Assembly: GCA_002372275.1 (NCBI GenBank)
Contig: DFFP01000025.1
Span: 2,157-66,156 of the forward strand
Length of the DNA stretch: 64,000 nt
Direction of reading: 5' to 3'
DNA from: Alphaproteobacteria bacterium UBA3773
GTDB lineage: Bacteria > Pseudomonadota > Alphaproteobacteria > RF32 > CAG-239
The position numbers were made by a program, and so were the translations under genes. The notes beneath the pieces are model-generated. The model was given only the letters and a program-made list of their open reading frames with translations, was not told the origin of the DNA and ran no database searches. Within the stretch, counting starts at the first letter, position 1; each line of letters starts with the position of its first letter. Shown piece after piece: positions 1 to 64,000 of the stretch.

Positions 1-1390
<1,390 letters not shown>

Positions 1391-1417
1391 GGGTTTGATA
1401 GACTTTCTCTTCTCCCG

Positions 1418-1449
1418 GCCGCTTTTCAGTTTTGAAAGGCGGCTTTTTT
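1418..1449 (+). terminator. Rho-independent terminator after gyrB
   Basis: Hairpin gccgcttttc / gaaaggcggc (10 bp with one G-U pair, 6-nt loop) followed by TTTTTT. Confidence 0.6.
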
Positions 1450-1455
1450 GCAGTC

Positions 1456-1487
1456 AAAGAAAGCCTCCCGATGGGGAGGCTTTCTTT
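1456..1487. terminator. Bidirectional hairpin terminator between convergent gyrB and the OmpA-family gene
   Basis: Perfect palindrome aaagaaagcctccc-gat-ggggaggctttcttt, with A/T runs on both sides. Confidence 0.65.
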
Positions 1488-1507
1488 TTATAAAATCAAA
1501 ACAAAAT

Positions 1508-2167
1508 TTATTGTGCGTTAATTAAATAAATTTCAACACGTCTGTTTTGTTCTCTGCCTTCTGCGGTTGCATTTGTTGCAATCGGGTTTGACGCGCCCAT
1601 ACCGGCAGCTGAAATACGCGTAGCCGCCACACCTCTTAACACCAAATAGTTTGCAACAGTTTGAGCTCTTCTTTGTGAAAGCGGGATATTGATTTTATCA
1701 TTTCCCGTTGAATCCGTATAACCTAAAACCTGCAAGTTTGTTTTGTTATATTCTTTAGCCACAATCGCAACCGAATCCAAAACTCTGTTTGCACTTGTTT
1801 TCATCACATCTTCATTGGTGTTAAATGTGATGGCGTTTGGCATAATCAGCCTGATATTTTGACCGTCTCTGGCCACCTGAACACCTGTTCCTTGCAGGCT
1901 TTCACGAAGTTTTCTTGCCTGAATATCCATATAACCGCCCGTACCGGCACCTGCCACCGCGCCGACACCTGCGCCGATCAGCGCACCTTTTTCACCGCCG
2001 ACAAGTGCGCCCACACCGGCGCCGAGTGCCGTTCCGATACCTGTTCCCCAAGCTGTTTTCGAAACCTTAGATTCACCTGTATAAGGATCTGTGGCACAAG
2101 CGCCCAAAAACAACACAGCTATGAATGATAAAATGATTTTTTTCAATTTTTTTCTCCTTAAAAACAC
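1508..2167 (-). CDS. OmpA-family lipoprotein with glycine-zipper segment
   Basis: Signal peptide with lipobox LGAC. Gly-zipper GIGTALGAGVGALVGGEKGALIGAGVGAVAGAG. OmpA C-terminal domain motifs: LGYTDSTGN, LSQRRAQTVANYL, GMGASNP, NRRVEI. Confidence 0.85.
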   Translation of the reverse strand: MFLRRKKLKKIILSFIAVLFLGACATDPYTGESKVSKTAWGTGIGTALGAGVGALVGGEKGALIGAGVGAVAGAGTGGYMDIQARKLRESLQGTGVQVARDGQNIRLIMPNAITFNTNEDVMKTSANRVLDSVAIVAKEYNKTNLQVLGYTDSTGNDKINIPLSQRRAQTVANYLVLRGVAATRISAAGMGASNPIATNATAEGREQNRRVEIYLINAQ

Positions 2168-2236
2168 CTTCTTAAGGTAGCCTTAAAAATCACATTAATC
2201 AAGAAAAACTTTCAAAAAGATAGAAGGAAAATAATC

Positions 2237-2265
2237 TTGACAATATTTGCATTTCATCATATAAA
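2237..2265 (+). promoter_or_regulatory. Sigma70-like promoter for valS
   Basis: TTGACA (2237-2242), 17-nt spacer, TATAAA (2260-2265). AGGAG Shine-Dalgarno sequence lies just before the ATG at 2296. Confidence 0.45.
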
Positions 2266-2295
2266 CTTCACCATGTTTTTAAATAGGAGAATGTC

Positions 2296-4884
2296 ATGAA
2301 ATATAAAGAGATTTCAAGCCTTGATGATAAATTAAATATCTCAGAGGTTGAAAACCGCTGTAAAGAATATTGGCAGCAAACGGGCGTTTATCGGTATAAT
2401 CCTGATAAATCAAGGGAACAAACTTTTATTGTTGATACCCCGCCGCCGACCGTATCAGGCTCTCTTCATATCGGGCATATTTTCAGTTACACACAAACGG
2501 ATGTTATCTCAAGATACCAACGAATGAAAGGAAAAACGGTTTTATATCCGATCGGGTGGGATGATAACGGCCTACCGACTGAAAGAAGGGTTCAAAACTA
2601 TTACAATATTTCATGCGATCCGACACTTCCTTATGACAATAATTTCAAGCCTGAACACATTGAAAACAATAAATCACCTGTCAAAGAAATTTCCCGCAAA
2701 AATTTTATTGAGGCATGTGAAGAATTAACAGGCTCCGATGAAGGTATTTTTGAAAATGTATTCAAAAACATCGGACACTCTTATGATTGGAACATTAAAT
2801 ACTCAACCATCAGCCCGTCTTCCATTAAAGTTTCGCAAGAATCTTTTATAGATCTATATAAAAAAGGCGAAGTGTTACAGGTTGAATCACCGACCATGTG
2901 GGATGTGACTTTCCAGTCCGCCGTTGCACAAGCTGAAATTGAAGACAGAGAAACGGCAGGTTTTTTCCATGACATTAAATTCAAAATCGAAGGAACAGAT
3001 GAGAGTGTTGTGATTGCCACCACCCGTCCGGAATTTTTACCGGCCTGTATTGCTATTGTTGCACATCCTGATGATGAAAGATATCAACGCTTTTTCGGCA
3101 AAAAAGTAATTATTCCTCTCTTTGGCAGCAAAGTTGATATTATCGCTTCCGAGCATGCCGAAAAAGATAAAGGCACGGGTATTATGATGGTTTGTACTTT
3201 CGGGGATGCCGCCGACGTTCAGTGGTGGAAACAATCAGGTTTACCGCTTAAACAAATCATCGGTCTTGACGGCTGCTTACTTGATGTCAAATTCGGTCAA
3301 GAACCATTTACTTCCGAAAATCCTTCAAGAGCAAATGAATATTATCAGCAACTTGTCGGTTTAACGACCAAACAGGCACGTGAAAAAATCGTCTCATTTT
3401 TAAGAGAAAGCGGCGATTTAGCTTCTGAACCGCGCCCGATTACACATGCCGTTAAATTTTACGAAAAAGGCAATCGTCCTCTTGAATTTGTAACTTCACG
3501 TCAATGGTTTGTTAAATTACAAGATAAAAAACAACAAATGATTGAAGCCGGACGCCAAATCAAATGGAAACCGGAACATATGCAGATTCGTTATGAAGAA
3601 TGGGTTAAAGGGCTTAATCAAGATTGGTGTATTTCGCGCCAACGCTTTTTCGGCGTTCCCTTCCCTGTTTGGTACCGCTTAGATGACAAAGGGCAACCCA
3701 TCTACGACAACCCCATTATTGCAGATCTCAATCAACTCCCTGTTGACCCGATGGTTGATACACCTAAAGGCTTTACCTCTGATATGCGCGGCAAACCGAA
3801 CGGCTTTATCGGTGATAAAGACGTGATGGACACATGGGCAACATCTGCTTTAACTCCTCAAATCGTTCTTGATAAAGTCCAAAATAAAAAAATAGCTTTA
3901 CCGTTTGATATCCGCCCGCAAGCGCATGATATTATTCGTACATGGGCATTTTATACAATTGCAAAATCATTAATACATGTCCATACAATTCCTTGGAAAG
4001 AGGTTTTAATCAGCGGCTTTATTTTAGATCCTGACCGCAAAAAAATGTCAAAATCAAAAGGTAACGTTGTCACACCGCAACATTTAATTGATTCTTACGG
4101 TGCCGATTCTGTCAGATATTGGGCTTCGCGCGCACACTTAGGTGTCGATACCGCTTTTGAAGAACAAGTGATGGCTCAGGGCAAAAAGTTAGTGACCAAA
4201 ATATTTAACGCAAGCAAATTTGTGTTCCAAATTTTTGAAAGAGGCAATCTTAAAAATCAAGAAAACTATCAAAAATACATTACATCCAAACTTGATTTAT
4301 CTTGGATGAATAAGCTTTCCCAAATGCTTCAAACAGCTTCAAAATCACTCGAAGAATACGATTACGCTTCGGCTTTAGATGTTGTCGAGAAAAGATTTTG
4401 GGATTTTTGCGATAATTATCTTGAGATTGTTAAAAAACGCGCTTACTCGGAAGACAGTGATTCTGCAATAGCGTCACTGATTACAACAATTGATGTTTTC
4501 TTAAAAGCTTTTGCACCGTTCTGCCCGTTTATCACCGAAGAAGTTTATCAGGTTCGTCCGTGGGCTCAAGCAAACGGGTCTATTCATGCCACCTTATGGC
4601 CAAAGCTTGAAGATGTTTTTTCTTCTGATATTCAAAGTTCTGATAATTTGTATGATTATATTTCATTTATCACCGCTGAAATCAGAAAAGCCAAAACAAA
4701 AGAAAATGCTTCACAAAGAACGGGTATTGATCAAATCACGCTTTCAGCGCCTGAAAACATTCAATCTTTGATCAAGCCTTGCCTGATTGATATTTATAAT
4801 GTCGGAAGTATCAATAACGATATAACCTTAAAAATATCCGATAAATTAGAAGTATCAGATATCACCTTGGCCCCTGTTGCTTAA
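2296..4884 (+). CDS. valS: Valine--tRNA ligase (short, atypical-signature type)
   Basis: Class I aaRS with HIGH motif PPPTVSGSLHIGH and KMSKS motif KMSKSKGN. The WCISRQRFFG block is typical of ValRS/IleRS-type editing enzymes. 862 aa. Confidence 0.82.
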   Translation: MKYKEISSLDDKLNISEVENRCKEYWQQTGVYRYNPDKSREQTFIVDTPPPTVSGSLHIGHIFSYTQTDVISRYQRMKGKTVLYPIGWDDNGLPTERRVQNYYNISCDPTLPYDNNFKPEHIENNKSPVKEISRKNFIEACEELTGSDEGIFENVFKNIGHSYDWNIKYSTISPSSIKVSQESFIDLYKKGEVLQVESPTMWDVTFQSAVAQAEIEDRETAGFFHDIKFKIEGTDESVVIATTRPEFLPACIAIVAHPDDERYQRFFGKKVIIPLFGSKVDIIASEHAEKDKGTGIMMVCTFGDAADVQWWKQSGLPLKQIIGLDGCLLDVKFGQEPFTSENPSRANEYYQQLVGLTTKQAREKIVSFLRESGDLASEPRPITHAVKFYEKGNRPLEFVTSRQWFVKLQDKKQQMIEAGRQIKWKPEHMQIRYEEWVKGLNQDWCISRQRFFGVPFPVWYRLDDKGQPIYDNPIIADLNQLPVDPMVDTPKGFTSDMRGKPNGFIGDKDVMDTWATSALTPQIVLDKVQNKKIALPFDIRPQAHDIIRTWAFYTIAKSLIHVHTIPWKEVLISGFILDPDRKKMSKSKGNVVTPQHLIDSYGADSVRYWASRAHLGVDTAFEEQVMAQGKKLVTKIFNASKFVFQIFERGNLKNQENYQKYITSKLDLSWMNKLSQMLQTASKSLEEYDYASALDVVEKRFWDFCDNYLEIVKKRAYSEDSDSAIASLITTIDVFLKAFAPFCPFITEEVYQVRPWAQANGSIHATLWPKLEDVFSSDIQSSDNLYDYISFITAEIRKAKTKENASQRTGIDQITLSAPENIQSLIKPCLIDIYNVGSINNDITLKISDKLEVSDITLAPVA

Positions 4885-4907
4885 AAAGAATTTTGCCAAA
4901 TAAACAA

Positions 4908-5290
4908 GCGTGTCATGCTGAACGTATTGGAGCGCGACAGCTACGCATTGTCATCCTGGAATCAACGATGAGCAAGCTTGTCGCGCTCTATTTGTTTCAG
5001 GATCTTTACCCGTCACCCTTAGATTTATCCCGAGGGTCTCTCTATCTGTCACGCCTCGAGAACACCATCGGTGTTCGAGATTAGGCGTCCATGAAAGCAA
5101 CAAAATCGCCATTCCGAGGAACGCCCTGAGGCGTGACGTCGGAATCCATTCCTTATAAAAAGAATTTTCGCAAACACCGTGTCGCAATCCATTCCCTATT
5201 TACCCTCCCCTTAAGAGGCTCCATTTCTTTTCTCCCCCTTGAGGGGGGAGGTTTGGAGAGGGTGAAAATCATTTACCCTTATTAATAATC
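4908..5290 (-). repeat. Cluster of short palindromic REP/MITE-like elements (minus orientation), 3' of paralogue A
   Basis: On the minus strand: GGAATGGATTGCGACACGGTG..., GGAATGGATTCCGACGTCACGCCTCAGGGCGTTCCTCGGAATGGCG, GCCTAATCTCGAACACC-GAT-GGTGTTCTCGAGGCGTGACAG, plus the hairpin ctccccc-ttga-gggggag. The same element families occur at 26.7 kb and 48.0 kb. Confidence 0.7.
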
Positions 5291-5416
5291 TTTTATAGCT
5301 CAAACGGCGACATTTTGTTCATAAGCAAATACAGCGAAATTAACAAACAAGTGACCAAAGAGAATGCCAGCTCTCTAGAAGATAAAGAGAGGGTGATAAT
5401 AAATAATTCCTTACCC

Positions 5417-6325
5417 CTACCGATACCTTAACTTAAACGTATTTTTATTATCTTTCACAAGCGCTGAGGCCTCATCAACGTTCAAAATTCTTTTTCCTTG
5501 TAAACCAATTAGCTTTCCATCTTTATCATAAATCGCCACCGATCCATCTGAAGCATAAGAATATCGTTCAAGCAGTTCACCATTACCATTATATTTACCT
5601 AAAATCTTCCCATTCTCATCTTTTTTGGTATAACTTCCGGATATCACATCACCATTTGCCGTAAAATTTTCAAAACTGCCAAAAATTTGTGTAATATTAC
5701 CATCTTTATCATAAACCACATAATTATCCCCGTCTTTTTCATAGATAAGCGCATTACTTCCGCATTTTGAAGATGTGCAATATACTGTTCCGCTCGGCCA
5801 ATACGTTAATTCAACATCTCCCTGTACCCATGGGTAATATATTCGAGTATTTTCTGGAATAACCACACGTTTGACACCTGAAGAATAAAAAATATTGCCG
5901 GTTATTTTTTCTACAGTTTCAGGTATAACTAAATTTGGTGTAGACAAACGATAAAAAGCACCACCATTTATTTCTTTTAATGAATTTGGTAAAGATACTT
6001 CTCCGGCGCTTAAACCCGTATATCCTGAAAAACTGTCAGCAATACTTTCCATCCCTTCTGCAAAAACAATTTTTGAAAGATTTTTTGTCGGCATGTCTCT
6101 CAGCCAAGGAGACTGATATCCGTAATTTCCATAAATTGCCTCTGTTTTTTTGCCTGAAAATGTCAATGTATTTGAAGCAGAATCATACCGTGCCGTACAA
6201 TCTGAACCGCACGACCAACAATTTGAATCCGTATCCCCGTTTTCTTGCCCACATGGCGTTGCAATACCTGCCAAAACAGGTTTAACCATTAACAGCAAAA
6301 AACTTAAACACAACATCTTTTTCAT
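5417..6325 (-). CDS. Exported Cys-rich BspA-type LRR / YD-like repeat protein with conserved C-terminal tail (paralogue A)
   Basis: Signal peptide MKKMLCLSFLLLMVKPVLAG, taking the ATG at 6325 with GGGAG upstream; the ORF extends to a TTG at 6340. N-terminus CG..C..C...NTLTFSG. LRR_5-like SLPNSLKEINGGAFY / VIPETVEKITGNIFY. YD-like YDKDGN repeats. Tail GKRILNVDEASALVKDNKNTFKLRYR. Confidence 0.75.
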   Translation of the reverse strand: MKKMLCLSFLLLMVKPVLAGIATPCGQENGDTDSNCWSCGSDCTARYDSASNTLTFSGKKTEAIYGNYGYQSPWLRDMPTKNLSKIVFAEGMESIADSFSGYTGLSAGEVSLPNSLKEINGGAFYRLSTPNLVIPETVEKITGNIFYSSGVKRVVIPENTRIYYPWVQGDVELTYWPSGTVYCTSSKCGSNALIYEKDGDNYVVYDKDGNITQIFGSFENFTANGDVISGSYTKKDENGKILGKYNGNGELLERYSYASDGSVAIYDKDGKLIGLQGKRILNVDEASALVKDNKNTFKLRYR

Positions 6326-6343
6326 TATTTTTTCTCCCAACTA

Positions 6344-6457
6344 TTATAAAAAAAATCGCTTTCATAAAAAGCGACTGGAAGTTGGAAACTACTAACTAGA
6401 AATAGTGCGCATATTCGCTAAATGCTTATTTTGCGACCTTCCAGTCCAAACTGGAAG
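6344..6457 (-). promoter_or_regulatory. Structured 5' leader of paralogue A with alternative pairings and a terminator-like hairpin
   Basis: Plus-strand coordinates: gactggaag (6373-6381), cttccagtc (6438-6446), actggaag (6450-6457). The middle segment can pair with either flank. Hairpin tcgcttt-cataa-aaagcga (6356-6374) is followed on the minus strand by U8 (6348-6355), just upstream of the SD and ATG. Confidence 0.3.
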
Positions 6458-6562
6458 CTTGACATCATAAAAACTATGACGCTAGTTATGAGGTTTCCAC
6501 ACCCCAGATAGCTTTTTTTTGCCATCTATCGTTATTGTAACAAATATTGTCAAACAAAGCAA

Positions 6563-6592
6563 GAAAAAAAGCCACCTGACAACAGACGGCTT
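6563..6592 (-). terminator. Rho-independent terminator after the tolC / PopZ-like operon
   Basis: Minus strand aagccgtctg-ttgt-caggtggctt (10 bp including two G-U pairs) followed by TTTTTTT. Confidence 0.55.
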
Positions 6593-6628
6593 CATTATAA
6601 AATTTTTACAATACTGTAAAGTGCTGTT

Positions 6629-6880
6629 TTATTCTTCCGTTTTTTCAAGCTCTTGAACATTTTGTTCCTGAGCTTGATTTTTTGTATCAAGAATAAACGA
6701 AAATTCCTTTATGATTTCACCGGCGACTTTATCATAATCCACTTTATACGATTTTTTATAGATCATTTCTTTTGTGAGTTCAAAAATATCTTCTTTCGAA
6801 ACAATTTCTTTTTTCTCAAGCAAAATATTTCGAATGGAAGTTAATATTTCTTCTGTTGATATTTCTTCCGTTTCGTTCAT
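6629..6880 (-). CDS. Small acidic protein with PopZ/DUF2497-like N-terminal motif
   Basis: 83 aa. N-terminal EEISTEEILTSIRNILLEKKE resembles the (M)EEILASIRRII motif of PopZ/DUF2497. It starts 9 nt after the tolC stop, which suggests an operon. Confidence 0.55.
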   Translation of the reverse strand: MNETEEISTEEILTSIRNILLEKKEIVSKEDIFELTKEMIYKKSYKVDYDKVAGEIIKEFSFILDTKNQAQEQNVQELEKTEE

Positions 6881-6889
6881 ATTTCATCC

Positions 6890-8251
6890 TTATTTATCAA
6901 TCGAAAGTGAAAGCCATTTATTTCTGATTTTTTGGCTCATTTCATCAGGGTTATGATATTTCACGTTTAATTTTAAATCTTTTGCGGTTAATTTACCCAT
7001 TGAAAGTAAAAGTGCCATTCCTGAAACGTAATAATCACGTCTGGCCTCAACTTCAGCCACATTAGCATTTAAAAGTTCCTGATAAGCGTCTAAAACGTCC
7101 AAAACAGTTCTGTTTCCGAGTGCTTCTTCCTGCTGAACACCGTCAAGTGCAATCGCATACGCTTTAATTTGATCTTTTGAGGATTCGATGCGTGACTCGT
7201 TTGTGACCATATATTCATAGTTACCCGAAACGGTTGCAATCATCGCTCTTTCAGCTTCTCTGACTTTTTCTTCAGCTTCCCATCTTTTATACTTACTTTG
7301 CCTGATTTTAGCGCGTGTTTCACCCGAAGAATAAAGCGGCACAACCATATTAACCCCCCATTGATATGTGTGTGTTTCCGGATCTTTTGAGCGATAAGCT
7401 TCTTGTTTCGATCTTGCAGCCGAAGCTTCAAAATTAACTTGCGGAAGAAGTGCTCCTTCGTTTGCAACAACCGTATTTTTTTGTGCTTTTAAGGCACTTT
7501 TAGCAGCTTTTAATTCATAATTGTGTTCATAAGCGAATTTTAAGGCTTCATCGGCATCTTTCGGAAAAGCCTCTGATAAACTGGCCGGTTCTGTTAAATT
7601 TTCGGGTGTTGTTCCGATAATTTGAATATAGATTGCTTTAGAGGCCGCTAAATTTCCCTCAGCGGCAATTCGGCTTGAAATCGCAGCACTGTGGCGAGCC
7701 TCAGCCTGAGCCACATCCGTACGCGTCACCTCCCCCACATTAAAACGTTCACGCGTTTCATCTAAACGTTTTTTCAAAAGTTTTTCATTATTTTTTTGTA
7801 AATTCACAATAGATTCATCTTTTAAAACGTCCAAATAAGCTGTTGAAGCGGCAAGCAATATTTCCTGCTCCACTTCATATAAAGCATATTGTTCAGCCTC
7901 AGCTGCTTTATCAGCTGCCCTCACAGCGTAATACGTTGAAAGTCCGTTAAAAATAGGCTGACTTAAAACGGCGGCAATTGATTTTTGATATCCGTCATTA
8001 TATTGAACAGCCGGGTTCATATCGTTATGGGCGTGTGTATCTGTATATCCGCCTTTTAAGGCAATATTCGGGCGGTATCCTGATTTTGCAATCGCTACAT
8101 TTTCGCTGACAGATCCTAAATTTGCTCTTTCTCCTGCTAAAGTCGGGTTATGATTATAAGCATCTTCCATAGCTTCAAAAATAGATGCGGCCTGAACATT
8201 GAAGCAAACGGCCGAAAAACAGCAAAAAGACCAAAAAATTATTCTTTTCAT
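6890..8251 (-). CDS. tolC: TolC-family outer membrane channel
   Basis: Signal peptide. Two tandem TolC repeats with coiled-coil heptads. Typical alphaproteobacterial TolC N-terminus (EAMEDAYNHNPTL...ANLGS) and size (453 aa). Confidence 0.85.
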   Translation of the reverse strand: MKRIIFWSFCCFSAVCFNVQAASIFEAMEDAYNHNPTLAGERANLGSVSENVAIAKSGYRPNIALKGGYTDTHAHNDMNPAVQYNDGYQKSIAAVLSQPIFNGLSTYYAVRAADKAAEAEQYALYEVEQEILLAASTAYLDVLKDESIVNLQKNNEKLLKKRLDETRERFNVGEVTRTDVAQAEARHSAAISSRIAAEGNLAASKAIYIQIIGTTPENLTEPASLSEAFPKDADEALKFAYEHNYELKAAKSALKAQKNTVVANEGALLPQVNFEASAARSKQEAYRSKDPETHTYQWGVNMVVPLYSSGETRAKIRQSKYKRWEAEEKVREAERAMIATVSGNYEYMVTNESRIESSKDQIKAYAIALDGVQQEEALGNRTVLDVLDAYQELLNANVAEVEARRDYYVSGMALLLSMGKLTAKDLKLNVKYHNPDEMSQKIRNKWLSLSIDK

Positions 8252-8323
8252 ATAAGTTCAATCCTTACAAAACAAAACTTTTTTCATACTAAACATTTTC
8301 CAAAATTTTGCAAGTTTTTTTTA

Positions 8324-8351
8324 TTGAAATCAAAATCAAACTTTATATAAT
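8324..8351 (+). promoter_or_regulatory. Sigma70-like promoter for gltX
   Basis: TTGAAA (8324-8329), 16-nt spacer, TATAAT (8346-8351). AAGGA Shine-Dalgarno sequence before the ATG at 8384. Confidence 0.45.
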
Positions 8352-8383
8352 GGGAATAATTTTGAATAGACAAGGATACAAAA

Positions 8384-9706
8384 ATGTCAAACGTTAAAGT
8401 AAGGTTTGCTCCCTCGCCGACGGGATATATGCATATCGGCAACACAAGAACGGCACTTTTTAACTGGCTCTGGGCGAAAAAAATCGGTGGCGAATACATG
8501 CTCCGTATTGATGACACCGACAAACTCCGTTCCAAAAAAGAATACGAAGATTCTTTAAGAGAAAGCCTTAAATGGCTCGGTCTTTTTTGGTCAAGCGAAG
8601 CGCGTCAATCCGCCCGTTTTGACAGATATAAAGAAGTCACGGCAGATTTAATTAAAAAAGGGCGCATTTATCCTTGTTATGAAACACCTGAAGAACTCGA
8701 ATTTAAGCGCAAATACGCTCTTTCAAAAAAACTTCCTCCGATTTACGACAGACAAGCCTTAAATTACACGCCGTCTGACATCGAACGCTTTGAAAGAGAA
8801 GGTCGCAAACCGCACTATCGCTTCAAATTAATTGATGGCGAAATTTCGTGGAATGATGCCGTCAGAGGCGAAGTTAAATACGATGCTTCCAAACTCTCTG
8901 ACCCGATTATCATCAGAGAAGACGGTTCTTATCTTTATCACTTACCGTCTGTCATTGACGATACGGATTTCAAAATCACACATATTTTACGTGGCGAAGA
9001 TCATGTCACAAACACAGCCTCCCAAATTCAAATGTTTGAAGCTATCGGAGGCCAAGTTCCAACCTTTGCACACCTTCCTTTATTGACCGGAAAAGAAGGA
9101 AAGTTATCTAAAAGACTTGGGAGTTTAGGCGTTCGTGAACTTAAAGCTGAAGGAATTGAAAATATGGCTATTTCTTCTTATTTAGCCAAACTCGGAACTT
9201 CTGAAAATATTGAACCCTTTTATAGTTTAGATGATTTAGCTCAAACGCTTGATTTTTCACTTATCGGTCGTTCTCAACCGAAATTTGATGTCGATGATTT
9301 AAGACGTTTCAATCAAAAATACGTTCATAATCTTCCTTTTGAAAATATCAAAGACCGTTATAACGTCACAGAAGACTTTTTTAATGAAGTCAAGTCCAAC
9401 TTAAACAAGGCGGATGATATTATTATTTGGGATAAAATTTGTAATGATGAGATTAACCCTCAAATTTTAAATCCGTCTTTAACGGACACGGCGGCCTCAT
9501 TACTTCCAAGTGAGCCTTGGAATGAAACCACATTTCAAACATGGATTTCAGAAATAAAAGAAAAAACAGGCCTTAAAGGACATGATTTATTCCATCCGAT
9601 TCGCATGGCCGTGACCGGTATGGAAAGCGGTCCTGAGCTTAAAACTTTACTTCCTTTCATAGGTTATCAAAAAGTCCTCAAACGCCTTAAAGGTCAAAAA
9701 GCTTAA
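8384..9706 (+). CDS. gltX: Glutamate--tRNA ligase
   Basis: VRFAPSPTGYMHIGNTRTALFNWL (HIGH region), RIDDTD, LSKRLG (KMSKS-equivalent). 440 aa. Confidence 0.93.
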   Translation: MSNVKVRFAPSPTGYMHIGNTRTALFNWLWAKKIGGEYMLRIDDTDKLRSKKEYEDSLRESLKWLGLFWSSEARQSARFDRYKEVTADLIKKGRIYPCYETPEELEFKRKYALSKKLPPIYDRQALNYTPSDIERFEREGRKPHYRFKLIDGEISWNDAVRGEVKYDASKLSDPIIIREDGSYLYHLPSVIDDTDFKITHILRGEDHVTNTASQIQMFEAIGGQVPTFAHLPLLTGKEGKLSKRLGSLGVRELKAEGIENMAISSYLAKLGTSENIEPFYSLDDLAQTLDFSLIGRSQPKFDVDDLRRFNQKYVHNLPFENIKDRYNVTEDFFNEVKSNLNKADDIIIWDKICNDEINPQILNPSLTDTAASLLPSEPWNETTFQTWISEIKEKTGLKGHDLFHPIRMAVTGMESGPELKTLLPFIGYQKVLKRLKGQKA

Positions 9707-9709
9707 AAA

Positions 9710-9748
9710 CAAAAAAAATACCAAACTAAATGTTTGGTATTTTTTTTA
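9710..9748. terminator. Bidirectional terminator after gltX
   Basis: A-run, then ataccaaac-taaat-gtttggtat (9718-9740), then T8. Confidence 0.65.
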
Positions 9749-9753
9749 AATCT

Positions 9754-9915
9754 TTAACGCTTAAAAAAGACGTTAATTAAGGCTGCTATAAAAATCGGAA
9801 ATAAAAATCCGATCACATAAATTAAAGAAAATTCATCATCTGTTATTAACTTTGTCATAGCTGTCACAACAACAGCTAAACAAATAATGAAAACAGATAA
9901 ATACTTGTTTTTCAT
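9754..9915 (-). CDS. Possible small two-TM membrane protein
   Basis: The ORF's internal ATG gives MKNKYLSVFIICLAVVVTAM...FLFPIFIAALINVFFKR, which has two hydrophobic segments. No homology recognised. Confidence 0.25.
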   Translation of the reverse strand: MKNKYLSVFIICLAVVVTAMTKLITDDEFSLIYVIGFLFPIFIAALINVFFKR

Positions 9916-10111
9916 TTTTTTCTCAGAGTGATTTAAAAAATAACACTCTAAAAAACACGCCGGAACACACCCGAGCATGAAAAAAAGAACGACATCTGAA
10001 CACATAATATATATTTTTTTTAAATGGTTTATTTCTAATAATTTGAAAATATCTTAATTTTGTCTAAATTTACTTTATTAAAACAAACTTGTCAATATTT
10101 TTTTATTTATA

Positions 10112-10148
10112 GTAAAAAAACAGCCTCTGAAGTTAAATCAGAAGCTGT
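10112..10148 (-). terminator. Rho-independent terminator after rho
   Basis: Minus strand cagcttctga-tttaact-tcagaggctg followed by TTTTTTT. Confidence 0.6.
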
Positions 10149-10166
10149 TTTGAGTATTGTTTATTT

Positions 10167-11420
10167 TTAACTGTTCATATTATTAAAGAAGTCTTTGTTA
10201 TCTTTTGAAATCTTTAATTTATCAAGCAAAAATTCCATACCATCCGTTATTCCCATTTGCATTAAAACGCGGCGCAAGACCCACATTTTAGAAAGTGTTG
10301 CCTTATCAACAAGAAGTTCTTCCTTACGTGTTCCCGAACGCGTGATATCGATTGTCGGGAACAAACGTTTATCGGTTAATTTTCGGTCTAAAATAATTTC
10401 AGAGTTACCTGTTCCTTTGAACTCTTCAAAAATAACTTCATCCATTTTAGAGCCGGTATCAATTAAAGCTGTAGCAATAATTGTCAAACTTCCGCCTTCT
10501 TCCACATTTCTTGCTGCACCAAGTAATCTTTTTGGGCGCTGCAAGGCATTTGCATCCACACCACCTGTTAAAACCTTACCGGATGATGGAACAACAGCGT
10601 TATAAGCTCGACCTAAACGTGTAATTGAATCAAGTAAAATCACAACATCTTTTTTCATCTCAACCAAACGTTTAGCTTTTTCAATCACAAGCTCAGCTAC
10701 TTGAACATGACGTGTTGCCGGCTCATCAAATGTTGATGAAATCACCTCACCTTTAACGGAACGTGTCATATCCGTCACTTCTTCAGGTCTTTCATCAATA
10801 AGAAGTACCATCAAATAAACTTCCGGATGATTGGTTGAAATCGCATGCGCGATATTTTGCAGCATCACGGTTTTACCTGTTCTGGGCGGTGCCACAATTA
10901 AACCTCTCTGTCCTTTACCTTGAGGCGAAATCAAATCAATGACGCGAGTTGTATAATCTTTTTCTCCGCATATAATATCAAAGTTCAGCTTTTCAGTCGG
11001 ATAAAGAGGTGTTAGGTTATCAAAATTAACTCTGAGTTTTGACTTTTCAGGGTCTTCAAAATTAACTTTATTAACGCTTGTTAAAGCAAAATAGTGTTCA
11101 TTTTCTTTGGGCGCTCTGATTTCCCCTTCAACGGTATCACCTGTTCTTAAAGAATACTTTTTCACCTGTTGAGGTGCCACATAAATATCATCGGCTGAAG
11201 CTAAATAATTTGAGTTAGATGATCTTAAAAAACCAAATCCGTCAGGTAAAACTTCAATCACACCATCACCATATATAACCTCATTACCATCGGCGATTTT
11301 ATTCATAATCGCAAAAACCAAATCCTGCACACGCATGGAAGAGGCTTCTTCCACACCTAAATCTTCAGCCCAAGTCAATAACTCCTTAGGAGATTTTTCT
11401 TTTAATTCCTTTAAATACAT
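10167..11420 (-). CDS. rho: Transcription termination factor Rho
   Basis: N-terminal Rho motif [22 protein letters not shown]-binding GFGFLR. Walker A PPRTGKT. 417 aa. Confidence 0.97.
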
Positions 11421-11826
11421 CTTGATACCTTATAAAATGAAAAAAAATGAGAGAATACTCACTTGAAAAGTGATATATCATGATTATTATAAAAAGTCAA
11501 TGTATGAGCGTTAAAAAAATTATACACACCATTTTTTTGCATACAATATTTATAATATTTTATTGTTTTAGTTGTATATCTTAGCTTAAATTGTGCATAA
11601 AAAAATATCCACCGGTTTATCAACAAAATCAAAAATTTGAAAAACAAGATATTTCAAAAACTTGCAAATATTATAAACAATATAAGCAAGTTGTTAAAAA
11701 AGATATGAACATGTTTATAAATGATATAATTTCTTTTGCAATAGATTCATAAAAAAGCTAAAATGCGCAATATATAACAAGTTATACACAAAAAAAGTTA
11801 ATAATGTGTATAAATATGGAAAGAAA

Positions 11827-12411
11827 ATGAATTTAATCGGTATTACAGGCAATATAGGCAGCGGAAAATCAGAAACGGGGCGTATTTTAAAGTCACTGGG
11901 ATATGTTGTTTTTGACATGGATGTATGGTGCCGCCAAATGTATCATGACACCTTATTTCTTCAAAAAATCAAAGAAAATTTTCCCTACACTTTTGAAAAA
12001 GGTGTTTTTAATAAACGACTCTTACGTCAAACAGTCTTTTCAAATATAAAAGAACTTCAAAAACTAGAAGCATTAACACACCCTTATTTGGTTCAAAAAT
12101 TTATTAAAACAGCGCATCGTTTTCGTTTTTCACCTTATCCTGTTTTTATACAAACGGCTTTACTTTATCAGATGAATTTATTTAAATACTGTCAAAAAGT
12201 GATTTATACCACAGCGCCCTATCATATTATCAAAGAACGTGTGATCAAAAGAGATGGTGTTAAATCTTCGTCTGTTGATGATATTTTAAAAAATCAACTT
12301 CAATCCGAAGTTTGTCAAAAATATGCCGATATCGTACTTCAAACAGATACTGATTTAAGTGTTTTAAAAGCAGAAATCATCAAAATTTTAATTAAGGAAA
12401 TAGAATGTTAA
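11827..12411 (+). CDS. coaE: Dephospho-CoA kinase
   Basis: MNLIGITGNIGSGKSE P-loop at the N-terminus. The ATG at 11827 is preferred over the upstream GTG at 11806. Overlaps dnaQ by 7 nt. Confidence 0.85.
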   Translation: MNLIGITGNIGSGKSETGRILKSLGYVVFDMDVWCRQMYHDTLFLQKIKENFPYTFEKGVFNKRLLRQTVFSNIKELQKLEALTHPYLVQKFIKTAHRFRFSPYPVFIQTALLYQMNLFKYCQKVIYTTAPYHIIKERVIKRDGVKSSSVDDILKNQLQSEVCQKYADIVLQTDTDLSVLKAEIIKILIKEIEC

Positions 12412-13091
12412 GAGAAATTGTGTTTGATACCGAAACAACCGGACTTGATCCTAAAACAGGCGATAAACTTGTTGAAATAGGTGCTTTAGAATTGATTAAT
12501 CATATTCCGACCGGTCGCACCTATCATCAATATATCAATCCGATGCGTGATGTGCCTGAAGAAGTTGTTAAAATTCACGGACTTTCAAACGATTTTTTAA
12601 AAAACTATCCGAAATTTTCCGAAATTGCAGAGGATTTTCTCTCATTTGTCGGTGATGATGGTGTTATGGTGGCGCATAATGCAACATTTGATATGAATTT
12701 TGTTAATTATGAGCTCAAACATGGTGGTTTTGAAACACTTGAAAAACATAAAGTGATTGATACTCTTGAAATTGCAAAGTCTAAATTTCCCGGCGCTCGA
12801 AATAACTTAGATGCTCTTTGTCACCGCTATAATATTGATAACTCTAAGCGTACCAAACACGGCGCTCTTTTAGATGCCGAATTATTATCCGAAGTTTATC
12901 TTGAACTACTGGGCGGTGTCGAACCGAGCATGAATTTATCTTCTGCTCAAAAAAAATCCGAAGAAAAAATTGAAAACATCACAAGACAGGTCCGACCGAA
13001 AAGAACATTTTCTTTATCGCCCGAAGAATTACAAATTCATGATGATTTTTTGGCGCAAAAAATAAAAAACCCATTATGGCTTAAAGAGTAA
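12405..13091 (+). CDS. dnaQ: DNA polymerase III epsilon subunit (3'-5' exonuclease)
   Basis: Exo motifs IVFDTETTGLDP, VAHNATFDMNF, HGALLDAELLSEVY. Confidence 0.92.
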   Translation: MLREIVFDTETTGLDPKTGDKLVEIGALELINHIPTGRTYHQYINPMRDVPEEVVKIHGLSNDFLKNYPKFSEIAEDFLSFVGDDGVMVAHNATFDMNFVNYELKHGGFETLEKHKVIDTLEIAKSKFPGARNNLDALCHRYNIDNSKRTKHGALLDAELLSEVYLELLGGVEPSMNLSSAQKKSEEKIENITRQVRPKRTFSLSPEELQIHDDFLAQKIKNPLWLKE

Positions 13092-13769
13092 ATGTCAGAA
13101 CTTATTGATAAAATCATAGATTATTTCAAATGGCCGATAGCTATATATATGTTTATATCGCTGCCATCGCTGTTAAAATCGTTTGAATTTTTCAATTGGA
13201 CAACGTTTAAGTTTATTGCCTTATTTATAGGTCTTGTATGCTTTATATTTGTGAAAATATCGATGGATCCGTCGATGCGTGTAAATATGCAGGTTTTAGC
13301 TCACGAATTATCACACAGTATATTTGCGCTCTTAACATTTCATAAAGTTAAACACCTTCATATCAACGCAGATGATACAGGCGGTGAAATGGGGTTTACG
13401 GGGCGAGGTAATTTTTTAATTGTTATCGCGCCATATTTTTTTCCGTTTTTTGCACTTATTTATATGGTTGTGATGAGCTTTTTACCTGACCATTATATGT
13501 ATAACGGCCTGCTTGGTTTTTTTCTGGGCTATCATTTAGATACGGTTTTATCACAAATTCACCCCAAACAAACGGATTTACCGAAAGTCGGCTATCTTTT
13601 TTGTTTTCTTTTTCTACCCGGCATCAATTTGTTTGTCATCGGCTCAATTTTAGCTTTTAACAGCCGCGGATGGGGTGGAATGGCTGATTATATTTTACTT
13701 ATCAATCGCCTTAATTTTGAGTTTATTCATCAAGCTCTCGAATACATAAAGACGATAAATCCATTTTAA
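13092..13769 (+). CDS. Polytopic membrane protein with HExxH motif (M50B-like putative metalloprotease)
   Basis: Several TM segments. AHELSHSI lies at a TM boundary. Starts directly after the dnaQ stop. Confidence 0.5.
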   Translation: MSELIDKIIDYFKWPIAIYMFISLPSLLKSFEFFNWTTFKFIALFIGLVCFIFVKISMDPSMRVNMQVLAHELSHSIFALLTFHKVKHLHINADDTGGEMGFTGRGNFLIVIAPYFFPFFALIYMVVMSFLPDHYMYNGLLGFFLGYHLDTVLSQIHPKQTDLPKVGYLFCFLFLPGINLFVIGSILAFNSRGWGGMADYILLINRLNFEFIHQALEYIKTINPF

Positions 13770-14610
13770 TCTTTTTCCCAATCGGTAAAATCACTTTATC
13801 TTTGATATGCCCGTACGGAAAGTTATAAACAACCGGCACATCCACACTTTTTGAAAAACGACAGATGATTTCATCAACCGAGCCGTCACATTCGTCAGCT
13901 GTTTCACATTTTTCAAAAGAGCCGAAAATCAATCCTTTTATTTTATTAAATCCCTTTTGAAGTTTGAGTTGTTGTAACATCAAATCGATATGATATGTTT
14001 TTTCTCCCACATCTTCAATTAAAACAATTTTATCTTCCAAATCCGGAAAATAAGGTGTTCCGCAAAGTGACATAAACACACTCAAACACCCGCCGATGAG
14101 TATACCTTCACTATCCTTATGATTGATAATATCAAATTGATTGCTTGAAAAAGGAACACCGTGAAGTGTATTTAAGAGTGATTTTTCGGTTAAAGGTGAT
14201 ATTGCCCCGCTTTTGAAATCATAAATCGGTAAAAATCCGGTATAAGAAACATTATTTGCTTTTGTATAAAGTGCATTTTGAAGCGCTGTCGAATCGCTTA
14301 AACCGAAAACAGGTTTCGGGTTCTGGCGGATAACATCATAATCAAGTTTATCTAAAACTTTTAATGCCCCTGCCCCGCCTCTGATACAAAAAATAGCTTT
14401 AATATCCGGGTTTAAGAATGCTTGATTAATATCTTTTGCCCGATTTTCGCTTGAACCTGCTTCATAAAAACATCTGTCATACGCATTTTCAGATATAACA
14501 GGCTTAAAACCCTGATTTTCAAACCACGCCAAACCTTGTCTTAAATCATTTTGTTCAAACCATCCGGATGGTGCAATGAAAGCAATTTGATCACCTTTTT
14601 CTAAAATCAT
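13723..14610 (-). CDS. ldcA: LD-carboxypeptidase (peptidase S66, LdcA-like)
   Basis: IAFIAPSG; nucleophile motif GLSDSTAL; LIEDVGE; C-terminal FPYGHI (Ser-Glu-His triad context). Confidence 0.8.
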   Translation of the reverse strand: MILEKGDQIAFIAPSGWFEQNDLRQGLAWFENQGFKPVISENAYDRCFYEAGSSENRAKDINQAFLNPDIKAIFCIRGGAGALKVLDKLDYDVIRQNPKPVFGLSDSTALQNALYTKANNVSYTGFLPIYDFKSGAISPLTEKSLLNTLHGVPFSSNQFDIINHKDSEGILIGGCLSVFMSLCGTPYFPDLEDKIVLIEDVGEKTYHIDLMLQQLKLQKGFNKIKGLIFGSFEKCETADECDGSVDEIICRFSKSVDVPVVYNFPYGHIKDKVILPIGKKIKMDLSSLCIRELDE

Positions 14611-15968
14611 TTTAAGCCCTCCAAAATACTTTTAGCAAAAGTGGTTAATGTGTTATCCCTGGCACCCATTATTACAATTCTATCGCCTTTTTGAGCTGTT
14701 TTTAAGATCTCATTTTTGATTTCATCACGCGTTTGTTTATAAACGGCGTTTATTCCAAGCGATAAAGCTTCTTTGATTAAGTCTTCGGATGATATATCGC
14801 GTGTGACGGTTCCACCCGTATAATAAATATCCGGCATAAAAAGCACATCATCTTTATCTAAAAGCGTTGCAAACACTTTGATAATATCGCTTCCCATCAT
14901 TTTCATCGGCTTAAAACCATGCGGTTGAAACATAATTAAAAGCCGCCCTTTATAATCCTTAAGCGCTGAAACGGAAGCTTTAATTTTATCAGGATTATGT
15001 GCAAAATCATCAATAACGGTGATGTTATTTTTAATTCCTATGACATCAAGCCTTCTTTTCGTGCCTAAAAAATCTTCTAAAACCAAAGCCGCTTTTAACG
15101 GGTCAATTCCAAGCAAACTCACGCACGCAATCGCCGCGGCTGCGTTAGAAACGTTAAAAGCCCCGATAAGCGAAAGCTGAAAATCATGATTTTTGAATTT
15201 ATACGATACACCGTTTTTCATCGGTTTAATGTCATATAAATAAACATCTGCATCTTTGTTATAAATTGAAAAAGTCACAACATTTTTTAAGCTCAATAAT
15301 TCTTTTGAATAAGCACAATCCAAATTCACAACGGCATATTTTGAGCGCTTGGCAAAATCTGAAAACAATTGCTTTAATTCGCTTATATCCTTATGATCTT
15401 TTCCGATGTTGTTAATCACACCGATATAAGGCGTATATTTTTCGATTGACCCGTCCGATTCGTCAGCCTCAATCACTACAATTTGCCCGTCATTTAAGAT
15501 AACGTTTTCAATTCCTTTTTGATTTTGATAATTTTTCATCAGTCCGCCGTTTATAACGGTTGGCTCAAAGCCGAGGTTATCTAAAATAAAACCGATCATG
15601 GCGGTTAACGTGGTTTTACCCGATGTTCCACCCACGGCAATACCTTTTGAAAAGGAAGAAAAAATTTTTTGAAGTAAATCTGATCTTTTTTTAATCGGTA
15701 TATTGAACTCAATCGCTTTTTGAACATCAGGAATCGAATCTTCCACAGCTGTCGAAACATATAAAAAATCCATATCAGGTGTAACAGATGAGCCGTCTTG
15801 CTTAAAAATTTTAATCCCGATTGATTCTAATGCTTTTTTATTTTCAAGATCATGTCCAAGGTCAAAACTTCGATCTGAGCCCGAAACATCAACACCTTTT
15901 GCTTTCAAAACCTGTGCGAGCGCACTCATTCCGCTTCCTGAGATACCGCAAAAACTGACTTTAACCAT
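14607..15968 (-). CDS. MurC-family Mur ligase (MurC or Mpl-like recycling ligase)
   Basis: GISGSGMSALAQVLKAKGVDVSGSD, GTSGKTT, EADESDGS, NIGKDH, DDFAHNP, FQPH. The ATG at 15968 avoids overlap with the upstream gene. 4-nt overlap with ldcA. Confidence 0.78.
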   Translation of the reverse strand: MVKVSFCGISGSGMSALAQVLKAKGVDVSGSDRSFDLGHDLENKKALESIGIKIFKQDGSSVTPDMDFLYVSTAVEDSIPDVQKAIEFNIPIKKRSDLLQKIFSSFSKGIAVGGTSGKTTLTAMIGFILDNLGFEPTVINGGLMKNYQNQKGIENVILNDGQIVVIEADESDGSIEKYTPYIGVINNIGKDHKDISELKQLFSDFAKRSKYAVVNLDCAYSKELLSLKNVVTFSIYNKDADVYLYDIKPMKNGVSYKFKNHDFQLSLIGAFNVSNAAAAIACVSLLGIDPLKAALVLEDFLGTKRRLDVIGIKNNITVIDDFAHNPDKIKASVSALKDYKGRLLIMFQPHGFKPMKMMGSDIIKVFATLLDKDDVLFMPDIYYTGGTVTRDISSEDLIKEALSLGINAVYKQTRDEIKNEILKTAQKGDRIVIMGARDNTLTTFAKSILEGLK

Positions 15969-15981
15969 TTGATTATCCTTT

Positions 15982-16824
15982 TTAGAGCGCATCATACATT
16001 TCTTTGAGCTCAATATCTTGCATTTTTAGGTTCTTATAATCAATGATAATATAGGTATATCCGTCTGCGTTGGCTAAAAGTGCAAGTGTCACGCCGATAT
16101 GATCGCCCTCAAAAGTTGAAAAAAGGGTTGATTCGCCGCTCATTAGTTTTTCTTTAAATCCGTCTGAGCCTTTTTCTAACAGAACTTGTTTAATGGAGTG
16201 TGATACCGTGCCGTCTTCAGCTTTTTTTTCTTCATCCACGTTCATAACAGCCGGTGTAAAAAACTCCTGCGGGTTTCCGTATTTATCTTTTAAGATGTCA
16301 TAAAATTTCTGATATTCTTCCAGACCTTTAGAAGCGTTTGAATCATCTTCAATCAGGTTACCATAAGCCGCGATTCGCCACAAAGCGTCCGTATTTCCAA
16401 AACTGACTAAAACTTCTCTAAATGCCGTTAAAGGTTTTGGTAAATTTGTGGCCATATAGCTGTTTGGAGAGTCTTTAACGTTGGTTTTGGTTAAAATTAC
16501 TTTCATATATTCAATTTCGCTTTTGGGCGCAAGCCATTTTAAACCGAAAGGTGCAATTTCATAGACTTGTGTTATAACTTCTTTGTTTTTATCCTCTTTG
16601 ACCTGAATTTTTGCATTTTCATCAATACGTAATTTAATCGGTTTCTGGTCTAAAATTTCACCGGCTTTGAGTTGTCCTTCCATACGGCCGATATCTTCTT
16701 GTGCTTGTTGTTTAATTTCGTCTGTCATAACCAAATCATCAAAAAAATCATTTTGAGCCGAAACAAGGGTAGGTTCTGAAGAGGCTAAAAGAAGGATGAA
16801 AATATAAAAAAGGTGTTTTTTCAT
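15982..16824 (-). CDS. Exported hypothetical protein
   Basis: Clear signal peptide MKKHLFYIFILLLASSEPTLVSAQ. No family recognised. Confidence 0.5.
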   Translation of the reverse strand: MKKHLFYIFILLLASSEPTLVSAQNDFFDDLVMTDEIKQQAQEDIGRMEGQLKAGEILDQKPIKLRIDENAKIQVKEDKNKEVITQVYEIAPFGLKWLAPKSEIEYMKVILTKTNVKDSPNSYMATNLPKPLTAFREVLVSFGNTDALWRIAAYGNLIEDDSNASKGLEEYQKFYDILKDKYGNPQEFFTPAVMNVDEEKKAEDGTVSHSIKQVLLEKGSDGFKEKLMSGESTLFSTFEGDHIGVTLALLANADGYTYIIIDYKNLKMQDIELKEMYDAL

Positions 16825-16924
16825 TTAAAATCTCCGAAAAACAAAAGAAAAAAATTGAACAAGGTTCATTTTTTGTGTATGAATATATAAATCATATTTC
16901 TTAATTTTACGATAAGATTTTGCC

Positions 16925-17518
16925 ATGAATAAAGATGATATTCAAGAAAATTTAATAAAAATCGGTCGCAACATTGTTCAAGAAAAAGGGCCTGATTTTC
17001 TTACAGCGCGTAAGCTTTCCGAGGCTTCCGGTTATTCTGTCGGAACGATTTACAATCAATTCGGAAATATGGATAATTACATTTTGATACAAAATTATAT
17101 CACACTTGACACACTTTATCATAACCTCATCAAGGTTCAAAAAAATAGTTCTTACGAAAAATTAAACGAATACATTCGTATTTTTGCTGAATTTGTTCTT
17201 CAAAACAGATTTTTATGGCACATGCTTTTTAATTTTCACTTAAATTGTACCGATCGTTTGTTCTCTGTGACATATTTACGCCGTGTTTCTATGATCATCT
17301 CTTTATTTGAAAAAAATTTAACTGATCTTTATCAAGGTCTTGAGTTCAAAAAGCGGCATGCGTTTGTTGAAGTGTTATGGATTACTTTATTTGCTTTAAG
17401 TTCTCTTTTAACAACGTCGGCGCTTGAAACATACAGCAAAATAAATGCCACAAAAATTTGTGAGTTGCTGCTTAATACTTATTTAGCAGGTATTAAAGTG
17501 TCTGAAAGAATCGGATAA
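16925..17518 (+). CDS. TetR-family transcriptional regulator
   Basis: N-terminal HTH LTARKLSEASGYSVGTIYNQFGN. About 200 aa, all-helical. Confidence 0.8.
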   Translation: MNKDDIQENLIKIGRNIVQEKGPDFLTARKLSEASGYSVGTIYNQFGNMDNYILIQNYITLDTLYHNLIKVQKNSSYEKLNEYIRIFAEFVLQNRFLWHMLFNFHLNCTDRLFSVTYLRRVSMIISLFEKNLTDLYQGLEFKKRHAFVEVLWITLFALSSLLTTSALETYSKINATKICELLLNTYLAGIKVSERIG

Positions 17519-18075
17519 TGGATTTTATTCATCTCTTGTTTTCTAAAATTCAAAATTTTTTTAATGATCCTGAAACGTTAAGAATATTTGTAGGCAATCG
17601 TTTTTTGATGATTTTCTTTGTTATTTTTATCGTTCGATTAAAGTATAAAACATACTCTAACATATATTTGGCATCTCTGATTAATATTCCCGGAACACTT
17701 TTACATGAAACTGCTCACTTTGTTGTCGGTTTTTTATTAAATGCTTCTCCGACGAGTTTTAATATCTTTCCTAAGCGACAGGGAGACTACTATATGATGG
17801 GCAGTGTAGGGTTTAGAAATGTTCAATTTTATAATGCAATTCCGGCATCATTTGCCCCTTTAATTCTTCTTGTAATAGGCTATTATTTTAATCGATGGTT
17901 CTTTTCAAATATTGAAATAGGATATATCAATTATCTTTTATATATTTTACTTCAAAGCATCATAATTGAAAATGCCATTCCATCCGTAACAGATATCAAG
18001 GTTGCATTTTCTCATCCGGTCGGTGTTATTTTTTATAGTGTTTTATTTGTTTTATCTGTGATTTTTCTTTTTTGA
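17518..18075 (+). CDS. Polytopic membrane protein with HExxH motif (second M50B-like paralogue)
   Basis: LLHETAHFVVGFLL followed by further TM segments. Its start overlaps the TetR stop (TAATG). Confidence 0.45.
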   Translation: MDFIHLLFSKIQNFFNDPETLRIFVGNRFLMIFFVIFIVRLKYKTYSNIYLASLINIPGTLLHETAHFVVGFLLNASPTSFNIFPKRQGDYYMMGSVGFRNVQFYNAIPASFAPLILLVIGYYFNRWFFSNIEIGYINYLLYILLQSIIIENAIPSVTDIKVAFSHPVGVIFYSVLFVLSVIFLF

Positions 18076-18083
18076 ATTAAATC

Positions 18084-18893
18084 TTAAAATTTTTCATGAA
18101 CATATTCTTCAACTGTTTTGGAAAAAGTCTTTATATACGATTCATCTATATGTAATTTTCTTAAAATATCCGGCATTTTTTTAAAAATTTTAAGGCGTTT
18201 ACAATAGAAAATACTGTAAGGATAATTGATATCAAAAAGCCAAGCAAATGTTGTAATAGCACTATCGGCAGTTGTTTTTGAAAATTTCCGAACCACAATT
18301 TTTTTATTTATAAAAAAGTCCCAAACTGCATCTGTAATTTTTTCTGAATTTGGTTTATCTTTACCTGCAAACCAAAACTCAAAACGCTCATCTGAAACAA
18401 AAAGCGGGTACCAATTTGCGATTTTATCGGCGTCACGAATTGCAAAACAAATATGTTTAACAATATCTTGCGTTTTCTCATCTAAATTCTGATATTCTGG
18501 GTCGTTATATAAATCTTCGATGATGTGCCCGTGATGTTTAATCGGAAGTGTAATATATAGATGATTAAATTCTTCAAATTGTTTTAAGAATTCTGCTCCT
18601 TGCACACCGTGGTCGCTTCTTTCTCCCGTCAAACAGAGCTTAGTATACTCTCTAAAGCGATAAATGTCGTGAAGCAAAACAGCCACACGACATATTTCCA
18701 TAAATTCCGGAGTTTTATCTTGAAAAAAAGCTTCATGAAGCAAAATCCCATTTCCGGCGCCCATCACTTGAAGCGAATGAACATATTTTTCATCTATAAA
18801 ACCTTTATAATAAGAGTTTGTTTTAACTTGTTCAAAAGCCTCTTTGTACTCTTTAAGTAAAAGGGCTTTTGCTTTAGAATATAATAGTCCCAT
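18084..18893 (-). CDS. HD-domain phosphohydrolase
   Basis: H...HD...H...D pattern: HSLQV, LLHDIYRF, DHGVQGAEFL, IRDADKI. Confidence 0.7.
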   Translation of the reverse strand: MGLLYSKAKALLLKEYKEAFEQVKTNSYYKGFIDEKYVHSLQVMGAGNGILLHEAFFQDKTPEFMEICRVAVLLHDIYRFREYTKLCLTGERSDHGVQGAEFLKQFEEFNHLYITLPIKHHGHIIEDLYNDPEYQNLDEKTQDIVKHICFAIRDADKIANWYPLFVSDERFEFWFAGKDKPNSEKITDAVWDFFINKKIVVRKFSKTTADSAITTFAWLFDINYPYSIFYCKRLKIFKKMPDILRKLHIDESYIKTFSKTVEEYVHEKF

Positions 18894-18912
18894 TTTTTAT
18901 AGTCCTATTTTT

Positions 18913-19224
18913 TTACTTATTTGCGTTGATCCAAGATGTCACAGAGGCTTCAGATGTAAAACCGATTTTTGAATCGATTTGTTTTCCGTCTTTGAAAAGG
19001 AACATACACGGAATACTTCTGATTTCAAATGAGGCAGCTGTGTTCGGTGCTTCGTCGACGTTCACTTTGCAGAACTTTACATCAGGCATTTGAGCAGAAA
19101 CATTTTCCAAAATAGGGCCGAGTTGACGACACGGACCGCACCATTCAGCCCAAAAATCAACCAAAACCAAACCTTTTGAATCAAAAACTTCTGATTTGAA
19201 ATTATCTTCGCTTAAGTTTAACAT
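18913..19224 (-). CDS. trxA: Thioredoxin
   Basis: VLVDFWAEWCGPCRQL active site. 103 aa. Confidence 0.93.
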   Translation of the reverse strand: MLNLSEDNFKSEVFDSKGLVLVDFWAEWCGPCRQLGPILENVSAQMPDVKFCKVNVDEAPNTAASFEIRSIPCMFLFKDGKQIDSKIGFTSEASVTSWINANK

Positions 19225-19293
19225 TTTTTTCCTTTCAACAAAATTGCACTTTTATATATAGTGTTTTTTATTTCAAATTAAAGACACACAAAT

Positions 19294-19539
19294 TTATTTA
19301 ACATCTGTTCCTGTCTTTTTATAGCAGTGACAGTGACAAATTCCGTCACGTTCAATATCAGTTTTACAAAGTTCCGAGCCGCAATATCTTTCGGGATTTT
19401 GCCCGTCACAAGGGCAGCGTTGCCACTCTTTATCGCCAAACATCATTGTTTTGGCACGTGCGATTTTTTCGATATTTTCCGTGGGTTCATAGCCGCCTTC
19501 TTTGCAGCTCTGAAGCATTTTTTCTAAAATGGTTGCCAT
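19294..19539 (-). CDS. Ferredoxin:thioredoxin reductase catalytic-subunit-like Cys-rich protein
   Basis: 81 aa with CPC-x8-C-x4-C-x9-CHCHC (CPCDGQNPERYCGSELCKTDIERDGICHCHCY). This resembles the CPC...CPC...CHC signature of FTR beta chains. Confidence 0.55.
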   Translation of the reverse strand: MATILEKMLQSCKEGGYEPTENIEKIARAKTMMFGDKEWQRCPCDGQNPERYCGSELCKTDIERDGICHCHCYKKTGTDVK

Positions 19540-19551
19540 AATTAAAGTCCT

Positions 19552-20409
19552 TTATCTCTCAAGTTTTGCAAGTAATTCTTCGAGCTCAACAAAATTGTTA
19601 TAGCTCAAAACGATTTTCCCTTTTCCTTTCTTATTGAAAGAAATTTGCGTTTTTACGTTATAACGACGTGTTAATTCTTCTTGCAGTTTCAAAACATCGT
19701 CACTGGGTGTAAAAACTTTTTTCTCTTTTTTACCATTTTTTATTGTGTTAATCAAGTCTTCCGTTTGACGAACGCTCAAATTTTTTGCAATGATTTGAAG
19801 TGCGATTTCCTCGGCGTTTTCAAGGCCGATGAGCGGTCGAACGTGTCCGATGGTCAGTTTTCCTTGAGAAACATAATCTTGAACAGATTTCGGTAATTCT
19901 AAAAGCCTTAACGAGTTTGTGATATAACTTCTTGATTTTCCAATAGATTTTGAAATATTTTCATGTGTTAAACTAAATTCTTCCGTGAGTGTATGAAATC
20001 CGTTTGCTTCTTCGATCGGGTTTAAATTTTTTCGCATGAGGTTTTCAATCATCGAAATTTCAAAAGCCTCACAATCACTCAATTCTTTTTGAATAACCGG
20101 AACTTCTTTTAAGTTTGCTTTTAACGCGGCGCGATAGCGTCGTTCGCCTGCTACGATTTCAAAAAAATCACCTTTCGGGCGAACGAGAATCGGTTCTAAA
20201 ATACCTTTTTGGGAAATGGACTGAGCGAGTTCTTCCAATCCTTCTTCGTTAAAGTCCTGTCGCGGTTGAGATGTACAAACCTTGATTTTTTCAACCGGTA
20301 ACGTTTGATTGTTTTCAGATAACACCAAATTATCAAGATTAAATGTTTCCGAATCGTCACCGAATAAAGCATCTAAACCTCTGCCAAGTCCGTGTTTTTG
20401 TTCTGTCAT
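19552..20409 (-). CDS. parB: Chromosome partitioning protein ParB
   Basis: GLGRGLDALF, ParB box EPILVRP...EIVAGERRYRAA, HTH region SIGKSRSYITNSLRLL. Confidence 0.93.
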   Translation of the reverse strand: MTEQKHGLGRGLDALFGDDSETFNLDNLVLSENNQTLPVEKIKVCTSQPRQDFNEEGLEELAQSISQKGILEPILVRPKGDFFEIVAGERRYRAALKANLKEVPVIQKELSDCEAFEISMIENLMRKNLNPIEEANGFHTLTEEFSLTHENISKSIGKSRSYITNSLRLLELPKSVQDYVSQGKLTIGHVRPLIGLENAEEIALQIIAKNLSVRQTEDLINTIKNGKKEKKVFTPSDDVLKLQEELTRRYNVKTQISFNKKGKGKIVLSYNNFVELEELLAKLER

Positions 20410-21177
20410 TTATATTTCTCCTTCTCTTTTTAAAACTTCTTTTGCTAAACTTAAATAACTTTGTGCACCGACACTTTTTAAATCATAAAACAAAATCGGT
20501 TTACCATGTGACGGTGCTTCGGCGATACGAACCGATCTCGGAATAACTGTTTGATAAACAAAATTTTTAAAATGTGCGCGCACATCTTTTTCAATCATCA
20601 AACATAAATTATTCCGCTTATCAAACATCGTGAGTACAATTCCCTGAATTTTAAGTGTCGGGTTAAACGTTCTTTTCACGCGTTCAATATTACGCATCAG
20701 ATCCGCTAACCCCTCTAAAGCCAAAAATTCGCATTGAAGAGGAATCAAAATTGAATTTGCAGCGCAAAGGGCATTTACAGTGAGCAAATTGAGTGACGGT
20801 GGACAATCTATCAAAAAATAGTCAAAATCGCTCTCTACGGCCCTTAAAACGGCTTTTAATATTTTTTCACGTTCCGGCGTGTTAATCAGCTCAATTTCGG
20901 CTGCGGCTAAATCAGGTTTTGCCGGTACCATCCAGAAGTTCGGAATAAAAGTTTGCACCAATGATTCGCTGACAGGTATGTTGTTAACTAAGATATCATA
21001 TGTCGAAAATTTCAAACTGTTTTTATCAATCCCTAGTGAAGTTGTGGCATTTCCCTGCGGATCTAAATCAAGCAGTGCAACTTTTTTACCAATCGCTGCC
21101 ATAGATGTTGCGATATTAATCGCCGTTGTTGTTTTTCCGACGCCGCCTTTTCTGTTTGTAACCGCAATAACTTTCAC
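20410..21177 (-). CDS. parA: Chromosome partitioning ATPase ParA/Soj
   Basis: Deviant Walker A NRKGGVGKTTTAINIA. DLDPQGNAT. Confidence 0.95.
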   Translation of the reverse strand: MKVIAVTNRKGGVGKTTTAINIATSMAAIGKKVALLDLDPQGNATTSLGIDKNSLKFSTYDILVNNIPVSESLVQTFIPNFWMVPAKPDLAAAEIELINTPEREKILKAVLRAVESDFDYFLIDCPPSLNLLTVNALCAANSILIPLQCEFLALEGLADLMRNIERVKRTFNPTLKIQGIVLTMFDKRNNLCLMIEKDVRAHFKNFVYQTVIPRSVRIAEAPSHGKPILFYDLKSVGAQSYLSLAKEVLKREGEI

Positions 21178-21806
21178 TTTAATTTTCCTTTTCTTTTTTT
21201 AAGTTCCGTTATTTTTAAGACAACACCATCATCTGAGGTTGAACTTTGAATTGTTTCATATTTGAAAGACCAATGTTTTTGTGCTTCATTTAATTCTTCA
21301 TTATATGACTGACCTTTCAGCAAATAGAACACTGTTTTTTTATCGGCAAGCAAATAAGACAGCTCAAAAAGTTTATCAAGAGCGGCCACAGCTCTTGCCG
21401 TGATGATGTCAGCCGGTTTTAGTTTTAGACTTTCTGATCTTGCGTTCAAAATTTCTACATTTTTAAGGTTCAGTCGTTCTTTGACATCATTTAAATACAG
21501 CGTTTTTTTTGTGATACTTTCAATTAAATGAAAGCGTGTCGCGAGATGATTTGTTTGCGCAGCAATTGCCAAAACGATTGCCGGAAATCCGGCACCCGAG
21601 CCAATATCATAAACATTTTGAACGCTGTTGTTGATGTATCTGAAAAGTTGATATGAATCGGCAATATGTCTTGTCCAAATTTCATTCATAGATTTCGGAC
21701 TGACAAGATTCATTTTGTTTTGCCATTCTGTTAAAACGGAAACAAAATCCGATAATTTTAAAAATGTTTCACGTGAAACACTGTATTTTTTTTCAAAATT
21801 TTCCAT
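21174..21806 (-). CDS. rsmG: 16S rRNA (guanine527-N7)-methyltransferase
   Basis: VSRETF...L..W..K.NL, SAM motif DIGSGAGFPAIVLAI. 4-nt overlap with parA. Confidence 0.9.
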   Translation of the reverse strand: MENFEKKYSVSRETFLKLSDFVSVLTEWQNKMNLVSPKSMNEIWTRHIADSYQLFRYINNSVQNVYDIGSGAGFPAIVLAIAAQTNHLATRFHLIESITKKTLYLNDVKERLNLKNVEILNARSESLKLKPADIITARAVAALDKLFELSYLLADKKTVFYLLKGQSYNEELNEAQKHWSFKYETIQSSTSDDGVVLKITELKKRKGKLK

Positions 21807-21946
21807 GACTCCTTTATATAATAAAATAACATTTTTTAAAACTCTAAATAGAAGTTATGAACAATGTTCATTTATTTTTGAACAGTGTTCATTTTTTTAT
21901 TTTGTTTTTTATTGTTTTGTGATATTTCTTTTTTAGGAGAAGAACA

Positions 21947-22684
21947 GTGTTTTCATTTCTATCAAAAATTCAAAATTTTATCATCAAGCATTTATATGGT
22001 ATTTTTGCACTATGTGCACTTTTTGTGTTTTTCTATCCGCAATATTTAAGGTCATTGTTTTATCCTTATATTTTAGGTCTGCCGACGGAAGAAACACTCG
22101 AAATTTCGCAACATGACAGTATTGAAAATGTAACATTGGATTCGTTTTTATATGAAAATGGTAATGAGCCTGTTATTTTAACACCAAAAGCGATATATCG
22201 CGTCACAGCTCGTATTCTTGATTTAGAGCGTTATGACACACTGTTTGAAAGGTTTTATCACGGGTATGATAAAGGACGTATGCTTTATAACAGCTTTGCG
22301 CCTCTTGATTTGGTTTTAGGTTTTTCGGACATGGCAAAGCCTGAAATTTTAAAGCACTACAAATTTGAACATCAATGGCGCGGATCAATACCTAAATGTT
22401 ATCCTTGTGACGGAAATCCACAAGAAAATATGAATAACTATCATATTATACCGGCAAGTGACGCTGTTAGAAAAGCCTTTGAAATGGTCATTAAAGGCGA
22501 AACCATACACCTGGAAGGTTATCTAGTTGATGTTCAGGCCAAAAATATACCCCATTTTAAGCTACATACGGGACTATTGCATGGCTCGTTTCATGATGAT
22601 CAGCTTTTAGGTGGTCGAACAACAGGTATGTGCTTTATTTTATATGTCACAGAAATGACATATAGGGGTAGGGTATATCGCTAA
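21947..22684 (+). CDS. Hypothetical N-terminally membrane-anchored protein
   Basis: A single N-terminal TM segment (LYGIFALCALFVFFYP). No recognised motifs. Opposite strand to both flanking core genes. Confidence 0.45.
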   Translation: MFSFLSKIQNFIIKHLYGIFALCALFVFFYPQYLRSLFYPYILGLPTEETLEISQHDSIENVTLDSFLYENGNEPVILTPKAIYRVTARILDLERYDTLFERFYHGYDKGRMLYNSFAPLDLVLGFSDMAKPEILKHYKFEHQWRGSIPKCYPCDGNPQENMNNYHIIPASDAVRKAFEMVIKGETIHLEGYLVDVQAKNIPHFKLHTGLLHGSFHDDQLLGGRTTGMCFILYVTEMTYRGRVYR

Positions 22685-22693
22685 AATACTTTG

Positions 22694-23512
22694 TTATAAT
22701 GAAAATCGTTTAGCGTGTAAGTTATTAAGATATTGATCAGCGGATTCAAATTCAAAACACATTTCGTTTGTTTGATGTGAATCATCGCTGATTAAAAGGG
22801 AAATATCTGACTGAATAAGTTTTTCCAGAATACTTTGTGCGGGGTAAAAACCGTTTGAACGTCTTAAACCCTTTGTATTCAGCTCGCATGCCGTATTTGT
22901 TTCTTTTAAGGCTCTGATCACATTTTCTATTTCATTATGAAAATCGGTTTCGTGATATGAAGAAATTTTTTTAACATAATCCATATGTGCTAAAAATGTA
23001 AAAAATCCGGAGCGGATGGCTTTTTCCATTGTTTCAAAATGGCGCTGAATGGATATTTTTATCGGCTCGTTTATATCTTCGTTTGGATTTTTAGCAATAT
23101 AGGTCATATCTTCAATGTATTCGCCTGTTTTATCCATTAAAAAGTGATTTCCGTTAATCAGATAATCGTAATCTATTTTTTTTAAGAAGTCAGACATTTC
23201 ATCGTGCCAGCCGTCATAAATAAAATAGTCTGTTTCAAACCCTACTTTAATTTTTATTTGATGTTCTTTTTGGAGGCGGCGAAGTTCTTCAATATGTTTT
23301 GAACACCGTTCATACGCATCCTTAAAATTTGAAAAAGTCATCTTTTGTAAAAACGGATAGTTCTTTGTTTGAGCAATGTTTTTATGAACGATTAAATGGT
23401 CGGAAATTCCGATTTCAAAAAGCCCTAAACGTTCGGCCTGTTCAATCATTTCATTTGCCGTATTTTTACCGTCTGAAAAGGTTGTATGCGTATGATACGA
23501 AAAGCGTTGCAA
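22694..23512 (-). CDS. PHP-family phosphatase (HisJ-type histidinol-phosphatase-like)
   Basis: N-terminal YHTHTTFSDG, GISDH, later FLAHMDY: the metal-ligand pattern of the PHP fold. Confidence 0.72.
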   Translation of the reverse strand: MQRFSYHTHTTFSDGKNTANEMIEQAERLGLFEIGISDHLIVHKNIAQTKNYPFLQKMTFSNFKDAYERCSKHIEELRRLQKEHQIKIKVGFETDYFIYDGWHDEMSDFLKKIDYDYLINGNHFLMDKTGEYIEDMTYIAKNPNEDINEPIKISIQRHFETMEKAIRSGFFTFLAHMDYVKKISSYHETDFHNEIENVIRALKETNTACELNTKGLRRSNGFYPAQSILEKLIQSDISLLISDDSHQTNEMCFEFESADQYLNNLHAKRFSL

Positions 23513-23515
23513 AGA

Positions 23516-25363
23516 CTATCTCCTGATATAACCTAAAATTGCCGTAATCGCGGCCGGCGTCATTCCCGGAATACGTGAAGCTTCGCCAATAGTTGACGGT
23601 CTGACCTTTTCAAGCTTTGAGGTGATTTCACGCGATAATCCGCCGATTTTTTGATAATCGATATCTTCTCTGATTTGAAGCTCTTCATCTTTTTTGAAAA
23701 CTTCGATATCGGCCATTTGTCGTTTCATATAACCGCTGTATGTTGATTCGATTTCAATTTGTTCAATAACTTTTGAGTCAAACTCATTGATTTTCGGAAA
23801 TATTTCTTTTAATGTTTCACGTGAAACATTGTTAAATCCCATTAAATTAAAAAGCGTTTTTTGCGTTCCGTCATGATTGATTGTCACCCCGAAATCATGA
23901 AGTGCGGCATAATTTAGTTTTTCGCTTAAAGTATATTCTCGAAGTTTATCAATTTGATTTTTCTTTTTTGTAAAAGATTGATAACGCGCGCTACCTACAA
24001 CACCGATTTGATGTCCTTTTTCGGTTAATCTCAAATCAGCGTTATCTGCTCTTAAATAAAGGCGATATTCAGAGCGCGAGGTAAACATACGATAAGGTTC
24101 ATCAACGCCTTTTGTGATTAAATCATCGACCATGACGCCGATATATCCTTCCGAGCGGTCAATTGTGAAAGTGCGTCCCTTGTTTTCAGCAGAAAGTGCC
24201 GCATTAATGCCGGCAAGCAAACCTTGCGCAGCGGCTTCTTCGTAGCCTGTTGTGCCGTTAATTTGACCGGCTAAAAAGAGGTGAGGGACTTTTTTAACTT
24301 CTAAGCGAGAATTAAGCTCTTGCGGATTGACATAATCATATTCAATCGCATAGGCGTAGCGCAAAATTTCGACATCTTCCAAGCCTTTCATTGTGTGAAT
24401 AAAGGCATCTTGCACATCAGCAGGCAACGAGGTTGAAATACCGTTGGGGTAAATCACGTTTGTATTGTAGCCCTCGGGCTCTAAAAAGATTTGGTGCGAT
24501 GTTCGATCGGCAAATTTAACGAGTTTATCTTCAATAGAGGGACAATATCTCGGGCCGACACCTGTGATTAAACCGGAGAAAAGAGCACATTTTGAAAAAT
24601 TGTCGCGGATGATTTGATGGGTTTTTTCGTTTGTGTGAGTGACAAAACAATCAATTTGTTTGTTTGTGATTTTATCTGTTAAAAAAGAAAAAGGTTCCGG
24701 TTTTTCATCTCCGCTTTGACGTTCCAGCTCATCAAAATGAATGGTATCTGCATTTAAGCGGGCAGGGGTTCCGGTTTTTAAGCGACCGAGCGAAAGGTTG
24801 AGCTCTTTTAAGGATTCGGTTATACCATGACAAGCCGGTTCACCGATTCGGCCGCCAATGGTTGTTTGATGACCCGTAAACATCACACCGTTTAAAAATG
24901 TGCCCGTTGTTAAAACAAGAGCAGAACATAAGATTGTTTCACCCGTTGCAAGAACCACCCCGCAAACACCGTTTGGATCAGAACAAATTTTTTGAACTTC
25001 GCCTTCAATGATTGTTAAATTTTGGGTGTTTTGTAATGCCTCAAGCATATATTTTTTATAAAGTTCACGATCTGCTTGCGCACGCGGTCCGCGAACGGCT
25101 GGCCCTTTGGATAAGTTCAGCATACGAAATTGAATACCGGCCTTGTCAATCACTTTTCCCATTAAGCCGTCGAGCGCATCGACTTCGCGTACCAAATGAC
25201 CTTTGCCGAGGCCACCGATAGAGGGGTTGCACGACATTTCACCGATATTGCCGATTTTATAAGTAATTAAAGCGGTATGCGCACCCATGCGTGCGCTGGC
25301 TGAGGCAGCTTCAACACCGGCATGACCGGCGCCGACCACGATAACATCAAATTTTTGTTGCAT
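23516..25363 (-). CDS. mnmG: tRNA uridine 5-carboxymethylaminomethyl modification enzyme MnmG (GidA)
   Basis: [23 protein letters not shown] motif (ATG at 25363; the ORF extends to 25429). [36 protein letters not shown]. Confidence 0.97.
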
Positions 25364-25858
25364 ATTATTATCCTTTGAAAATGTTTGTACTATACGCCCA
25401 CATATTAAAAATTCAAGAAAAAAAGTCATTCCAAAGCAGTATTGTATGGTGTATAATGCTTTTTAATGAATCTAAGATGATTTTTACTTGCATTAATAGA
25501 AAAAGTGTGAGATAATTTTAAAAGATAGAGAAAGAATTTCTTTATCGAGTGCCTGAAATGAGGCGCGGAGCTTTAACGAGCTTTTTATACCGAGCAGTGA
25601 TGGATAACACTGCAAGTTGTGCTGTCCTTTTTTATTTTAAAGGATTGCATTTTATCCCCGATTTATCTTTGGTTCGGGGAGTCCGTGACGAATGTTCAAG
25701 ATTTATCTAAAGGTCACGGAAGTCATTTCTCGGTATATGATTCGTTAACTCTCCGACCGCTTTTTTCAAAGGCGGTTTTTTAATTGGATTAATTTATTGT
25801 CACCCTCTATGTGTCTCCCCTTTTCTGGGGGAGAGGAAATGGATAAAGGAGAAAGATT

Positions 25859-26713
25859 ATGAAAATAAATCGAGTTTTAATTACTGGAATTATTGCGATA
25901 ATTTTTGTATTTCCATGCGTTGTTTCGGCAGAGACAGGTACGTGTGGTTCAAATGCAACAGCAACTTGTATATGGGAAACGATTGTTTTGCCAAATGGGG
26001 AAAAACAGCTTGTTATTTCACGCGAAGGAACGGGAAATGTGGCTTTAAATACTAAAACAAAGCCTTGGGGCTCAGGAATATCGGAAATTGTCATTAAGGA
26101 GGGAATAAACAAGATAAAAGAATGGGCTTTTGATGAGCAAAAAGGTGTAAAATCAGTTAATATGAGTGAGGCTAAAGATTTAACAACCATAGAACGAGCA
26201 ACTTTTTCAAATATTCCATCGTTAAAAACGGTTATAATGCCAGAAAATCTCACTTCTGTATATTATGATCGAAATAATGATTTTAATAATCATCTTTTTA
26301 TACGCTCCGGTATAGAAAAGATATACTGTACAGCTTCACAAATGACTGGAGCTTGCTCCAAATTAGCTGCAGATTATAATGTGCAAAAATATGCGCAGGA
26401 TGGAAATTATTATATTGTTTATGATAATGAGGATAATATTTCGGCAATTTTCGATAGCTCAAGTGATTTTCAGCATAATAAAGTATCAGATGGTTCATAT
26501 ACAAAAAAAGACGAAAATGAAAAGCCTATTGCTCAATATGATGGTAGGGGAAATGTTATTGCTGCGTATTCATATAACAACGACGGGTCGGTTTCGATAT
26601 ATGACGCGAATGGAAAGTTGATTGGTTTGCAGGGAAAACGCATTTTAACCGTTGATGAAGCGTCGGCACTTGTGAAAGATAACAAGAATACGTTCACATT
26701 AAAGTATCGGTAG
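25859..26713 (+). CDS. Exported Cys-rich BspA-type LRR / YD-like repeat protein with conserved C-terminal tail (paralogue B)
   Basis: Signal peptide MKINRVLITGIIAIIFVFPCVVSA. TGTCGSNATATCIW. LRR_5-like IVIKEGINKIKEWAF / TTIERATFSNIPSLKTVIMPENL. YD-like repeats. Tail GKRILTVDEASALVKDNKNTFTLKYR. Confidence 0.75.
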   Translation: MKINRVLITGIIAIIFVFPCVVSAETGTCGSNATATCIWETIVLPNGEKQLVISREGTGNVALNTKTKPWGSGISEIVIKEGINKIKEWAFDEQKGVKSVNMSEAKDLTTIERATFSNIPSLKTVIMPENLTSVYYDRNNDFNNHLFIRSGIEKIYCTASQMTGACSKLAADYNVQKYAQDGNYYIVYDNEDNISAIFDSSSDFQHNKVSDGSYTKKDENEKPIAQYDGRGNVIAAYSYNNDGSVSIYDANGKLIGLQGKRILTVDEASALVKDNKNTFTLKYR

Positions 26714-26718
26714 AATAA

Positions 26719-27010
26719 GGAATGGATTGCGACGCACTGCGTGCTCGCAATGACGGGTTAAGGGTAAGGAATGGATTCTTCGCTAGCGCTCTTAAATGAC
26801 AATTGTTTTTTATAAGGAATGGATTCTTCGGCCTAAAGGCTTTTGGATAATGTTTTTTTAGACCCCTAACTCGTGCGATTATATCGCACTCAGGGGTGAC
26901 AGGAAAGAGGAATGGACCCAGACATCGGACGAACTTCTCCTCTTAGGTGACGGTCTTATGAGATGACTGACATTTTGCTATTTGCAAAGCAGGCATGACA
27001 GAAAGAGCAG
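26719..27010 (+). repeat. Cluster of short palindromic REP/MITE-like elements 3' of paralogue B
   Basis: GGAATGGATTGCGACGCACTGCGTGCTCGCAATGACGG (26719-26757). GGAATGGATTCTTCGCTAGCGCTCTTAAATGAC (from 26768). GGAATGGATTCTTCGGCCTAAAGGC... (from 26816). CCCCTAACTCGTGCGAT-TAT-ATCGCACTCAGGGGTGACAGG (about 26863-26905). GGAATGGACCCAGACATCGG... (from 26909). Confidence 0.75.
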
Positions 27011-27021
27011 AAAAATAGGGC

Positions 27022-28368
27022 TTATTTACCGATACAGAAACTGCCGAAAATTTTATCTAAAATTTCACCGACTTCAATTTGTCCCGTGATTTTGCCGATG
27101 GCACGGGCGGCAAGGCGTATATCTTCGGCAGAAAGCTCGATTTCTTTTTCAAAATTAAAGTTTTCAAGGTTTTTCAAACATTCCGTTAAGGCTTCGCGAT
27201 AACGTGCGCGTGTCATAAGCGCGCTTGTGTTGGAGCCGATATTTTCTTTAATAAAAGCTCCTATTGAAGAAAATAATTCATTGATACCTGCGTTTGTTTT
27301 GGAAGAGAGGCACAAAATGTTTTTATTTTCAAATTCAGAACACTGTTCAGGTGTTATTTTATCGGCTTTTGAGGCAATAAGCCACAGGTTGTTCGGATGC
27401 TTTCTTTTTAAGGCGTTAAAAATATCGGGCTCTGTATCAGAGGCATCAAAAAGCGCTAAAATTAAGTCAGCCTCATCTATTTTTTCACGTGCCAGTTCAA
27501 TTCCTTCTTTTTCAATCGGATTGTTTGTTTCGCGAATGCCTGCCGTATCGGTTAAAATAACGGGATACCCGTTAACATCAAGCCTGATGTCAACAGCATC
27601 TCGGGTGGTGCCCGGAATATCTGACACAATAACGGCTTTGCGCTCGGTGATTGCATTGATAAGGCTTGATTTTCCGGCATTTGTCGGACCAGTGATAACA
27701 ATATGAAAACCATCTCTTAAACGTTCGCCGAAACGAGATGTTTTAAGGTGTTCTTTAATTTCAGATTTCAGTTTTGAAACATTATCTGAAATTTGATTGG
27801 TTAATTCTTTAGGTAATTCTTCTTCCGGAAAATCAATATAAGCTTCTAAATAAGCTTCAATATTTAATAGCCTCTCACGCCAAGAAGAATAAAGATTGTG
27901 CAAAGTGCCCGAAATTTGACGCAAGGCTTGTTTTTGTTGTTCGCGTGTTTCAGAATCGATCAAATCGGCCAAACCCTCAGCCTCGGTTAAATCCATTTTT
28001 TGATGATAAAAAGCGCGGCGCGAAAATTCACCGGGTTCGGCAAGACGAAAATTTTCAAACTTTGCAAGGGCTTCTAATATGGAAGATATTACAGCGCGCG
28101 AACCGTGGCACTGAATTTCGACAATATCTTCACCCGTAAACGAATGAGGCGCCTTAAAATAAAGAACAAGTGCCTGATCTAAAACCTCTTTTGTCAGAGG
28201 CGAAATGATAGGTGAAAAATAAGCATATCTTTCTTTGATTAAATGCGTGTCAATCGTTGTCATTTGAGAAATCACATCAATGGCATTATCGCCCGAAACA
28301 CGAATAACAGCCACGCCTGATTTGCCGTAAACAGTTGAAAGTGCGTATATTGTTTGTTTTAAATTCAT
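27022..28368 (-). CDS. mnmE: tRNA modification GTPase MnmE (TrmE)
   Basis: TIYALSTVYGKSGVAVIRVSG, G-domain GPTNAGKSSLINA / DTAGIR, C-terminal FCIGK. Confidence 0.96.
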   Translation of the reverse strand: MNLKQTIYALSTVYGKSGVAVIRVSGDNAIDVISQMTTIDTHLIKERYAYFSPIISPLTKEVLDQALVLYFKAPHSFTGEDIVEIQCHGSRAVISSILEALAKFENFRLAEPGEFSRRAFYHQKMDLTEAEGLADLIDSETREQQKQALRQISGTLHNLYSSWRERLLNIEAYLEAYIDFPEEELPKELTNQISDNVSKLKSEIKEHLKTSRFGERLRDGFHIVITGPTNAGKSSLINAITERKAVIVSDIPGTTRDAVDIRLDVNGYPVILTDTAGIRETNNPIEKEGIELAREKIDEADLILALFDASDTEPDIFNALKRKHPNNLWLIASKADKITPEQCSEFENKNILCLSSKTNAGINELFSSIGAFIKENIGSNTSALMTRARYREALTECLKNLENFNFEKEIELSAEDIRLAARAIGKITGQIEVGEILDKIFGSFCIGK

Positions 28369-28385
28369 TTTTTTCTCTATAAGGT

Positions 28386-31085
28386 TTAACTTTTATTTTC
28401 ACTATATAAAACTTTTAATTCATATAATTTATCTAAGGCTTCGCGCGGGGTTAAGTTATCCGGATTGAGCTTTTCGAGCATATCATACAAAGGAGAGTTT
28501 TCTTTTTTATGTTCTGTTTCATTTGTTTTGATAAAAGAACTGAAAAGAGGCAAATCATCTTCAATATGCGCAATTTTTTGGCTACTTCCTTGTTTTTCAA
28601 GCGTTTTTAAGATTTGTTCGGCGCGTTTAATTGTGAGTTTTGGCAGACCGGCCAGTTTGGCAACATGGATTCCGTATGAGCGATCGGCTGTGCCGTCAAT
28701 CACTTCGTGCATAAAAACAACGTTTCCTTCAAATTCTTTGATTTTCATGGCGTGAAGCGTTAAAGCTTTTAATTTTTCTTTTAACACGGTCAGCTCGTGA
28801 TAGTGGGTCGCAAAAAGTGTGCGGCAATGATTGATTTCGTGCAAATGCTCAACAACCGACCAGGCAATCGACAGACCGTCATAGGTGGCCGTTCCGCGCC
28901 CGATTTCATCTAAAATCACAAAAGAGCGCTCGGTCGCGTTGTTTAAAATGGTTGCCGTTTCAACCATTTCGACCATAAAAGTCGATCGGCCTTGTGAAAG
29001 ATCATCTGAAGCACCGACACGTGAAAAAACTTTATCGATAATGCCGATATGAGCAAATGAGGCCGGCACATATAGCCCTGTTTGTGCCATAATGGCAATG
29101 ATGGCGTTTTGACGCAGAAAAGTTGATTTTCCGGCCATGTTCGGGCCTGTGATAAGCCAAATTCGGTCGTTTTCGGCGCTTAAAAAACAATTGTTTGTCA
29201 CAAAAGGACCATCATGAGTTTTATTTAAGGCGTTTTCAACCACCACATGGCGTCCGTCCTTAATTTCAAAAACAAGGGAATGATCAATAACCGGTCTGAC
29301 ATATCCGTGCTTTAAGGCAGACATGGCAGACGCTGAGGCGACATCAAGTTTGGCATAAATAAGTGCCAGCTTTGAAATATCATCGGCTCTGGCTAAAATT
29401 TTAAGCGTTAAATCTTGATATGTTTCAAGTTCCGCATTTAAGATTTTTTCATCAAGTGAAGAGATTTTTTGCTCTAAATCAGAAAGTTCTGCCGTGGTGT
29501 AACGAAGAGCATTTAAGACGGTTTGTTTGTGGATAAATTTGCTGTTTTTGGAAACAATGTCAACAAACCTGTTCGGGACTTCAAGATAACGGCCGGCAAT
29601 GCTGTTATATTTGATTTTAAGGTTTGGAATACCAAGCTCAATACTATATGCTTTTTCAAGATTTGAAATCAGCTCAGATGAGTGGTTTTTGTAGTTTTTT
29701 AATTCATCTATGGTCGGGTTAAAGCCATCTTTGATAAAATCGCCGTCGCGCGTTAAGGTCGGCAGGTCGTCATAATCTTTCAGCGCCCGATCAAGCTCAT
29801 CGGCAAGGGCGCTGAAATCGGATATTTCAGACAGCATTTTTTGAATAGATAAAGGAATATCCGTGACCAGTGTTTTGAAAATGCCGAAATTGTTAATCAG
29901 GTTTCGAATTTTCGGGGCATATAAAAGAGCGGTTTTAAGCGCAAACATATCTTTCGGACCGCCTCTTTTTAAGGCCAGTCTCGAAACGACACGTTCCATA
30001 TCCGTTATTTGTTTCAAATAAGAACGCAGTTCTTTTTGAAGTTCGGGAATATTAAAGAAAAATTGAACGGCATCTAAACGGTTGTTAATTTCGTTTTCAT
30101 CGGTTGACGGGGAAAGCAGACGGCTTAAAAATAAACGCGCACCGGCACCCGTGACCGTTTCGTCGATATTGAAAAGAAGTGAAGATTTTTTGTCGCCGCC
30201 GAACCCCTCAAAAAGTTCTAAATTTCGGCGAGATGACGGATCTATTTCCATTAGATTTGAAGCATTTTGACATTTTAGGTTTTTGATGTGCGGTTTTTCT
30301 TGAATTTGCGTGGTGCATATATAATCAAGCAAAACCCCGGCTGCTGAAATTTCAGCCTTTGAAAGAGAACCGAATATATCAAGGCTTGAAACGGCAAAAA
30401 ATGATAAAATCGTTTTTTTGGCGTTTTCAAAGTTAAAACGATTAAAAGGCAAAACAGTTAATCTGTTTTGATACGCACTTAAAACCTTAAAAGCACTTTG
30501 ATTGGCGTAAAGAGCATCGGAGATGATAATTTCACTCGGGTTAATATTTGTGAAAAAATGATAAAGTATGTCGGCATAAGAATGTGATAAAACGGGAATT
30601 TTTTGAGAGAAAAAATCACCGGTCGACAAATCAAGCCACGAAAAACCAAAAATATCATCGTTTAAGGCAACACTCATCAGATAATTGTTTTGTCTGGCAT
30701 CAAGAAGCGTGTCTTCGGTTAAAGTTCCTGAGGTGACAAGGCGGATCACTTCGCGTTTGACAAGAGCACTGCGTCCGCGCTTTTTGGCTTCTTCGGGCGT
30801 TTCCGTTTGTTCGGCGATAGCTACCTTAAAACCTTGTTTAATCAGTCGCGCCAGATAATTTTCGTAAGCGTGAAACGGAACGCCGCACATCGGAATTTTT
30901 TTCCCCTTATAAGTGCCTCTGTGCGTAAGGACTAAATCAAGTGCTTGCGAGGCTTTGACGGCATCTTCAAAAAAAAGTTCGTAAAAATCACCCATGCGGT
31001 AAAAAACAAGGTATTCTTTATATTGATTTTTAATGTCAAGATATTGCTGAGTCGATGGATTTACTTTTTCTTCCGATATTGCCAT
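28386..31085 (-). CDS. mutS: DNA mismatch repair protein MutS
   Basis: N-terminal mismatch-binding TPSTQQYLDIKNQY..FYRMGDFYELFFEDA. Walker A GPNMAGKSTFLRQ. DEIGRGT. 899 aa. Confidence 0.97.
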   Translation of the reverse strand: MAISEEKVNPSTQQYLDIKNQYKEYLVFYRMGDFYELFFEDAVKASQALDLVLTHRGTYKGKKIPMCGVPFHAYENYLARLIKQGFKVAIAEQTETPEEAKKRGRSALVKREVIRLVTSGTLTEDTLLDARQNNYLMSVALNDDIFGFSWLDLSTGDFFSQKIPVLSHSYADILYHFFTNINPSEIIISDALYANQSAFKVLSAYQNRLTVLPFNRFNFENAKKTILSFFAVSSLDIFGSLSKAEISAAGVLLDYICTTQIQEKPHIKNLKCQNASNLMEIDPSSRRNLELFEGFGGDKKSSLLFNIDETVTGAGARLFLSRLLSPSTDENEINNRLDAVQFFFNIPELQKELRSYLKQITDMERVVSRLALKRGGPKDMFALKTALLYAPKIRNLINNFGIFKTLVTDIPLSIQKMLSEISDFSALADELDRALKDYDDLPTLTRDGDFIKDGFNPTIDELKNYKNHSSELISNLEKAYSIELGIPNLKIKYNSIAGRYLEVPNRFVDIVSKNSKFIHKQTVLNALRYTTAELSDLEQKISSLDEKILNAELETYQDLTLKILARADDISKLALIYAKLDVASASAMSALKHGYVRPVIDHSLVFEIKDGRHVVVENALNKTHDGPFVTNNCFLSAENDRIWLITGPNMAGKSTFLRQNAIIAIMAQTGLYVPASFAHIGIIDKVFSRVGASDDLSQGRSTFMVEMVETATILNNATERSFVILDEIGRGTATYDGLSIAWSVVEHLHEINHCRTLFATHYHELTVLKEKLKALTLHAMKIKEFEGNVVFMHEVIDGTADRSYGIHVAKLAGLPKLTIKRAEQILKTLEKQGSSQKIAHIEDDLPLFSSFIKTNETEHKKENSPLYDMLEKLNPDNLTPREALDKLYELKVLYSENKS

Positions 31086-31178
31086 GATGCGCGCTTTTCT
31101 TAAATGAATTTAAACTTGCCTTATTGTAATATATTTTATAATCTTGTCTATATTTTTATTTTAAAACGGAGAAAAAGT

Positions 31179-32588
31179 GTGTTTAAAAAATTTCATATTT
31201 TTGAAATTGACCAAAATTCGAATTTTTTATTTAAGATATTTGTGCTATCCGTTCCGTCGGCGATTGTGCTTCTTGTGTTGGCTGTCAGTAATTTTTTATC
31301 GCCGCTTTCGGCTATTTTGGCTTATGGTGCGATCATCGTTTTTAATATGCTTCTGATTCTTCCGATTTCGATCGAATTGCAAAAACTGAAAAAATATATC
31401 AACAGCCTCGGTGAAGAAGACAATCCGGAGATTATTTTATCTGAAAAAGAAGTGAAAGAAATTGCAAATGCGGCTAAATCGTTACACCAAAATTTCAGAG
31501 CTGAAGCAGATGCCTTAAAAGCAAAGGCTGTTTCGGATACGGCGGTTTTGGACACACTTCCTGATCCGATTTTGATGATGGACAGATCAGGCAATATTTT
31601 ACAAGCCAATACAGCTGCAATAACACTTCTCGGAAATGTAAAAGATCAGAATGTTGAGAAAATTTTTAACTCTGAACGTGCATATGAGGCCATTTCAAAA
31701 ATAAGAAAAGAAGAAAGCGATTCGCAAAGCATCGCTTTTTATCTTTCGGAGCCGATAAATAAAAAAATGTATGCACACATCAAAAAATTGCCGTGGTCGC
31801 CGATTAGCCGCGCGTTTGCCGTAATCTCACTTTATGATTTAACAAAAGCTATCAAACTTGAAAAAATGCAATCGGATTTTGTGGCTAACGCCAGCCACGA
31901 ACTCAGAACACCGCTTGCCGTCATTGCGGGCTTTATTGAAACACTTCAGACATCAGCCAAAGATGATGAAAATGCCAGAGAGCAATTTTTGAAGATTATG
32001 GCCGGACAAGCTTCTTTTATGTCGGATTTGATTGAAAATCTGCTCTCGCTTTCAAGAATCGAACTCTCGCAAGATGAGCCGCTGAAAGATAAAATTGATG
32101 TGGCTAAAATTGTTAAAGAAGTTTCAGATGCCTTAAAATTAAAAGCTGAAAGCCAAAATATGAAAATTGTGATTGATATGCCCCAGAAAATTTCTAAAAT
32201 TACGGCAGACGGGGGACAAATTAAGCAACTTATTCAAAATCTGACGGATAATGCTATTAAATACGGCCTCAAAAATTCTGAGGTGACAATCAGTGTGAAA
32301 GTGGCAGATAAAATTCCGGCTTCAAAAAGTATGCATATTTCAAAAGGTAAAGCCGTTGTCGTTTCAATCAACAACAAAGGCCCAAAAATAGATGCCGAAA
32401 AACTTTCAAGACTAACGGAGCGCTTTTATCGCCTGCAGGAACATAAAGATCTCGGGATTAAAGGAACAGGTCTCGGACTTTCGATTGCTAAACAAATTGT
32501 GATGCACCACAGAGGAAATATCACCGTTTCATCAACAAGTAAAAACGGTACGACTTTCAGTGTTTATTTGCCGTTTAACCCGAAATAA
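31179..32588 (+). CDS. PAS-domain sensor histidine kinase (PhoR-like)
   Basis: Two N-terminal TM segments, then a PAS region. H-box FVANASHELRTPL, N-box NLTDNAIKYG, G-box GTGLGLSIAKQIV. The GTG at 31179 with GGAG upstream is preferred; the ORF is open from 31104. Confidence 0.85.
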   Translation: MFKKFHIFEIDQNSNFLFKIFVLSVPSAIVLLVLAVSNFLSPLSAILAYGAIIVFNMLLILPISIELQKLKKYINSLGEEDNPEIILSEKEVKEIANAAKSLHQNFRAEADALKAKAVSDTAVLDTLPDPILMMDRSGNILQANTAAITLLGNVKDQNVEKIFNSERAYEAISKIRKEESDSQSIAFYLSEPINKKMYAHIKKLPWSPISRAFAVISLYDLTKAIKLEKMQSDFVANASHELRTPLAVIAGFIETLQTSAKDDENAREQFLKIMAGQASFMSDLIENLLSLSRIELSQDEPLKDKIDVAKIVKEVSDALKLKAESQNMKIVIDMPQKISKITADGGQIKQLIQNLTDNAIKYGLKNSEVTISVKVADKIPASKSMHISKGKAVVVSINNKGPKIDAEKLSRLTERFYRLQEHKDLGIKGTGLGLSIAKQIVMHHRGNITVSSTSKNGTTFSVYLPFNPK

Positions 32589-33517
32589 AAGCTTTCGATA
32601 AAAGACATGATCTCAGTATGTTTTTTAAGATGTTGAAGTAAAAGCCAGCTTTTTCTGGGGGATAAAAACAGTTTCGGAAAATAAAGTCTTCTGCTCAGCA
32701 GCCTTAAAAAATACATATTAACGCCGTATATCCAATCGTTTTTTTGGAGATGAAACGTTTCGGTAAATTCTTTGAAAATTAAAGAAAATAATTTTTTATT
32801 GTAGCGCCAGACGCTGTGTTGCAAAATAAGAGATAAGGCAAATTGTGCTAAATCTTCAATGGTATACCCAAGGCGCATCATTTCAAAATCAAGCATGATT
32901 AAATGGCCATTTTTTAAGATAAAATTATCGGGTTTTGTGTCGGCATGAATGATGACAGGGGTTGAGGAAAGAGTTGGCGTTTGCGAATAAATTTCTTCGA
33001 CATAAAACGATATTTTCGGTTCAATAAAGCGAAAAAATGAGTGTTTTTGTTGTTTTAATTTTTGTATGTTTTGAGAAATTTCGGATACTAAATCACTCGG
33101 TTTGATGATGGGTTTTAAAAATGAAGCCTGCGCCGGGGGACAAGAGGCTAAAATTTGTTCGCTTTTTTCAAAAGAAGACAGAATCGGAAATGAAAGATTT
33201 GAAAGCGATAAACGGTGTCCTTCAATGAAATTTGCAAGTAATAAAATATGGTCTTGACAGATATAAAATTGATTATTGATAAAATGAGGTGTGTAAGAAA
33301 AATTAATTTCTTGTAAAAAGCGATCAATCAAAAGAAGTTGTTCGGCACGATTTGTTGAGATATCTGAAAGAGGAAAAACTTTTAAAAGATAAGAACCTTT
33401 TGGAGTGTCAAGACGATAATTTTTTGAAGTTCCGCCACGATGAAGCGGGCGAATTTTTTCAATTAAGAAATGTAAAATTTCGGTTTCGATATATTGTACG
33501 ATTGAGGGTTTCAGCAT
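32564..33517 (-). CDS. Aminoglycoside/choline-kinase-like phosphotransferase family protein
   Basis: Brenner-type catalytic loop IIHADTKPDNFIL followed by MLDFE. 317 aa. Its 3' end overlaps the kinase gene convergently. Confidence 0.6.
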   Translation of the reverse strand: MLKPSIVQYIETEILHFLIEKIRPLHRGGTSKNYRLDTPKGSYLLKVFPLSDISTNRAEQLLLIDRFLQEINFSYTPHFINNQFYICQDHILLLANFIEGHRLSLSNLSFPILSSFEKSEQILASCPPAQASFLKPIIKPSDLVSEISQNIQKLKQQKHSFFRFIEPKISFYVEEIYSQTPTLSSTPVIIHADTKPDNFILKNGHLIMLDFEMMRLGYTIEDLAQFALSLILQHSVWRYNKKLFSLIFKEFTETFHLQKNDWIYGVNMYFLRLLSRRLYFPKLFLSPRKSWLLLQHLKKHTEIMSFIESFYFGLNGK

Positions 33518-33561
33518 GGTTTTTTTTATATCACTTTTGAATGGATTGTAAAATGAAAAGT

Positions 33562-35331
33562 TTAATTTGTTTCAAGCATTGTTTTTTTAAGAATATCAGA
33601 CGTTAAAATTTGAGGCAGAATTGTATATTGTTCTTTTGTGGCTCCTTTGGGGTAAAAAACATATAAGGGGACACTGCTGCGAGAATAAAATTTAAGAGCT
33701 TCATATATTGAAGAATCTTTATTGGTCCAGTCGGCTTTGAAAAGCTTGATGTTTTGATTTTTAGAAAGCTGGCGAAATGATTGCGTGTCTAAAGTTGTTT
33801 TTTCATTAAACAAGCACGTTAAGCACCATTTGGCCGTAAAATCAATGAAGACGGCATCGCCTCGATTTAAGGATTCTTCAAGTTTTTGGATTGAAAAAGG
33901 TTCAAAAGAGTCTGTTTTTGATGAATTTGAAAGCTCATGAAAAAGAACCCATCCGAGCCATATAACCGTCAGCAAAATCGGCACAGATAAAATGTATTTG
34001 AGGCGTTCCATCCACTTGCCGGGGGCAGGGAGGATCTTTTTTAAGAAACCGGGAAACAATTCAAGAAGTGTGAAAGGAAGCGCATAGCCGAACCCTAAGC
34101 TTAAAAAAATCGGAAAATAAACAGACGGTTTTTCAAATAAAGCATAGCCGATGGCGGCGCCCATAAAAGGACCGGTGCAGGGGGTGGCTATCAGGACGGC
34201 AAAAAATCCGGCTAAAAATGAGTTGAGAGATGAAGCTTTTGTGAAAAAATTGATAAAAGGCATTTCAATTTTTAAAATGTTCCATAAATAAAGCAAAATA
34301 AGGATGAATAAAACGAGGATGAGAGCAACAAATAAGGGGGATTGAAGCTGAAATCCCCATCCTAAATAAGCGCCGCTCTTTTTAAATAAATATAGTACAA
34401 AACAAATCGATAAAAAGGAAAGTAACACCCCACACATATATAAAGCGCCGTTTTGAAAACGTTTGGAAAAAGAAGTGTCCGAAGAGGCTAAAAACAGGGC
34501 TTTGAGGCTTAAGACAGGAAAAACGCACGGCATTAAATTTAAGATCATACCCCCGATGAAAGCAAGCAAAAGAAGCCACAGAAAATGAGGCGTTTGTTGT
34601 ATAACGGGGGCGATATAAACCTGATTTTGTGTGCGTATGATGACCTCATCCGGCAAAACGGGGTTGATTAAATCCTCAATAATGACTTTGCTCTTTTTGC
34701 CTTTTTTGATTATTTTTTGTTTGGAATCCGTCGGGATAATATCGGGGCTGGCAGAAATGAGAGATAAAATATCATCATCAAGTGTTATATCTAAGAATAA
34801 GTGACCGTTTTTGAGGGTTGCTTCAATAGGTTTTTCGAGTTTTTTCGGAAAAGTTTTTTCAGCTTTTTTTTGCGTTTTTTCAAACAAAGGAGATGTTTCT
34901 TTTAAGATATCAATTTGAAGTTCTTCGGGAATACACTCGTCTTTGCAGGCAGTCCAAGAAAGAAAAAGAGACGGGGTTTTAGTTAGCTCAGAAAGATGAA
35001 ATAAATAATACGCTTCGTTTGAATAACCGTATTGTGTTAAAATTTCTTCGTATAAAAATTCTTCAGGCACAGATGAGGCAACAAAAAAAGCTTTGGCATT
35101 TTGAAAATTAAATTGCGTCGGCACACCGGCATCTCCGGGGTTTTGCCACGAAATATGCCAACCGTTTTTTAAAGAAAATTTGAAGAGAATGTCAAGTGTT
35201 TCGTTTGTGTTTATTTTAGAAAAAGATTCGATTTTAAGTTTGTTGTTTTCAAAAGTAAAAGCATTTGCTTTTGAAATAAACAACAAGCAAATCATGAAAA
35301 AAAAATATATGCCGTATCTTATACTTTTCAC
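33562..35331 (-). CDS. dsbD: Thiol:disulfide interchange protein DsbD/ScsB family
   Basis: N-terminal domain GWHISWQNPGDAGVP. TM core with CVFPVLSLK and ATPCTGPF. C-terminal thioredoxin-like FTAKWCLTC. Confidence 0.8.
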   Translation of the reverse strand: MKSIRYGIYFFFMICLLFISKANAFTFENNKLKIESFSKINTNETLDILFKFSLKNGWHISWQNPGDAGVPTQFNFQNAKAFFVASSVPEEFLYEEILTQYGYSNEAYYLFHLSELTKTPSLFLSWTACKDECIPEELQIDILKETSPLFEKTQKKAEKTFPKKLEKPIEATLKNGHLFLDITLDDDILSLISASPDIIPTDSKQKIIKKGKKSKVIIEDLINPVLPDEVIIRTQNQVYIAPVIQQTPHFLWLLLLAFIGGMILNLMPCVFPVLSLKALFLASSDTSFSKRFQNGALYMCGVLLSFLSICFVLYLFKKSGAYLGWGFQLQSPLFVALILVLFILILLYLWNILKIEMPFINFFTKASSLNSFLAGFFAVLIATPCTGPFMGAAIGYALFEKPSVYFPIFLSLGFGYALPFTLLELFPGFLKKILPAPGKWMERLKYILSVPILLTVIWLGWVLFHELSNSSKTDSFEPFSIQKLEESLNRGDAVFIDFTAKWCLTCLFNEKTTLDTQSFRQLSKNQNIKLFKADWTNKDSSIYEALKFYSRSSVPLYVFYPKGATKEQYTILPQILTSDILKKTMLETN

Positions 35332-35399
35332 TTTTTAACCTTCTTTTGGAAATATAGTCATTGATTTACTAAAAAGTGATAAAGATTTTTTTAAAAAAG

Positions 35400-36131
35400 T
35401 TATTTTTTCAATGTTCGGGCGATGGTTAAGGTGTCAACGCTTTGGGCGCCTGCTTTTAAGAGTGTTTTGGCGCACTCATTTAAGGTGCTGCCCGTTGTCA
35501 TCACATCATCGATTAAAAGAATGCGTTTCCCTTTGATTTGATTGGGATTTTTCACGGCATAGGCATTTTTGATGTTTGTTAATCGAAGGTTTTCACTTAA
35601 AGCCGCTTGAGGCTTTGTGTGGCGGATTTTAATTAAGGTGTGCGGTAAAACTTCAACATTAATCAGTTTTGAAAGGTCATAAGCTAAAAGAGCGGACTGA
35701 TTATATTTTCTTTTTAATATTCTTTGAAAAGAAAGCGGCACCGGCACCATCACATCTACGCCTTTTTCGAAAATATCGGCTCCGGCTACTTTGAGCCACT
35801 TGGCAAAGAGTTTGGAAAGAAAAATTTTATCATTAAACTTAAAATCAAGTAATGTTTTTTTGGAAAAATCATCATAAACAATACAGCTTCGATGAAGCCG
35901 CGTGATGGGCTTTTTTGAAAGGCAATCGGGGCAAATCAAATGAGAAGAGGAGGCTAGCTCTGTTCCTGTTTCAAAAGGTGTGCCGCAAATTTGACAATAT
36001 GGCGCACTGATAAAATGAAGCTTTGAAAAACATTCGGTGCAAATGCTGTGTTCGCTTTCGATAATTTTGCCGCAATAAGCACAACGATTCGGTAAAATCA
36101 GATTCAGAAGTGTTTTAAGTATTAAAATCAT
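35400..36131 (-). CDS. comF: ComF-family phosphoribosyltransferase-domain protein
   Basis: N-terminal double Cys pairs (CAYCG...CTEC, CQICG...CPDC). C-terminal PRTase motif ILLIDDVMTTGSTL. Confidence 0.75.
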   Translation of the reverse strand: MILILKTLLNLILPNRCAYCGKIIESEHSICTECFSKLHFISAPYCQICGTPFETGTELASSSHLICPDCLSKKPITRLHRSCIVYDDFSKKTLLDFKFNDKIFLSKLFAKWLKVAGADIFEKGVDVMVPVPLSFQRILKRKYNQSALLAYDLSKLINVEVLPHTLIKIRHTKPQAALSENLRLTNIKNAYAVKNPNQIKGKRILLIDDVMTTGSTLNECAKTLLKAGAQSVDTLTIARTLKK

Positions 36132-36991
36132 ATCAAATTTTTTAAGGCAAGGTGTAAATCATCGATGTTGTCAATCACGGTTGCACCGGCATTTTTAAAA
36201 AGTTGTTTTTTATCTTGGGCCGTGACTTTGCCGTGTGTCAAGATATCGCTTGCATATCCCATATCGTTTTCTTCTTCAAAGCCCGTAATATAAACAATCA
36301 GCGGTTTTTTATTTTTCGCTTTTTGATAAAACTCGGCAGCTTCTTGTTCGTATGTGGCGCCGGTTGTGCCGATTAAAACAACGGCTTTGGTTTGCTCGTC
36401 ACTGAAAAATAAATCAAGCAAAGGATTAAACGAGGTGCCTGCAATCATATCGTCGCCGATGCCGATGACGGTGCTTTGCCCAAGTCCTGCACGATTTGTT
36501 TCTAAAATAGCTTCATAGGCAAGTGTGGATGAGCGCGAAATAATACCGATGGAGCCTTGTTGGCATATTCCTTCGGGAAATACACCTAAACAGGCCTCAT
36601 TCGGGGTAATGATTCCGGGTGTGTTCGGGCCGATAAAAACAGCACCGCATTTTTTGATTTTTTGATGAATCTCTAAAATATCTAAAATCGGTACACCGTA
36701 CGCAATGGAGACAATCAGTTTGATCCCCTCGTTTAAGGCTTCGAAAACAGCCGACTTAACACTGCCCGCCGGCACAAATAAAAGACTGGCGTTCGGGTGT
36801 GTCTTTTGAGCTGCCTCATGAACGGAAGAAAAAACAGGGACACCGAGATAAGATTTATCGCGTGCATTGGGCGAAACGCCTGCCACAACATTTGTGCCCA
36901 TGGAAATGACGCGTCTGGTGTGAAAAGAAGATTGAAGCCCCGTGATGCCCTGAATGAGAACGCGTGTGTTTTTATCTGCTAAAATAGACAT
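36128..36991 (-). CDS. sucD: Succinyl-CoA ligase alpha-subunit-like protein lacking the catalytic histidine
   Basis: Collinear with SucD along its length: MSILADKNTRVLIQGITGLQSSFH, GPNTPGIITP, SRSSTLAYE, GIGDDM. The phosphohistidine motif MGHAGAI reads MGYASDI (Tyr246, nt 36254-36256). Confidence 0.7.
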   Translation of the reverse strand: MSILADKNTRVLIQGITGLQSSFHTRRVISMGTNVVAGVSPNARDKSYLGVPVFSSVHEAAQKTHPNASLLFVPAGSVKSAVFEALNEGIKLIVSIAYGVPILDILEIHQKIKKCGAVFIGPNTPGIITPNEACLGVFPEGICQQGSIGIISRSSTLAYEAILETNRAGLGQSTVIGIGDDMIAGTSFNPLLDLFFSDEQTKAVVLIGTTGATYEQEAAEFYQKAKNKKPLIVYITGFEEENDMGYASDILTHGKVTAQDKKQLFKNAGATVIDNIDDLHLALKNLI

Positions 36992-38194
36992 TCAGTTGTT
37001 CTCCTTCATGGCTTTTATCAATTTATCGGCGGCGTCTTGAAGGCTGTCGGATGTGAGAAAATCAAAGTTGTTTTCTTGCAAAATTTCTTGAGCCATTTGT
37101 TTGTTTGTGCCTTCAAAGCGCGCAACAAGAGGCATGTTAAAACCGATTTCTTTAGAGGCGGCAATAATGCCGTCGGCAACCAAATTACACCTTAAAAATC
37201 CGCCCAAGATGTTAATTAAAATGCCTTCAACCATCGGATTTGTCATTAAAATTTTGAGGCTTTGTGCAATTTTATCTTCGTCAACACCGCCTTTGATATC
37301 TAAATAACAGGCTGTTTGATAACCGAGTTTTTCAAGATAATCACGCGCAGCTAAAGCAGGTCCGTCGCCGTTGACAATAAGCCCGATTGAGCCCGTATTA
37401 AATGTGTGATATTTAAAACCGCACCTGTTGGCACGCAAAACGTTTTCATCGACTTCATAGTCATCGTGCATCAAGACAACATCGGGGTGCCTGAAAAGGG
37501 CATTGTTATCAAAGGATATTTTGGCATCAAGCGCGATAAATTCATCGTTTTTGGTGATGCCGACCGGATTGATTTCAAGCATGGTGGCGTCTAAATTTAA
37601 GAAGGCTCTATAAAGGTTTTGAATCAATGTCGTGAGATTATTGTGGTATTTTTCACTCAAATTCAAAAATTTTAAAATTTGTAGTGTATCTTTTTTTTGT
37701 ACGCGGTGGTTGAGATGAAAGTGAATGCGTAAAATGGATTTTGGATCGTTTTTGGCCAACTCGACAATATTATCTGTGGCCCTTGAGACCAAAAGAGTAA
37801 TACAGGCTTTTATGCGATTGATGACAAAACTTAAATAAAAGGTTCGTTTCGCCACGCAAAACTCTTCGATATAGATTTTACTGACAAGTTTACCCTCTTT
37901 TCCGGTTTGGGGAGTCACAAGAGTATTGCCAATCATTTTTTCAGCAAAAAGGGGAATATCATTGAGTTTTTGAACAATACAAATGCCTGAAAGATTTTTG
38001 GTGTTATCTGATGTGAAATGTCCCGCTTTGCGCGCGCCGGACTGAATTTGAGCCTTTAAAACAAAAGGACCTGTTTTTGAAATTTTTTGCGCACGGCTTA
38101 AAGCCTCGCTCGGAGTATAGGCAATGGCGCCGTTTGGTATTTTGATTTTATATTTTTTTAAAAGTTTTTTAGCCTGATATTCGTGAATGTTCAT
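36992..38194 (-). CDS. sucC: Succinyl-CoA ligase beta-subunit-like protein (divergent)
   Basis: MNIHEYQAKKLLKKY, LEINPV, IVNGDGPALAARD, NILGGFLRCNLVADGII. The ATP-grasp Gly-rich loop is degenerate (AQIQSGARKAGHF). Confidence 0.72.
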   Translation of the reverse strand: MNIHEYQAKKLLKKYKIKIPNGAIAYTPSEALSRAQKISKTGPFVLKAQIQSGARKAGHFTSDNTKNLSGICIVQKLNDIPLFAEKMIGNTLVTPQTGKEGKLVSKIYIEEFCVAKRTFYLSFVINRIKACITLLVSRATDNIVELAKNDPKSILRIHFHLNHRVQKKDTLQILKFLNLSEKYHNNLTTLIQNLYRAFLNLDATMLEINPVGITKNDEFIALDAKISFDNNALFRHPDVVLMHDDYEVDENVLRANRCGFKYHTFNTGSIGLIVNGDGPALAARDYLEKLGYQTACYLDIKGGVDEDKIAQSLKILMTNPMVEGILINILGGFLRCNLVADGIIAASKEIGFNMPLVARFEGTNKQMAQEILQENNFDFLTSDSLQDAADKLIKAMKENN

Positions 38195-38610
38195 TGTTGT
38201 TGTGCTTCTGCTTTTATAGCGTATAAACGGATTTTTTCCACCATGGAAAGCATTCCGTTTCTGCGAGAAGAACTTAAATGTCCTTCCAAGCCCAGTGTAG
38301 CAAAAATTTTTTCAACTTCAATGTTTTTTATTTCATGAATGCTTTTTCCGTTATAAATGGCTTTTAAAACATAAATAATACCGCGAACCATCATGGCATC
38401 ACTGGTGGCCTTAAAATAGAATTTGCCGTCTTTGATTTCGGGCACCAGCCACACTTGTGACTGACAACCCGTAACCTTAAATTCATCTGTTTGAAAACAG
38501 GTATCCAAAGGTTCTAATTTTTCACCCAAATCAAGCAGGTATTGATATTTATCTTCCCATGATTCAAGAAAAGAAAAATTATCTGACAGTGTTTCAATAT
38601 TTTCCATCAT
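38191..38610 (-). CDS. sufE: Cysteine desulfuration protein SufE
   Basis: WEDKYQYLLDLG and the active-site context VTGCQSQVWL. 139 aa. Confidence 0.87.
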   Translation of the reverse strand: MMENIETLSDNFSFLESWEDKYQYLLDLGEKLEPLDTCFQTDEFKVTGCQSQVWLVPEIKDGKFYFKATSDAMMVRGIIYVLKAIYNGKSIHEIKNIEVEKIFATLGLEGHLSSSRRNGMLSMVEKIRLYAIKAEAQQQ

Positions 38611-38621
38611 CCTTATCCTTA

Positions 38622-39023
38622 TTAAAATATATCTATCATGGCGCGGCCTTCTTCGGTCATGCGGTCAATGGTCCATAAAGGTTCCCAAACGATTTGAACG
38701 GTTACTTTGCCCGCACCCTCAAGCGCAGCCACGGCTTCAGCCACTTGTTGCGGTAAAATACCGGCAACGGGACAACCCGGCGCTGTTAAGGTCATGTTGA
38801 TGTGGACATCGCCATTATCTATAAGGTCAATATCATAAATGAGCCCCATGTCATAGACATTGACCGGAATTTCGGGATCAAAAACACCGCGAATCGCTTC
38901 AATTATTTCTTCTTTTGTGGCTCTCGGGGCGCCTTTTTCAAGCGCATTTCCGACCGTGACGCGATAATCTGTAGTTTCTGTCATCGCTTCTAAAAGCTGT
39001 TCTTCGTTTTGATTTTCTTCCAT
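38622..39023 (-). CDS. sufT: SUF Fe-S assembly protein, DUF59/MIP18 family (SufT-like)
   Basis: DPEIPVNVYDMGLIYDI...MTLTAPGCPVAG. The ATG at 39023 with AAGGA upstream is preferred over the TTG at 39053. Confidence 0.75.
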   Translation of the reverse strand: MEENQNEEQLLEAMTETTDYRVTVGNALEKGAPRATKEEIIEAIRGVFDPEIPVNVYDMGLIYDIDLIDNGDVHINMTLTAPGCPVAGILPQQVAEAVAALEGAGKVTVQIVWEPLWTIDRMTEEGRAMIDIF

Positions 39024-39070
39024 GTTTTTTCCTTTGTGCCTTTTATATCCCAAACAAGTCAGATGTCAAA

Positions 39071-40285
39071 TTAAAAGAAACGATCTGCTTTTAAAAGAGC
39101 CTTAAAAAATAAGTCAATGTCTTCTTTTAAGGTGTACATCCCAAAAGATGCACGAGCAATGGAAGAATAACCCATGCGGTGAACAAGCGGTTCGGCGCAG
39201 TGATGTCCGACGCGAATGGCCACATTTTCGTGCGACAATATAAATGATAAATCTTGAGGGTGAATGCCTTTATAATCAAAGGATATAACACCGCCTTTGT
39301 TTTTTGCCGTTCCGATGATTTTAAAATGCGGTAGCTCGTTTGCTTTTTGGTTAAAATAAGTTAAAAGCTCTTTTTCATATGAAGAAATGTTTTCCATCCC
39401 GATTTTAGAAAGATATGATACAGCTTCGCCTAAACCGATAGCCTCGACAATGGCCGGTGTGCCGGCCTCAAAACGAGCCGGTGGCAAGGCGTAAGTTGTT
39501 TTTTCATATGTGACTGTATCAACCATATCGCCACCTGTTTGATAAGGGGGCATATCTTTTGAAATTTCGGATTTAATGTATAAAACACCGATTCCGGTCG
39601 GTCCGTATAGTTTGTGGCCGGAAAAAGCCAAAAAATCACAATCAAGGTCTTGAACATCCGTTTTTTGATGGACAACTCCCTGACAGGCATCAACCAAAAC
39701 TTTGGCGCCGACTTGATGAGCTTTTTGTATGATTTGACGAATGGGAAAAATGGTGCCCAAAACGTTTGACATGGCGGTAACGGCAACCAATTTGACATTG
39801 TCTTTTAATGATTTTTCAAATTCTTCTTGTAAAAAATTCCCTGTATCTGAAATTTTGAAAACCTTGAGTTTTGCACCCGTTTTTTGAGCGACAATCTGCC
39901 AAGGAGTGAGGTTGGCATGATGCTCGGCTTCGGAAACTAAAATAACGTCGTCTTTTTGAAGATTTTCAAGACCCCATGTGTTTGCGACCAAATTAATCGA
40001 TTCGGTGGCATTGCGGGTAAAAATAATTTCATGAGAAGATGAAGCACTGATGAAATTTTGAATGCGTTCTCTCGCGTTTTCATAAAGCGTTGTGATTTCA
40101 TCTGCCAGAAGATATTCGCTTCGATGAACGTTAGCATAAGAATTTTGATAAACGTCTGTCATTTTATCAAGAACGCACTGCGGTTTTTGAGCAGATGCCG
40201 CGCTATCGAGATAAACAATAGGTTTTCCGTTTTCTATTCTTTTAAAAATCGGAAAATCTGCGCGAATTTGATCAATGTTATACAT
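39071..40285 (-). CDS. sufS: Cysteine desulfurase SufS
   Basis: IRADFPIF...YLDSAASAQKP, PLP-lysine context FSGHKLYGPTGIG, catalytic loop RVGHHCAEP. Internal ATG (MYNIDQIR) preferred over the TTG at 40336. Confidence 0.93.
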   Translation of the reverse strand: MYNIDQIRADFPIFKRIENGKPIVYLDSAASAQKPQCVLDKMTDVYQNSYANVHRSEYLLADEITTLYENARERIQNFISASSSHEIIFTRNATESINLVANTWGLENLQKDDVILVSEAEHHANLTPWQIVAQKTGAKLKVFKISDTGNFLQEEFEKSLKDNVKLVAVTAMSNVLGTIFPIRQIIQKAHQVGAKVLVDACQGVVHQKTDVQDLDCDFLAFSGHKLYGPTGIGVLYIKSEISKDMPPYQTGGDMVDTVTYEKTTYALPPARFEAGTPAIVEAIGLGEAVSYLSKIGMENISSYEKELLTYFNQKANELPHFKIIGTAKNKGGVISFDYKGIHPQDLSFILSHENVAIRVGHHCAEPLVHRMGYSSIARASFGMYTLKEDIDLFFKALLKADRFF

Positions 40286-40439
40286 AACTAAAACTCCGTT
40301 TTCGGGGTAATTTAGCAAAAAATAAAAAAAATTCAATATCTATATATATCCTTGGATATAAAACAAATGTGAATCGTTATGTTATTGATTTTTTTAGTAA
40401 AATATGTTATAGTTTTTTAAAATAATGGGAGATAGGGTC

Positions 40440-41213
40440 ATGAGAATACGATATTTCTACGTTTTTTTATTTACATGGCTATTATCAGGCGAGGTCTTAG
40501 CTGCTTGTACATGCACAACCATTGCGACAAATGAAGCCGGACAAGTCACAAAGGAAGATTGCGGAGCATCTTGTGGTGTGAAAGAATACCGTTATGACGG
40601 AGATACGAGATATACGACAACCACCAAAACAGAGTCCGGGAATATCGTGATCAGAGAAGAAACGCATATTAAATCTAAAAGCAGCAGCACATCATACAGC
40701 GTTACAACAGCATACAAAGAAACAGAATATGATGCACAAAATAATCCGAAAAAAATTGAAAACAGGTATTATACCCTTACAGAATCAAGTACGGGAACAA
40801 AATCATCTTCTTTAGCTTCGGGTGTGGTGATCAGTAATACTTATCAAAACGGTTTGCTGGTATCTGCAACAGAAACAAATAAAATCAGGGGCTCAAGCGG
40901 CAGTTTGGTTAATGAGGGAACCAGAAATAAAATTACATATACATATGATGATAATCAAAAACTGATTTCAAGTGAAAGTGTTTTACAAGTATCGGTAGGT
41001 ACAAATAAATGGGAAGAAGCTGATCCGCCCGTTGTGACAACAAATAAGTATGCCTCAAACGGAACTTATGAAACATATGTGAACGGAAAAATGACAGGAA
41101 AATACAATGCAGACGGTACAGCATATTTAGCTAAAAGAATATATACTGTTGATGAGGCTACAAAAGCTATTCGTAAAGGTGGTAAAAATTCTTTTTCCAT
41201 AAGGTATCGTTGA
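40440..41213 (+). CDS. Exported Thr/Ser-rich protein sharing the conserved C-terminal tail (paralogue C)
   Basis: Signal peptide MRIRYFYVFLFTWLLSGEVLAA. ACTCTT...CGASCG. No obvious LRR. YD-like NADGTAY. Tail AKRIYTVDEATKAIRKGGKNSFSIRYR. Confidence 0.65.
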   Translation: MRIRYFYVFLFTWLLSGEVLAACTCTTIATNEAGQVTKEDCGASCGVKEYRYDGDTRYTTTTKTESGNIVIREETHIKSKSSSTSYSVTTAYKETEYDAQNNPKKIENRYYTLTESSTGTKSSSLASGVVISNTYQNGLLVSATETNKIRGSSGSLVNEGTRNKITYTYDDNQKLISSESVLQVSVGTNKWEEADPPVVTTNKYASNGTYETYVNGKMTGKYNADGTAYLAKRIYTVDEATKAIRKGGKNSFSIRYR

Positions 41214-41290
41214 GTTTTTTTATATAAACACAATTGAATTTAAGAAGATGCTCATTATTTAAACCTTAAAAAATTTTTCAAGGGTTTAAA

Positions 41291-42406
41291 ATGAGCAGAA
41301 AAAAATCTATCGGACTTATTTTTGTTGTCGTTGTTGCCTTTTGGACGGGCGTTTTTTCGTTTTGGTTTTATCAAAAAAAAGGTGTGGCAACTTTATATCA
41401 ATCAAACGAAGAGGAAATCGAGCTGAACACGGCAGATGTTTTAGCGCAAGATGCGGTTTTAAGTAAAAAATATGTGGGTTATGTGACACCTGTTCATGAG
41501 GCTGTTATTCAGCCGTTTATCAGCGGATTTATCGAAGAAATTAACGTAAAAGGCGGGCAAAATGTGAAAAAAGGCGAGATACTTCTGATCTTAAAGCAAG
41601 ACGAATATCAGGCAAAAATAAAAGCCGCAAAAGCTGCACTTGAACAGGCAAAGGCAAATTTAAAAAACAAAGAAGTGTATTATAGGCGCCTTCAAAAGGC
41701 AGGCAAGGCCGTTTCGCCCTCGGAACTTGATGCGGCTGAGGCAGATTATTTGGCCTCGCTTGCCTCTTTGCAAAGCGCCGAAGCGGATTTGAAAATTGCA
41801 GAAGTGAATTATGAATATACGTATATCAAATCAGGTATCAGCGGGGTCACAGGCGATGTGTCTTTAACGAAAGGAAATTATGTTTCGCCGCAATCAAAGT
41901 TACTGACTGTGATGCAATTTGAACCCATCCGAGTTGTGTTTTCCGTTCCGAGCAGCGAGTACCGAAAAGAAATGAAAAAAACAAAGCCTTTTGAGGATGA
42001 AAAAATTTTTTTAGCATTTGAAAATGGAGACATCTTTCATGAAGAAGGGGCGTTTCAATATACCGATAATGCCATTAATCAGGCAACGGATTCCATGGCT
42101 GTTTATGTGGATTTTAAAAATAAAGAGCACCTCCTTATTCCGAATTCTTATGTGACGGTTTTGTGTTTTGAAAAATTAAAAAATGTGGTTTTGGTGCCTA
42201 AACAATATGTGGTGATGAAAGACAGCGGGAATTTTATTTATGTTGTGCGAGGCGGAACCTTAAAACAAGTTGAAATTAAAATTTTAGGAACAATCGGGGA
42301 AAATTTTGCTGCTCAAAATGTTTTTGAAAATCAAGATCAAATTGTGCTTCAAAATGTCAATCCGGCCGATTTGGATAAAAAAGTGAAACAAAAAAAAGAG
42401 GCTTAG
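41291..42406 (+). CDS. RND efflux periplasmic adaptor (membrane fusion protein)
   Basis: N-terminal TM anchor, lipoyl/hairpin coiled coil (QAKIKAAKAALEQAKANL...SAEADLKIAEVNYEYT), beta-barrel C-terminal half. Confidence 0.85.
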   Translation: MSRKKSIGLIFVVVVAFWTGVFSFWFYQKKGVATLYQSNEEEIELNTADVLAQDAVLSKKYVGYVTPVHEAVIQPFISGFIEEINVKGGQNVKKGEILLILKQDEYQAKIKAAKAALEQAKANLKNKEVYYRRLQKAGKAVSPSELDAAEADYLASLASLQSAEADLKIAEVNYEYTYIKSGISGVTGDVSLTKGNYVSPQSKLLTVMQFEPIRVVFSVPSSEYRKEMKKTKPFEDEKIFLAFENGDIFHEEGAFQYTDNAINQATDSMAVYVDFKNKEHLLIPNSYVTVLCFEKLKNVVLVPKQYVVMKDSGNFIYVVRGGTLKQVEIKILGTIGENFAAQNVFENQDQIVLQNVNPADLDKKVKQKKEA

Positions 42407-45400
42407 ATGTTTGCAAAGTTTTTTATCGACAGACCGCGTTTTGCTATTGTTGTGGCGATTGTTATGGTGCTACTCGGCACGCTTGCCTTATTTGTTTTGC
42501 CTGTGTCGCAATATCCGGAAATTACGCCGCCTCAAATTGTTGTGACGACAAATTATTTGGGGGCAAATGCCGAGGTTTTAACAGATACCGTTGCTATTCC
42601 GATTGAAAATCAGATGAACGGGGTGGAGAATATGCTTTATATGTCATCGACGTCTGATGACAGCGGAAAATATACTTTAACCGTGACTTTTGACATCGGA
42701 TCTGATCCGGATATTTCGCAGGTCAAAGTTCAAAACAGACTCCAGCAGGTGACCTCAGAATTGCCGCAAACGGTGACTGAACAAGGAATTGATGTTTCAA
42801 CGCGTAACTCGAATATCTTGGGTTTTTTGGTTTTGCGTTCGCCGGGCGGAACATATTCAAATCTTTATTTAAGTAATTATGCCTATGAAAATTTGAAAAA
42901 TCCGCTTGCGCGTGTTCCGGGGGTCGGAAATGTGCAGATTTTCGGTCCGCAATACAGTATGCGTATTTGGATTGATTCGGATAAACTGACAGCTCTCAAT
43001 TTAAGCAGTACGGATGTGATAACGGCAGTTCAGACACAAAATGTTCAGGCCTCGGTTGGAAGTATCGGGGCAATGCCGTCACCTGAAAATAACACGATGG
43101 TTTTATCACTGACCGCCAAAGGGCTCTTAAAAAGTGTTCAGGACTTTGAAAATATTGTGATTGCCACCTCAAATGAGGGCGGAATTGTTCGTCTGAAAGA
43201 TGTGGCACGTGTGGAACTCGGTGCCGATTCTTATTCCATACATTCTTCTTTTAAAAATGCGCCGGGGGTCATTATTGCTTTAAATCAAACACCGAATTCA
43301 AATTCACTTGATGTGATGAAAAGAATTAAAAAAGAAGTCAAAGAACTTTCAAAAAGTTTTCCTTCCGATATGGTTTTTGAAGTGGCTTATGATTCAACAA
43401 AATATGTTTCGGCGTCGATTAAAAGTATTATTGAAACGCTTGTCATCACATTTTCGCTTGTGGCGATTGTGACTTATTTGTTTTTACAAAACTTGAAAAC
43501 AACGCTTATTCCGCTCTTAACCATTCCGGTTTCATTGATTGCGACATTTATTGTGATTTATTTAATCGGGTTTGATATTAACATTTTAACCTTATTTGCT
43601 TTTATTTTGGCTATTGCGCTTGTGGTGGATGACGCAATTATCGTCGTTGAAAGAGTGGAGTATTTAATGGAGCACGAAAAATTAAATGCTTATGACGCCT
43701 CGGTGAAGGGTATGAAAGAAATTTCAAGCGCCATTGTCGCCACAACGTTTGTTTTGCTTGCGATTTTTATTCCGGTCGGTTTGATGGCCGGTATTACGGG
43801 AAAAATTTATCAACAATTTGCGGTGGCGATTTCAACATCCGTTGCTTTTTCTGCGCTCAATGCCTTGACGCTTTCACCGGCACTATCGGCCGTTTTTTTG
43901 AAAAATATTGATCTGAAAGGCCGAAAAAACAGATTTTTTGAAAAATTTAATGACCTTTTATTTAAGGCGGAAAAAATATATGGTCGTTTTGTGGCTTTCT
44001 TTTCAAAACATTTGTTTTTAACGGCAGGCAGTGTCATCGTTTGTATTTTGCTTATTTTTTTAAGTTTTAAAATCACGCCGGTTTCGTTTTTGCCTGAAGA
44101 AGATCAGGGAATTATTTTTGCAAATTTACAACTGTCTGAGACAGCATCCCTTAATCAAACAGATGAGGCCTTAAAAGAACTTTCAAATAAGGCGATGAAA
44201 ATGAAAGGAGTCGATTTTGTGGTCAGTGTGGCAGGTTACAGCCTGCTTGGCGGACAGGGCGAAAATGTGGCGCTTGCCGTGATCGGACTTGAAGATTGGG
44301 ATAAGCGAAAAACAAAAGAATTGTCAGCTTCTTATATTACAGATTTGCTCTCAAAGGAATTTTCAAAAAATACAAATGCCTCGTTTAACTTTTTTCCGCC
44401 ACCTGCCATTGCAGGTATCGGTCAGGCCGGCGGGTTGAGTTTTGAGCTTTTATCGCTTGACGGGGCTTTGACGCCTTCTGATTTATATTTGAAATTGCAG
44501 GAACTTTTAAAAAAACTTAATCAGCTTCCTGAAATTTCGTATGCTTTTTCAACATTTAGATCAGATACGCCTCATGTTTATTTAGATATTGATCGAACAA
44601 AACTGGAGAGTTTTGATGTGCCTGTTTCAAATCTTTTTCAAACACTTCAAAATAATTTGGGCGCAAGATATATCAATAATATTGCCTTAAACGGACAGGT
44701 AAATAAAGTGATTGTGCAGGCTGATTTTCAATACCGAAAAAATTTGGAAGATATCGGAAATTTATATGTGACCTCGAAAAACGGCAATCAGATTTTGGTG
44801 AAAAATTTTATCAATCTTTCAACATTTGTCAGCCCGAAAATAATAAGCCGGTATGATTTATATACCTCAGCTTCGGTGACCGCGCAGGCAAACGAAAACG
44901 TTTCAAGCGGAACGGCGATTGATTTGATTGAAAAAACAGCTCAAAAAATTTTGCCGAGCTCTTATAAAATTGCATGGACGGGGCTTTCGCTTCAGGAAGT
45001 GGAGGCCAGAGGGCTGGCCGGTATTTTAATCGGGTTGGCACTTGTTTTTTGTTATTTGTTTCTGGTGGCGCTATATGAAAGTTGGCTTTTATCATTTTCT
45101 GTGATGTTTTCAACCGTTTTTGCCATTTTAGGGGCTTTTATCGGACTTCATCTGATGGGGCATTCTTTGAGTATTTATGCGCAGCTCGGGCTGATTATGC
45201 TTATCGGGCTGGCGGCTAAAAATGCTATTTTGATTGTGGAATTTACAAAAAATTATCGTCAAGCAGGTTTGAGTATTGTTGAGGCTTCCGTAAAAGGTGC
45301 GACCGAGAGGTTTCGGGCGGTTTTAATGACGGCACTGACCTTTATTTTGGGTGTTTTTCCGATGCTTGTGGTCAAAGGTGCGGGAGCTCAATCGCAACAT

Positions 45401-45538
45401 GCCATCGGGACTTCGGTTTTTTATGGGATGATTGCGGCAACATTTATCGGTATTATTTTTATTCCGGCACTTTTTGCTTTTTTTGAGAGCATCAAAGAAA
45501 AATTCGGTACACCAAAAAAAGGGGCAGAAAATGGTTAA
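42407..45538 (+). CDS. RND efflux permease (AcrB/MexB family)
   Basis: [24 protein letters not shown]. 12-TM architecture with two large periplasmic loops. [10 protein letters not shown] motif. 1043 aa. Confidence 0.95.
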
Positions 45539-46940
45539 AAAAATAATGTTTATGATGTTTTTTCTTTTGTCATGCACCGTCGGCCCGGATTATCAAAAAA
45601 AAGAAATTTATGAAGATCAGAAAATCGCTCAAAATTTGGAACTGCGTGGTCAAAAAACACAAATTTCCAAAGATTGGTATCTGATGTTTCAAGATGAGGT
45701 CTTAAATCATTTAATTTCAAAAGGTCTTCAAAACAGCCCGAGTGTTTTGGCTATGGCCGAAAAATTAAGGCAGGCACGCTTGGTTTTCAAAAAAGGGCAG
45801 GCTCAATATATGCCGATGTTTAATTTCAAAGGGGGATACAGTGATGAAAAGGTGAGCAAAAATATCGGTCTTGCCGCGGATTCGGAATATTTTTCAGCCG
45901 GATTTGACGCCGTTTGGGAAATTGATATTTGGGGTAAAGGGCGGCGCCTAAACGAGCAAAATTTAGCAAACCTTTCAAAAAGTTATTATACGCTTGCCAA
46001 TATGAAAGCTATTCTTTCATCTGAAATTGCCAAAACATATTTTTTAATGAAAACAGCGCAAGAAAAAAAACGTATTGCGCAAAATAATTTGAAACTCCAA
46101 AATGATATTTTTCAGAGCATTGAAGATAAATTTAAAGCAGGCCTGACAGATGAAACAAGTTATCGCCAAAGCCTATATCTGCTTGAAAAGACAAAGTCTT
46201 TAATTCCGCAAATTGATGCGCAAATTTTAGCTTATCAACATTCTTTGGAAGTCTTGACGGGAACGTTGCCGCAAAATAGGGCAGATGCGGCGCTTTTTTC
46301 ATCTGCTTTTAAGCCAAAAATTCAATTTGAAACCAAACAGCTTTTTGATTTGCCGGTGAATATTATCCGCTCACGACCTGATGTGAGGGCATCAGAGCAA
46401 GCTTTAATTGCGCAAAATGCGGCTGTCGGGCAAGCCATAGGTGCATTGTATCCTGATGTTTCAATTTCAGCGCTTGTGGGGTGGGCAGCGCAAAACGGGA
46501 CGGATTTATTTAACCACAAGAGCAATACATCTTCGGTTTCGCCGTCTGTTATCGCGCCGATTTTTCATTTCGGGCAGCTTCAAAATCAAATTGAAATTGA
46601 AAAATCAAAATATAAAGAAGTTTATGAAAATTATAAAAGTACAATCTTAAATGCCGTTGCGGAACTTTCAAATGCGATGGTGCAGGTTAGGCAAGAATAT
46701 AAGGCAAACGAACACAAAAAAAATTCTGTTTTTCAGATGAAAAAGGCTTTAAGCGGACAAAGACAAAAATATGAAAGCGGTTTGATTGAGTATTCGGCTT
46801 TGCTTGAAAGCCAGCAGGATTTGCTTTCATCCGAACTGGATTTAACCGAGAGTTTGGGCAATATATATACGGCCATCATCGCTTTTTATAAAGCAACAGG
46901 CGGCGGGTATAACGAAAACACTTTGGCTGTTGGAAACTAA
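45531..46940 (+). CDS. Efflux outer membrane factor lipoprotein (NodT family)
   Basis: The ATG at 45531 gives [21 protein letters not shown] (lipobox LLSC) and overlaps the permease stop by 8 nt. OEP repeats are present. Confidence 0.85.
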
Positions 46941-47112
46941 AAAGCACTTTACAAATCACCCAAAATAGAGCATAATAAACTTGATAAGCTGATAGCTTAT
47001 TGTGTTCAACAAAACACAGCAAGTACGATACTCCTTTTTGATGGGAGTGAATGAAATAAGGCATTTTTGCACGAATAAGTTCGGCTATGTACTTGTAGCT
47101 TTTGTTGACTCC

Positions 47113-47145
47113 CACTTTGGAATTTTTTCAAAGTGATTTTTTTTA
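47113..47145 (+). terminator. Hairpin plus T-run upstream of paralogue D (efflux-operon terminator or leader attenuator)
   Basis: cactttg-gaatttttt-caaagtg followed by ATTTTTTTT. Confidence 0.4.
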
Positions 47146-47151
47146 TTTATT

Positions 47152-47178
47152 GAGATCCCGAAATAAATTCGGGATGAC
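47152..47178. repeat. Palindromic REP-like element
   Basis: gagATCCCGAAataaaTTCGGGATgac, a perfect 8-bp inverted repeat ending in the ...GATGAC motif shared with the other elements. Confidence 0.4.
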
Positions 47179-47195
47179 AAATCGGGAGAAAAGTT

Positions 47196-48011
47196 ATGAA
47201 AACGAATCGAATTTTAATACCAGGCTTTATGGGAATAATGTTTTGTTTTCAGGCGTTTGCGGCAGATACGGGATCGTGCGGAAAAAACTGCCGATATACA
47301 TACAGTAACGGTACTTTGATTTATACGGGCACGGGACCAAACAACAGCGGCGTCATAACAGAAATAAATCGATCTTGTTGCAATGATTATGGGCTTTCAG
47401 GCGAAATTGAAAATATCATTATTGAAGAAGGTATTACAACTATTCAAACAAACGGATGGGGCGTTGTGAACGGAGGAAACGGTAAAGGTTATGTTAAAAT
47501 ACCGAGTACAATGACATCTTTGCCGTTGAATGCTATAGGAGGCTTTTTTGAGACAATTGAGATAAATTCAAAAAATCTTGCAGTCGGGGATAGTGCATTT
47601 AAGTTTAGAGGTGATGATGTTAAAATTATTTTATCAGGTGATGCCGATATTAGTTTTGATCGGTATGCGTGCTATGATAATTCGCATAGTAATGCGATTT
47701 ATCCAGATAAATTAACGATATTATGTAAAGGAAAACCTCAGGAGTGCTTAGAGAAGTTCGGTCATGCTCTTGATTCTATGACAGGAACAATTAGCGCAGA
47801 CTATTACAAGGGCTTGAATGAAGATGGCAATTGGGAAGTGTGGAGTGACAGTGGAAAGGCAGTTTATGCCGATTCGAGCATGCAGAAGTTAATTGCAAAA
47901 TATGATTTTGACGGAAATCAAATAAAGCCGAAACGTATTTATACTGTTTTGGAGGCTGAGGAGGCTTTGGGGAAAAATAATAGGAATACGTTTAAGCTAA
48001 AGTATCAGTAG
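47196..48011 (+). CDS. Exported Cys-rich BspA-type LRR protein with conserved C-terminal tail (paralogue D)
   Basis: Signal peptide MKTNRILIPGFMGIMFCFQAFAAD. GSCGKNCRYTYSNGTLIYTGTG. LRR_5-like IIIEEGITTIQTNGW / VKIPSTMTSLPLNAIGGFF. Tail PKRIYTVLEAEEALGKNNRNTFKLKYQ. Confidence 0.72.
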   Translation: MKTNRILIPGFMGIMFCFQAFAADTGSCGKNCRYTYSNGTLIYTGTGPNNSGVITEINRSCCNDYGLSGEIENIIIEEGITTIQTNGWGVVNGGNGKGYVKIPSTMTSLPLNAIGGFFETIEINSKNLAVGDSAFKFRGDDVKIILSGDADISFDRYACYDNSHSNAIYPDKLTILCKGKPQECLEKFGHALDSMTGTISADYYKGLNEDGNWEVWSDSGKAVYADSSMQKLIAKYDFDGNQIKPKRIYTVLEAEEALGKNNRNTFKLKYQ

Positions 48012-48020
48012 GAAGAATAT

Positions 48021-48226
48021 TGAATGGATTCTTCGCTTCGCTCTTAAGTGACGGTTTTTTTTATATTTTAGATGCCTAACTCGCGCCTTTGGCGCTCAGG
48101 CATGACAGAAAAGAGGAGAATAACGGTTCTTTGGATCTTCGGGACAAGCCCAAAGATGACGAGAAAGAGGATAAAAAAGGAATGGATCCTGACGTCACGC
48201 CTTTCGCCGTTCCTCTGGATGACGGT
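48021..48226 (+). repeat. Cluster of short palindromic REP/MITE-like elements 3' of paralogue D
   Basis: TGAATGGATTCTTCGCTTCGCTCTTAAGTGACGG (48021-48054). TGCCTAACTCGCGCC-TTT-GGCGCTCAGGCATGACAG (48073-48108). GGATCTTCGGGACAAGCCCAAAGATGACG (48133-48163). GGAATGGATCCTGACGTCACGCCTTTCGCCGTTCCTCTGGATGACGG (48179-48225). Confidence 0.75.
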
Positions 48227-48300
48227 TGTTTTTGAGACCCTTGAGCTCGGATATTGATATTTTAAATAAGGGTATTATCTTCTGCTTAAAGGAGATAATC

Positions 48301-48600
48301 ATGAAAAAAATAGGGATATTTTTTGTTTTGTGGCTTATGGCTTGTACTTACGGAGCAGGCGTTAATGAGAGTTTGACTTATCAATGTGGCGGGCAGATTG
48401 TGGATCTGGTATTTTCAGATGATGAAACGATTGTTATCAATATAAGCGGGCAAAATTATGTTTTAAATCAGGTGAATACTTCGGTTGGTGAGCAATATAT
48501 GAATGAAGAACAAAATATTATGGTTGTTACAGATGGCAATGACGTCTACGTCACAATCAACGGCGTTTCGTTTCCGCAATGCGCGCAAATAACAAAATAA
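48301..48600 (+). CDS. Small lipoprotein, possibly MliC-like (lysozyme-inhibitor fold)
   Basis: The ATG at 48301 gives MKKIGIFFVLWLMACTYG (lipobox LMAC). About 100 aa with YQCGG...VGEQY...FPQC spacing reminiscent of MliC. Weak, motif-only evidence. Confidence 0.4.
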   Translation: MKKIGIFFVLWLMACTYGAGVNESLTYQCGGQIVDLVFSDDETIVINISGQNYVLNQVNTSVGEQYMNEEQNIMVVTDGNDVYVTINGVSFPQCAQITK

Positions 48601-48624
48601 AAAAACCTCCTTATCGGAGGCTTT
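48600..48624. terminator. Hairpin terminator between convergent genes
   Basis: cctcc-ttatc-ggagg. On the minus strand it is followed by TTTTTTT, directly after the stop at 48629. Confidence 0.5.
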
Positions 48625-48628
48625 GTGA

Positions 48629-49390
48629 TTATTGTAAAGGCGGAATGTTGAGCTGAGCAATGGCTCCCGGACGAATTTTAACGCTTGAATAACGCATGTT
48701 GCCCGTTTCAATTACAAAACGTTGACGCCCTGTGAGCTGCGAAGCTAAATCATAAAAATCGCGACCGTTTAATTCTTGACGTTGGGGATTCATGACGTAT
48801 AAAACACACCCTTGCATTTTTTCGGAAACACCGCAGCGCGCACGTCCCTTCGGGACTTCAGGGTTAATCACAACGCCTTGCAAGCCGTTTTGGACGACTT
48901 GATCGCCACCTTTAAAGAAAAGTGCGCCGATAAAAACACCGACAAACAAGCAAAGAAGCGCAATCCAAAGAACTTTCTTTTTTTCTATGGTGCCGTATAA
49001 ATATGAAGAAGATGAGGCGTAAGCTGTTTGATCGGTTTGATTGTAGGCATAAGGGTCATCCTGCACATAATTTTCTTGAGGGGCATATGTGTTTTGAGCG
49101 TTCATTTGAGGCTCATAGTATTGCGGGACATTTGCGCTCATCTGAATGTTTTGTGTATCAGACGGTTCGGCCGATTCGTAGGTAAAAGGGGTGTTATCAT
49201 ATGAGGCATAGTTTTGAGCGTTTTGATCATTGCCTTGCATATCATATGAGGGATTTTGAGGAGCTTGAGAATAGATGTTGGGCGCGCTTTCGGTGCTGAT
49301 CGGTGTGGCATGTTGTTTCGGACGTTTGATTTTTCTTAAACGTCTGTTGCCAACGATTATTTCATCACCTTGATTATAATTTTCAGGCAT
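48629..49390 (-). CDS. Bitopic membrane protein: Q/N/Y/P-rich N-terminus, one TM segment, about 90-aa C-terminal domain
   Basis: AAGGAG Shine-Dalgarno sequence. Low-complexity N-terminal half (QNPSYDMQGNDQNAQNYASYDN...). TM segment VLWIALLCLFVGVFIGALFF. Last gene of the secretin operon. Confidence 0.6.
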   Translation of the reverse strand: MPENYNQGDEIIVGNRRLRKIKRPKQHATPISTESAPNIYSQAPQNPSYDMQGNDQNAQNYASYDNTPFTYESAEPSDTQNIQMSANVPQYYEPQMNAQNTYAPQENYVQDDPYAYNQTDQTAYASSSSYLYGTIEKKKVLWIALLCLFVGVFIGALFFKGGDQVVQNGLQGVVINPEVPKGRARCGVSEKMQGCVLYVMNPQRQELNGRDFYDLASQLTGRQRFVIETGNMRYSSVKIRPGAIAQLNIPPLQ

Positions 49391-49401
49391 CTTTTTCTCC
49401 T

Positions 49402-50649
49402 TTATAAATTGTTCTGTATCATGGCAGATGTTTTCATTGTTTTAATCAGGCGGGGAACCATGAAAACAACTGTTTCGGATTTGGGTTCTTTTTGACCGAA
49501 TAATTCGCCCGGCAACCCGATAATCATAAAGTTTTCGCCAAGTTCATTTCGAACGGAAAAATGTGTGAGTTGACCATCTGTTTTTTCAAGCGTGATGTCA
49601 GATGAAATATGATTATCGGCTTCAACAGAGGCTTTGGCCAAAACGGAAAGTTCCGATTCGGGGCAGGCCATGACACCGCATTTTCCGACATCAAAACGAG
49701 ATAACCATTGATTGGGGACAATAAATTTGCCCTCTGAAACAACTTGGACATTGGCTTTAGAGCCTAAAAACTTTTGAAGCGTTTTGATGTTGATGTCGTT
49801 TGTTGTGGTTAACACGCGACCGATCACACCTGTTTGTGCCGTTGTGATGCTGCCGAAATGAAATTCATCTAAAAGTGCTTTCCACTCGACATCGCACCCG
49901 TCAAACGGCGTGATTTTGAAAACACTGACATCATAAGCAACAAGTATAGGATTTTCTTCAAAGTATTCAATTAGTCTGGATATTTTGTTTTTTAATTCCA
50001 TATCCGCATTAAATGTGACGGAATATTCTGCCCAGTTGGTTGTGATGTTGGTTAAACCGGCACCGCGCAAAACATCTAAAAGCCCTAAAAGAATCGGGCG
50101 TGTTTTCGGAACATAAACAACGTGATCGGCGCGGCGAGATAACGTCATCAGCTTTTTGTCGGCATCGTATGAGTAAAAAACACCGGCAGCTTCGGTCATC
50201 ATGTTCACAATATCGGTTAGTTCGCCTTTTAAATCTTCGCCGGAAATGGAAGCATAGGGCGCATCCTTGGCTGTTAAGGTGATTCCGGCTTCTTTTGTTA
50301 ATTTGACAAGCGCTTGTTCCACAGGCATGGTTTCAAACGTAAAACCGGTGACTTCAAGTTTCGGTAAATCATCGGAGACCTTAACGGGCATAATCTTAAA
50401 TGCCGTGTTGTTAAAAGGAAGCGTTAAAATCATTTGCTGTGTTTCGCTGTTAATATTACAACGAAGGGGCGTTTCTAAATCAAGCGCATTGGCACCGTCA
50501 GGGGTGCGAATGGACATTTCATGCGGTTTTTCAATTTTAACATTAAGTTTTGAATAACTGTCATCTGCTATTTGAGCTTCACTTGGGGCAGTTGTGTGAC
50601 AAGCTGCTAAAAAACTCAAACATAAGAAACTTTCAAACAAACGTTTCAT
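49402..50649 (-). CDS. Short secretin-family outer-membrane lipoprotein
   Basis: Lipobox FLAAC. N0/secretin-N-like PVEQALVKLTKEAGITLTAKD...AAGVFYSYDADKKLMTLS. Secretin-core-like C-terminal half ending FMIIGLPGELFGQKEPKSETVVFMVPRLI. ATGA start/stop overlap with the upstream gene. Confidence 0.6.
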   Translation of the reverse strand: MKRLFESFLCLSFLAACHTTAPSEAQIADDSYSKLNVKIEKPHEMSIRTPDGANALDLETPLRCNINSETQQMILTLPFNNTAFKIMPVKVSDDLPKLEVTGFTFETMPVEQALVKLTKEAGITLTAKDAPYASISGEDLKGELTDIVNMMTEAAGVFYSYDADKKLMTLSRRADHVVYVPKTRPILLGLLDVLRGAGLTNITTNWAEYSVTFNADMELKNKISRLIEYFEENPILVAYDVSVFKITPFDGCDVEWKALLDEFHFGSITTAQTGVIGRVLTTTNDINIKTLQKFLGSKANVQVVSEGKFIVPNQWLSRFDVGKCGVMACPESELSVLAKASVEADNHISSDITLEKTDGQLTHFSVRNELGENFMIIGLPGELFGQKEPKSETVVFMVPRLIKTMKTSAMIQNNL

Positions 50650-51155
50650 TTATTGTCTCCCGTATCTTCAAAGGTCGGCATATTTTCTGCCTGACCGCTC
50701 TCTTTTAATAGTTTGTTGACGACATCATCGATGTTCATACCGGCACCGGCCGTCGGATCATCTGTTTTGCTGAATTCGCCTAAAGCATCTTTCATTTTAG
50801 AAATTTCGTTCGGATCTTGTTTTAATTTGTCGGGTGATGTGTTGCTTTCAAGTTCTTGCTGGTAAACAGCTAAATTTTGTTGCAATGCATTGATTCCGCC
50901 GGCAATCTTGCGCTCAACATAAGGGTATAAGGCCGGTTTTGCTAAAATATAATTTCCGGTGTCGCAAATTTCTTCTAAAACATCTAATACGTAACCGTAA
51001 AAAGGATATTCTTCTAATGCGATATTTCCCATACGAATACAACGTGCGGCAATACGCGAAATGGTGCGCTCGTAATAATCTCTTAAAAGAAGATAATTAT
51101 CAATGTGCCAGATATCTTCTTTTGTGACGACGGATGAATTTTCATTTTGTTCCAT
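50646..51155 (-). CDS. Hypothetical soluble protein (169 aa) in the secretin operon
   Basis: AGAGGA Shine-Dalgarno sequence. No TM segment or signal peptide. Acidic C-terminus. Translationally coupled to the secretin gene. Confidence 0.55.
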   Translation of the reverse strand: MEQNENSSVVTKEDIWHIDNYLLLRDYYERTISRIAARCIRMGNIALEEYPFYGYVLDVLEEICDTGNYILAKPALYPYVERKIAGGINALQQNLAVYQQELESNTSPDKLKQDPNEISKMKDALGEFSKTDDPTAGAGMNIDDVVNKLLKESGQAENMPTFEDTGDNK

Positions 51156-51215
51156 GTTATTTTCCTCTTACGGTTCTAAAATAAACGAGTATCAATCATT
51201 TGTAAATGACTTTTT

Positions 51216-53279
51216 TTATGCTTTATCCTCTTTGTTGTCGCTGTTAAGCTGATTGACAAGAGAATCGGTGTTTTCCTGATTTTGATCTGCAAACTGTGCA
51301 AGTAGTGCATCTGTATCCATTGCGTCTTCAGGCGCAGATGTGTTGCCATTATAGTTATCAGCAAACTCTGCAAGCAGGGCGTCACTGTCTAAGTTTTCAT
51401 CAGAGACCGGTATATTTTGATCATCAGGGTAAGAAAACTGACTTAACAGAGAGTCGGTATTATCGTTATTTTGATCAGTATATTGCGCAAGAAGAGCGTC
51501 ACTGTCTAACGCTTCATCTGAGGCCGGTAGATTTGGATCATTTTGAGAAGCAAATTGATCTGCAAAGTTCAGATTATCGTTATTTTGATCAGCATATTGT
51601 GCAAGCAGTGCGTCACTGTCTAACACTTCATCTGAGGCTGGTAGATTTGGATCATTTTGAGAAGCAAATTGATCTGCAAAGTCCGGATTATCGTTATTTT
51701 GATCGGCATATTGTGCAAGAAGAGCGTCACTGTCTAACACTTCATCTGAGGCCGGTAGATTTGGATCATTTTGAGAAGCAAATTGATCTAAAAGATTATC
51801 CATATGATCTGTTTCACTTGAAAAAGGCGTATCTGTTTGATCAGGGTTTTGATTGATTTGGGTGTCATAGTTGAATTGCTCGTCCGGTAAAGAGGAGTCT
51901 GATGTGATGTTGTAAGAATCACTTGCAGTATCATAAGAATTGATATCACTTGTCGTATCTTTATAAGGTAATGGATCTTGAGGGGCTACATCAGATGTGT
52001 TTGTCTCTTGGGGTAAAATTGTATCCGATGGCTCTTCAACATATTCCCATTCACTGTCATCATCGGAATCATCATCGGAATCTTCAATATACTCCCAATC
52101 CCAATCTTCATCGTTGTTGGAAGAATTTGAAAGTTGTTCCGTATTTTGTACATTAGAAGAGAATTCTGAATTTGTGGGCTGATTTTTTTCTTCAATCGGT
52201 GGTAAATCGTTGAGATCAGATTTTAAGGTTTCTGTTTGTGAATGGTCATTTAAGGACACAGGCGTGTCTGTAAAATCATCAAGCGAAACAGGTGTTTGGT
52301 CTATTTCAGGTACTGTGTTTTTTTCAGAAGACGATTTAAGCGTTGTGAAAATCTTTTTTGTTAAATTAAAAATGCTGTTTTTTGTTTCAGAACCTGTTTC
52401 TGAAACACTCGAATTTTCTTTTGTTTTTTCTTTTAAATCGGTCGATTTTTGATTATCGGAATGATTTGTTGCCGATATGGAAGAATCTTGTTTATTGTTA
52501 TCCTTATTCTTTTCTTTCTTGTCTTTTTTATCTTTTTTCTTATTTTTTTCGTTCTTTTTATTTTCGAGCGCGCTTTCTTCTTCGATTTCTTTTTCAACTT
52601 TTTCTTCAATCGGATCTGAAGCAACTTGCTTGTCTTGTATGATATCTTTTTCTTGTTCATCTTCCGGTTTCGGCGTTGGTTTGTTTTCCGGCTCATCTAA
52701 AACAGGGTTTATGTTTTTTTCAGCTGCAACGGTTTGCACGGCGACAGCTTGGGCACTTAATGCTTCTTTTAAGGTGTTTGCAATATTTTCTTGAGAACGC
52801 ACCATCATTTCAAAGAGCATTTCCATATCTTTAGCATGTTGAAGCTCGTTTTGTTTTAAAATACTTAAAATATCGCTGCTGATGGCATTACTGCTTGCAC
52901 TCACTTCAGGATTTTGAACATTTTGTTTGATATTGGATTCTTTTTCTTTGGTTTTCACAGATGATTGAAAGTTATGATCAACTGATGGTTTGGCCAAATC
53001 ATAGTTTTTGAAAGATGATTGAGTGTGTTTTTGATTTTCTTTTTCTTCAAGGTTTGCAATATGGTCAATTAAAATTGATCCGCCGGGCAGTGTGCTCAGT
53101 AAAATGCGTATGTTAGATGGAAGCTCTAATAATGAATCATCGAACTCTTTTTTTCTTTTATCGTTAAAAATATGAATTTGATGGAAAATATTAAGGTATC
53201 TTTGAGCAACTAAAATGGGATCTTCGTTGCCTTCATGGGTCCCCGTAAATTCTGCATCCTGGTTTAATTCATCTGACAT
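51216..53279 (-). CDS. Large, highly acidic low-complexity protein with C-terminal 38-aa tandem repeats
   Basis: 687 aa. About 100-aa ordered N-terminal domain (ILVAQRYLNIFHQIHIFNDKRKKEF...), Lys-rich patch (NKKKDKKDKKEKNK), Asp/Glu/Asn/Ser-rich middle, and repeats DQFASQNDPNLPASDEVLDSDALLAQYADQNNDN. Confidence 0.7.
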   Translation of the reverse strand: MSDELNQDAEFTGTHEGNEDPILVAQRYLNIFHQIHIFNDKRKKEFDDSLLELPSNIRILLSTLPGGSILIDHIANLEEKENQKHTQSSFKNYDLAKPSVDHNFQSSVKTKEKESNIKQNVQNPEVSASSNAISSDILSILKQNELQHAKDMEMLFEMMVRSQENIANTLKEALSAQAVAVQTVAAEKNINPVLDEPENKPTPKPEDEQEKDIIQDKQVASDPIEEKVEKEIEEESALENKKNEKNKKKDKKDKKEKNKDNNKQDSSISATNHSDNQKSTDLKEKTKENSSVSETGSETKNSIFNLTKKIFTTLKSSSEKNTVPEIDQTPVSLDDFTDTPVSLNDHSQTETLKSDLNDLPPIEEKNQPTNSEFSSNVQNTEQLSNSSNNDEDWDWEYIEDSDDDSDDDSEWEYVEEPSDTILPQETNTSDVAPQDPLPYKDTTSDINSYDTASDSYNITSDSSLPDEQFNYDTQINQNPDQTDTPFSSETDHMDNLLDQFASQNDPNLPASDEVLDSDALLAQYADQNNDNPDFADQFASQNDPNLPASDEVLDSDALLAQYADQNNDNLNFADQFASQNDPNLPASDEALDSDALLAQYTDQNNDNTDSLLSQFSYPDDQNIPVSDENLDSDALLAEFADNYNGNTSAPEDAMDTDALLAQFADQNQENTDSLVNQLNSDNKEDKA
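51453..51788 (-). repeat. In-frame 114-bp tandem repeat (three near-identical copies, with degenerate copies continuing to about 51219)
   Basis: The DNA repeats with a 114-nt period (gcgtcactgtctaac...gatcattttgagaagcaaattgatctgcaaag...). It encodes three 36-38-aa units plus two degenerate DSDALLA(Q/E)(Y/F)AD units. Confidence 0.85.
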
Positions 53280-53362
53280 ATTGATTTGCCTTTAAAATAT
53301 AGCTTAAGCCCTACATGACAAGCATATTAGTGAAATAAGGGTAAATTTCAAGTTAATATTAT

Positions 53363-53393
53363 AAAAAAAACACCTGTGAAAAGGTGTTTTTTT
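53363..53393. terminator. Hairpin terminator after the XRE regulator gene
   Basis: aaaaaaaacacct-gtgaaa-aggtgttttttt lies directly 3' of the stop at 53398 and is flanked by A and T runs. Confidence 0.55.
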
Positions 53394-53397
53394 ATCT

Positions 53398-54375
53398 TTA
53401 TAAGTCAATGGCAACTACTTTGTGTAAGTTTGTCAGATTGCTGTTGTCTATTTCAATTTTTTCATCCGGATTGAAACGCAAGCCGTAAAGCTGTCCTTTC
53501 TCATCTTCTCGGATACAAATAAACATTGCCTCTTCTTCTGAAATGTAATACAACGCAATGTCTCCGACGCTGACGGATTCTTGCGGATCAATAAATAACA
53601 CAGCACGATTGGAAAGAATATTGCCAAGTCTTCTGGTACATAAATTGACGGCATAGGCATCACGCTTGTTCATTAAACGGAAAGGACAAACAACTTCTTT
53701 GGCTTCTTCATCATCCATATCAATCAAAATATTTCCGTTGCTTGAAGGAGTTCCGAATACTTTCATTAACGGCATTTCACCCGTATAAACACCATACATG
53801 GAAACATGGCTGCCTTTCGGGGTGGCAAGAGATTTGTATTTAGCGTCTGTTTTTTCCATAATCTCATTGAGCTCGCCGGCGTCTTTTAATTTTTGAATTT
53901 CTGATTTTAAGGCATCAGGAGCTAAAGAAAGGGCTTTAGCGATATTTTTAAATTCTTTGTCGGATACTTCACGTTGGCCCATCTCAATACGGTGATAAAC
54001 AGATAATGTCATATCGGCGTTTTCGGCAACTTCAATAAGCGTTAAATCACGAATTGTTCTTAAACGGCGCAAAGCTGCACCTAAAACTTTTAAGCCGGCA
54101 TCTGTGTTGATTTTGTTACGTCTTTCTTGTTCACGACGCCAACTTTGAACAACTTCTTCTTTGGAGTTTTGTTCGTTAACATATAAATCTTGCAAAGAGC
54201 AATTTGTAAGCTCGGCAACGGAAATCAGTTGTTCCTGGCTTAAACGGCGATAACCCTTTTCAATTTTGGAAACAGCAGATAAACTGACACCTAAATGGTC
54301 GGCCAAAGCTTGCATTGAAACGCCTTTTCTCTTTCTTTGGAGCCTAATCTGATTTGGAAAAATAATCTCTTCCAT
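53398..54375 (-). CDS. Dual-HTH XRE-family transcriptional regulator with degenerate S24/LexA-like C-terminal domain
   Basis: HTH1: IRLQRKRKGVSMQALADHLGVSLSAVSKIEKG. HTH2: LRRLRTIRDLTLIEVAENADMTLSVYHRIEMG. The C-terminal beta-rich domain has GDIALYY where S24 proteins have GDIV, but no GDSM Ser or obvious Lys. Confidence 0.75.
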   Translation of the reverse strand: MEEIIFPNQIRLQRKRKGVSMQALADHLGVSLSAVSKIEKGYRRLSQEQLISVAELTNCSLQDLYVNEQNSKEEVVQSWRREQERRNKINTDAGLKVLGAALRRLRTIRDLTLIEVAENADMTLSVYHRIEMGQREVSDKEFKNIAKALSLAPDALKSEIQKLKDAGELNEIMEKTDAKYKSLATPKGSHVSMYGVYTGEMPLMKVFGTPSSNGNILIDMDDEEAKEVVCPFRLMNKRDAYAVNLCTRRLGNILSNRAVLFIDPQESVSVGDIALYYISEEEAMFICIREDEKGQLYGLRFNPDEKIEIDNSNLTNLHKVVAIDL

Positions 54376-54407
54376 AACAACCTCTTTATGACATTAAAAA
54401 CTAACTC

Positions 54408-54435
54408 ATATTAACATTTGTCAAAAAATATGCAA
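54408..54435 (-). promoter_or_regulatory. Sigma70-like promoter for the XRE regulator
   Basis: Minus strand TTGCAT (54435-54430), 16-nt spacer, TAATAT (54413-54408). AGAGG Shine-Dalgarno sequence before the ATG at 54375. Confidence 0.35.
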
Positions 54436-54479
54436 GACAAAACTCAAGAAAGTAAACAAAAAATCATAAATATAAAATT

Positions 54480-57400
54480 TTAGCTTCCAGAATCAGGATT
54501 TTCGTTTGTTCCTTCCCAGCGGCTTCTGTATTCTTCACGCTGTTGTTCTTCTTGTTCGCGACGTTGTTCTTCTTGTGCACGTTCTTCTTGATCAGAAATC
54601 GCAAAATTTAAAAATTCTTCTAAAGTTGTTTTTTCGTGCTTGTTTCTCTGATTCTTACGCTCATTTTCTTGTTTGGCAAAGGCAACGCGATCTTCATCCG
54701 TTAAACCCCACATGGCAGAATTTGGATCAATGGAGGGGGCAAATCGGCCAAGCTGACCGCCAAAGTTCATCAGGTTTTGAACACTGCTGTTACGCACAAA
54801 TCGCTCATCGAAATTGTAGTGTGAAACAGCCTCTTTCCCCTCTTGTTTGGTCGTGGTACGCCGGACAACACCATTGTCGGTAATTTGTGTAATATTACCG
54901 TTTTTATCGGCCGTTCGCATGTGTATGAGCATTTGTCCGTTGAGAATTTCGCTGGTAACTACGGTTTGAGAACCATCGTTATTTATTTGTGTGATAATGG
55001 TTTTGCCGTCTTGATGAATGGTTTCGCGCGATTGAAATGAATTGGCAATATCCATATGCCTGTCTTTCATCACGGTGTGCATAATAGCCTCGTTCACCAG
55101 TTCTTGGGATAATCCGGTGTTTTGTCTTAAGTTTTCAATTAATGACATATTCAGTCTTCCGTCACGCTGAACAATATACTTATCGGCATCCGTTTTGAAA
55201 GCAAAATCGCGATGGACAATGTTGCCGTTTTGGTCTGTGACATTGCGAACTGCAAAAAATTGATCTTTTTGAACTGTATCTTGGAATTTGGGCGCACCTG
55301 ACAAATCTGTTTGATGATGTGCCCCGTAAGTGTTTGCAAAACTTTCAAGCTTGCTTCCTTTAGACGCAAGGGAGGCAAGGATTTTTGCTCTGAGAGATGC
55401 TGTGGATTTAGTCATCTCATATCCGCCAGCTGCGTTTTGCTTGATGTTCAGTGTTACTTGGCGTCCTCTTAAATTATGATGTGTGACATTAGCGCTGATG
55501 AGATTATGATTTTGATCAAACACTGTTTCGTTAAAGCCCCCGGAATGATTACGACGCGAAATCACCGTGTTTCCATCGGCATCGGTTGTTTTTTTAGCAA
55601 TCACTTCGCCTTTAGCATTGGTCATGGTGATGTTACCGTTTTCATCTTTATTGATGGTTCGTATAAGTTCACCGTTTTCGTTGAAAATTTGCTGTGTTTT
55701 TCCGTCGGCAGAGGTCGTTTGACTTTGACCGTTTTCAAGTTTCCCATTCAATAAATCTTCAACTTTTGCGGTGTTTGATAGGGTATTTGATAAACGTGCC
55801 TGATTAACTAAGCCTTGCGCGGCCCCTTTGATTTGTTCTTTAATACTGTGTTGTTGTTCGGAATATGAAAATGAGCCGTCTTTGTTGAGCATGGCAAAGC
55901 GCGTTGTTTTATGTGGGTTTAATTGATCAAAAAGTTTGTTTCCTTTGCCTTGACCGACATCTAATTTGTACCCGATAATATTGCCTTGATCATCTTTAAT
56001 GGCCTCACCGTTCTTTTTGACATTTTCCATCTTTTTTGCTATTCGGCGATTGCGGATAGGTGTGCCGATATAATAGCCACCTGCTGCCCAGCCGAATTTG
56101 CCTAGCTCTTTGCCTATGCCTAAGACGCCGCCGGAGCGTTTACCCGTTTCTTCATCTTTACCGCCTAAAGCTACTCTTTCAGCCGCTTGGGCAAAGAAAC
56201 CGCCTGTTTTACGGCCAATATCTAAATCCGGCGCTTTGGCAAATTCACCGGCTAATTTTGTTCCGTTATCTAAAAAGACCCAGCCGAGTAAACATATGGT
56301 CATTAGTTTAATAAAATTTACACCCCAAAAAGCAAGGCCCGTGAGCGGACTGACGATTTTTTTATAATCCGTAGCGTACGCATCAAGGCCTGAAAGGAGA
56401 TCTTGCGTGGCTTGCAAAATGATGTATAGAATAATACTTAAGAAAACAAATTGGAACATGGCGTTCATAAAGTAATCCCATATTTTTTTGAGGTATGAGG
56501 CTTGTTTTGGAAAGGCCCATGCACCAATGGCTGCCGGCATTAAGGCAGAGGCAATGGCCATGTTTAAGACGCAATCAATCAAGCACCATGGAAACGCCAA
56601 GACTAAAATCAGGCCGCCAATCATCAGAAGAAGACCGGTTAAGACATAGCCGGGGTTGGGGAGCATACCAAAAATAATTTTTTCGATGTACACGCCGATA
56701 CACACAACTTCTCTGCCGAATGCGACAATTTTCCAGACACCATCTTGCATGGTCTTGATGGCACATAAGATGTTTTGCCCCATGGAAACGGGCAGTGCGC
56801 CTTGTGATTTGTCGGTTAATTCTTTGTCATATCCCATTAAACCTTCCATATAAGAACCGGAACATTTGGTTTCAGTGGAAATGGTTTGAGCATAGGCCAT
56901 TCCTGTGTTGAAAACAGGGGCAAGAGTTAGTCTTAAAATATGAGCATAACTGACACGTAAAATCAAGACAACAAGCAAAACACGAAAGGCCTGAACAAGC
57001 CATTCTTGAATCATCTTTGAGGGTTTAACGGCTTGAAGTGCAGCAATATTTTTCAAAACAAATAAACCGGTCCAGAGCGCAAAGAAAATGACAACGACGA
57101 CCGCAATGCCGCCGGCTAATGTTTGATATGCTTTTTGTGCCAGACGACTTGCCGTGTTAAATAAAACCTTAAATATAGGACAAAAATAGCATTTGTCGCT
57201 ATCGGGCATATATTGGTGCCACTCACAGTCATTATTTGTTGTTTGAGCCATGCCTTCGCCTGCCGGAGTTTCGGTAATACCTGCCGCGTATGCAACACTT
57301 TTGCTTTGCTGAGCCGCGTCGCTTAAGGTTTCACGCGGTTCTCCCTCTTTTTTATCAAGACATTCTTCTGTTGAATAATCTTCAGATCCTCCGCCGCAAA

Positions 57401-58190
57401 GACTTTGAATATCTTCACATAAAGGATCAATTATGGATGATTTAATTGCTTGGTAACCTTTTGAAAAATCGCCGCTGTGAATTTCAAAATGAAGGTGCGG
57501 ACCATAAGGTTTACAAGGACCGTCCGGATAAGGATAGTCGCAAAGGGTGTTTGTGGCTGTGTGGTAGTTTGAACCGCCGACATGTCCGATCGGATCGCCT
57601 TTTTTGACATGACCTCCTGTTTTAATGTAATCTTTTAAGTGAAGATAAACTGTGACATATTTATTATCACAAGAGCCGGATGAACCTTTGGCCGAACACT
57701 TACATGCTTTGGTGTGTTCGATCATGATGGCACGTCCACCACCGCCTAAGGGTTTTGCCCAGACGATGTTGCCGTCAGCCGCGGCTGTGACAAGTGTGCC
57801 GGCATCGGCAGCATAGTCTGTGCCGAGGTGATTACGCGGTTTCGGGTTGCCACCGGCACCATTTGCACGATAACAGTTTGTTTCGGCAACTCTGTTAATT
57901 TTTGAAACAGGCATGGTATCTAGGCACGAACATGACTGCGCATTTCTGTTCATAATACACGCCGTGTCGACATCGTTTCGTTTGCCACTCGGACATGTTT
58001 TTTCAAGCTTGCCGCCGGAAGTTGAAAGCGTACATGTCCCGTTTGAACAATCTTTGCCGCCGCAAGAATCACCTGATGAAGAACGAGATGAAAAGTCAAA
58101 AAGCTGTGCACAGGCCAAATGGCTGTTTTCCACCATTAAGAACATGAAAAACAAAGAAAAAAACAAGTAATGTGATTTAATTTTTTTCAT
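54480..58190 (-). CDS. M23 peptidase / VirB6(TrbL)-like polytopic membrane protein fusion with long YD-like C-terminal extension
   Basis: Signal peptide. M23 motifs NHLGTD (HxxxD) and GPHLHFEIH (HxH) at aa ~105-255. VirB6-like TM core at aa ~320-640 (DKCYFCPIFKVLFNT, LMPAAIGAWAFPKQASYLKKIW). Hydrophilic tail of about 590 aa. Confidence 0.7.
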   Translation of the reverse strand: MKKIKSHYLFFSLFFMFLMVENSHLACAQLFDFSSRSSSGDSCGGKDCSNGTCTLSTSGGKLEKTCPSGKRNDVDTACIMNRNAQSCSCLDTMPVSKINRVAETNCYRANGAGGNPKPRNHLGTDYAADAGTLVTAAADGNIVWAKPLGGGGRAIMIEHTKACKCSAKGSSGSCDNKYVTVYLHLKDYIKTGGHVKKGDPIGHVGGSNYHTATNTLCDYPYPDGPCKPYGPHLHFEIHSGDFSKGYQAIKSSIIDPLCEDIQSLCGGGSEDYSTEECLDKKEGEPRETLSDAAQQSKSVAYAAGITETPAGEGMAQTTNNDCEWHQYMPDSDKCYFCPIFKVLFNTASRLAQKAYQTLAGGIAVVVVIFFALWTGLFVLKNIAALQAVKPSKMIQEWLVQAFRVLLVVLILRVSYAHILRLTLAPVFNTGMAYAQTISTETKCSGSYMEGLMGYDKELTDKSQGALPVSMGQNILCAIKTMQDGVWKIVAFGREVVCIGVYIEKIIFGMLPNPGYVLTGLLLMIGGLILVLAFPWCLIDCVLNMAIASALMPAAIGAWAFPKQASYLKKIWDYFMNAMFQFVFLSIILYIILQATQDLLSGLDAYATDYKKIVSPLTGLAFWGVNFIKLMTICLLGWVFLDNGTKLAGEFAKAPDLDIGRKTGGFFAQAAERVALGGKDEETGKRSGGVLGIGKELGKFGWAAGGYYIGTPIRNRRIAKKMENVKKNGEAIKDDQGNIIGYKLDVGQGKGNKLFDQLNPHKTTRFAMLNKDGSFSYSEQQHSIKEQIKGAAQGLVNQARLSNTLSNTAKVEDLLNGKLENGQSQTTSADGKTQQIFNENGELIRTINKDENGNITMTNAKGEVIAKKTTDADGNTVISRRNHSGGFNETVFDQNHNLISANVTHHNLRGRQVTLNIKQNAAGGYEMTKSTASLRAKILASLASKGSKLESFANTYGAHHQTDLSGAPKFQDTVQKDQFFAVRNVTDQNGNIVHRDFAFKTDADKYIVQRDGRLNMSLIENLRQNTGLSQELVNEAIMHTVMKDRHMDIANSFQSRETIHQDGKTIITQINNDGSQTVVTSEILNGQMLIHMRTADKNGNITQITDNGVVRRTTTKQEGKEAVSHYNFDERFVRNSSVQNLMNFGGQLGRFAPSIDPNSAMWGLTDEDRVAFAKQENERKNQRNKHEKTTLEEFLNFAISDQEERAQEEQRREQEEQQREEYRSRWEGTNENPDSGS

Positions 58191-58194
58191 AGTT

Positions 58195-60288
58195 TTATTC
58201 CTGACTTTCCTCTTTTTCTTTTTTCTCTTCCCAATCTGCCCATTCTTTTTGTCTTAAGTATTCTTCATTTGCTTTGGGTTTGTTGTTCTGCATGGCATCG
58301 CCCGTGCCTTCTAAAATTTTTCCGGGAACTTTCCATACATTTCCGACACCTTTAAGGAATTTATCACCGTATTTTTGAGTGTATGCCTCTCCATAATCTA
58401 GGACATTTTTGACGACAAATTTGGTGCGCCTATAACCATTTCTAACAGATTCACGAAGATCTACACCATTTTGAAGAGCTTTACTTGAAGCATTAATTGC
58501 TCCATTAACAATTATATCCGGTGTTTTTAAGGCAGCATTAGCAATTTTTAAGTGGGTTGTGGAAGCGACCGACGCAACTTTCGATGCAGTTCTGTAAAAA
58601 CTTGTTGCTATGTTACGGCGAATGCGTTTTTGTGCCCAATTAACCCATCCGTCTTCAGATTTTTCAGCTAATTTTCCATTATTGATGCGATCAACGTTTC
58701 TGTTTGCCCAATTAGCAATTTTTTGAGTTCTTCCTTCCAACATATTACTGAGTTTTTCTGAACTTTTATGGCGCCATTTGGCTAATTTATTTTCTGAAAA
58801 CGCTTGTTTTATTTCTTCTGCTTTATTGTTAATTTTTTGATTTAGATCGTTTAGAGGACCTTTTTTAAGCAATTTTCTATCAAGCGAATCCTTGAGAATT
58901 TCAAGTTTTTCATTTGCCTCTTGTTGATTTTGAGCATGCCACTCGGCAGCTTTTTGAGGGATATCCAGCACGCCGGAATTGTTAATGGCTTGCCTCAAAG
59001 CTGACGGATTGGCGTTTCTTTGTGCTTCATTTTGACGAATCTGGGCATTGATATTGTCTATATTGTTTTGGTAATTTTCTTTTTTTGTTTGTGCCTGTTG
59101 GGCAACAGTTTCGTTGGCAGCATTTTTTTGTTCGGCAACGTGTGCTTGAAAAGCTTCTCTTCCCTCGCCGGAGAGTATGGCTGAACCAAGGGTGCTTTTA
59201 AGCCCGAATTTAATATTATTACCTCTTTGCTTAAAATATTTTTCTACGGAAGCGCCACCGCTTCTAAGATTTGCTAATGCCTTCTTGCTTGTTTCTTTCG
59301 GATTTCGAATGGCAACGCCTGCCTGATGTATACCGCTTTTGATTTGATTATGATATTTCCCTTGTATGAGTTTTCCGGTACCTGATACAACGTGTCCGCC
59401 TAAATTGTTTACAACATCACGTGTATAGGCGGCCACAGGTGCCACGGCTTTTTGTTTGACAAAGTCAACGCCTTGGGTTGAGAGCATATGCATTGGTGAG
59501 GCTTTTGAGCCTTTACCAAACATTTGATCGGGGAAAAATTTGTCAACATAATCCGGAATGGTGGATCCAATCATTTTCATGCCATAAATGAGGACAACAA
59601 CAATAAGTAAAAATGTACCGGAAGTAAGTGAAAATGTTTCAGAAACAAATGTCGTTTTATTGTGTGTTAAGGCATCCATAATAGGTGGAAGAGCACCTAA
59701 AGCTTCAATCAGCATATTTAATGCATAGGCGGTTGTGATGGAAAGAAAAACAAGAATGCCGGCACTTTTTAAGAAAACACTGATACAAACCATGAGTTTG
59801 TCTTTGGTCCATGAAAACGGCCATAAAGCAATTGCAATCGGCAGAACGATAATTGAAAAACCCAATTTAAATGAAACATCTACAATATAAAACGTGACAC
59901 TTAACACGAGCATAAATCCGAAACAATAAACAATTGCACCGCAAAGCCATATCGGAATGTTTGCCCAATCAAAAAGATGGATACCTAAAACTGTAGCCTC
60001 CCACGGATCACCATAAACAGCATGACACATTAAAGTATCTCCTAAGACCTGGATACTTATCAGGTTATCCGAAATATTTTGAACGCTGTTTGAAAAATTA
60101 TTTAACAAGCTTATGGGGATAATACTGCCTTTTAAGGAAACATCTTGGAATGTAGGCTTAGCTTTTGCTTTAAGAACTGCACATTTACTTTGTTTTTCAG
60201 ACCTCGAAAGAGCATAACCCTCAGAAGTCGGCAAAACAAAAAAGGTTGTTAAAATAAGTAAAAGAAATATGCATATCTTTTTAACCAC
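58195..60288 (-). CDS. VirB6(TrbL)-like protein, C-terminal half of the TM core plus long basic/coiled extension
   Basis: GTG start preceded by GGAGGA. TLMCHAV...FYIVDVSFKLGFSIIVLPIAIALWPFSWTKDKL aligns with the second half of the 458-aa paralogue. About 430-aa hydrophilic tail. Confidence 0.65.
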   Translation of the reverse strand: MVKKICIFLLLILTTFFVLPTSEGYALSRSEKQSKCAVLKAKAKPTFQDVSLKGSIIPISLLNNFSNSVQNISDNLISIQVLGDTLMCHAVYGDPWEATVLGIHLFDWANIPIWLCGAIVYCFGFMLVLSVTFYIVDVSFKLGFSIIVLPIAIALWPFSWTKDKLMVCISVFLKSAGILVFLSITTAYALNMLIEALGALPPIMDALTHNKTTFVSETFSLTSGTFLLIVVVLIYGMKMIGSTIPDYVDKFFPDQMFGKGSKASPMHMLSTQGVDFVKQKAVAPVAAYTRDVVNNLGGHVVSGTGKLIQGKYHNQIKSGIHQAGVAIRNPKETSKKALANLRSGGASVEKYFKQRGNNIKFGLKSTLGSAILSGEGREAFQAHVAEQKNAANETVAQQAQTKKENYQNNIDNINAQIRQNEAQRNANPSALRQAINNSGVLDIPQKAAEWHAQNQQEANEKLEILKDSLDRKLLKKGPLNDLNQKINNKAEEIKQAFSENKLAKWRHKSSEKLSNMLEGRTQKIANWANRNVDRINNGKLAEKSEDGWVNWAQKRIRRNIATSFYRTASKVASVASTTHLKIANAALKTPDIIVNGAINASSKALQNGVDLRESVRNGYRRTKFVVKNVLDYGEAYTQKYGDKFLKGVGNVWKVPGKILEGTGDAMQNNKPKANEEYLRQKEWADWEEKKEKEESQE

Positions 60289-61042
60289 CGCTTCCTCCGT
60301 TGATATATGTTTGTACTATATTGTTTCCGAGTGCTGAAACGGAATCGGCTACATCAATACCCATTTCTAGAATAGGAACGAGTGTGTAATGTAAAATAGT
60401 GGACATGCCGGAATTAATAATCACAAGAGCCAATACAACCTTAAAGCATTGAACAAAAAATTCTTGCAAAAGTTTCATCGGTTCAACGGAAGTAAACGCT
60501 GTGACATTTTTGAAAACAAAAAAAGCCAGCCAGATCATCATACACACAAGTGCAACCGCATTGGCTGCCTGCCGGGATATATCATAGGCATGGGAAGCTG
60601 CTGTGATAAAGGCAGAGATAAGAGTTTTAATAATAATGCAACCGTAACAGGTGGAATATTTTATAAAGAAATTTGACGCAATACACTGTTTGCCTCTTCG
60701 GTGTGAACCTTCTATAAGACCAAGGTACCCGTTGTAGGTGTCACCTGAAATACCGCCATCTTTTGCATGTGAACAATCACCCGAAGGTTTTGATGACGAG
60801 CAATAAAAAACTTCTTTGTGCTTTTGTTGAATACACAGTGTCCACATGTTACATTCCCACTCATGGCATTTATAACATTTGTTGTCTTTTAGATTACACA
60901 TGTTCATATCGCCATCATCCTTCATACCGCATACAACTTCGACTTTTCCGCTTGAGGGATCGGGCATTAAACGCTGAGATAAAGCAGGTTTTGAACTTAA
61001 GATTAACAAGAAGAGAAGAATATGAAAGAAGATATGTTTCAT
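60281..61042 (-). CDS. VirB6(TrbL)-like protein, N-terminal half only (Cys-rich periplasmic region plus first TM segments)
   Basis: Signal peptide and Cys-rich region. STCYGCIIIKTLISA and FVFKNVTAFTSVEPMKLLQEFFVQCFKVVLALVII align with the first half of the paralogues. Ends GGSGG and overlaps the next ORF by 8 nt. Confidence 0.6.
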   Translation of the reverse strand: MKHIFFHILLFLLILSSKPALSQRLMPDPSSGKVEVVCGMKDDGDMNMCNLKDNKCYKCHEWECNMWTLCIQQKHKEVFYCSSSKPSGDCSHAKDGGISGDTYNGYLGLIEGSHRRGKQCIASNFFIKYSTCYGCIIIKTLISAFITAASHAYDISRQAANAVALVCMMIWLAFFVFKNVTAFTSVEPMKLLQEFFVQCFKVVLALVIINSGMSTILHYTLVPILEMGIDVADSVSALGNNIVQTYINGGSGG

Positions 61043-61043
61043 T

Positions 61044-62357
61044 TTATTCTCTCCCTGCCAGTTTGTTCATGCGCTCTTGCATTTCTTGTTTCATATGTTG
61101 AGCTTTTTCATGAATCTCTTTTAACTTTTGATTTTTATCAATAACGGATGTAAATACTTTGCTTGCGCCTGCAGTAAAGGAAGAAAGAACTTTTTTAGCA
61201 GCAGAAGCTGCCGCTTTTGCAATTTTCTTTTGGAAATCTGTTCCGGCACCGCCGCCGACAAGTGTGCCCGCTAAGGCAACCGAAATTTCAATACTCTTTA
61301 AAACCAAAAATCCGATTAAAATGAGTGATAATGGCATAATCCCGGCATCAGTAAAGTTTTCGGTTATAAAAAGATCGTAGTTGTTAAGTATAATCATTTG
61401 CATTGCGGCCAGCGACATAGAAACCATAATGGCTATAAATGCCATAATAGCCGCCGAATTTAAAACTGATACAAAACCTGTTTTCGTCCATTTTCGGCTG
61501 AATTTGAACGGATAAGCCATAATAAAACAAGGAAGAAGTATTAACATAATTGTCATGCGGAAAATACTATCGATGATATAAAAAACAAAATCAAGTTTTA
61601 CAATAGCAAAAATGGCAAATAAAATAATCCCGCAAACAACAGAGGATAAAGAGGCAATACCTAAAAGTTTTGTTGCAAGTTGAAAACCGATGTTCATACG
61701 ATCGTTAACCGCACAGGTCAAACACTGCATCATAAAAGAAGGACCTTGCGGAAAATGATTGGCATCGACAACTTCCAAAGCAGGAGGTTCGCATACAATC
61801 GGTTGATCATAAATGAGGCAAAAGCCGTCTTCTTCGTTTCCGAGATATATACCGTCGCTATTACCGCCAAGTTGCATTGAATTTAAGACAGCCCCTCCAT
61901 ATTCTAAAAAAGCGTAGTATATCGGAAAAACGAGTTTATTTAAGACAAACATTAAAAATCCGGTCTGTGAGGCCAATATACCGCAGACAAAGCACGTGAA
62001 AAACATACGCGTTATTTCAGTCCAGACTTCAGAAATGTTTTCAGGAACAACCGATGAAACGTGTTTCAAAAGTCTGATGGAAAGCCAGACAGCAAAGGCC
62101 ATCATCATAAACGGCATGGCACTTTTGGTCACTTTCGGGTAGGCGGCCATGGCTGCTTTTCCCATAACTCTATAAAACGCACTTAAGATGGATGCTTGCC
62201 AACAAGTACGTTGCTGCTCATCCAAATCACTTTCTTCGCCGGCAACAGGCTCATCTTTAATAAGCCCCTCGTCGTTACAAGCTGTTAACATCATAACGGA
62301 ACAGACAATCATTAAGATTGTTCTTAAAAATTTGAATATGTTTTTTTTCTGTTCCAT
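61044..62357 (-). CDS. VirB6(TrbL)-like polytopic membrane lipoprotein
   Basis: Lipobox MLTAC. TM core with MMQCLTCAV and LLPCFIMAYPFKFSRKWTKTGF. Gly/Ala-rich then coiled C-terminus. Confidence 0.65.
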   Translation of the reverse strand: MEQKKNIFKFLRTILMIVCSVMMLTACNDEGLIKDEPVAGEESDLDEQQRTCWQASILSAFYRVMGKAAMAAYPKVTKSAMPFMMMAFAVWLSIRLLKHVSSVVPENISEVWTEITRMFFTCFVCGILASQTGFLMFVLNKLVFPIYYAFLEYGGAVLNSMQLGGNSDGIYLGNEEDGFCLIYDQPIVCEPPALEVVDANHFPQGPSFMMQCLTCAVNDRMNIGFQLATKLLGIASLSSVVCGIILFAIFAIVKLDFVFYIIDSIFRMTIMLILLPCFIMAYPFKFSRKWTKTGFVSVLNSAAIMAFIAIMVSMSLAAMQMIILNNYDLFITENFTDAGIMPLSLILIGFLVLKSIEISVALAGTLVGGGAGTDFQKKIAKAAASAAKKVLSSFTAGASKVFTSVIDKNQKLKEIHEKAQHMKQEMQERMNKLAGRE

Positions 62358-62405
62358 GTTTCCTCGTTTTTATTTTTTGTATATTTGTCAGATTTGAATG
62401 ATATT

Positions 62406-63782
62406 TTATGTTGTCCCGCCGGAACCACCTGAGCCTGAGCCGGAGCCACCTGAGCCTGAGCCGGAACCACCTGAGCCTGAGCCGGCAAATTTAGCACGCG
62501 CTGCATCGTTTCGGGCTGCGATTCGATCTTTTACACCCTTCATTGCACCTGTGGCTCCCGTGACATCTGCGATACCTTTTGCGGCACTCGTTGTCGCGCG
62601 TTTGGCTACTTGAGCTGCCAAACCACCAATCTTACCACCGATGTTTGTGCCGCCTGAGGTACCTGAAATATCATTAGCTAACTGATTAATTTGTTCAATC
62701 AATTTGAAAGCAAAAATACATGAGGCAATCAATACTAAAAATTTACCATTACCGAAGTCAAAAACACTTTTTAATTCATCGACCCTATCACTGTCAATAA
62801 GATCCATCAGGTCATCTGCTGTCATACCGCCACCGCTTAAGGCCTGCATCACCAGTTCGGTAGTAAGCGAAATCACAAGCCCCATCATAATAAAGTTAAA
62901 GGCTGTGTTCATAAAAATATCCCAACCGGCTTTGGTGTATTTTGCTGTGACCTTAAACGGCCATGCGGCAATTAAAAAAGGAAGTAACGTGCAGAAAATA
63001 CCGAAACGCACAACCGAGTCTAAAAGATAAAAACAAGCAGCCAGTGAAATCATCCAGCCAAATCCGTACACAACAAGGCCTTGGATAAACATACTGATGT
63101 CTATCAAAAATTCAGCAGCACGGTGTGTCGAAGCGCACATTAAAGCGGTTCCGACAGCAGGGAGTGTTGCGGTTGAATTGCTGAAAGTTTTAATAGCACC
63201 TTTGACCTGAGCCATCAAATCTACAGAAATGACACCTTTTTGCATTTCAGATTTAGCAGCTTCTGTAGCACTTTGCATGGTGCTTAAAGCCTCTTCATCA
63301 ATAATGGTCAAACCAAACTCAAGAGAAGCTGACATTAAAGGATTGATGATATAGTGATAGGCAAAATTGGAATTTGTCAGAAAAAGCGCTGCAACCAAAG
63401 CCTTGAATGCCTGAAATAAAATGCTTTGCAGATATTTACCTGTATCTTGCTTTGTCAGCGCGGTGACAGTGATTAATGTTTGATAAGCAATAAAAAGCGC
63501 CATTACCACGATCACAACGTTTCGAAAACTGGCAGCAAGAGCACTAAATGAGCTGGTCGCCATGGCTTGATCGGTGTTTAAAATGACCTGAAACACAGGG
63601 CAGAGAATACATTGACCGATGTCAGACATAATTTCGGGTACTTTACGGCAATCGTCAGCAAAGACTTGGCCTGTGTATAAAAGTGCCGTTGTAAATACTA
63701 ACATAAAACAAACAAAAGACAAAGAAGATAAAGAACATCTCTGTTTGATGTTATTGATTATACTGTTTATTTTATTTTTCAT
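62406..63782 (-). CDS. VirB6(TrbL)-like polytopic membrane protein with Gly/Ser-repeat C-terminus
   Basis: GQCILCPVFQVILNT, ALMCASTH, YLLDSVVRFGIFCTLLPFLIAAWPFKVTAKYTKAGW. C-terminal GTSGGTNIGGKIGG...GSGSGGSGSGSGGSGSGSGGSGG. Confidence 0.7.
   Translation of the reverse strand: MKNKINSIINNIKQRCSLSSLSFVCFMLVFTTALLYTGQVFADDCRKVPEIMSDIGQCILCPVFQVILNTDQAMATSSFSALAASFRNVVIVVMALFIAYQTLITVTALTKQDTGKYLQSILFQAFKALVAALFLTNSNFAYHYIINPLMSASLEFGLTIIDEEALSTMQSATEAAKSEMQKGVISVDLMAQVKGAIKTFSNSTATLPAVGTALMCASTHRAAEFLIDISMFIQGLVVYGFGWMISLAACFYLLDSVVRFGIFCTLLPFLIAAWPFKVTAKYTKAGWDIFMNTAFNFIMMGLVISLTTELVMQALSGGGMTADDLMDLIDSDRVDELKSVFDFGNGKFLVLIASCIFAFKLIEQINQLANDISGTSGGTNIGGKIGGLAAQVAKRATTSAAKGIADVTGATGAMKGVKDRIAARNDAARAKFAGSGSGGSGSGSGGSGSGSGGSGGTT
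62415..62483 (-). repeat. In-frame Gly-Ser microsatellite-like repeat
   Basis: ccgccggaaccacctgagcctgagccggagccacctgagcctgagccggaaccacctgagcctgagcc: imperfect 18-nt period encoding (GSGSGG)n at the extreme C-terminus. Confidence 0.8.
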
Positions 63783-63975
63783 GTTCTTTATCCTTGTTTT
63801 GGTCTGCTCTTAAAAAAGGAATACCAAGTACCTTTACAGCTGCCGCGATGGCAATACACAAAAAGATAAAGCTTGTCCATATAAAAGCGGTACTTGATAA
63901 AATGTCAAAAACCTTAAACCGAATTAAAAGTAAAACGGCTCCGAAAAGTAAAAATGTTATCAATACCGATTTCAT
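63772..63975 (-). CDS. Small two-TM membrane protein at the head of the VirB6-like array
   Basis: 67 aa with two hydrophobic segments. AGGAAAAAG Shine-Dalgarno sequence. Its 3' end overlaps the next gene by 11 nt. No VirB2 or VirB3 motif recognised. Confidence 0.45.
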   Translation of the reverse strand: MKSVLITFLLFGAVLLLIRFKVFDILSSTAFIWTSFIFLCIAIAAAVKVLGIPFLRADQNKDKEHEK

Positions 63976-64000
63976 GGCGCAATCTTTTTCCTAGTTTTAA

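Follow-up and report, generated by a model that had tools for sequence, protein, structure and literature searches.

A conserved C-terminal tail on variable exported proteins of uncultured rumen Alphaproteobacteria, a candidate docking or sorting tag

Four exported paralogues in the window

The window, by which we mean the whole 64-kb stretch of DNA that was analysed (G+C content, 38%), carries four genes whose products share little beyond their final residues. A six-frame scan of the window with the pattern KRI[LY]xVxEA-(7-8 aa)-N[TS]Fx[LI][RK]Y[RQ]-stop returned exactly four matches, each immediately 5' of a stop codon. The overall identity among the four proteins, designated paralogues A to D, was 27-44%, and almost every invariant alignment column fell within the last 26 residues. 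The features of the locus are as follows.

5417..6325, minus strand: paralogue A, 302 aa; ORF for an exported BspA-type protein with LRR_5, beta-hairpin repeats and the tail; the ATG start lies at 6325, with an in-frame TTG upstream at 6340
5417..5494, minus strand: tail of A, KRILNVDEASALVKDNKNTFKLRYR followed by the stop codon (six-frame pattern scan)
25859..26713, plus strand: paralogue B, 284 aa; ORF for an exported protein with LRR_5, three beta-hairpin units and the tail
25859..25930, plus strand: signal-like N-terminus of B, MKINRVLITGIIAIIFVFPCVVSA, with putative cleavage before ET (cleavage site by eye; hydropathy test of the family)
26570..26635, plus strand: final beta-hairpin unit of B ahead of the tail, SYNNDGSVSIYDANGKLIGLQG (alignments; modelled strands E245-249 and E254-258)
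26636..26713, plus strand: tail of B, KRILTVDEASALVKDNKNTFTLKYR followed by the stop codon (six-frame pattern scan)
40440..41213, plus strand: paralogue C, 257 aa; ORF for an exported Thr/Ser/Asn-rich protein with the tail, without LRR or Pfam domain
41133..41213, plus strand: tail of C, KRIYTVDEATKAIRKGGKNSFSIRYR followed by the stop codon (six-frame pattern scan)
47196..48011, plus strand: paralogue D, 271 aa; ORF for an exported beta-rich protein with the tail, without Pfam domain
47931..48011, plus strand: tail of D, KRIYTVLEAEEALGKNNRNTFKLKYQ followed by the stop codon (six-frame pattern scan)

A preliminary description of this DNA had proposed these four genes as a family of exported, Cys-rich proteins, three of them with leucine-rich repeats, united by an invariant C-terminal tail. 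The ORF list and the six-frame scan confirmed the four ORFs and their tails, and the signal peptides proposed for all four agreed with the basic N-terminus and subsequent hydrophobic stretch found in each protein, a signal-like arrangement recognized by eye and by hydropathy. The start of paralogue C, which reads ...VLAAC, could represent a lipobox instead of a signal-peptidase-I site, in which case C would be a lipoprotein. A conserved CG..C start was likewise borne out, C29 and G30 being invariant or nearly so in 25 aligned sequences, but the term Cys-rich overstated a content of four to eight Cys residues (1.6-3.0%) in the window proteins. The Pfam LRR_5 family was detected in A (7.1e-10, residues 82-161, 39.3 bits) and B (1.8e-08, 34.8 bits), both above the gathering cut-off of 27.7 bits; no significant Pfam domain was found in C or D, and NCBIfam models gave nothing above their cut-offs for any of the four. 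Leucine-rich repeats must accordingly be withdrawn for D, which had no Pfam match and for which Foldseek returned 4gt6 only at E=0.033. The supposed YD-like repeats proved to be generic beta-hairpin repeats, of which C and D hold at most one or two units. The subfamily of D has, in addition, a conserved GNWEVWSD..GKA.YADSSMQK..KYDFDGNQ block 5' of the tail.

Family range, tail conservation and selection

Paralogue A was identical to a database protein (P0008), and B matched a contig prefixed AUXO01 at 100% identity. The sequencing runs containing the locus were gut, sheep, and bovine metagenomes, consisting of DNA only, with no RNA run found. With B as the query, a word-indexed search across 5.8 billion proteins returned only 25 matches, 23 with the standard tail (window A and B included); the other three were P0015, which bears a diverged TFK tail, and P0024 and P0025, which are unrelated LRR proteins. 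Paralogue C had only two homologues in the 5.8 billion proteins, both with the tail, and D had 13, again with the tail in every one (13/13). An HMMER profile of 46 positions, spanning the last hairpin and the tail, gave 498 matches at E<=1e-3 against 1.84 billion representatives. Among the best 150 of these 498, those that covered the tail all ended at the final residue of the protein, and the rest were generic repeat proteins aligned over the hairpin half only. The match of the profile to CylK also involved nothing other than the hairpin repeat, and CylK was set aside as an unrelated repeat protein. The tail proteins gathered after this profile search, which the preliminary description had suggested as a check on family size and range, numbered 121, with a full-length size of 210-457 aa and a median of 292 aa over all 121, fragments included; the later conservation counts were made on 131 proteins.

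All 33 confirmed loci on contigs from one-genome-per-species GTDB assemblies came from six uncultured Alphaproteobacteria MAGs, whose sources were roe deer, reindeer, yak, and cattle rumen, and the copy number reached at least 14 in one MAG and at least 11 in another. Matches in JGI and WGS metagenomes were from the same kind of source, and the family was found only in MAGs of uncultured rumen or gut Alphaproteobacteria. No relatives were found on IMG/VR viral contigs, and carriage of the tail genes by phages was dropped from consideration on this ground. A signal-like N-terminus was present in 100 of the 106 full-length tail proteins (hydropathy) and in all 25 complete ORFs from the loci and the window; the six exceptions start within the mature domain, as truncated gene calls would. 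The tail is restricted to signal-bearing proteins of one narrow lineage; the preliminary description had made its reading depend on a restriction to proteins with a signal peptide.

The bodies to which this tail is joined are diverse. Among 108 members searched against Pfam, LRR_5 was found in 65 (~60%), LRR_8 in 20, and RHS_repeat in 5, and the remainder had no domain. Identity between bodies was 25-45%, or homology was not detectable at all, the latter being the case for five proteins (window C, L011, L016, L030, and L035) compared with the other tail proteins. Several LRR bodies scored no lower against their best relative from a different genome than against their best relative from their own (for example, 90 vs 89 bits and 101 vs 99 bits). 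These variable bodies, whether BspA-type LRR or other beta-rich folds, are presumably ligand-binding.

The tail genes are scattered among housekeeping genes. In the window, B sits between mnmG and mnmE, C between sufS and an RND efflux operon, and D after the outer-membrane factor gene of the RND operon, and A has leuS and a TolC-like gene as its neighbours. All-against-all clustering of the ORFs within 3 kb of the 33 loci revealed no recurrent neighbour gene. The position of A, C, and D beside TolC-like or RND genes was treated as a local coincidence, no OEP, MFP, or RND homologue being found beside tail genes in the other genomes. In A, B, and D, the stop codon is followed by REP-like GGAATGGAT elements, and tail-only ORF remnants were present in one MAG.

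Over 131 proteins, the tail has the consensus G-K-R-I-Y-T-V-[DE]-E-A-(6-8)-K-N-T-F-x-[IL]-[RK]-Y-[RK]-COOH, and its conserved length of 24-26 residues is constant within about two. The Ile and the penultimate Tyr are invariant (131/131 each), followed closely by Glu and Asn (130/131 each), Ala (129/131), and Arg and Phe (124/131 each). The last residue is Arg in 103 proteins, Lys in 25, and Gln in 3, and position -4 is divided family-wide between Ile (74) and Leu (56). The placement of the motif is exact: it is followed by precisely one residue and a stop codon in 46 of 46 distinct six-frame DNA occurrences, a count that is independent of gene callers, and by precisely one residue before the C-terminus in 118 of 118 proteins. 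Its hydrophobic face is formed by I, V, A, L, F, L/I, and Y, and the end, [NT]-T-F-x-[IL]-[RK]-Y-[RK]-COOH, is patterned like an amphipathic beta-strand, with Tyr as the penultimate residue. The tail is also basic, with a net charge of +3 to +6, so that instead of a specific partner it may bind anionic envelope polymers unspecifically. A beta-hairpin, DGSxSIYDxNGKLIG, precedes the tail in most members, but is not directly before it in C, D, and several relatives.

Searches of Pfam, NCBIfam, and the PDB with complete proteins, with tails alone, and with the profile of the tail gave no match to the tail, and for the isolated tail no Pfam domain match was supported even at E<=10. A match to a TetR helix-turn-helix was at chance level (E=0.12), and a likeness to MerR/excisionase-type helix-turn-helix segments (YTIxEA...T.RY) was dropped for want of statistical support. 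A full-text literature search found no paper on the tail. The preliminary description was accordingly right in assigning the tail to no named domain, and the match to a well-characterised sorting domain that it had named as a refutation of its proposal did not appear.

Comparison of the tail codons revealed where selection acts. Over the 25 codons of the tail, A and B differed with a pS of 0.61 and a pN of 0.07, and over the 17 core codons all six window pairs had a pS of 0.39-0.79. Tail pairs within the same genome had a pS of 0.71 and a pN of 0.11, this pS being nearly as large as that of pairs between genomes (0.81); the nucleotide similarity of the window paralogues stops at the stop codon. 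Because silent sites in the tail are near saturation and the amino acids are nevertheless kept, selection must act on the protein. The synonymous saturation and the scrambled codons were the grounds for rejecting gene conversion in the recent past, a repeat in the DNA, or an RNA element as the source of the likeness.

The tail also differs from genome to genome. Identity of the tail core was 0.83 within genomes vs 0.64 between them, a difference that none of 2000 label permutations reached. In the two best-sampled MAGs, RUG13121 and RGIG5118, the codon comparison gave the following residues.

Tail position -4: Ile in 14/14 in RUG13121 (ATA/ATC/ATT); Leu in 11/11 in RGIG5118 (six codons)
Tail position -1: Arg in 14/14 in RUG13121 (six codons); Lys in 10/11 in RGIG5118
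Tail position -6: Val in 11 and Phe in 3 in RUG13121; Phe in 11/11 in RGIG5118

Two different body classes bear a third flavour, ..TPAEA..N.V.[LM]TFK, with two of its three members from one sample. The complete fixation of Ile or Leu within genomes, although silent sites are saturated, points to a constraint particular to the genome, for which a single co-evolving reader would be the simplest source. The flavour of a genome could partly reflect descent, through lineage-specific expansion or an old exchange of 3' ends between paralogues. Such intragenomic 3'-end exchange may contribute to the flavour, but it cannot by itself maintain the pattern. We conclude that the tail is a genuine C-terminal module, undescribed and under strong selection, that is borne by exported proteins of an uncultured and narrow lineage.

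A partner-read tag and its alternatives

We propose, with a rough probability of 0.55, that the tail serves at the C-terminus as a tag for docking or sorting and is read by a partner, which would probably bind its end strand by beta-strand augmentation. The tail would thus be a modular tag at the C-terminus of envelope or surface proteins that leave through Sec. Once exported, the variable body would fold independently, the tail would remain exposed, and one shared partner per genome would read it. A short strand-helix-strand unit would offer the final amphipathic strand F-x-[IL]-x-Y together with the free carboxylate one residue on, and the shared partner, periplasmic or in the outer membrane, would take up the strand by augmentation and read the carboxylate. 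It would then retain, display, or export the entire repertoire, with the tail acting like a dockerin or a sorting tag. The docking step, by beta-augmentation with reading of the carboxylate, is proposed because of the pilin-like end strand discussed below. Position, modularity, selection, and models all fit the sorting, anchoring, or secretion signal put forward in the preliminary description; we infer the function itself, including the existence of the partner, its augmentation mode of binding, and the destination of the proteins, whether surface or medium. Against the proposal stand the scattered sites of the tail genes and the lack of a recurrent neighbour within 3 kb of the 33 loci.

AlphaFold2 models built with the family alignment had a mean pLDDT of 85.8 for B, with most blocks above 90, and 81.5 for D. 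The best-conserved segment of these two proteins, the tail, was the worst modelled: the pLDDT blocks over residues 261-284 of B were 80, 64, and 53, and those over residues 241-271 of D were 65, 62, 51, and 41, with just a short helix over the (D/L)EA... segment in either tail. Such low values in the models are as would be expected of a segment that becomes ordered on binding. They may also simply reflect the poor modelling of a short segment. Foldseek matched the B model to the LRR_5 structures 4h09, 4gt6, and 6mlx; for the D model it found no significant fold in the PDB, the best being the LRR_5 structure 4gt6 (E=0.033, probability 0.21), and no match of either model spanned the tail.

A more specific reading, to which we attach a rather low likelihood, takes the tail, a short, hydrophilic, and exactly terminal peptide, as an address label for a post-Sec pathway, so far undescribed, in diderm Alphaproteobacteria, in which a dedicated and co-evolving envelope receptor or translocon would read the carboxylate and deliver LRR and non-LRR binders to the surface or the medium. 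Co-evolution of the receptor would then yield the genome flavours IRYR, LRYK, LKYR, and TFK. Somewhat more doubtful is self-association, in which the tails of paralogues would bind each other, for instance by strand exchange, and build homo- or hetero-oligomeric surface assemblies. Paralogues that assemble together would likewise be expected to share an identical tail with a genome flavour, and the hydrophobic face of the strand-helix-strand unit is left unsatisfied in the AlphaFold monomer models. However, self-association alone does not explain the strict free C-terminus one residue past the Tyr, and no coiled-coil or known oligomerisation domain was detected.

Two further explanations appear improbable to us. 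The tail might be the C-terminal motif that is recognized in the periplasm by a PDZ-type protease or a quality-control factor of the Prc/CtpA or DegP/DegS class, and would then control maturation, turnover, or stress signalling, not location. PDZ domains read C-terminal peptides, such as the YxF of outer-membrane proteins recognized by DegS, and the tail has the exactly terminal position, the conserved aromatic residue at -2, and the alternating hydrophobic residues that this would call for. Yet its 24-26 conserved residues far exceed the needs of a PDZ ligand, its final residue is charged (Arg or Lys in 128/131) where that of PDZ ligands is usually hydrophobic, and housekeeping proteases are conserved, so that genome-specific retuning of their tag would be less expected. 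With a similarly small chance, the tail could be an intramolecular structural element without a signalling role, one that caps the beta-hairpin domain or nucleates its folding. Its position directly 3' of the conserved hairpin in most members and the short helix in the AlphaFold models would suit a cap. Yet the tail is also found on unrelated bodies and in proteins that lack the hairpin before it, and the models, confident elsewhere, are at their least confident over it. A cap, furthermore, would need neither the end one residue past the Tyr (46/46) nor retuning across the paralogues of a genome.

Conservation at the level of DNA or RNA, whether as a recombination handle for cassette exchange, part of a REP-like array, or a 3' regulatory element, might have been suspected from the REP-like elements 3' of A, B, and D and the tail-only remnants, but it is very improbable and has been largely refuted by a tail pS of 0.4-0.8 near saturation with little non-synonymous change, by fixed residues that use up to six codons within one genome, and by nucleotide similarity that ends at the stop codon.

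For the partner-read tag, the partner is predicted to come from a gene in which the contact residues change together with the flavour of the tail from MAG to MAG. Its identification would define how these rumen bacteria display a variable, adhesin-like repertoire, and would also provide, in the tail profile, a searchable marker for their exported surface proteome.

Comparison with known systems

The bodies of many tail proteins are of a familiar kind. BspA-type LRR surface proteins (LRR_5, PF13306; structures 4h09, 4gt6, and TpLRR 6mlx) resemble A, B, and 65 of the 108 members, and they have in common with the tail proteins a signal peptide followed by an N-terminal CG..C...G.L.I.G.G start. 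The matched structures and families differ in lacking the tail, and C and D are not LRR_5 proteins. Known BspA-type proteins are anchored by a T9SS CTD, Big domains, or lipid or cell-wall anchors. Membership among Rhs/YD proteins, which are large and form a shell with a PxxxxDPxGL core end, was rejected: RHS_repeat was found in 5 of 108 members, and the tail proteins are of 210-457 aa with few hairpins and no shell.

Other envelope proteins recall the end of the tail. The beta-signal of outer-membrane proteins read by BAM is likewise an alternating hydrophobic end strand with an aromatic residue near its end; however, the last residue of the tail is R, K, or Q in 131/131 and never aromatic, and the models show a solenoid or hairpins and no barrel. 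The basic Y-[RK] end also brings to mind the Braun lipoprotein (Lpp), whose C-terminus is ...YRK and whose linkage to peptidoglycan through Lys by L,D-transpeptidases needs a terminal Lys. Linkage of this type was rejected for the tail, which ends in Lys in just 25 of 131 proteins and in Arg in 103.

A likeness in sequence is seen to chaperone-usher pilins, whose [AN]-T-F-x-[LVI]-x-Y-x-COOH end matches the tail, as in NTFKLKYQ and NTFTLKYR of the window. Pilin ends of Escherichia coli K-12 read ATFKVQYQ in FimA, ATFTLEYQ in FimF, WFSLTYQ in FimI, and VTFVYQ in FimH, and the F-strand signature of chaperone-usher subunits, F-x-[IL]-x-Y-x-COOH, was found in 124-131 of 131 tail proteins. In pilins, the F strand and the carboxylate are gripped by a periplasmic PapD-like chaperone through beta-zippering. 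The tail proteins differ from pilins in having no Ig-like domain, and a helix and a second strand precede the end strand of the tail. Membership in the pilin family was rejected, as no Fimbrial Pfam hit was obtained among 108 members and chaperone and usher genes were absent among the neighbours of tail genes.

As a functional analogy only, the dockerin-cohesin system of cellulosomes offers a small conserved C-terminal module that is carried by many bodies and has species-tuned specificity, and the dockerin-like tuning of the tail in each species would imply one shared receptor. The tail is unrelated to dockerins in sequence and Pfam assignment, has 25 residues vs about 70, lacks Ca-binding repeats, and belongs to a diderm alphaproteobacterium. 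Dockerin membership was rejected for lack of a Pfam match on the tail even at the permissive threshold given above (E<=10).

The sorting signals of LPXTG/sortase, PEP-CTERM/exosortase, GlyGly-CTERM/rhombosortase, and the T9SS CTD are also C-terminal and borne in many copies by Sec-exported proteins with variable bodies. The LPXTG, PEP-CTERM, and GlyGly-CTERM signals, however, require a hydrophobic transmembrane helix together with a basic cluster, whereas the tail is short, hydrophilic, and amphipathic; lacking the helix and any NCBIfam or Pfam match, it was rejected as a sortase, exosortase, or rhombosortase signal. The T9SS CTD, a beta-sandwich of ~80 residues (70-100) found in Bacteroidota (Por_Secre_tail), was rejected likewise for a tail of 24-26 residues that matches no model and has Alphaproteobacteria as its hosts. 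The tail bears the same genomic signature as the known sorting tags, namely multiple copies, variable cargo, and a strict terminus, with none of their physical features. In the case of the LPXTG, PEP-CTERM, and T9SS CTD tags, a dedicated envelope machine was discovered through each of them.

Genomic setting of the window tail genes

Three of the four window genes encoding the conserved C-terminal tail, namely those for the exported paralogues A, C and D, adjoin TolC-like or RND efflux genes, an adjacency that was absent beside the tail genes of the other MAGs examined. For A, the neighbour is an upstream OEP gene; C and D stand on either side of an MFP-RND-OMF operon and share its strand.

6890-8251 (-), OEP gene
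41291-46940 (+), MFP-RND-OMF operon

The fourth paralogue, B, is located with its leader and a REP array between mnmG (gidA) and mnmE (trmE), on the strand opposite to both genes, and the arrangement resembles an accessory insertion separating two housekeeping genes. Long 5' leaders precede both A and B, and a terminator-like hairpin, CGCTTTTT..AAAGCG[AG]TTTTT, is common to the two, approximately 20-90 nt upstream of the start codon. In A, B and D, but not in C, the stop codon is followed by REP-like elements with a GGAATGGAT core; because the similarity starts only past that codon, these elements lie outside the tail.

23516-28368, region of B with mnmG and mnmE
6326-6889 (-), leader of A
25430-25858 (+), leader of B
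5117-5416 (-), REP-like elements after A
26714-27013 (+), REP-like elements after B
48012-48311 (+), REP-like elements after D

Genes near D and the A orthologue

Directly 3' of D, a small exported MliC-like protein (lysozyme inhibitor; Pfam MliC, E=1e-4) is encoded at 48226-48600 (+). Between this gene and an HTH regulator, which precedes the M23-VirB6-like cluster, sit four consecutive ORFs (48629-53279, -; 253, 415, 169 and 687 aa) without any Pfam match. In another assembly (locus L001, 2134-5010), the A orthologue P0005 is adjoined by a Ser/Thr kinase-PP2C phosphatase-VWA gene trio, after which comes the S10 ribosomal protein operon.

Short tail ORFs and the N-terminus of C

Five short ORFs (61-101 aa) in the rumen MAG RUG13121 comprise hardly more than the last hairpin, the beta-hairpin unit directly before the tail, and an intact tail.

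L015, 2860-3144
L025, 2845-3135
L026, 2935-3144
L028, 2836-3141
L033, 2914-3129

The L025 ORF is a frameshifted LRR gene, and no recognisable body was found upstream of those at L015, L026, L028 and L033. These ORFs may represent genes in decay or remnants reduced to the tail.

The N-terminus of C (window 40440-40520) contains a possible lipobox, ...SGEVLAAC|TCTT, and its homologue P0055 carries ...NATAAC|TCTT. On this basis, C is possibly a tail-bearing lipoprotein.

Follow-up and report, generated by a model that had tools for sequence, protein, structure and literature searches.

Secretins form the outer-membrane gate that is common to T2SS, T3SS, type IV pili, and filamentous phages. In the 64,000-nucleotide stretch of alphaproteobacterial DNA analyzed here (the window), the open reading frame at 49402-50649 on the minus strand had been read, from the sequence alone, as a short lipoprotein secretin standing apart from recognizable T2SS, T3SS, T4P, or Tad partner genes. 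We recovered the same frame, with 415 residues and a lipobox cysteine at position 17 as first described. The locus raises two questions: whether so short a protein is a secretin at all, and which machine, if any, it serves.

A strongly diverged member of the secretin superfamily

The sequence-only reading had proposed secretin profiles (PF00263 and PF03958) and a predicted fold as checks on the assignment. The profiles were silent, an outcome that the same reading had named as grounds for rejecting the assignment. A Pfam search of the protein gave no PF00263, PF03958, or STN match at E ≤ 1, an NCBIfam search gave no family at E ≤ 1, TIGR02520 (PilN) included, and sequence searches of the PDB with the single sequence (phmmer) and with the family profile gave no match at loose cut-offs (E ≤ 1–10). 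Secretin homology was instead detected by Foldseek, phmmer, and hhalign. We modeled the monomer with AF2 (pLDDT 74), and all 32 PDB matches to the model with E ≤ 1e-3 in Foldseek were secretins, led by BfpB (2.1e-10) and PilQ (7e-10) and followed by InvG, GspD, pIV, and RcpA, so that the predicted fold bore the assignment out. The N0 part additionally gave partial matches to N0/N1 domains of PilQ, EscC, GspD/XcpQ, and DotD. At the sequence level, phmmer against 1.8 billion proteins reached PF00263-positive lipoprotein secretins (P0200, P0206, P0211, P0214, and P0220, with E from 4e-15 to 6e-10), and each of the nine matches that we checked, down to 3e-5, carried PF00263 above its cut-off.

Comparison of profiles extended this homology over the full length of the protein: hhalign of A1 against A2 (PF00263-positive secretins) gave a probability of 99.85 and E 6.5e-31 over 324 columns, and A3 against A2 gave 99.95 and E 3.6e-38, with the aligned region running through the closing motif. 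The best match of the A2 profile in the PDB was BfpB (2.9e-31). The earlier suggestion of a lipidated secretin of the type IVb kind thus holds in a specific form, as homology to the BfpB/PilN-like lipoprotein lineage. Single-HMM alignment to the full-length relatives breaks off at RFDVG, the edge of a deletion at gate 1 described below, and because the alignment stops at the deleted gate region, we regard the misses by curated HMMs as false negatives. We conclude that the short secretin does belong to the secretin superfamily, as a genuine, strongly diverged, and miniaturized representative of the lipoprotein lineage that includes BfpB, TcpC, and PilN-like proteins. Its family has gone unseen by Pfam and NCBIfam and is labeled "hypothetical" throughout an abundant uncultured gut lineage.

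The gene and its domains, all on the minus strand, are as follows.

49402-50649, minus: short lipoprotein secretin (ORF call, AF2, Foldseek, hhalign; stop codon at 49402-49404)
50599-50649, minus: signal peptide and lipobox, residues 1-17, LAAC with Cys17 (read from the sequence)
50356-50598, minus: pre-N0 tether, residues 18-98 (conservation; low pLDDT at residues 16-57)
50113-50355, minus: N0 domain, residues about 99-179 (AF2, partial Foldseek matches, hhalign)
49903-50112, minus: N3-type ring-building domain, residues about 180-249 (AF2 secondary structure; alignment to the N3 of the A2 secretins)
49405-49902, minus: shortened secretin beta-domain, residues about 250-415 (hhalign gaps, BfpB-to-A2 alignment, AF2)

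The protein consists of a lipid tether of ~80 residues, one N0, one N3, and a beta-domain, and has no S domain. The sequence elements named previously are all present, namely MKRLFESFLCLSFLAAC with the LAAC lipobox, FTFETMPVEQALVKLTKEAGITLTAKD in the N0/secretin-N-like unit, and the secretin-like closing motif in the C-terminal FMIIGLPGELFGQKEPKSETVVFMVPRLI. AF2, Foldseek, and hhalign each back the N0 domain, whose columns align with high confidence between A1 and A2 and whose modeled topology is beta-alpha-beta-beta-alpha-beta-beta. The tether is made up of a variable linker followed by a highly conserved IRTPDGANALDLETPLRC...LPFNN block, and we infer that it stands where BfpB has its LG domain (the LG-domain concept and the BfpB layout are described in PMC12531336). 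In BfpB, the secretin of the EPEC bundle-forming pilus (PDB 9u5s; PMC12531336, PMC12114550) and the top fold match of our protein, the order is the same, with an LG-like tether, N0, a single N3, and the beta-domain, and N1 and N2 are likewise absent. BfpB, TcpC, and R64 PilN (TIGR02520) share the lipobox cysteine at the N terminus, and because the cysteine is placed there, in these proteins as in the short secretin, there is no pilotin or S domain. Unlike BfpB and PilN, the short secretin matches neither PF00263 nor TIGR02520.

We found 905 homologues of the short secretin, and 246 matching stretches in a one-genome-per-species GTDB collection encode a relative. Across an alignment of 36 homologues the mean column identity was 65%, 115 columns were invariant, and Cys17 was present in all 36. 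Because Cys17 and these columns do not vary, the protein must be under strong constraint and is not a chance open reading frame. Two further cysteines are invariant, Cys64 in the tether and Cys324 in the stump of gate 1; both are extra relative to BfpB, TcpC, and PilN.

Both gate hairpins appear to be missing

To our knowledge, a two-hairpin gate is found in every solved secretin, and pIV and PulD leak when their gates are mutated. The sequence-only reading held that the C-terminal half follows the secretin-core pattern. This was right for the closing motif (ETVVFMVPRLI), the lip, and the strands of the outer and inner barrel, all of which are retained, but apparently not for the two gate hairpins. 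The beta-domain is about 155 residues long, compared with about 240 in BfpB. In all, ~70 residues are missing. In hhalign, one gap of ~20 residues follows RFDVGKC and falls at gate 1, another of ~20 separates TLEKTDGQ from LTHFSVRN and falls at gate 2, and a further ~20 residues are absent near the C terminus of the beta-domain, where the outer-barrel segment is trimmed. The gate gaps agree across three profile alignments, at ~20% identity and with low column confidence around gate 1, and they map onto gate 1 (residues 406-430) and gate 2 (residues 461-479) of BfpB (coordinates from PMC12114550). At both positions the AF2 model has only tight hairpins or short turns. Judging from these alignments, both gate hairpins seem to have been lost.

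The same deletions are found in relatives that are only 20-40% identical, and because they are common to such distant proteins, they must be ancient and maintained. Since the family persists, strongly conserved, across hundreds of species of the gut and rumen while apparently lacking both hairpins, one has to ask how the pore is sealed; most likely, it is permanently occupied by a partner.

The secretin gene lies in a conserved four-gene operon

The short secretin is the third gene of four in an operon that encodes an acidic protein, a 169-residue protein (p169), the secretin, and a bitopic membrane protein. The operon and its surroundings comprise the following features.

51216-53279, minus: acidic repeat-rich protein, 687 aa, first gene of the four-gene operon (no Pfam family)
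50646-51155, minus: p169, 169 aa, no signal peptide; its stop codon overlaps the secretin start by 4 nt
48629-49390, minus: bitopic inner-membrane protein, 253 aa (alignment A4, AF2)
48602-48624, minus: terminator-like hairpin at the operon end, directly after the bitopic gene
53294-53393, minus: palindromic A7/T7 hairpin after the HTH gene and two promoter-like sites (consensus matches only)
53398-54375, minus: dual-HTH XRE-type regulator between the VirB6 array and the secretin operon (Pfam HTH_3 twice)

The region at 53294-53393, upstream of the acidic gene, is likely, from its consensus matches, the start of the four-gene transcription unit. Contigs of a metatranscriptome from the same sample lie on 51375-51579 in the acidic gene and on 53976-54381 in the HTH gene; they cover parts of these two genes and have no bearing on expression of the secretin.

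p169 precedes the secretin in every one of 82 loci, and in the distant loci L087, L088, L089, L094, and L095 its domain is likewise encoded immediately ahead of the secretin. It had no Pfam match, and a profile search of the PDB gave nothing below E 0.5. The acidic protein has an N-terminal domain of about 90 residues that is conserved in 58 loci; like p169, it has no signal peptide. The bitopic protein, found in 78 of the 82 loci, combines a Q/N/Y-rich cytoplasmic N terminus, one transmembrane helix, and a periplasmic C-terminal domain of ~95 residues, which is conserved, has two invariant cysteines, and is also conserved in L088 and L095. AF2 modeled this domain with confidence (pLDDT 85), in a beta-alpha-alpha-beta topology. 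Foldseek of the periplasmic domain returned no match at E ≤ 0.001, and on this basis we rejected its identification as a secretin docking domain of the GspC-HR or PilP-like kind. LysM-like entries appeared weakly in the same search, with a probability of at most 0.18, a likeness that we note as a lead only. The core of p169 and secretin, with or without the bitopic gene, is conserved well beyond the gut/rumen clade.

The operon is embedded in a type IV secretion context

A Pfam search of about 50 open reading frames in the window found no T2SSE, T2SSF, pilin, prepilin peptidase, or Zot. The earlier statement that T2SS, T3SS, type IV pilus, and Tad partners are lacking nearby is therefore correct. 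Because the gene is embedded in a type IV secretion context of VirB6 and, ancestrally, VirB10 and VirB11, however, its status as an orphan is limited to those systems. The sequence-only reading had not linked it to an array of VirB6/TrbL-like genes, co-directional with the secretin gene, that starts some 3.8 kb upstream of it.

54480-63782, minus: VirB6/TrbL-like membrane protein gene array (Pfam, orthologue match, synteny)
54480-58190, minus: array gene, M23 peptidase-VirB6 fusion
58195-60288, minus: array gene
60281-61042, minus: array gene
61044-62357, minus: array gene
62406-63782, minus: array gene

The fusion gene matched Peptidase_M23 (1.7e-17) and TrbL (0.0057) in Pfam, and the orthologue in L086 of the 437-residue array paralogue has a precomputed match to PF04610 (TrbL). 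The remainder of the window is origin-proximal housekeeping DNA (gyrB, rho, parAB, gidAB, mnmE, mutS, sucCD, sufS, and RND pumps).

Upstream flank of 7 kb or more was available for 53 loci. In 51 of them the HTH gene and the VirB6-like array precede the operon; these loci come largely from one clade (gut/rumen Alphaproteobacteria) and so are not independent, and the link to type IV secretion is one of gene neighborhood. The operon has been displaced from the array in L009 and L016; in the latter, T2SSE-T2SSF-pilin genes are found 4.5 kb from it, with pntAB and another gene in between. In ten loci, which make up the basal grade of the clade's tree, the bitopic gene is followed immediately by a convergent VirB11 and a giant VirB10. 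Thus, the operon is fixed beside the VirB6-like array in gut/rumen Alphaproteobacteria and ancestrally abutted VirB10-VirB11. Among distant loci without a T4SS gene within 10 kb, L088 lies amid housekeeping genes and L089 and L094 adjoin lolC/E-lolD. Walks upstream from the loci were halted by an rRNA operon or a contig break.

The same association recurs around the closest full-length relatives, P0220 (in L090) and P0211 (in L096), lipoprotein secretins of Alphaproteobacteria MAGs that score as MshL/PilN-like in NCBIfam. They are encoded between VirB9 and VirB10 in two composite VirB operons with the order VirB3/4-VirB8-VirB9-secretin-T2SSE-T2SSF-...-VirB10. These are the nearest PF00263-positive relatives (phmmer 6e-10 for P0220 and 1e-11 for P0211; hhalign probability 98.6–99.9), and they share with the short secretin the lipobox, a collinear N0-N3-beta-domain architecture, and the VirB setting. 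They differ in that they keep both gate segments, are 100-250 residues longer, and are followed directly by T2SSE, T2SSF, and pilin-like genes, whereas the short secretin has p169 and the bitopic protein as neighbors. The repeated embedding among VirB genes and the position of the relatives between VirB9 and VirB10 point to a link between type IV secretion and secretin or type IV pilus-like modules, which we found described nowhere. Our literature search likewise returned no description of a VirB6-linked or gate-less secretin.

The short protein is not the only secretin of its clade. In a related MAG of the same clade, a single 91-kb contig carries both L091 and L086, with the short-secretin module as well as TcpQ, a PilN-type secretin (TIGR02520, 275 bits), PilO, a PilP-like protein, T2SSE, T2SSF, and a bundlin-type pilin. 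Because the type IVb pilus operon, which is complete, has its own PilN-type secretin on the same contig, the short protein is a second secretin. It aligns far better with P0220 (hhalign of A1, probability 98.6) than with the clade's own PilN (2.7).

Among described systems, the rvh T4SS of Rickettsiales has a comparable genomic setting, with a similar tandem array of extended VirB6-like genes and T4SS genes in several dispersed islets, with a separate VirB10-VirB11 unit (PMC2653234). In contrast to rvh, a secretin operon here lies between the VirB6 array and, ancestrally, VirB10-VirB11. The N0 part, and only this part, also weakly resembles Legionella DotD (PDB 7mud chain Ad; Foldseek TM(target) 0.40–0.46 over about 80 residues, E about 1e-2), which, like Xanthomonas VirB7, is a lipoprotein that has an N0-type fold and is encoded among T4SS genes; those proteins are, however, small and have neither an N3 nor a barrel domain. 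We know of no secretin in rvh or in any described T4SS, in which the outer-membrane core consists of VirB7, VirB9, and VirB10. The short secretin had no CagX (VirB9) or TrbI (VirB10) match in Pfam, and a protein of 1113-1146 residues encoded upstream of VirB10, in which we sought VirB9, gave no CagX and no PDB match. The short secretin may thus work with a T4SS, yet it stands outside the VirB7/VirB9/VirB10 and DotC/D/H families.

Which machine does the short secretin serve?

We favor the reading, at a probability of roughly 60%, that the protein is a real, gate-less, lipid-anchored mini secretin, the second in its clade, that most likely serves the dispersed T4SS and not a pilus. It would assemble into a multimeric outer-membrane ring or channel held by its lipid anchor, the bitopic protein would contact its periplasmic N0/N3 rings, and the ungated lumen would be filled or closed by a partner. 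The machine served would most likely be the clade's dispersed, rvh-like type IV secretion system, of which this undescribed gate-less liposecretin is probably a part.

A rival reading makes it a pore through which the type IVb pilus system of the clade crosses the outer membrane, with its gene lying outside the pilus operon, and perhaps an alternative channel for particular pilins. The protein does belong to the lipoprotein (type IVb) secretin lineage, with BfpB as its top fold match, and the clade has a conserved type IVb pilus ATPase, platform protein, and bundlin-type pilin; in L016 T2SSE-T2SSF-pilin genes even lie 4.5 kb upstream of the operon. However, among the 53 loci that have 7 kb or more of flank upstream, the T2SSE/T2SSF pair was seen near the operon in L016 alone, and there the genes are not adjacent. 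The pilus operon already comes with a PilN-type secretin and a TcpQ of its own, encoded on the contig that also carries the short secretin, and the low hhalign probability against that PilN (2.7) means that the short secretin is no recent copy of it. Unlike that of BfpB or TcpC, its operon has no BfpG/TcpQ-like partner and is unlinked to a pilus ATPase, platform protein, or pilin, and no pilus secretin is known to have lost both gates. We consider a pilus role unlikely. Export of a filamentous phage is far harder to sustain. The protein is close in size to f1 pIV (PDB 7ofh) and shares its N0-N3-secretin layout, pIV is among the fold matches (7ofh, E 4e-5), and one GenBank record labeled "Bacteriophage sp." encodes a protein of 55% identity, all of which might suggest the pIV-type export secretin of an integrated inovirus. 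Yet pIV is unlipidated and retains its two gates, and its gene adjoins that of the pI ATPase, whereas neither the operon nor the window contains a Zot/pI-like or other phage gene. The "phage" record is an unverified virome scaffold with the same chromosomal VirB6-HTH-acidic-p169-secretin-bitopic block, and across relatives in the one-genome-per-species GTDB collection the synteny is fixed and origin-proximal. We therefore rejected the phage identity, to which we give next to no credence.

That the trio of p169, secretin, and bitopic protein might instead be a self-contained envelope module, unrelated to T4SS or pili, is improbable in our estimation, although several observations fit it. p169 and the bitopic C-terminal domain accompany the secretin in L088, where no T4SS or type IV pilus genes lie within 10 kb; L089 and L094 are flanked only by a p169-like gene and lolC/E-lolD; the four-gene operon is equipped with promoter-like sites and a terminator of its own; and it was relocated as a unit in L009 and L016. 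The module might then act as a conduit, passive or plugged by a partner, that perhaps serves uptake or the passage of the acidic repeat protein, and its adjacency to VirB6 in gut Alphaproteobacteria would be an inherited accident or a matter of shared regulation. But nothing in the trio encodes an energy source or a substrate, p169 and the acidic protein are without signal peptides, and the T4SS association appears at two evolutionary levels, as VirB6 and VirB10/11 in the gut clade and as VirB8/9 and VirB10 around the full-length relatives. A decaying remnant without current function is very improbable. The beta-domain is indeed shortened and curated HMMs fail, but the frame is intact in hundreds of lineages (115 invariant columns, 65% mean identity), the deletions are ancient and maintained, being common to relatives only 20-40% identical, and the secretin start is translationally coupled to p169.

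Returning to the gate-less liposecretin that serves the T4SS, we also entertain, more tentatively and with more doubt than belief, a version in which the ring is a structural part of the machine. In gut Alphaproteobacteria, held by the bitopic protein, it would provide or reinforce the outer-membrane passage of a dispersed, rvh-like T4SS composed of the VirB6 array together with a giant VirB10. Either VirB10 or the T4SS stalk would serve as a plug in the ungated lumen, and the ancestry of the system would lie in composite VirB-secretin-T2SSE/F operons like those of L090 and L096. If true, this would be a hybrid of two classes of secretion system thought to use unrelated outer-membrane cores.

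As a side observation, a plasmid search gave one weak match, a secretin of a Rhodoferax conjugative plasmid that lies in a cluster resembling those of type IVb pili.

The short secretin is a divergent member of the secretin family

The short-secretin gene is real and strongly constrained. Every sequence feature quoted in the sequence-only reading was found in the 415-aa open reading frame at 49402-50649 on the minus strand, whose signal peptide is closed by the lipobox LAAC. In an alignment of 36 close homologues (A1; 54–85% identity to the short secretin), Cys17 is invariant, 115 columns in all are invariant, and mean column identity is 65%, which effectively excludes a pseudogene. A word-indexed search returned 905 homologues, every one unnamed or "hypothetical" and all from gut/rumen metagenomes or "Alphaproteobacteria bacterium" MAGs, and the GTDB collection with one genome per species contained 246 stretches encoding a relative. 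The neighboring HTH and acidic genes, but not the secretin, are partly covered by metatranscriptome contigs of the same sample; one contig is an exact match to 51375-51579, within the acidic gene.

The sequence-only reading had called this protein a secretin and proposed hmmscan/HHpred checks against PF00263 and PF03958. These profiles gave no match: no Pfam family reached E ≤ 1, no NCBIfam family matched, and PDB sequence searches at E ≤ 10 returned nothing, whether run from the short secretin alone or from the profile of its family. The call itself was borne out by fold search, phmmer, and profile alignment, which agree. The AlphaFold2 monomer, also proposed there, has a mean pLDDT of 74 and a pTM of 0.69, and all 32 of its PDB fold matches at E ≤ 1e-3 are secretins, with the type IVb pilus secretin BfpB at the top (9u5s, 2.1e-10), followed by PilQ, InvG, GspD, XcpQ, pIV, and RcpA; lower-ranked partial matches are to N0 domains of PilQ, EscC, and DotD. 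The TM-scores were low, as expected because a monomer model was compared with subunits taken out of multimers. Run exhaustively against 1.84 billion representative proteins, phmmer returned 175 matches. Among the longer, more distant ones (E 1e-15 to 1e-5), all nine checked carry PF00263 above the gathering score, and one PF00263-bearing match additionally has TcpQ and STN domains. Finally, hhalign aligned diverse short-type relatives (A3; 20–41% identity to the reference sequence P0124) with PF00263-positive full-length lipoprotein secretins (A2) at a probability of 99.95 (E 3.6e-38) and A1 with A2 at 99.85 (E 6.5e-31, 324 columns), and the A2 profile matches BfpB at 2.9e-31. These three independent lines establish secretin homology, and we put the probability that the short secretin is a secretin-family outer-membrane ring at about 0.9.

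The beta-domain appears to lack both gates

After the lipobox comes a variable linker of low model confidence and then the most conserved block, IRTPDGANALDLETPLRC...LPFNN. Conservation and the AlphaFold2 model together delimit an N0 domain (~99-179), one N3-type domain (~180-249), and a beta-domain (~250-405). BfpB is described as having an LG tether, N0, N3, and secretin domain, without N1/N2, S domain, or pilotin (PMC12531336), and the short secretin shares this layout. Its beta-domain is ~70 residues shorter than those of its A2 relatives, with gaps that recur across three alignments.

Beta-domain gaps found in all three alignments
Gap 1: ~20 residues, immediately C-terminal to the conserved RFDVGK motif
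Gap 2: ~20 residues, TLEKTDGQ to LTHFSVRN
Gap 3: ~20 residues, ahead of the closing ETVVFMVPRLI

In BfpB, gate 1 spans residues 406-430 and gate 2 residues 461-479, and the inner barrel comprises 393-405, 431-460, and 480-492 (PMC12114550). When gap positions were transferred through the A2–BfpB alignment, gaps 1 and 2 fell on gates 1 and 2 with the inner-barrel strands alongside retained; column confidence is good near gate 2 and weaker near gate 1, and the length deficit between confident anchors is independent of gap placement. AlphaFold2 places only tight turns at these positions. From the alignments, the short secretin thus seems to lack the gate 1 and gate 2 segments. The failure of Pfam is explained by a single-HMM alignment to A2, which ends exactly at RFDVG. 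Cys64 in the tether and Cys324 in the gate-1 stump are invariant in A1 and A3 alike and could form a disulfide.

The secretin and its partners form a conserved operon

Co-directional operon genes in transcriptional order
1: 51216-53279 (-), acidic protein, 687 aa, co-directional with the secretin
2: p169, stop sharing 4 nt with the secretin start
3: 49402-50649 (-), short secretin
4: bitopic protein, 253 aa, 11-nt gap from the secretin

The interval separating the acidic gene from the HTH gene upstream of it has a palindromic hairpin and promoter-like sites, and a terminator-like hairpin lies directly 3' of the bitopic gene. In the acidic protein, a DSDALLAQYADQN module is repeated in frame in near-identical copies. 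Related loci contain p169 in 82 of 82 cases and the bitopic gene in 78 of 82, and domains of both also adjoin family members of just 30–34% identity. In locus L088, the secretin is preceded by a p169-domain protein of 397 aa and followed by one of 289 aa that has the bitopic C-terminal domain; in L087, the p169 domain is part of a 345-aa protein encoded upstream of the secretin; and L089 and L094 have a ~100-aa p169-like protein, the secretin, and lolC/E-lolD. Because partner domains recur at such distant members, we take p169-secretin(-bitopic) as the conserved core.

The bitopic periplasmic domain has a confidently predicted beta-alpha-alpha-beta fold (pLDDT 85) with two invariant cysteines. 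Fold search gave no significant structural match, and we therefore rejected a GspC-HR or PilP-like assignment; the model offers a weak lead toward a LysM-like domain. For p169, neither a signal peptide nor relatives of known structure were detected.

T4SS genes adjoin the operon

The sequence-only reading had seen no recognizable T2SS, T3SS, T4P, or Tad partner genes near the secretin. This held for the ~50 window ORFs scanned, none of which encodes such a component, but T4SS genes adjoin the operon. Among the 53 loci whose upstream flank extends at least 7 kb, 51 have the HTH gene and a VirB6/TrbL-like array, a count drawn mostly from one clade, so that events are not independent. Upstream, the block is bounded by an rRNA operon in the relative L086. 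In ten loci, a convergent VirB11 gene follows the bitopic gene, preceded by a giant VirB10 (1,420-1,789 aa) whose TrbI domain lies near the C-terminus after beta-flower/RHS repeats (for example L056:12882-18251 (-); also L034, L036, L073, and L079). A beta-flower/RHS protein (962-1,146 aa) at the usual VirB9 place upstream of it gave no CagX match. On a maximum-likelihood tree with distant members as the root, the basal grade of the gut clade consists of these ten loci, so the operon probably lay ancestrally between the VirB6 array and VirB10-VirB11; the crown group, window included, is without the VirB10/VirB11 arrangement.

The nearest full-length relatives sit within VirB operons at two independent loci, L090 and L096. 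The L090 order is VirB3-VirB4-...-VirB8-VirB9-secretin-T2SSE-T2SSF-pilin-like genes-VirB10-VirB11, and L096 follows it with two TrbC/VirB2 genes at the start; A1 matches the L090 secretin in hhalign with a probability of 98.6 (E 1.4e-15). In both (L090:131-21989, L096:1230-21575), an otherwise ordinary VirB2/3/4-VirB8-VirB9...VirB10-VirB11 set is interrupted after VirB9 and before VirB10 by genes for a full-length lipoprotein secretin, a T2SSE ATPase, and a T2SSF platform protein, together with several pilin-like genes. We found no account of such a T4SS/T4P-like hybrid.

Possible roles of the short secretin

We propose that the short secretin would multimerize into an outer-membrane ring with its N-terminal lipid as tether, and that the bitopic inner-membrane protein would contact the N0/N3 rings. 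A pore without its own gate would then be occupied or closed by a partner, for which the clade's dispersed rvh-like T4SS (VirB6 array and giant VirB10) is the best candidate. We give a T4SS-linked role close to even odds. Counting against it, no T4SS genes lie within 10 kb of the distant short-type loci L088, L089, and L094, and the four-gene operon has moved away from the VirB6 array in L009 and in L016, where it lies 4.5 kb from T2SSE-T2SSF-pilin genes. That the secretin is a stand-alone module is nonetheless unlikely. On one 91-kb contig of MAG GCA_947588655.1, a type IVb pilus operon (L091) lies ~20 kb from the short-secretin module (L086).

The L091 pilus operon (3099-14334), complete and PilN-type
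514-aa protein, TcpQ-domain protein, 539-aa PilN-family secretin
PAP_PilO, PilP-like protein, T2SSE, T2SSF, bundlin-type pilin

This operon has its own secretin (PF00263; TIGR02520 at 275 bits), so the short secretin is a second one in the clade, and no recent copy of the first, since hhalign of A1 with L091 PilN gave a probability of 2.7. We rate a pilus pore as improbable as a stand-alone module. The status of a PilN-type secretin, VirB4, VirB8, VirB9, and VirD4 in the window's genome is extrapolated from relatives. A phage origin is effectively excluded: the "Bacteriophage sp." record MT835708.1 carries the same VirB6-array/secretin block. Literature searches turned up no account of a secretin that is gate-less or linked to VirB6, and the short secretin would be categorically new only as a true T4SS part.

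Additional observations

Away from the secretin/VirB6 block, the scanned window ORFs encode origin-proximal housekeeping functions and efflux pumps.

5417-6340 (-) and 25859-26713 (+): two BspA-type leucine-rich-repeat proteins (PF13306) amid the housekeeping genes
48301-48600 (+): small lipoprotein convergent with the secretin operon; Pfam MliC (membrane-bound lysozyme inhibitor), barely above cut-off (22.6 bits vs 22, E 1e-4)
63772-63975 (-): 67-aa protein with two TM helices, overlapping the first VirB6-like gene at its start
L083:984-1835 (past the window end): 283-aa protein of no recognized family, preceding the 67-aa protein

In L086, the rRNA operon upstream of the latter two genes is the point where assemblies break. 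In L091, a 320-aa T2SSE-family ATPase is convergent with the pilus operon. L089 and L094 (L089:4034-7293, L094:10001-13328), a distant lineage labeled Rickettsiales, have lolC/E-like and lolD genes (the lipoprotein-sorting ABC transporter) immediately after the short secretin, an arrangement kept between the two loci, whose secretins are 59% identical. Public records (L021, L043, L044, L047, L050, and L093) labeled Lachnospiraceae, Eubacteriales, Bacteroidaceae, [Ruminococcus] gnavus, or "Bacteriophage sp." (MT835708.1, with the VirB6 array upstream too) look mis-binned or mislabeled because all carry the alphaproteobacterial short-secretin block.

What the first reader, a model, noticed from the sequence alone, without database searches (positions are those of the whole stretch)
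54480..63975. Tight operon of four tandem VirB6/TrbL-like membrane units (five ORFs), resembling a Rickettsiales rvh-style T4SS channel array
Five consecutive minus-strand ORFs (62406-63782, 61044-62357, 60281-61042, 58195-60288, 54480-58190) are spaced from -11 to +48 nt, and each has a purine-rich, GGAG-like Shine-Dalgarno sequence. They share collinear blocks. (i) A Cys pair just before TM1: GQCILCPVFQVILNT / DKCYFCPIFKVLFNT / STCYGCIIIKTLISA. (ii) FVLKNIAALQAVKPSKMIQEWLVQAFRVLLVVLIL / FVFKNVTAFTSVEPMKLLQEFFVQCFKVVLALVII / YQTLITVTALTKQDTGKYLQSILFQAFKALVAALFL. (iii) LLPFLIAAWPFKVTAKYTKAGW / LLPCFIMAYPFKFSRKWTKTGF / VLPIAIALWPFSWTKDKL / LMPAAIGAWAFPKQASYLKKIW. From memory, block (iii) in a multi-TM context matches the conserved TM / aromatic / basic-loop / Trp segment of TrbL/VirB6 (PF04610). 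Tandem VirB6 amplification with long hydrophilic extensions is the known hallmark of rvh T4SSs in Rickettsia and Anaplasmataceae. What is unusual here: no VirB3, VirB4, VirB8-11 or VirD4 lies in the window; a 67-aa two-TM gene, not virB4, directly precedes the array; and the CxxC(P)xF motif is family-specific. The array reaches the right window edge, so upstream components may lie beyond 64000.
Basis: partly seen in the sequence, partly recalled or inferred. Interest (0 to 1): 0.72.

Follow-up and report, generated by a model that had tools for sequence, protein, structure and literature searches.

The report
VirB6-like gene array beside a secretin
Five adjacent genes encode four very divergent copies of VirB6, the central stalk protein of type IV secretion systems; they sit in a conserved chromosomal cluster with an outer-membrane secretin and no secretion ATPase, found across many uncultured gut Alphaproteobacteria, and this may be an undescribed kind of envelope-spanning machine.

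Summary
Five tightly packed minus-strand ORFs encode four paralogous polytopic units; the third is split into two genes.

They are remote VirB6/TrbL homologues:
- Profile-profile match to plasmid VirB6 proteins: 93.5% probability, E 2e-7.
- The top six PDB fold hits are R388 TrwI/VirB6.
- The window's own proteins stay below Pfam's threshold.

The "rvh-style T4SS" reading is only partly supported. No VirB3, VirB4, VirB8-11, VirD4 or any secretion ATPase lies in the 64-kb oriC-proximal window, just beyond its edge (a hydrolase-like gene, then 16S rRNA), or in about 90 related loci.

Instead the array belongs to an 11-12-gene cluster: 2-TM protein, four VirB6-like units (one carrying an intact M23 peptidase), an XRE regulator, two cytoplasmic proteins, a lipoprotein secretin and a bitopic protein. 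The cluster recurs in many uncultured gut and rumen Alphaproteobacteria while its flanks vary. It is absent from plasmid and viral collections.

Best reading: a VirB6-like stalk or platform coupled to a secretin, energy source unknown. Whether T4SS genes lie elsewhere in these genomes could not be tested.

The parts
63772..63975 (-). O0: 67-aa two-TM hairpin protein. It overlaps the O1 start by 11 nt and is conserved upstream of U1 (consensus ..ALKVLGNPF).
   Evidence: It is fused in frame to U1 in L027. No detectable similarity to VirB3 (TrwM) or VirB2 (TrwL).
62406..63782 (-). U1 (O1, 458 aa): VirB6-like unit with a signal peptide, invariant Cys45/Cys58/Cys61, a core of about 5 hydrophobic helices and a Gly-rich basic C-terminal tail.
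   Evidence: AF2 model pLDDT 75.5. Top PDB fold hits are TrwI/VirB6. 13 of 40 family members hit PF04610 weakly. hhalign vs VirB6: 38.7%, E 3e-4, same register as U4.
61044..62357 (-). U2 (O2, 437 aa): the most divergent VirB6-like unit. Predicted lipoprotein (lipobox LTAC), no CxxC pair, and Phe at the VirB6 Trp position.
   Evidence: (lipobox in 58 of 77 orthologues). hhalign vs U4: 99.6%, E 2e-23. hhalign vs VirB6: 72.5%, E 3e-5 over the signature region.
60281..61042 (-). U3N (O3, 253 aa): N-terminal half of unit 3. Contains a signal peptide, a Cys-rich periplasmic head, the CxxC motif and the first two hydrophobic helices.
   Evidence: Aligns to residues 132-243 of the fused U3 in L075.
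58195..60288 (-). U3C (O4, 697 aa, GTG start): C-terminal half of unit 3. Has its own new signal peptide, the remaining hydrophobic helices with block (iii), and a 450-aa hydrophilic tail.
   Evidence: Aligns to residues 270-528 of the fused U3 in L075. The fission point lies in the loop between helices 2 and 3.
54480..58190 (-). U4 (O5, 1236 aa): signal peptide, Cys-rich region, M23 peptidase domain (aa 120-239, nt 57474-57833), VirB6-like core (aa about 316-672, nt 56175-57245) and a 560-aa hydrophilic tail.
   Evidence: Peptidase_M23 1.7e-17; TrbL 16.9 bits, below the cut-off. HLGTD and HLH motifs are intact. Core family vs plasmid VirB6: hhalign 93.5%, E 2.2e-7, 250 columns. The orthologue in L053 passes the TrbL cut-off at 32.7 bits.
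53398..54375 (-). XRE-type regulator (325 aa) with two HTH_3 domains. It always follows U4.
53364..53393 (.). Terminator-like hairpin (12-bp stem, T and A runs on both sides) between the regulator and D687.
51216..53279 (-). D687: conserved N-terminal domain of about 100 aa followed by a long acidic, repetitive, probably disordered region.
   Evidence: Follows the regulator in about 58 of 62 loci that have room. 114-nt tandem repeat, 3.8 copies, at 51357-51789. No Pfam family.
50646..51155 (-). D169: small, highly conserved, probably cytoplasmic helical protein.
   Evidence: No significant match to any solved structure by sequence.
49402..50649 (-). D415: lipoprotein secretin with a lipobox Cys17, N0/N1-type domains and a secretin barrel.
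   Evidence: Family of 905 proteins, none with a Pfam hit. AF2 pLDDT 73. The top 45 PDB fold hits are nearly all secretins: PilQ 2e-9, BfpB 4e-9, InvG, GspD. tblastn E 1e-5 to an annotated secretin in a GspE/GspF operon.
48629..49390 (-). D253: bitopic membrane protein with a Q/N/Y-rich N-terminal region, one TM helix and a highly conserved C-terminal domain of about 85 aa.
   Evidence: No match to solved structures.

Best explanation
The five ORFs encode four ancient, highly diverged 'extended VirB6-like' paralogues, U1 to U4. U3 has split into two genes.

They belong to a vertically inherited chromosomal cluster: (lipoprotein)-A283-O0-U1-U2-U3-U4-XRE regulator-D687-D169-secretin-D253.

Proposed mechanism (inferred). 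The four units, each exported by its own signal peptide or lipobox, assemble into a hetero-oligomeric VirB6-type stalk or platform at the inner membrane and periplasm. Solved VirB6 is a pentamer. Their N-terminal periplasmic heads include an active-looking M23 endopeptidase on U4, and other cell-wall hydrolase domains in relatives; these would open the peptidoglycan locally, the job VirB1 does in T4SSs. The stalk would connect to the lipoprotein secretin D415 in the outer membrane, possibly through the bitopic D253. The long basic or hydrophilic tails, D169 and D687 would lie on the cytoplasmic side. The XRE protein would regulate the cluster. Substrate and energy source are unknown, because no ATPase is encoded in the cluster.

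Shown: paralogy, VirB6 homology, the M23 motifs, the secretin fold, conserved gene order, and absence of ATPases nearby. Inferred: physical coupling of the array and the secretin, heteromeric assembly, and a transport function.
For: VirB6 homology:
- hhalign of the U4 core vs nine MPF_T plasmid VirB6 proteins: 93.5%, E 2e-7, 250 columns, with the signature residues aligned.
- U2 and U1 hit the same register.
- Fold hits 1-6 are TrwI/VirB6 at probability 0.99 or higher.
- The L053 orthologue passes the Pfam TrbL cut-off.

All units are homologous over their full cores. Order and number of units are conserved in about 75 species loci.

Peptidoglycan-hydrolase heads: M23 with intact HxxxD and HxH motifs in O5 and about 53 of 66 orthologues; a VgrG3-like C domain in L053 U4; Hydrolase_2 in L089 U3.

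Secretin.

Linkage of the two blocks: a D687-like gene follows the regulator in about 58 of 62 loci, and D169, the secretin and D253 follow wherever sequence extends. In L088 the D block has moved to the other side of an inverted regulator but remains adjacent. Outer flanks differ: rRNA or htpG/glgX on the left; efflux genes, a two-component system or ATP synthase on the right.

No Walker A motif occurs in any cluster protein. No ATPase lies in the window or flanks. The family is absent from plasmids and viral contigs.
Against: - Functional coupling of the array and the secretin rests on gene neighbourhood only. Related genomes share synteny by descent, and in L003/L012 rpsB-tsf follows the regulator instead.
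- A terminator-like hairpin separates the regulator from D687, so there are at least two transcription units.
- Every known VirB6 works with a VirB4 ATPase, and every known secretin works with an inner-membrane platform and an ATPase. None is seen here, and the rest of the genomes could not be inspected.
- The window's own proteins do not reach Pfam's TrbL threshold. Sequence-profile searches of PDB do not reach TrwI.
- The secretin has no Pfam hit, and its whole-chain TM-scores are low at 0.15-0.27.
- The VirB6 Trp is replaced in U2 and U3.
Confidence: 0.45

Rival explanations
1. Rickettsiales-style scattered T4SS. The array is the VirB6 module of a P-type (rvh-like) T4SS whose VirB3, VirB4, VirB8-11 and VirD4 genes lie at other chromosomal sites. 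The neighbouring secretin block would be unrelated or only accessory.
For: The VirB6 homology is real. Tandem co-transcribed extended VirB6 paralogues with signal peptides, a lipobox and long hydrophilic tails are otherwise known from Rickettsiales, where T4SS genes are split over several loci and one rvhB6 gene is split in one strain (PMC2653234; PMC7648143). All known VirB6 proteins work with VirB4 (PMC12857230). The rest of the genomes was not inspected.
Against: In Rickettsiales the array directly follows virB3-virB4. Here no locus from about 90 species shows that. O0 shows no similarity to VirB3 or VirB2. The Trp that is invariant in all Rickettsiales paralogues is lost in U2 and U3. The conserved neighbours are a secretin block. 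The hosts are not Rickettsiales.
Confidence: 0.27
2. Two unrelated neighbours, or not a transport device at all. The VirB6-like proteins would be membrane anchors or regulators for cell-wall hydrolases, acting in envelope growth, division or remodelling. The secretin would serve a pilus or T2SS encoded elsewhere.
For: The cluster is core-genome-like: oriC-proximal, next to the rRNA operon, vertically inherited, and not on mobile elements. The only recognisable enzyme domains are peptidoglycan hydrolases. No ATPase is present. A terminator lies between the blocks.
Against: About 11 of 66 U4 orthologues lack the M23 domain yet keep the VirB6-like core, so the core is the conserved element. Four distinct paralogues held in fixed order suggest an assembled structure. 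The secretin sits in a conserved four-gene block with no pilus or T2SS genes, and it stays next to the array through a rearrangement and across changing outer flanks.
Confidence: 0.2
3. Not VirB6 homologues. The resemblance would be convergence among hydrophobic helical membrane proteins.
For: Pfam hits of the window proteins are below threshold. Identity to VirB6 in the profile alignment is about 12%. Foldseek E-values are modest at 5e-3.
Against: Three independent unit profiles hit the same register of the VirB6 profile, with the four invariant VirB6 residues aligned. Only VirB6 chains reach probability above 0.35 in the fold search. One orthologue exceeds Pfam's curated cut-off, and 13 of 40 U1 relatives hit PF04610 and essentially nothing else.
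Confidence: 0.05

Closest known systems
Rickettsiales rvh T4SS VirB6 arrays (RvhB6a-e of Rickettsia; VirB6-1..4 of Anaplasmataceae)
   Same: Four to five tandem, co-oriented, tightly spaced VirB6-like paralogues that are about 75-80% divergent from each other. Each has an 'extended' architecture with N- and C-terminal hydrophilic regions, and some are predicted lipoproteins or carry signal peptides. One paralogue is split in some genomes. VirB5 is absent. Sources.
   Different: The array is not preceded by virB3-virB4, and no T4SS gene lies within 10 kb in about 90 loci. The Trp that is invariant in all Rickettsiales paralogues is kept only in U1 and U4. The window proteins fail Pfam's TrbL threshold, whereas all RvhB6 proteins retrieve PF04610. 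The heads carry peptidoglycan hydrolases. The array is linked to a secretin. The hosts are extracellular gut or rumen Alphaproteobacteria with a full cell-wall gene set nearby, not Rickettsiales.
Canonical VirB6/TrbL of MPF_T conjugative T4SSs (R388 TrwI, pKM101 TraD, A. tumefaciens VirB6; PF04610)
   Same: The same fold by prediction. The same signature region (GP..I ... W .....N) after the third hydrophobic helix. A similar number of hydrophobic helices. Sources.
   Different: About 12% identity. There is an extra N-terminal segment with CxxC. The proteins are much longer. There are four paralogues rather than one gene. The genes are chromosomal and vertically inherited, and are absent from plasmids. 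No adjacent VirB5, Eex lipoprotein, VirB4 or VirB8 is present, as there is in every plasmid locus fetched.
Lipoprotein secretins of type IVb pili (BfpB, TcpC, R64 PilN) and other secretins (PilQ, GspD, InvG)
   Same: D415 has a lipobox, N0/N1-like domains and a secretin-type barrel by fold. It also has weak sequence similarity to an annotated secretin. Sources.
   Different: It has no Pfam Secretin hit and is short at 415 aa. It is not accompanied by a GspE/PilB-type ATPase, a GspF/PilC platform or pilins, unlike the Rhodoferax operon it matches.
VirB1-type cell-wall hydrolases of T4SSs, including the multi-domain Gram-positive PrgK (LytM/SLT/CHAP)
   Same: A peptidoglycan hydrolase dedicated to a cell-envelope machine. 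A LytM/M23 domain is used in some T4SSs (PMC12857230).
   Different: Here the hydrolase is fused to the N-terminus of a VirB6-like subunit. I found no described example of such a fusion.

Membership tests
TrbL/VirB6 (PF04610) | Match to the Pfam model at the curated gathering score by the window's own proteins | tested here: not met
   Only O5 hits, at 16.9 bits against a 25.9 cut-off, E 0.0057. O1-O4 give no hit.
TrbL/VirB6 (PF04610) | Family-level homology to bona fide VirB6 proteins | tested here: met
   hhalign of the U4 core vs nine MPF_T VirB6 proteins: 93.5%, E 2.2e-7, 250 columns. U2: 72.5%. U1: 38.7% in the same register. The L053 U4 orthologue scores 32.7 bits, above the cut-off. 13 of 40 U1 relatives hit PF04610.
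TrbL/VirB6 (PF04610) | Fold like solved VirB6 (R388 TrwI) | tested here: met
   Foldseek ranks 1-6 are TrwI chains, probability 0.99-1.0, TM normalised by target 0.48-0.59, E from 5e-3. No other protein exceeds probability 0.35. The model has pLDDT 75.5.
TrbL/VirB6 (PF04610) | Conserved loop with the essential Trp (TrwI W199) plus the flanking Pro and Asn | tested here: inconclusive
   Pro is at least 90% conserved in all four units. Trp is kept in U4 (at least 90%) and U1 (majority), but is Phe in U2 and Leu in U3. Asn is kept in U1, U2 and U4.
TrbL/VirB6 (PF04610) | Encoded with a VirB4-family ATPase and other T4SS subunits | tested here: not met
   None in the 64-kb window, none upstream of the edge, and none in the flanks of about 90 loci. 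The rest of the genome was not testable.
Rickettsiales rvh T4SS | Tandem array of several extended VirB6 paralogues | tested here: met
   Four units, or five in some lineages, with N- and C-terminal extensions.
Rickettsiales rvh T4SS | Array directly downstream of rvhB3-rvhB4 | tested here: not met
   Upstream lie O0 (no VirB3 or VirB2 similarity), an alpha/beta-hydrolase-like gene and a 16S rRNA gene.
Rickettsiales rvh T4SS | RvhB8-B11 and RvhD4 islands elsewhere in the genome | not testable with these tools
   Only the 64-kb window and 10-kb flanks of related loci can be read.
Rickettsiales rvh T4SS | Host belongs to Rickettsiales | tested here: not met
   All 80 loci kept come from gut or rumen MAGs. 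Nearly all are labelled Alphaproteobacteria, Azospirillum or Ca. Scatocola, and a few bins carry other names. NCBI places Ca. Scatocola in Rhodospirillales.
Secretin superfamily (for D415) | Secretin fold with N0/N1 domains and a C-terminal barrel | tested here: met
   37 PDB hits at E 1e-3 or better, nearly all secretins. The N0 domains of EscC and MxiD match with TM normalised by target 0.48. tblastn E 1e-5 to an annotated secretin.
Secretin superfamily (for D415) | Pfam Secretin or Secretin_N match | tested here: not met
   0 of 36 family members hit any secretin model.
Peptidase M23 (for the O5 head) | Pfam match above the cut-off and intact HxxxD and HxH metal ligands | tested here: met
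   63.8 bits against a 28.7 cut-off. HLGTD at residue 121 and HLH at residue 232.

The most novel reading that the evidence does not exclude
The cluster encodes a previously undescribed type of diderm envelope-spanning apparatus. A hetero-oligomeric stalk built from four or five VirB6-like paralogues, each with a built-in peptidoglycan-hydrolase or Cys-rich head, would dock to a lipoprotein secretin. It would work without a VirB4-family ATPase, with no T4SS core in the genome. It would be a lineage-wide, vertically inherited core feature of uncultured gut Alphaproteobacteria.
Probability: 0.3. Interest if true: 0.9.

Novelty: new variant of a known kind. Interest (0 to 1): 0.7.

Why it matters
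VirB6 is the least understood conserved T4SS subunit, and the role of 'extended' and multiplied VirB6 proteins is an acknowledged open question (PMC12857230).

This is a second, independent lineage with a fixed array of four or five extended VirB6 paralogues. It occurs in free-living, cell-wall-bearing gut bacteria rather than obligate intracellular Rickettsiales. It is linked to a secretin rather than to VirB3/VirB4.

If the two blocks work together, it would be the first VirB6-secretin hybrid. It would show that the VirB6 stalk module can be recruited outside the T4SS.

If a T4SS core is found elsewhere in these genomes, rvh-type architecture would not be restricted to Rickettsiales. That would give a more tractable comparison for asking why VirB6 multiplies.

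Either way it assigns a fold and a probable role to about 1,700 protein clusters now labelled hypothetical, in a widespread but uncultured group of human, livestock and poultry gut bacteria.

Tried and rejected
- Single-sequence Pfam and NCBIfam scans of the five ORFs gave almost nothing.
- Sequence-profile searches of PDB with the U1 and U4 families did not reach TrwI. Only fold and profile-profile comparison did.
- tblastn of a U4 core against 72,556 plasmids found no match. A viral-contig scan found no relative. A mobile-element or phage origin is therefore rejected.
- The exhaustive profile search found 1,709 clusters, but the 150 listed are all close U1-type proteins. It gave no bridge to classical VirB6.
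- Extending the contig: every assembly breaks 1.4-2 kb upstream at the rRNA operon.
- O0 as VirB3 or VirB2: no similarity.
- O3/O4 as a frameshifted pseudogene: rejected. The split is conserved across a clade, arose again independently in another clade, and O4 has its own signal peptide.
- A hidden ATPase: no Walker A motif in any cluster protein.
- D253 and D169 profiles against PDB: nothing significant. The best D169 hits are CesA-type T3SS chaperones at E about 0.3.
- Literature: no paper links this lineage, a VirB6-secretin pairing or an M23-VirB6 fusion.
- A phylogeny with RvhB6 and Anaplasma VirB6 was not possible, because no such sequences are reachable with these tools.

Full report
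**1. Observation**

The ORF listing shows six consecutive minus-strand ORFs:
- O0, 63772-63975, 67 aa
- O1, 62406-63782, 458 aa
- O2, 61044-62357, 437 aa
- O3, 60281-61042, 253 aa
- O4, 58195-60288, 697 aa, GTG start
- O5, 54480-58190, 1236 aa

The gaps are -11, +48, +1, -8 and +4 nt. Each start is preceded by a purine-rich GGAG/GAGG-like stretch. All three quoted peptide blocks are present in the named ORFs.

BLASTP among the ORFs gives O1-O5 E 7e-27 (25% identity over 383 aa), O1-O4 1e-15, O3-O5 3e-15, O1-O2 7e-10 and O1-O3 4e-7. O3 matches the N-terminal half of a unit and O4 the C-terminal half. Family profiles confirm full-length homology: U1 vs U4 at 100%, E 3e-54, and U2 vs U4 at 99.6%, E 2e-23.

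**2. Are they VirB6/TrbL?**

Direct hmmscan is nearly negative. Only O5 hits PF04610, at 16.9 bits against the 25.9 cut-off, and NCBIfam gives nothing. Four further lines of evidence establish remote homology.

- (a) Pfam hits in relatives. 13 of 40 U1 relatives hit PF04610 and essentially nothing else, best E 8e-6. A distant U4 orthologue (L053) scores 32.7 bits, above the cut-off.
- (b) Fold. An AlphaFold2 model of O1 (pLDDT 75.5, pTM 0.68) finds TrwI/VirB6 of the R388 T4SS as PDB ranks 1-6, with probability 0.99-1.0 and TM normalised by target 0.48-0.59. No other protein exceeds probability 0.35.
- (c) Profile-profile comparison. I fetched R388 TrwI and eight other VirB6 genes from MPF_T plasmids, each sitting next to virB5 and eex genes. 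The U4 core family matches this VirB6 family at 93.5%, E 2.2e-7, over 250 columns. U2 matches at 72.5% and U1 at 38.7%, all in the same register.
- (d) Signature residues. W199 is the essential Trp discussed in PMC2653234 and PMC7648143.

Per unit, the Pro is at least 90% conserved everywhere. The Trp is kept in U4 and mostly in U1, but is Phe in U2 and Leu in U3. The CxxC motif is invariant in U1, common in U3 and U4, reduced to one Cys in U2, and absent from plasmid VirB6.

**3. Anatomy of the units**

All units begin with a signal peptide. U2 has a lipobox (LTAC in O2; 58 of 77 orthologues). Hydropathy shows about five hydrophobic helices per unit. Loop charges in O1 fit an N-out/C-in topology, with the signature loop and the tail on the basic side.

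U4 carries an M23 peptidase domain at aa 120-239 (63.8 bits). Its HLGTD and HLH metal ligands are intact in O5 and in about 53 of 66 orthologues, while about 11 orthologues lack the domain. In other lineages the heads carry a VgrG3-like C-terminal domain (L053 U4, 27.7 bits) or a SleB-type Hydrolase_2 domain (L089 U3, 29 bits).

The C-terminal tails are 73 to 564 aa long and hydrophilic. They are alignable only among close relatives.

U3 is a single gene of 517-884 aa in 40 loci. It is split in the window's clade and, independently, in a second clade that also has two U1 copies. The break lies in the loop between helices 2 and 3, and O4 has gained its own signal peptide. This is a viable gene fission, not decay.

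**4. Context**

The window is oriC-proximal chromosome. It carries gyrB, leuS, gltX, rho, coaE, parAB, rsmG, mnmG, mnmE, mutS, dsbD, sucCD, suf genes and an AcrAB-TolC-type pump. It contains no T4SS, T2SS or T4P component.

The contig that encodes O1 continues about 1.9 kb past the window edge. It holds a 283-aa alpha/beta-hydrolase-like gene (A283) and then the 5' end of a divergent 16S rRNA gene, where the assembly stops.

A scan of one genome per species found 174 matching stretches. All 80 loci kept are gut or rumen MAGs, nearly all labelled Alphaproteobacteria, Azospirillum or Ca. Scatocola (a few bins carry other names). Almost all sit 2-3 kb from a contig end. NCBI files Ca. Scatocola under Rhodospirillales. 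I believe, from memory only, that this is the GTDB order RF32.

Gene order is conserved in about 75 loci: (150-aa lipoprotein)-A283-O0-U1-U2-U3-U4-XRE regulator. O0 is conserved, is fused in frame to U1 in L027, and is not detectably VirB3- or VirB2-like.

**5. The downstream block**

Downstream of the regulator the window has D687, D169, D415 and D253.

- With ORFs that run off the locus end included, and with iterative search, a D687-like gene follows the regulator in about 58 of 62 loci that have room.
- D169, D415 and D253 homologues follow wherever sequence extends.
- In L088 the D block lies on the other side of an inverted regulator but is still adjacent to the array.
- The outer flanks differ between lineages: efflux genes in the window, a two-component system with uvrC and recN in L089, ATP synthase in L091, and htpG/glgX instead of rRNA on the left in L014.
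- The exception is L003/L012, where rpsB-tsf follows the regulator.

D415 is a lipoprotein belonging to a family of 905 proteins that carry no Pfam annotation. Its AlphaFold2 model (pLDDT 73) hits secretins almost exclusively: PilQ 2e-9, the lipoprotein secretin BfpB 4e-9, InvG, GspD, PulD and pIV, plus N0 domains. tblastn finds an annotated secretin at E 1e-5, inside a normal GspE/GspF operon on a Rhodoferax plasmid.

D253 is bitopic, with a highly conserved C-terminal domain of about 85 aa. D169 is a conserved helical protein. D687 has a conserved N-terminal domain and acidic tandem repeats.

No cluster protein has a Walker A motif.

**6. Interpretation**

The VirB6 identification is solid; I put it at about 0.9. 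The rvh analogy holds for the array itself: tandem, highly divergent, extended paralogues, some of them lipoproteins, with an occasional gene split.

The defining genomic context is absent, however, and the conserved partner is a secretin block.

My best reading (confidence 0.45) is a single envelope-spanning apparatus with these parts:
- a hetero-oligomeric VirB6-type stalk or platform (solved VirB6 is a pentamer);
- built-in peptidoglycan hydrolase heads playing the VirB1 role;
- a secretin as the outer-membrane portal;
- D253 as a possible connector;
- D169, D687 and the unit tails on the cytoplasmic side.

Energy source and substrate are unknown.

The rivals are a scattered rvh-like T4SS whose core lies elsewhere (0.27), two unrelated modules or a wall-remodelling role (0.2), and no real VirB6 homology (0.05).

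The decisive test is a whole-genome scan of these MAGs for VirB4-family and GspE-family ATPases.

**7. Novelty**

All members are annotated as hypothetical proteins. The family comprises about 1,709 clusters at 50% identity. It is absent from plasmids and viral contigs. I found no paper describing it, a VirB6-secretin pairing, or an M23-VirB6 fusion.

I file it as a new variant of a known kind: extended VirB6 arrays. I put the chance that it is a categorically new machine at about 0.3.

Noticed in passing
L001:1-563 (about window 65316-65878, beyond the edge); also L026 and L053 upstream regions: A 16S rRNA gene (5' part, 515 bits) lies divergently about 0.4 kb upstream of A283. Nearly all assemblies of this lineage break here, which is why the cluster sits 2-3 kb from a contig end in most MAGs.
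   Followed up: partly
L001:984-1835 (about window 64044-64895, beyond the edge): A283 is a 280-aa protein with a weak alpha/beta-hydrolase signature and a very conserved N-terminus (FFTxGGxQFWEDVFYYQKWRIQRH). It always sits just upstream of O0. In many relatives it is preceded by a 150-aa lipoprotein that the window's genome lacks. Its function and its membership of the system are unknown.
   Followed up: partly
window 51357-51789: A 114-nt tandem repeat (3.8 copies, 86% matches) encodes acidic 38-aa repeats (..DSDALLAQYADQNNDN..) in D687. The protein's length varies from about 400 to 860 aa between species.
   Followed up: partly
window 62418-62485: A 21-nt repeat (3.2 copies) encodes a GSGSGGS-type tail at the C-terminus of O1.
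   Followed up: no
window 48226-48600 (+) and 47196-48011 (+): Directly beyond D253, on the opposite strand, lie a small lipoprotein with an MliC (lysozyme-inhibitor) domain at Pfam threshold (22.6 bits) and a 271-aa Cys-rich secreted protein with no family. A hydrolase inhibitor next to a cluster rich in wall hydrolases may be more than coincidence.
   Followed up: no
L027:1529-3133: O0 and U1 form one 534-aa reading frame in this species. This is a possible natural fusion supporting an O0-U1 interaction. It rests on my own ORF call and was not checked for sequencing error.
   Followed up: no
L046, L070, L073, L076, L077, L080, L083: One sub-lineage has two U1-type genes, giving five units, sometimes with O0 between them. 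It also has an independent split of U3 into parts of about 170-190 and 610-900 aa.
   Followed up: partly
L053:13561-17556; L089:71-2545: Other cell-wall hydrolase domains occupy the unit heads in relatives: a T6SS VgrG3-like C-terminal domain next to M23 in U4, and a SleB-type Hydrolase_2 domain in U3.
   Followed up: partly
window 50646-51155 (D169): The best sequence-profile hits in PDB are the T3SS filament chaperones CesA/CesAB (2lhk, 1xou), at E 0.3-0.5. This is not significant, but both top hits belong to the same family.
   Followed up: no
L064, L083, L084: Three loci with the typical alphaproteobacterial cluster come from bins labelled Bacteroidaceae or Lachnospiraceae. This is probably mis-binning or mislabelling of those MAGs.
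   Followed up: no
window 5417-6340 (-): A BspA-type leucine-rich-repeat protein (LRR_5, E 7e-10) is encoded among housekeeping genes. Proteins of this type are typical of host-associated bacteria.
   Followed up: no
window 53398-54375 (-): The XRE regulator has two HTH_3 domains plus a C-terminal region of about 130 aa. By eye this region resembles an S24/LexA-type beta domain lacking the catalytic Ser. Its first 45 residues are almost identical across the whole lineage.
   Followed up: no
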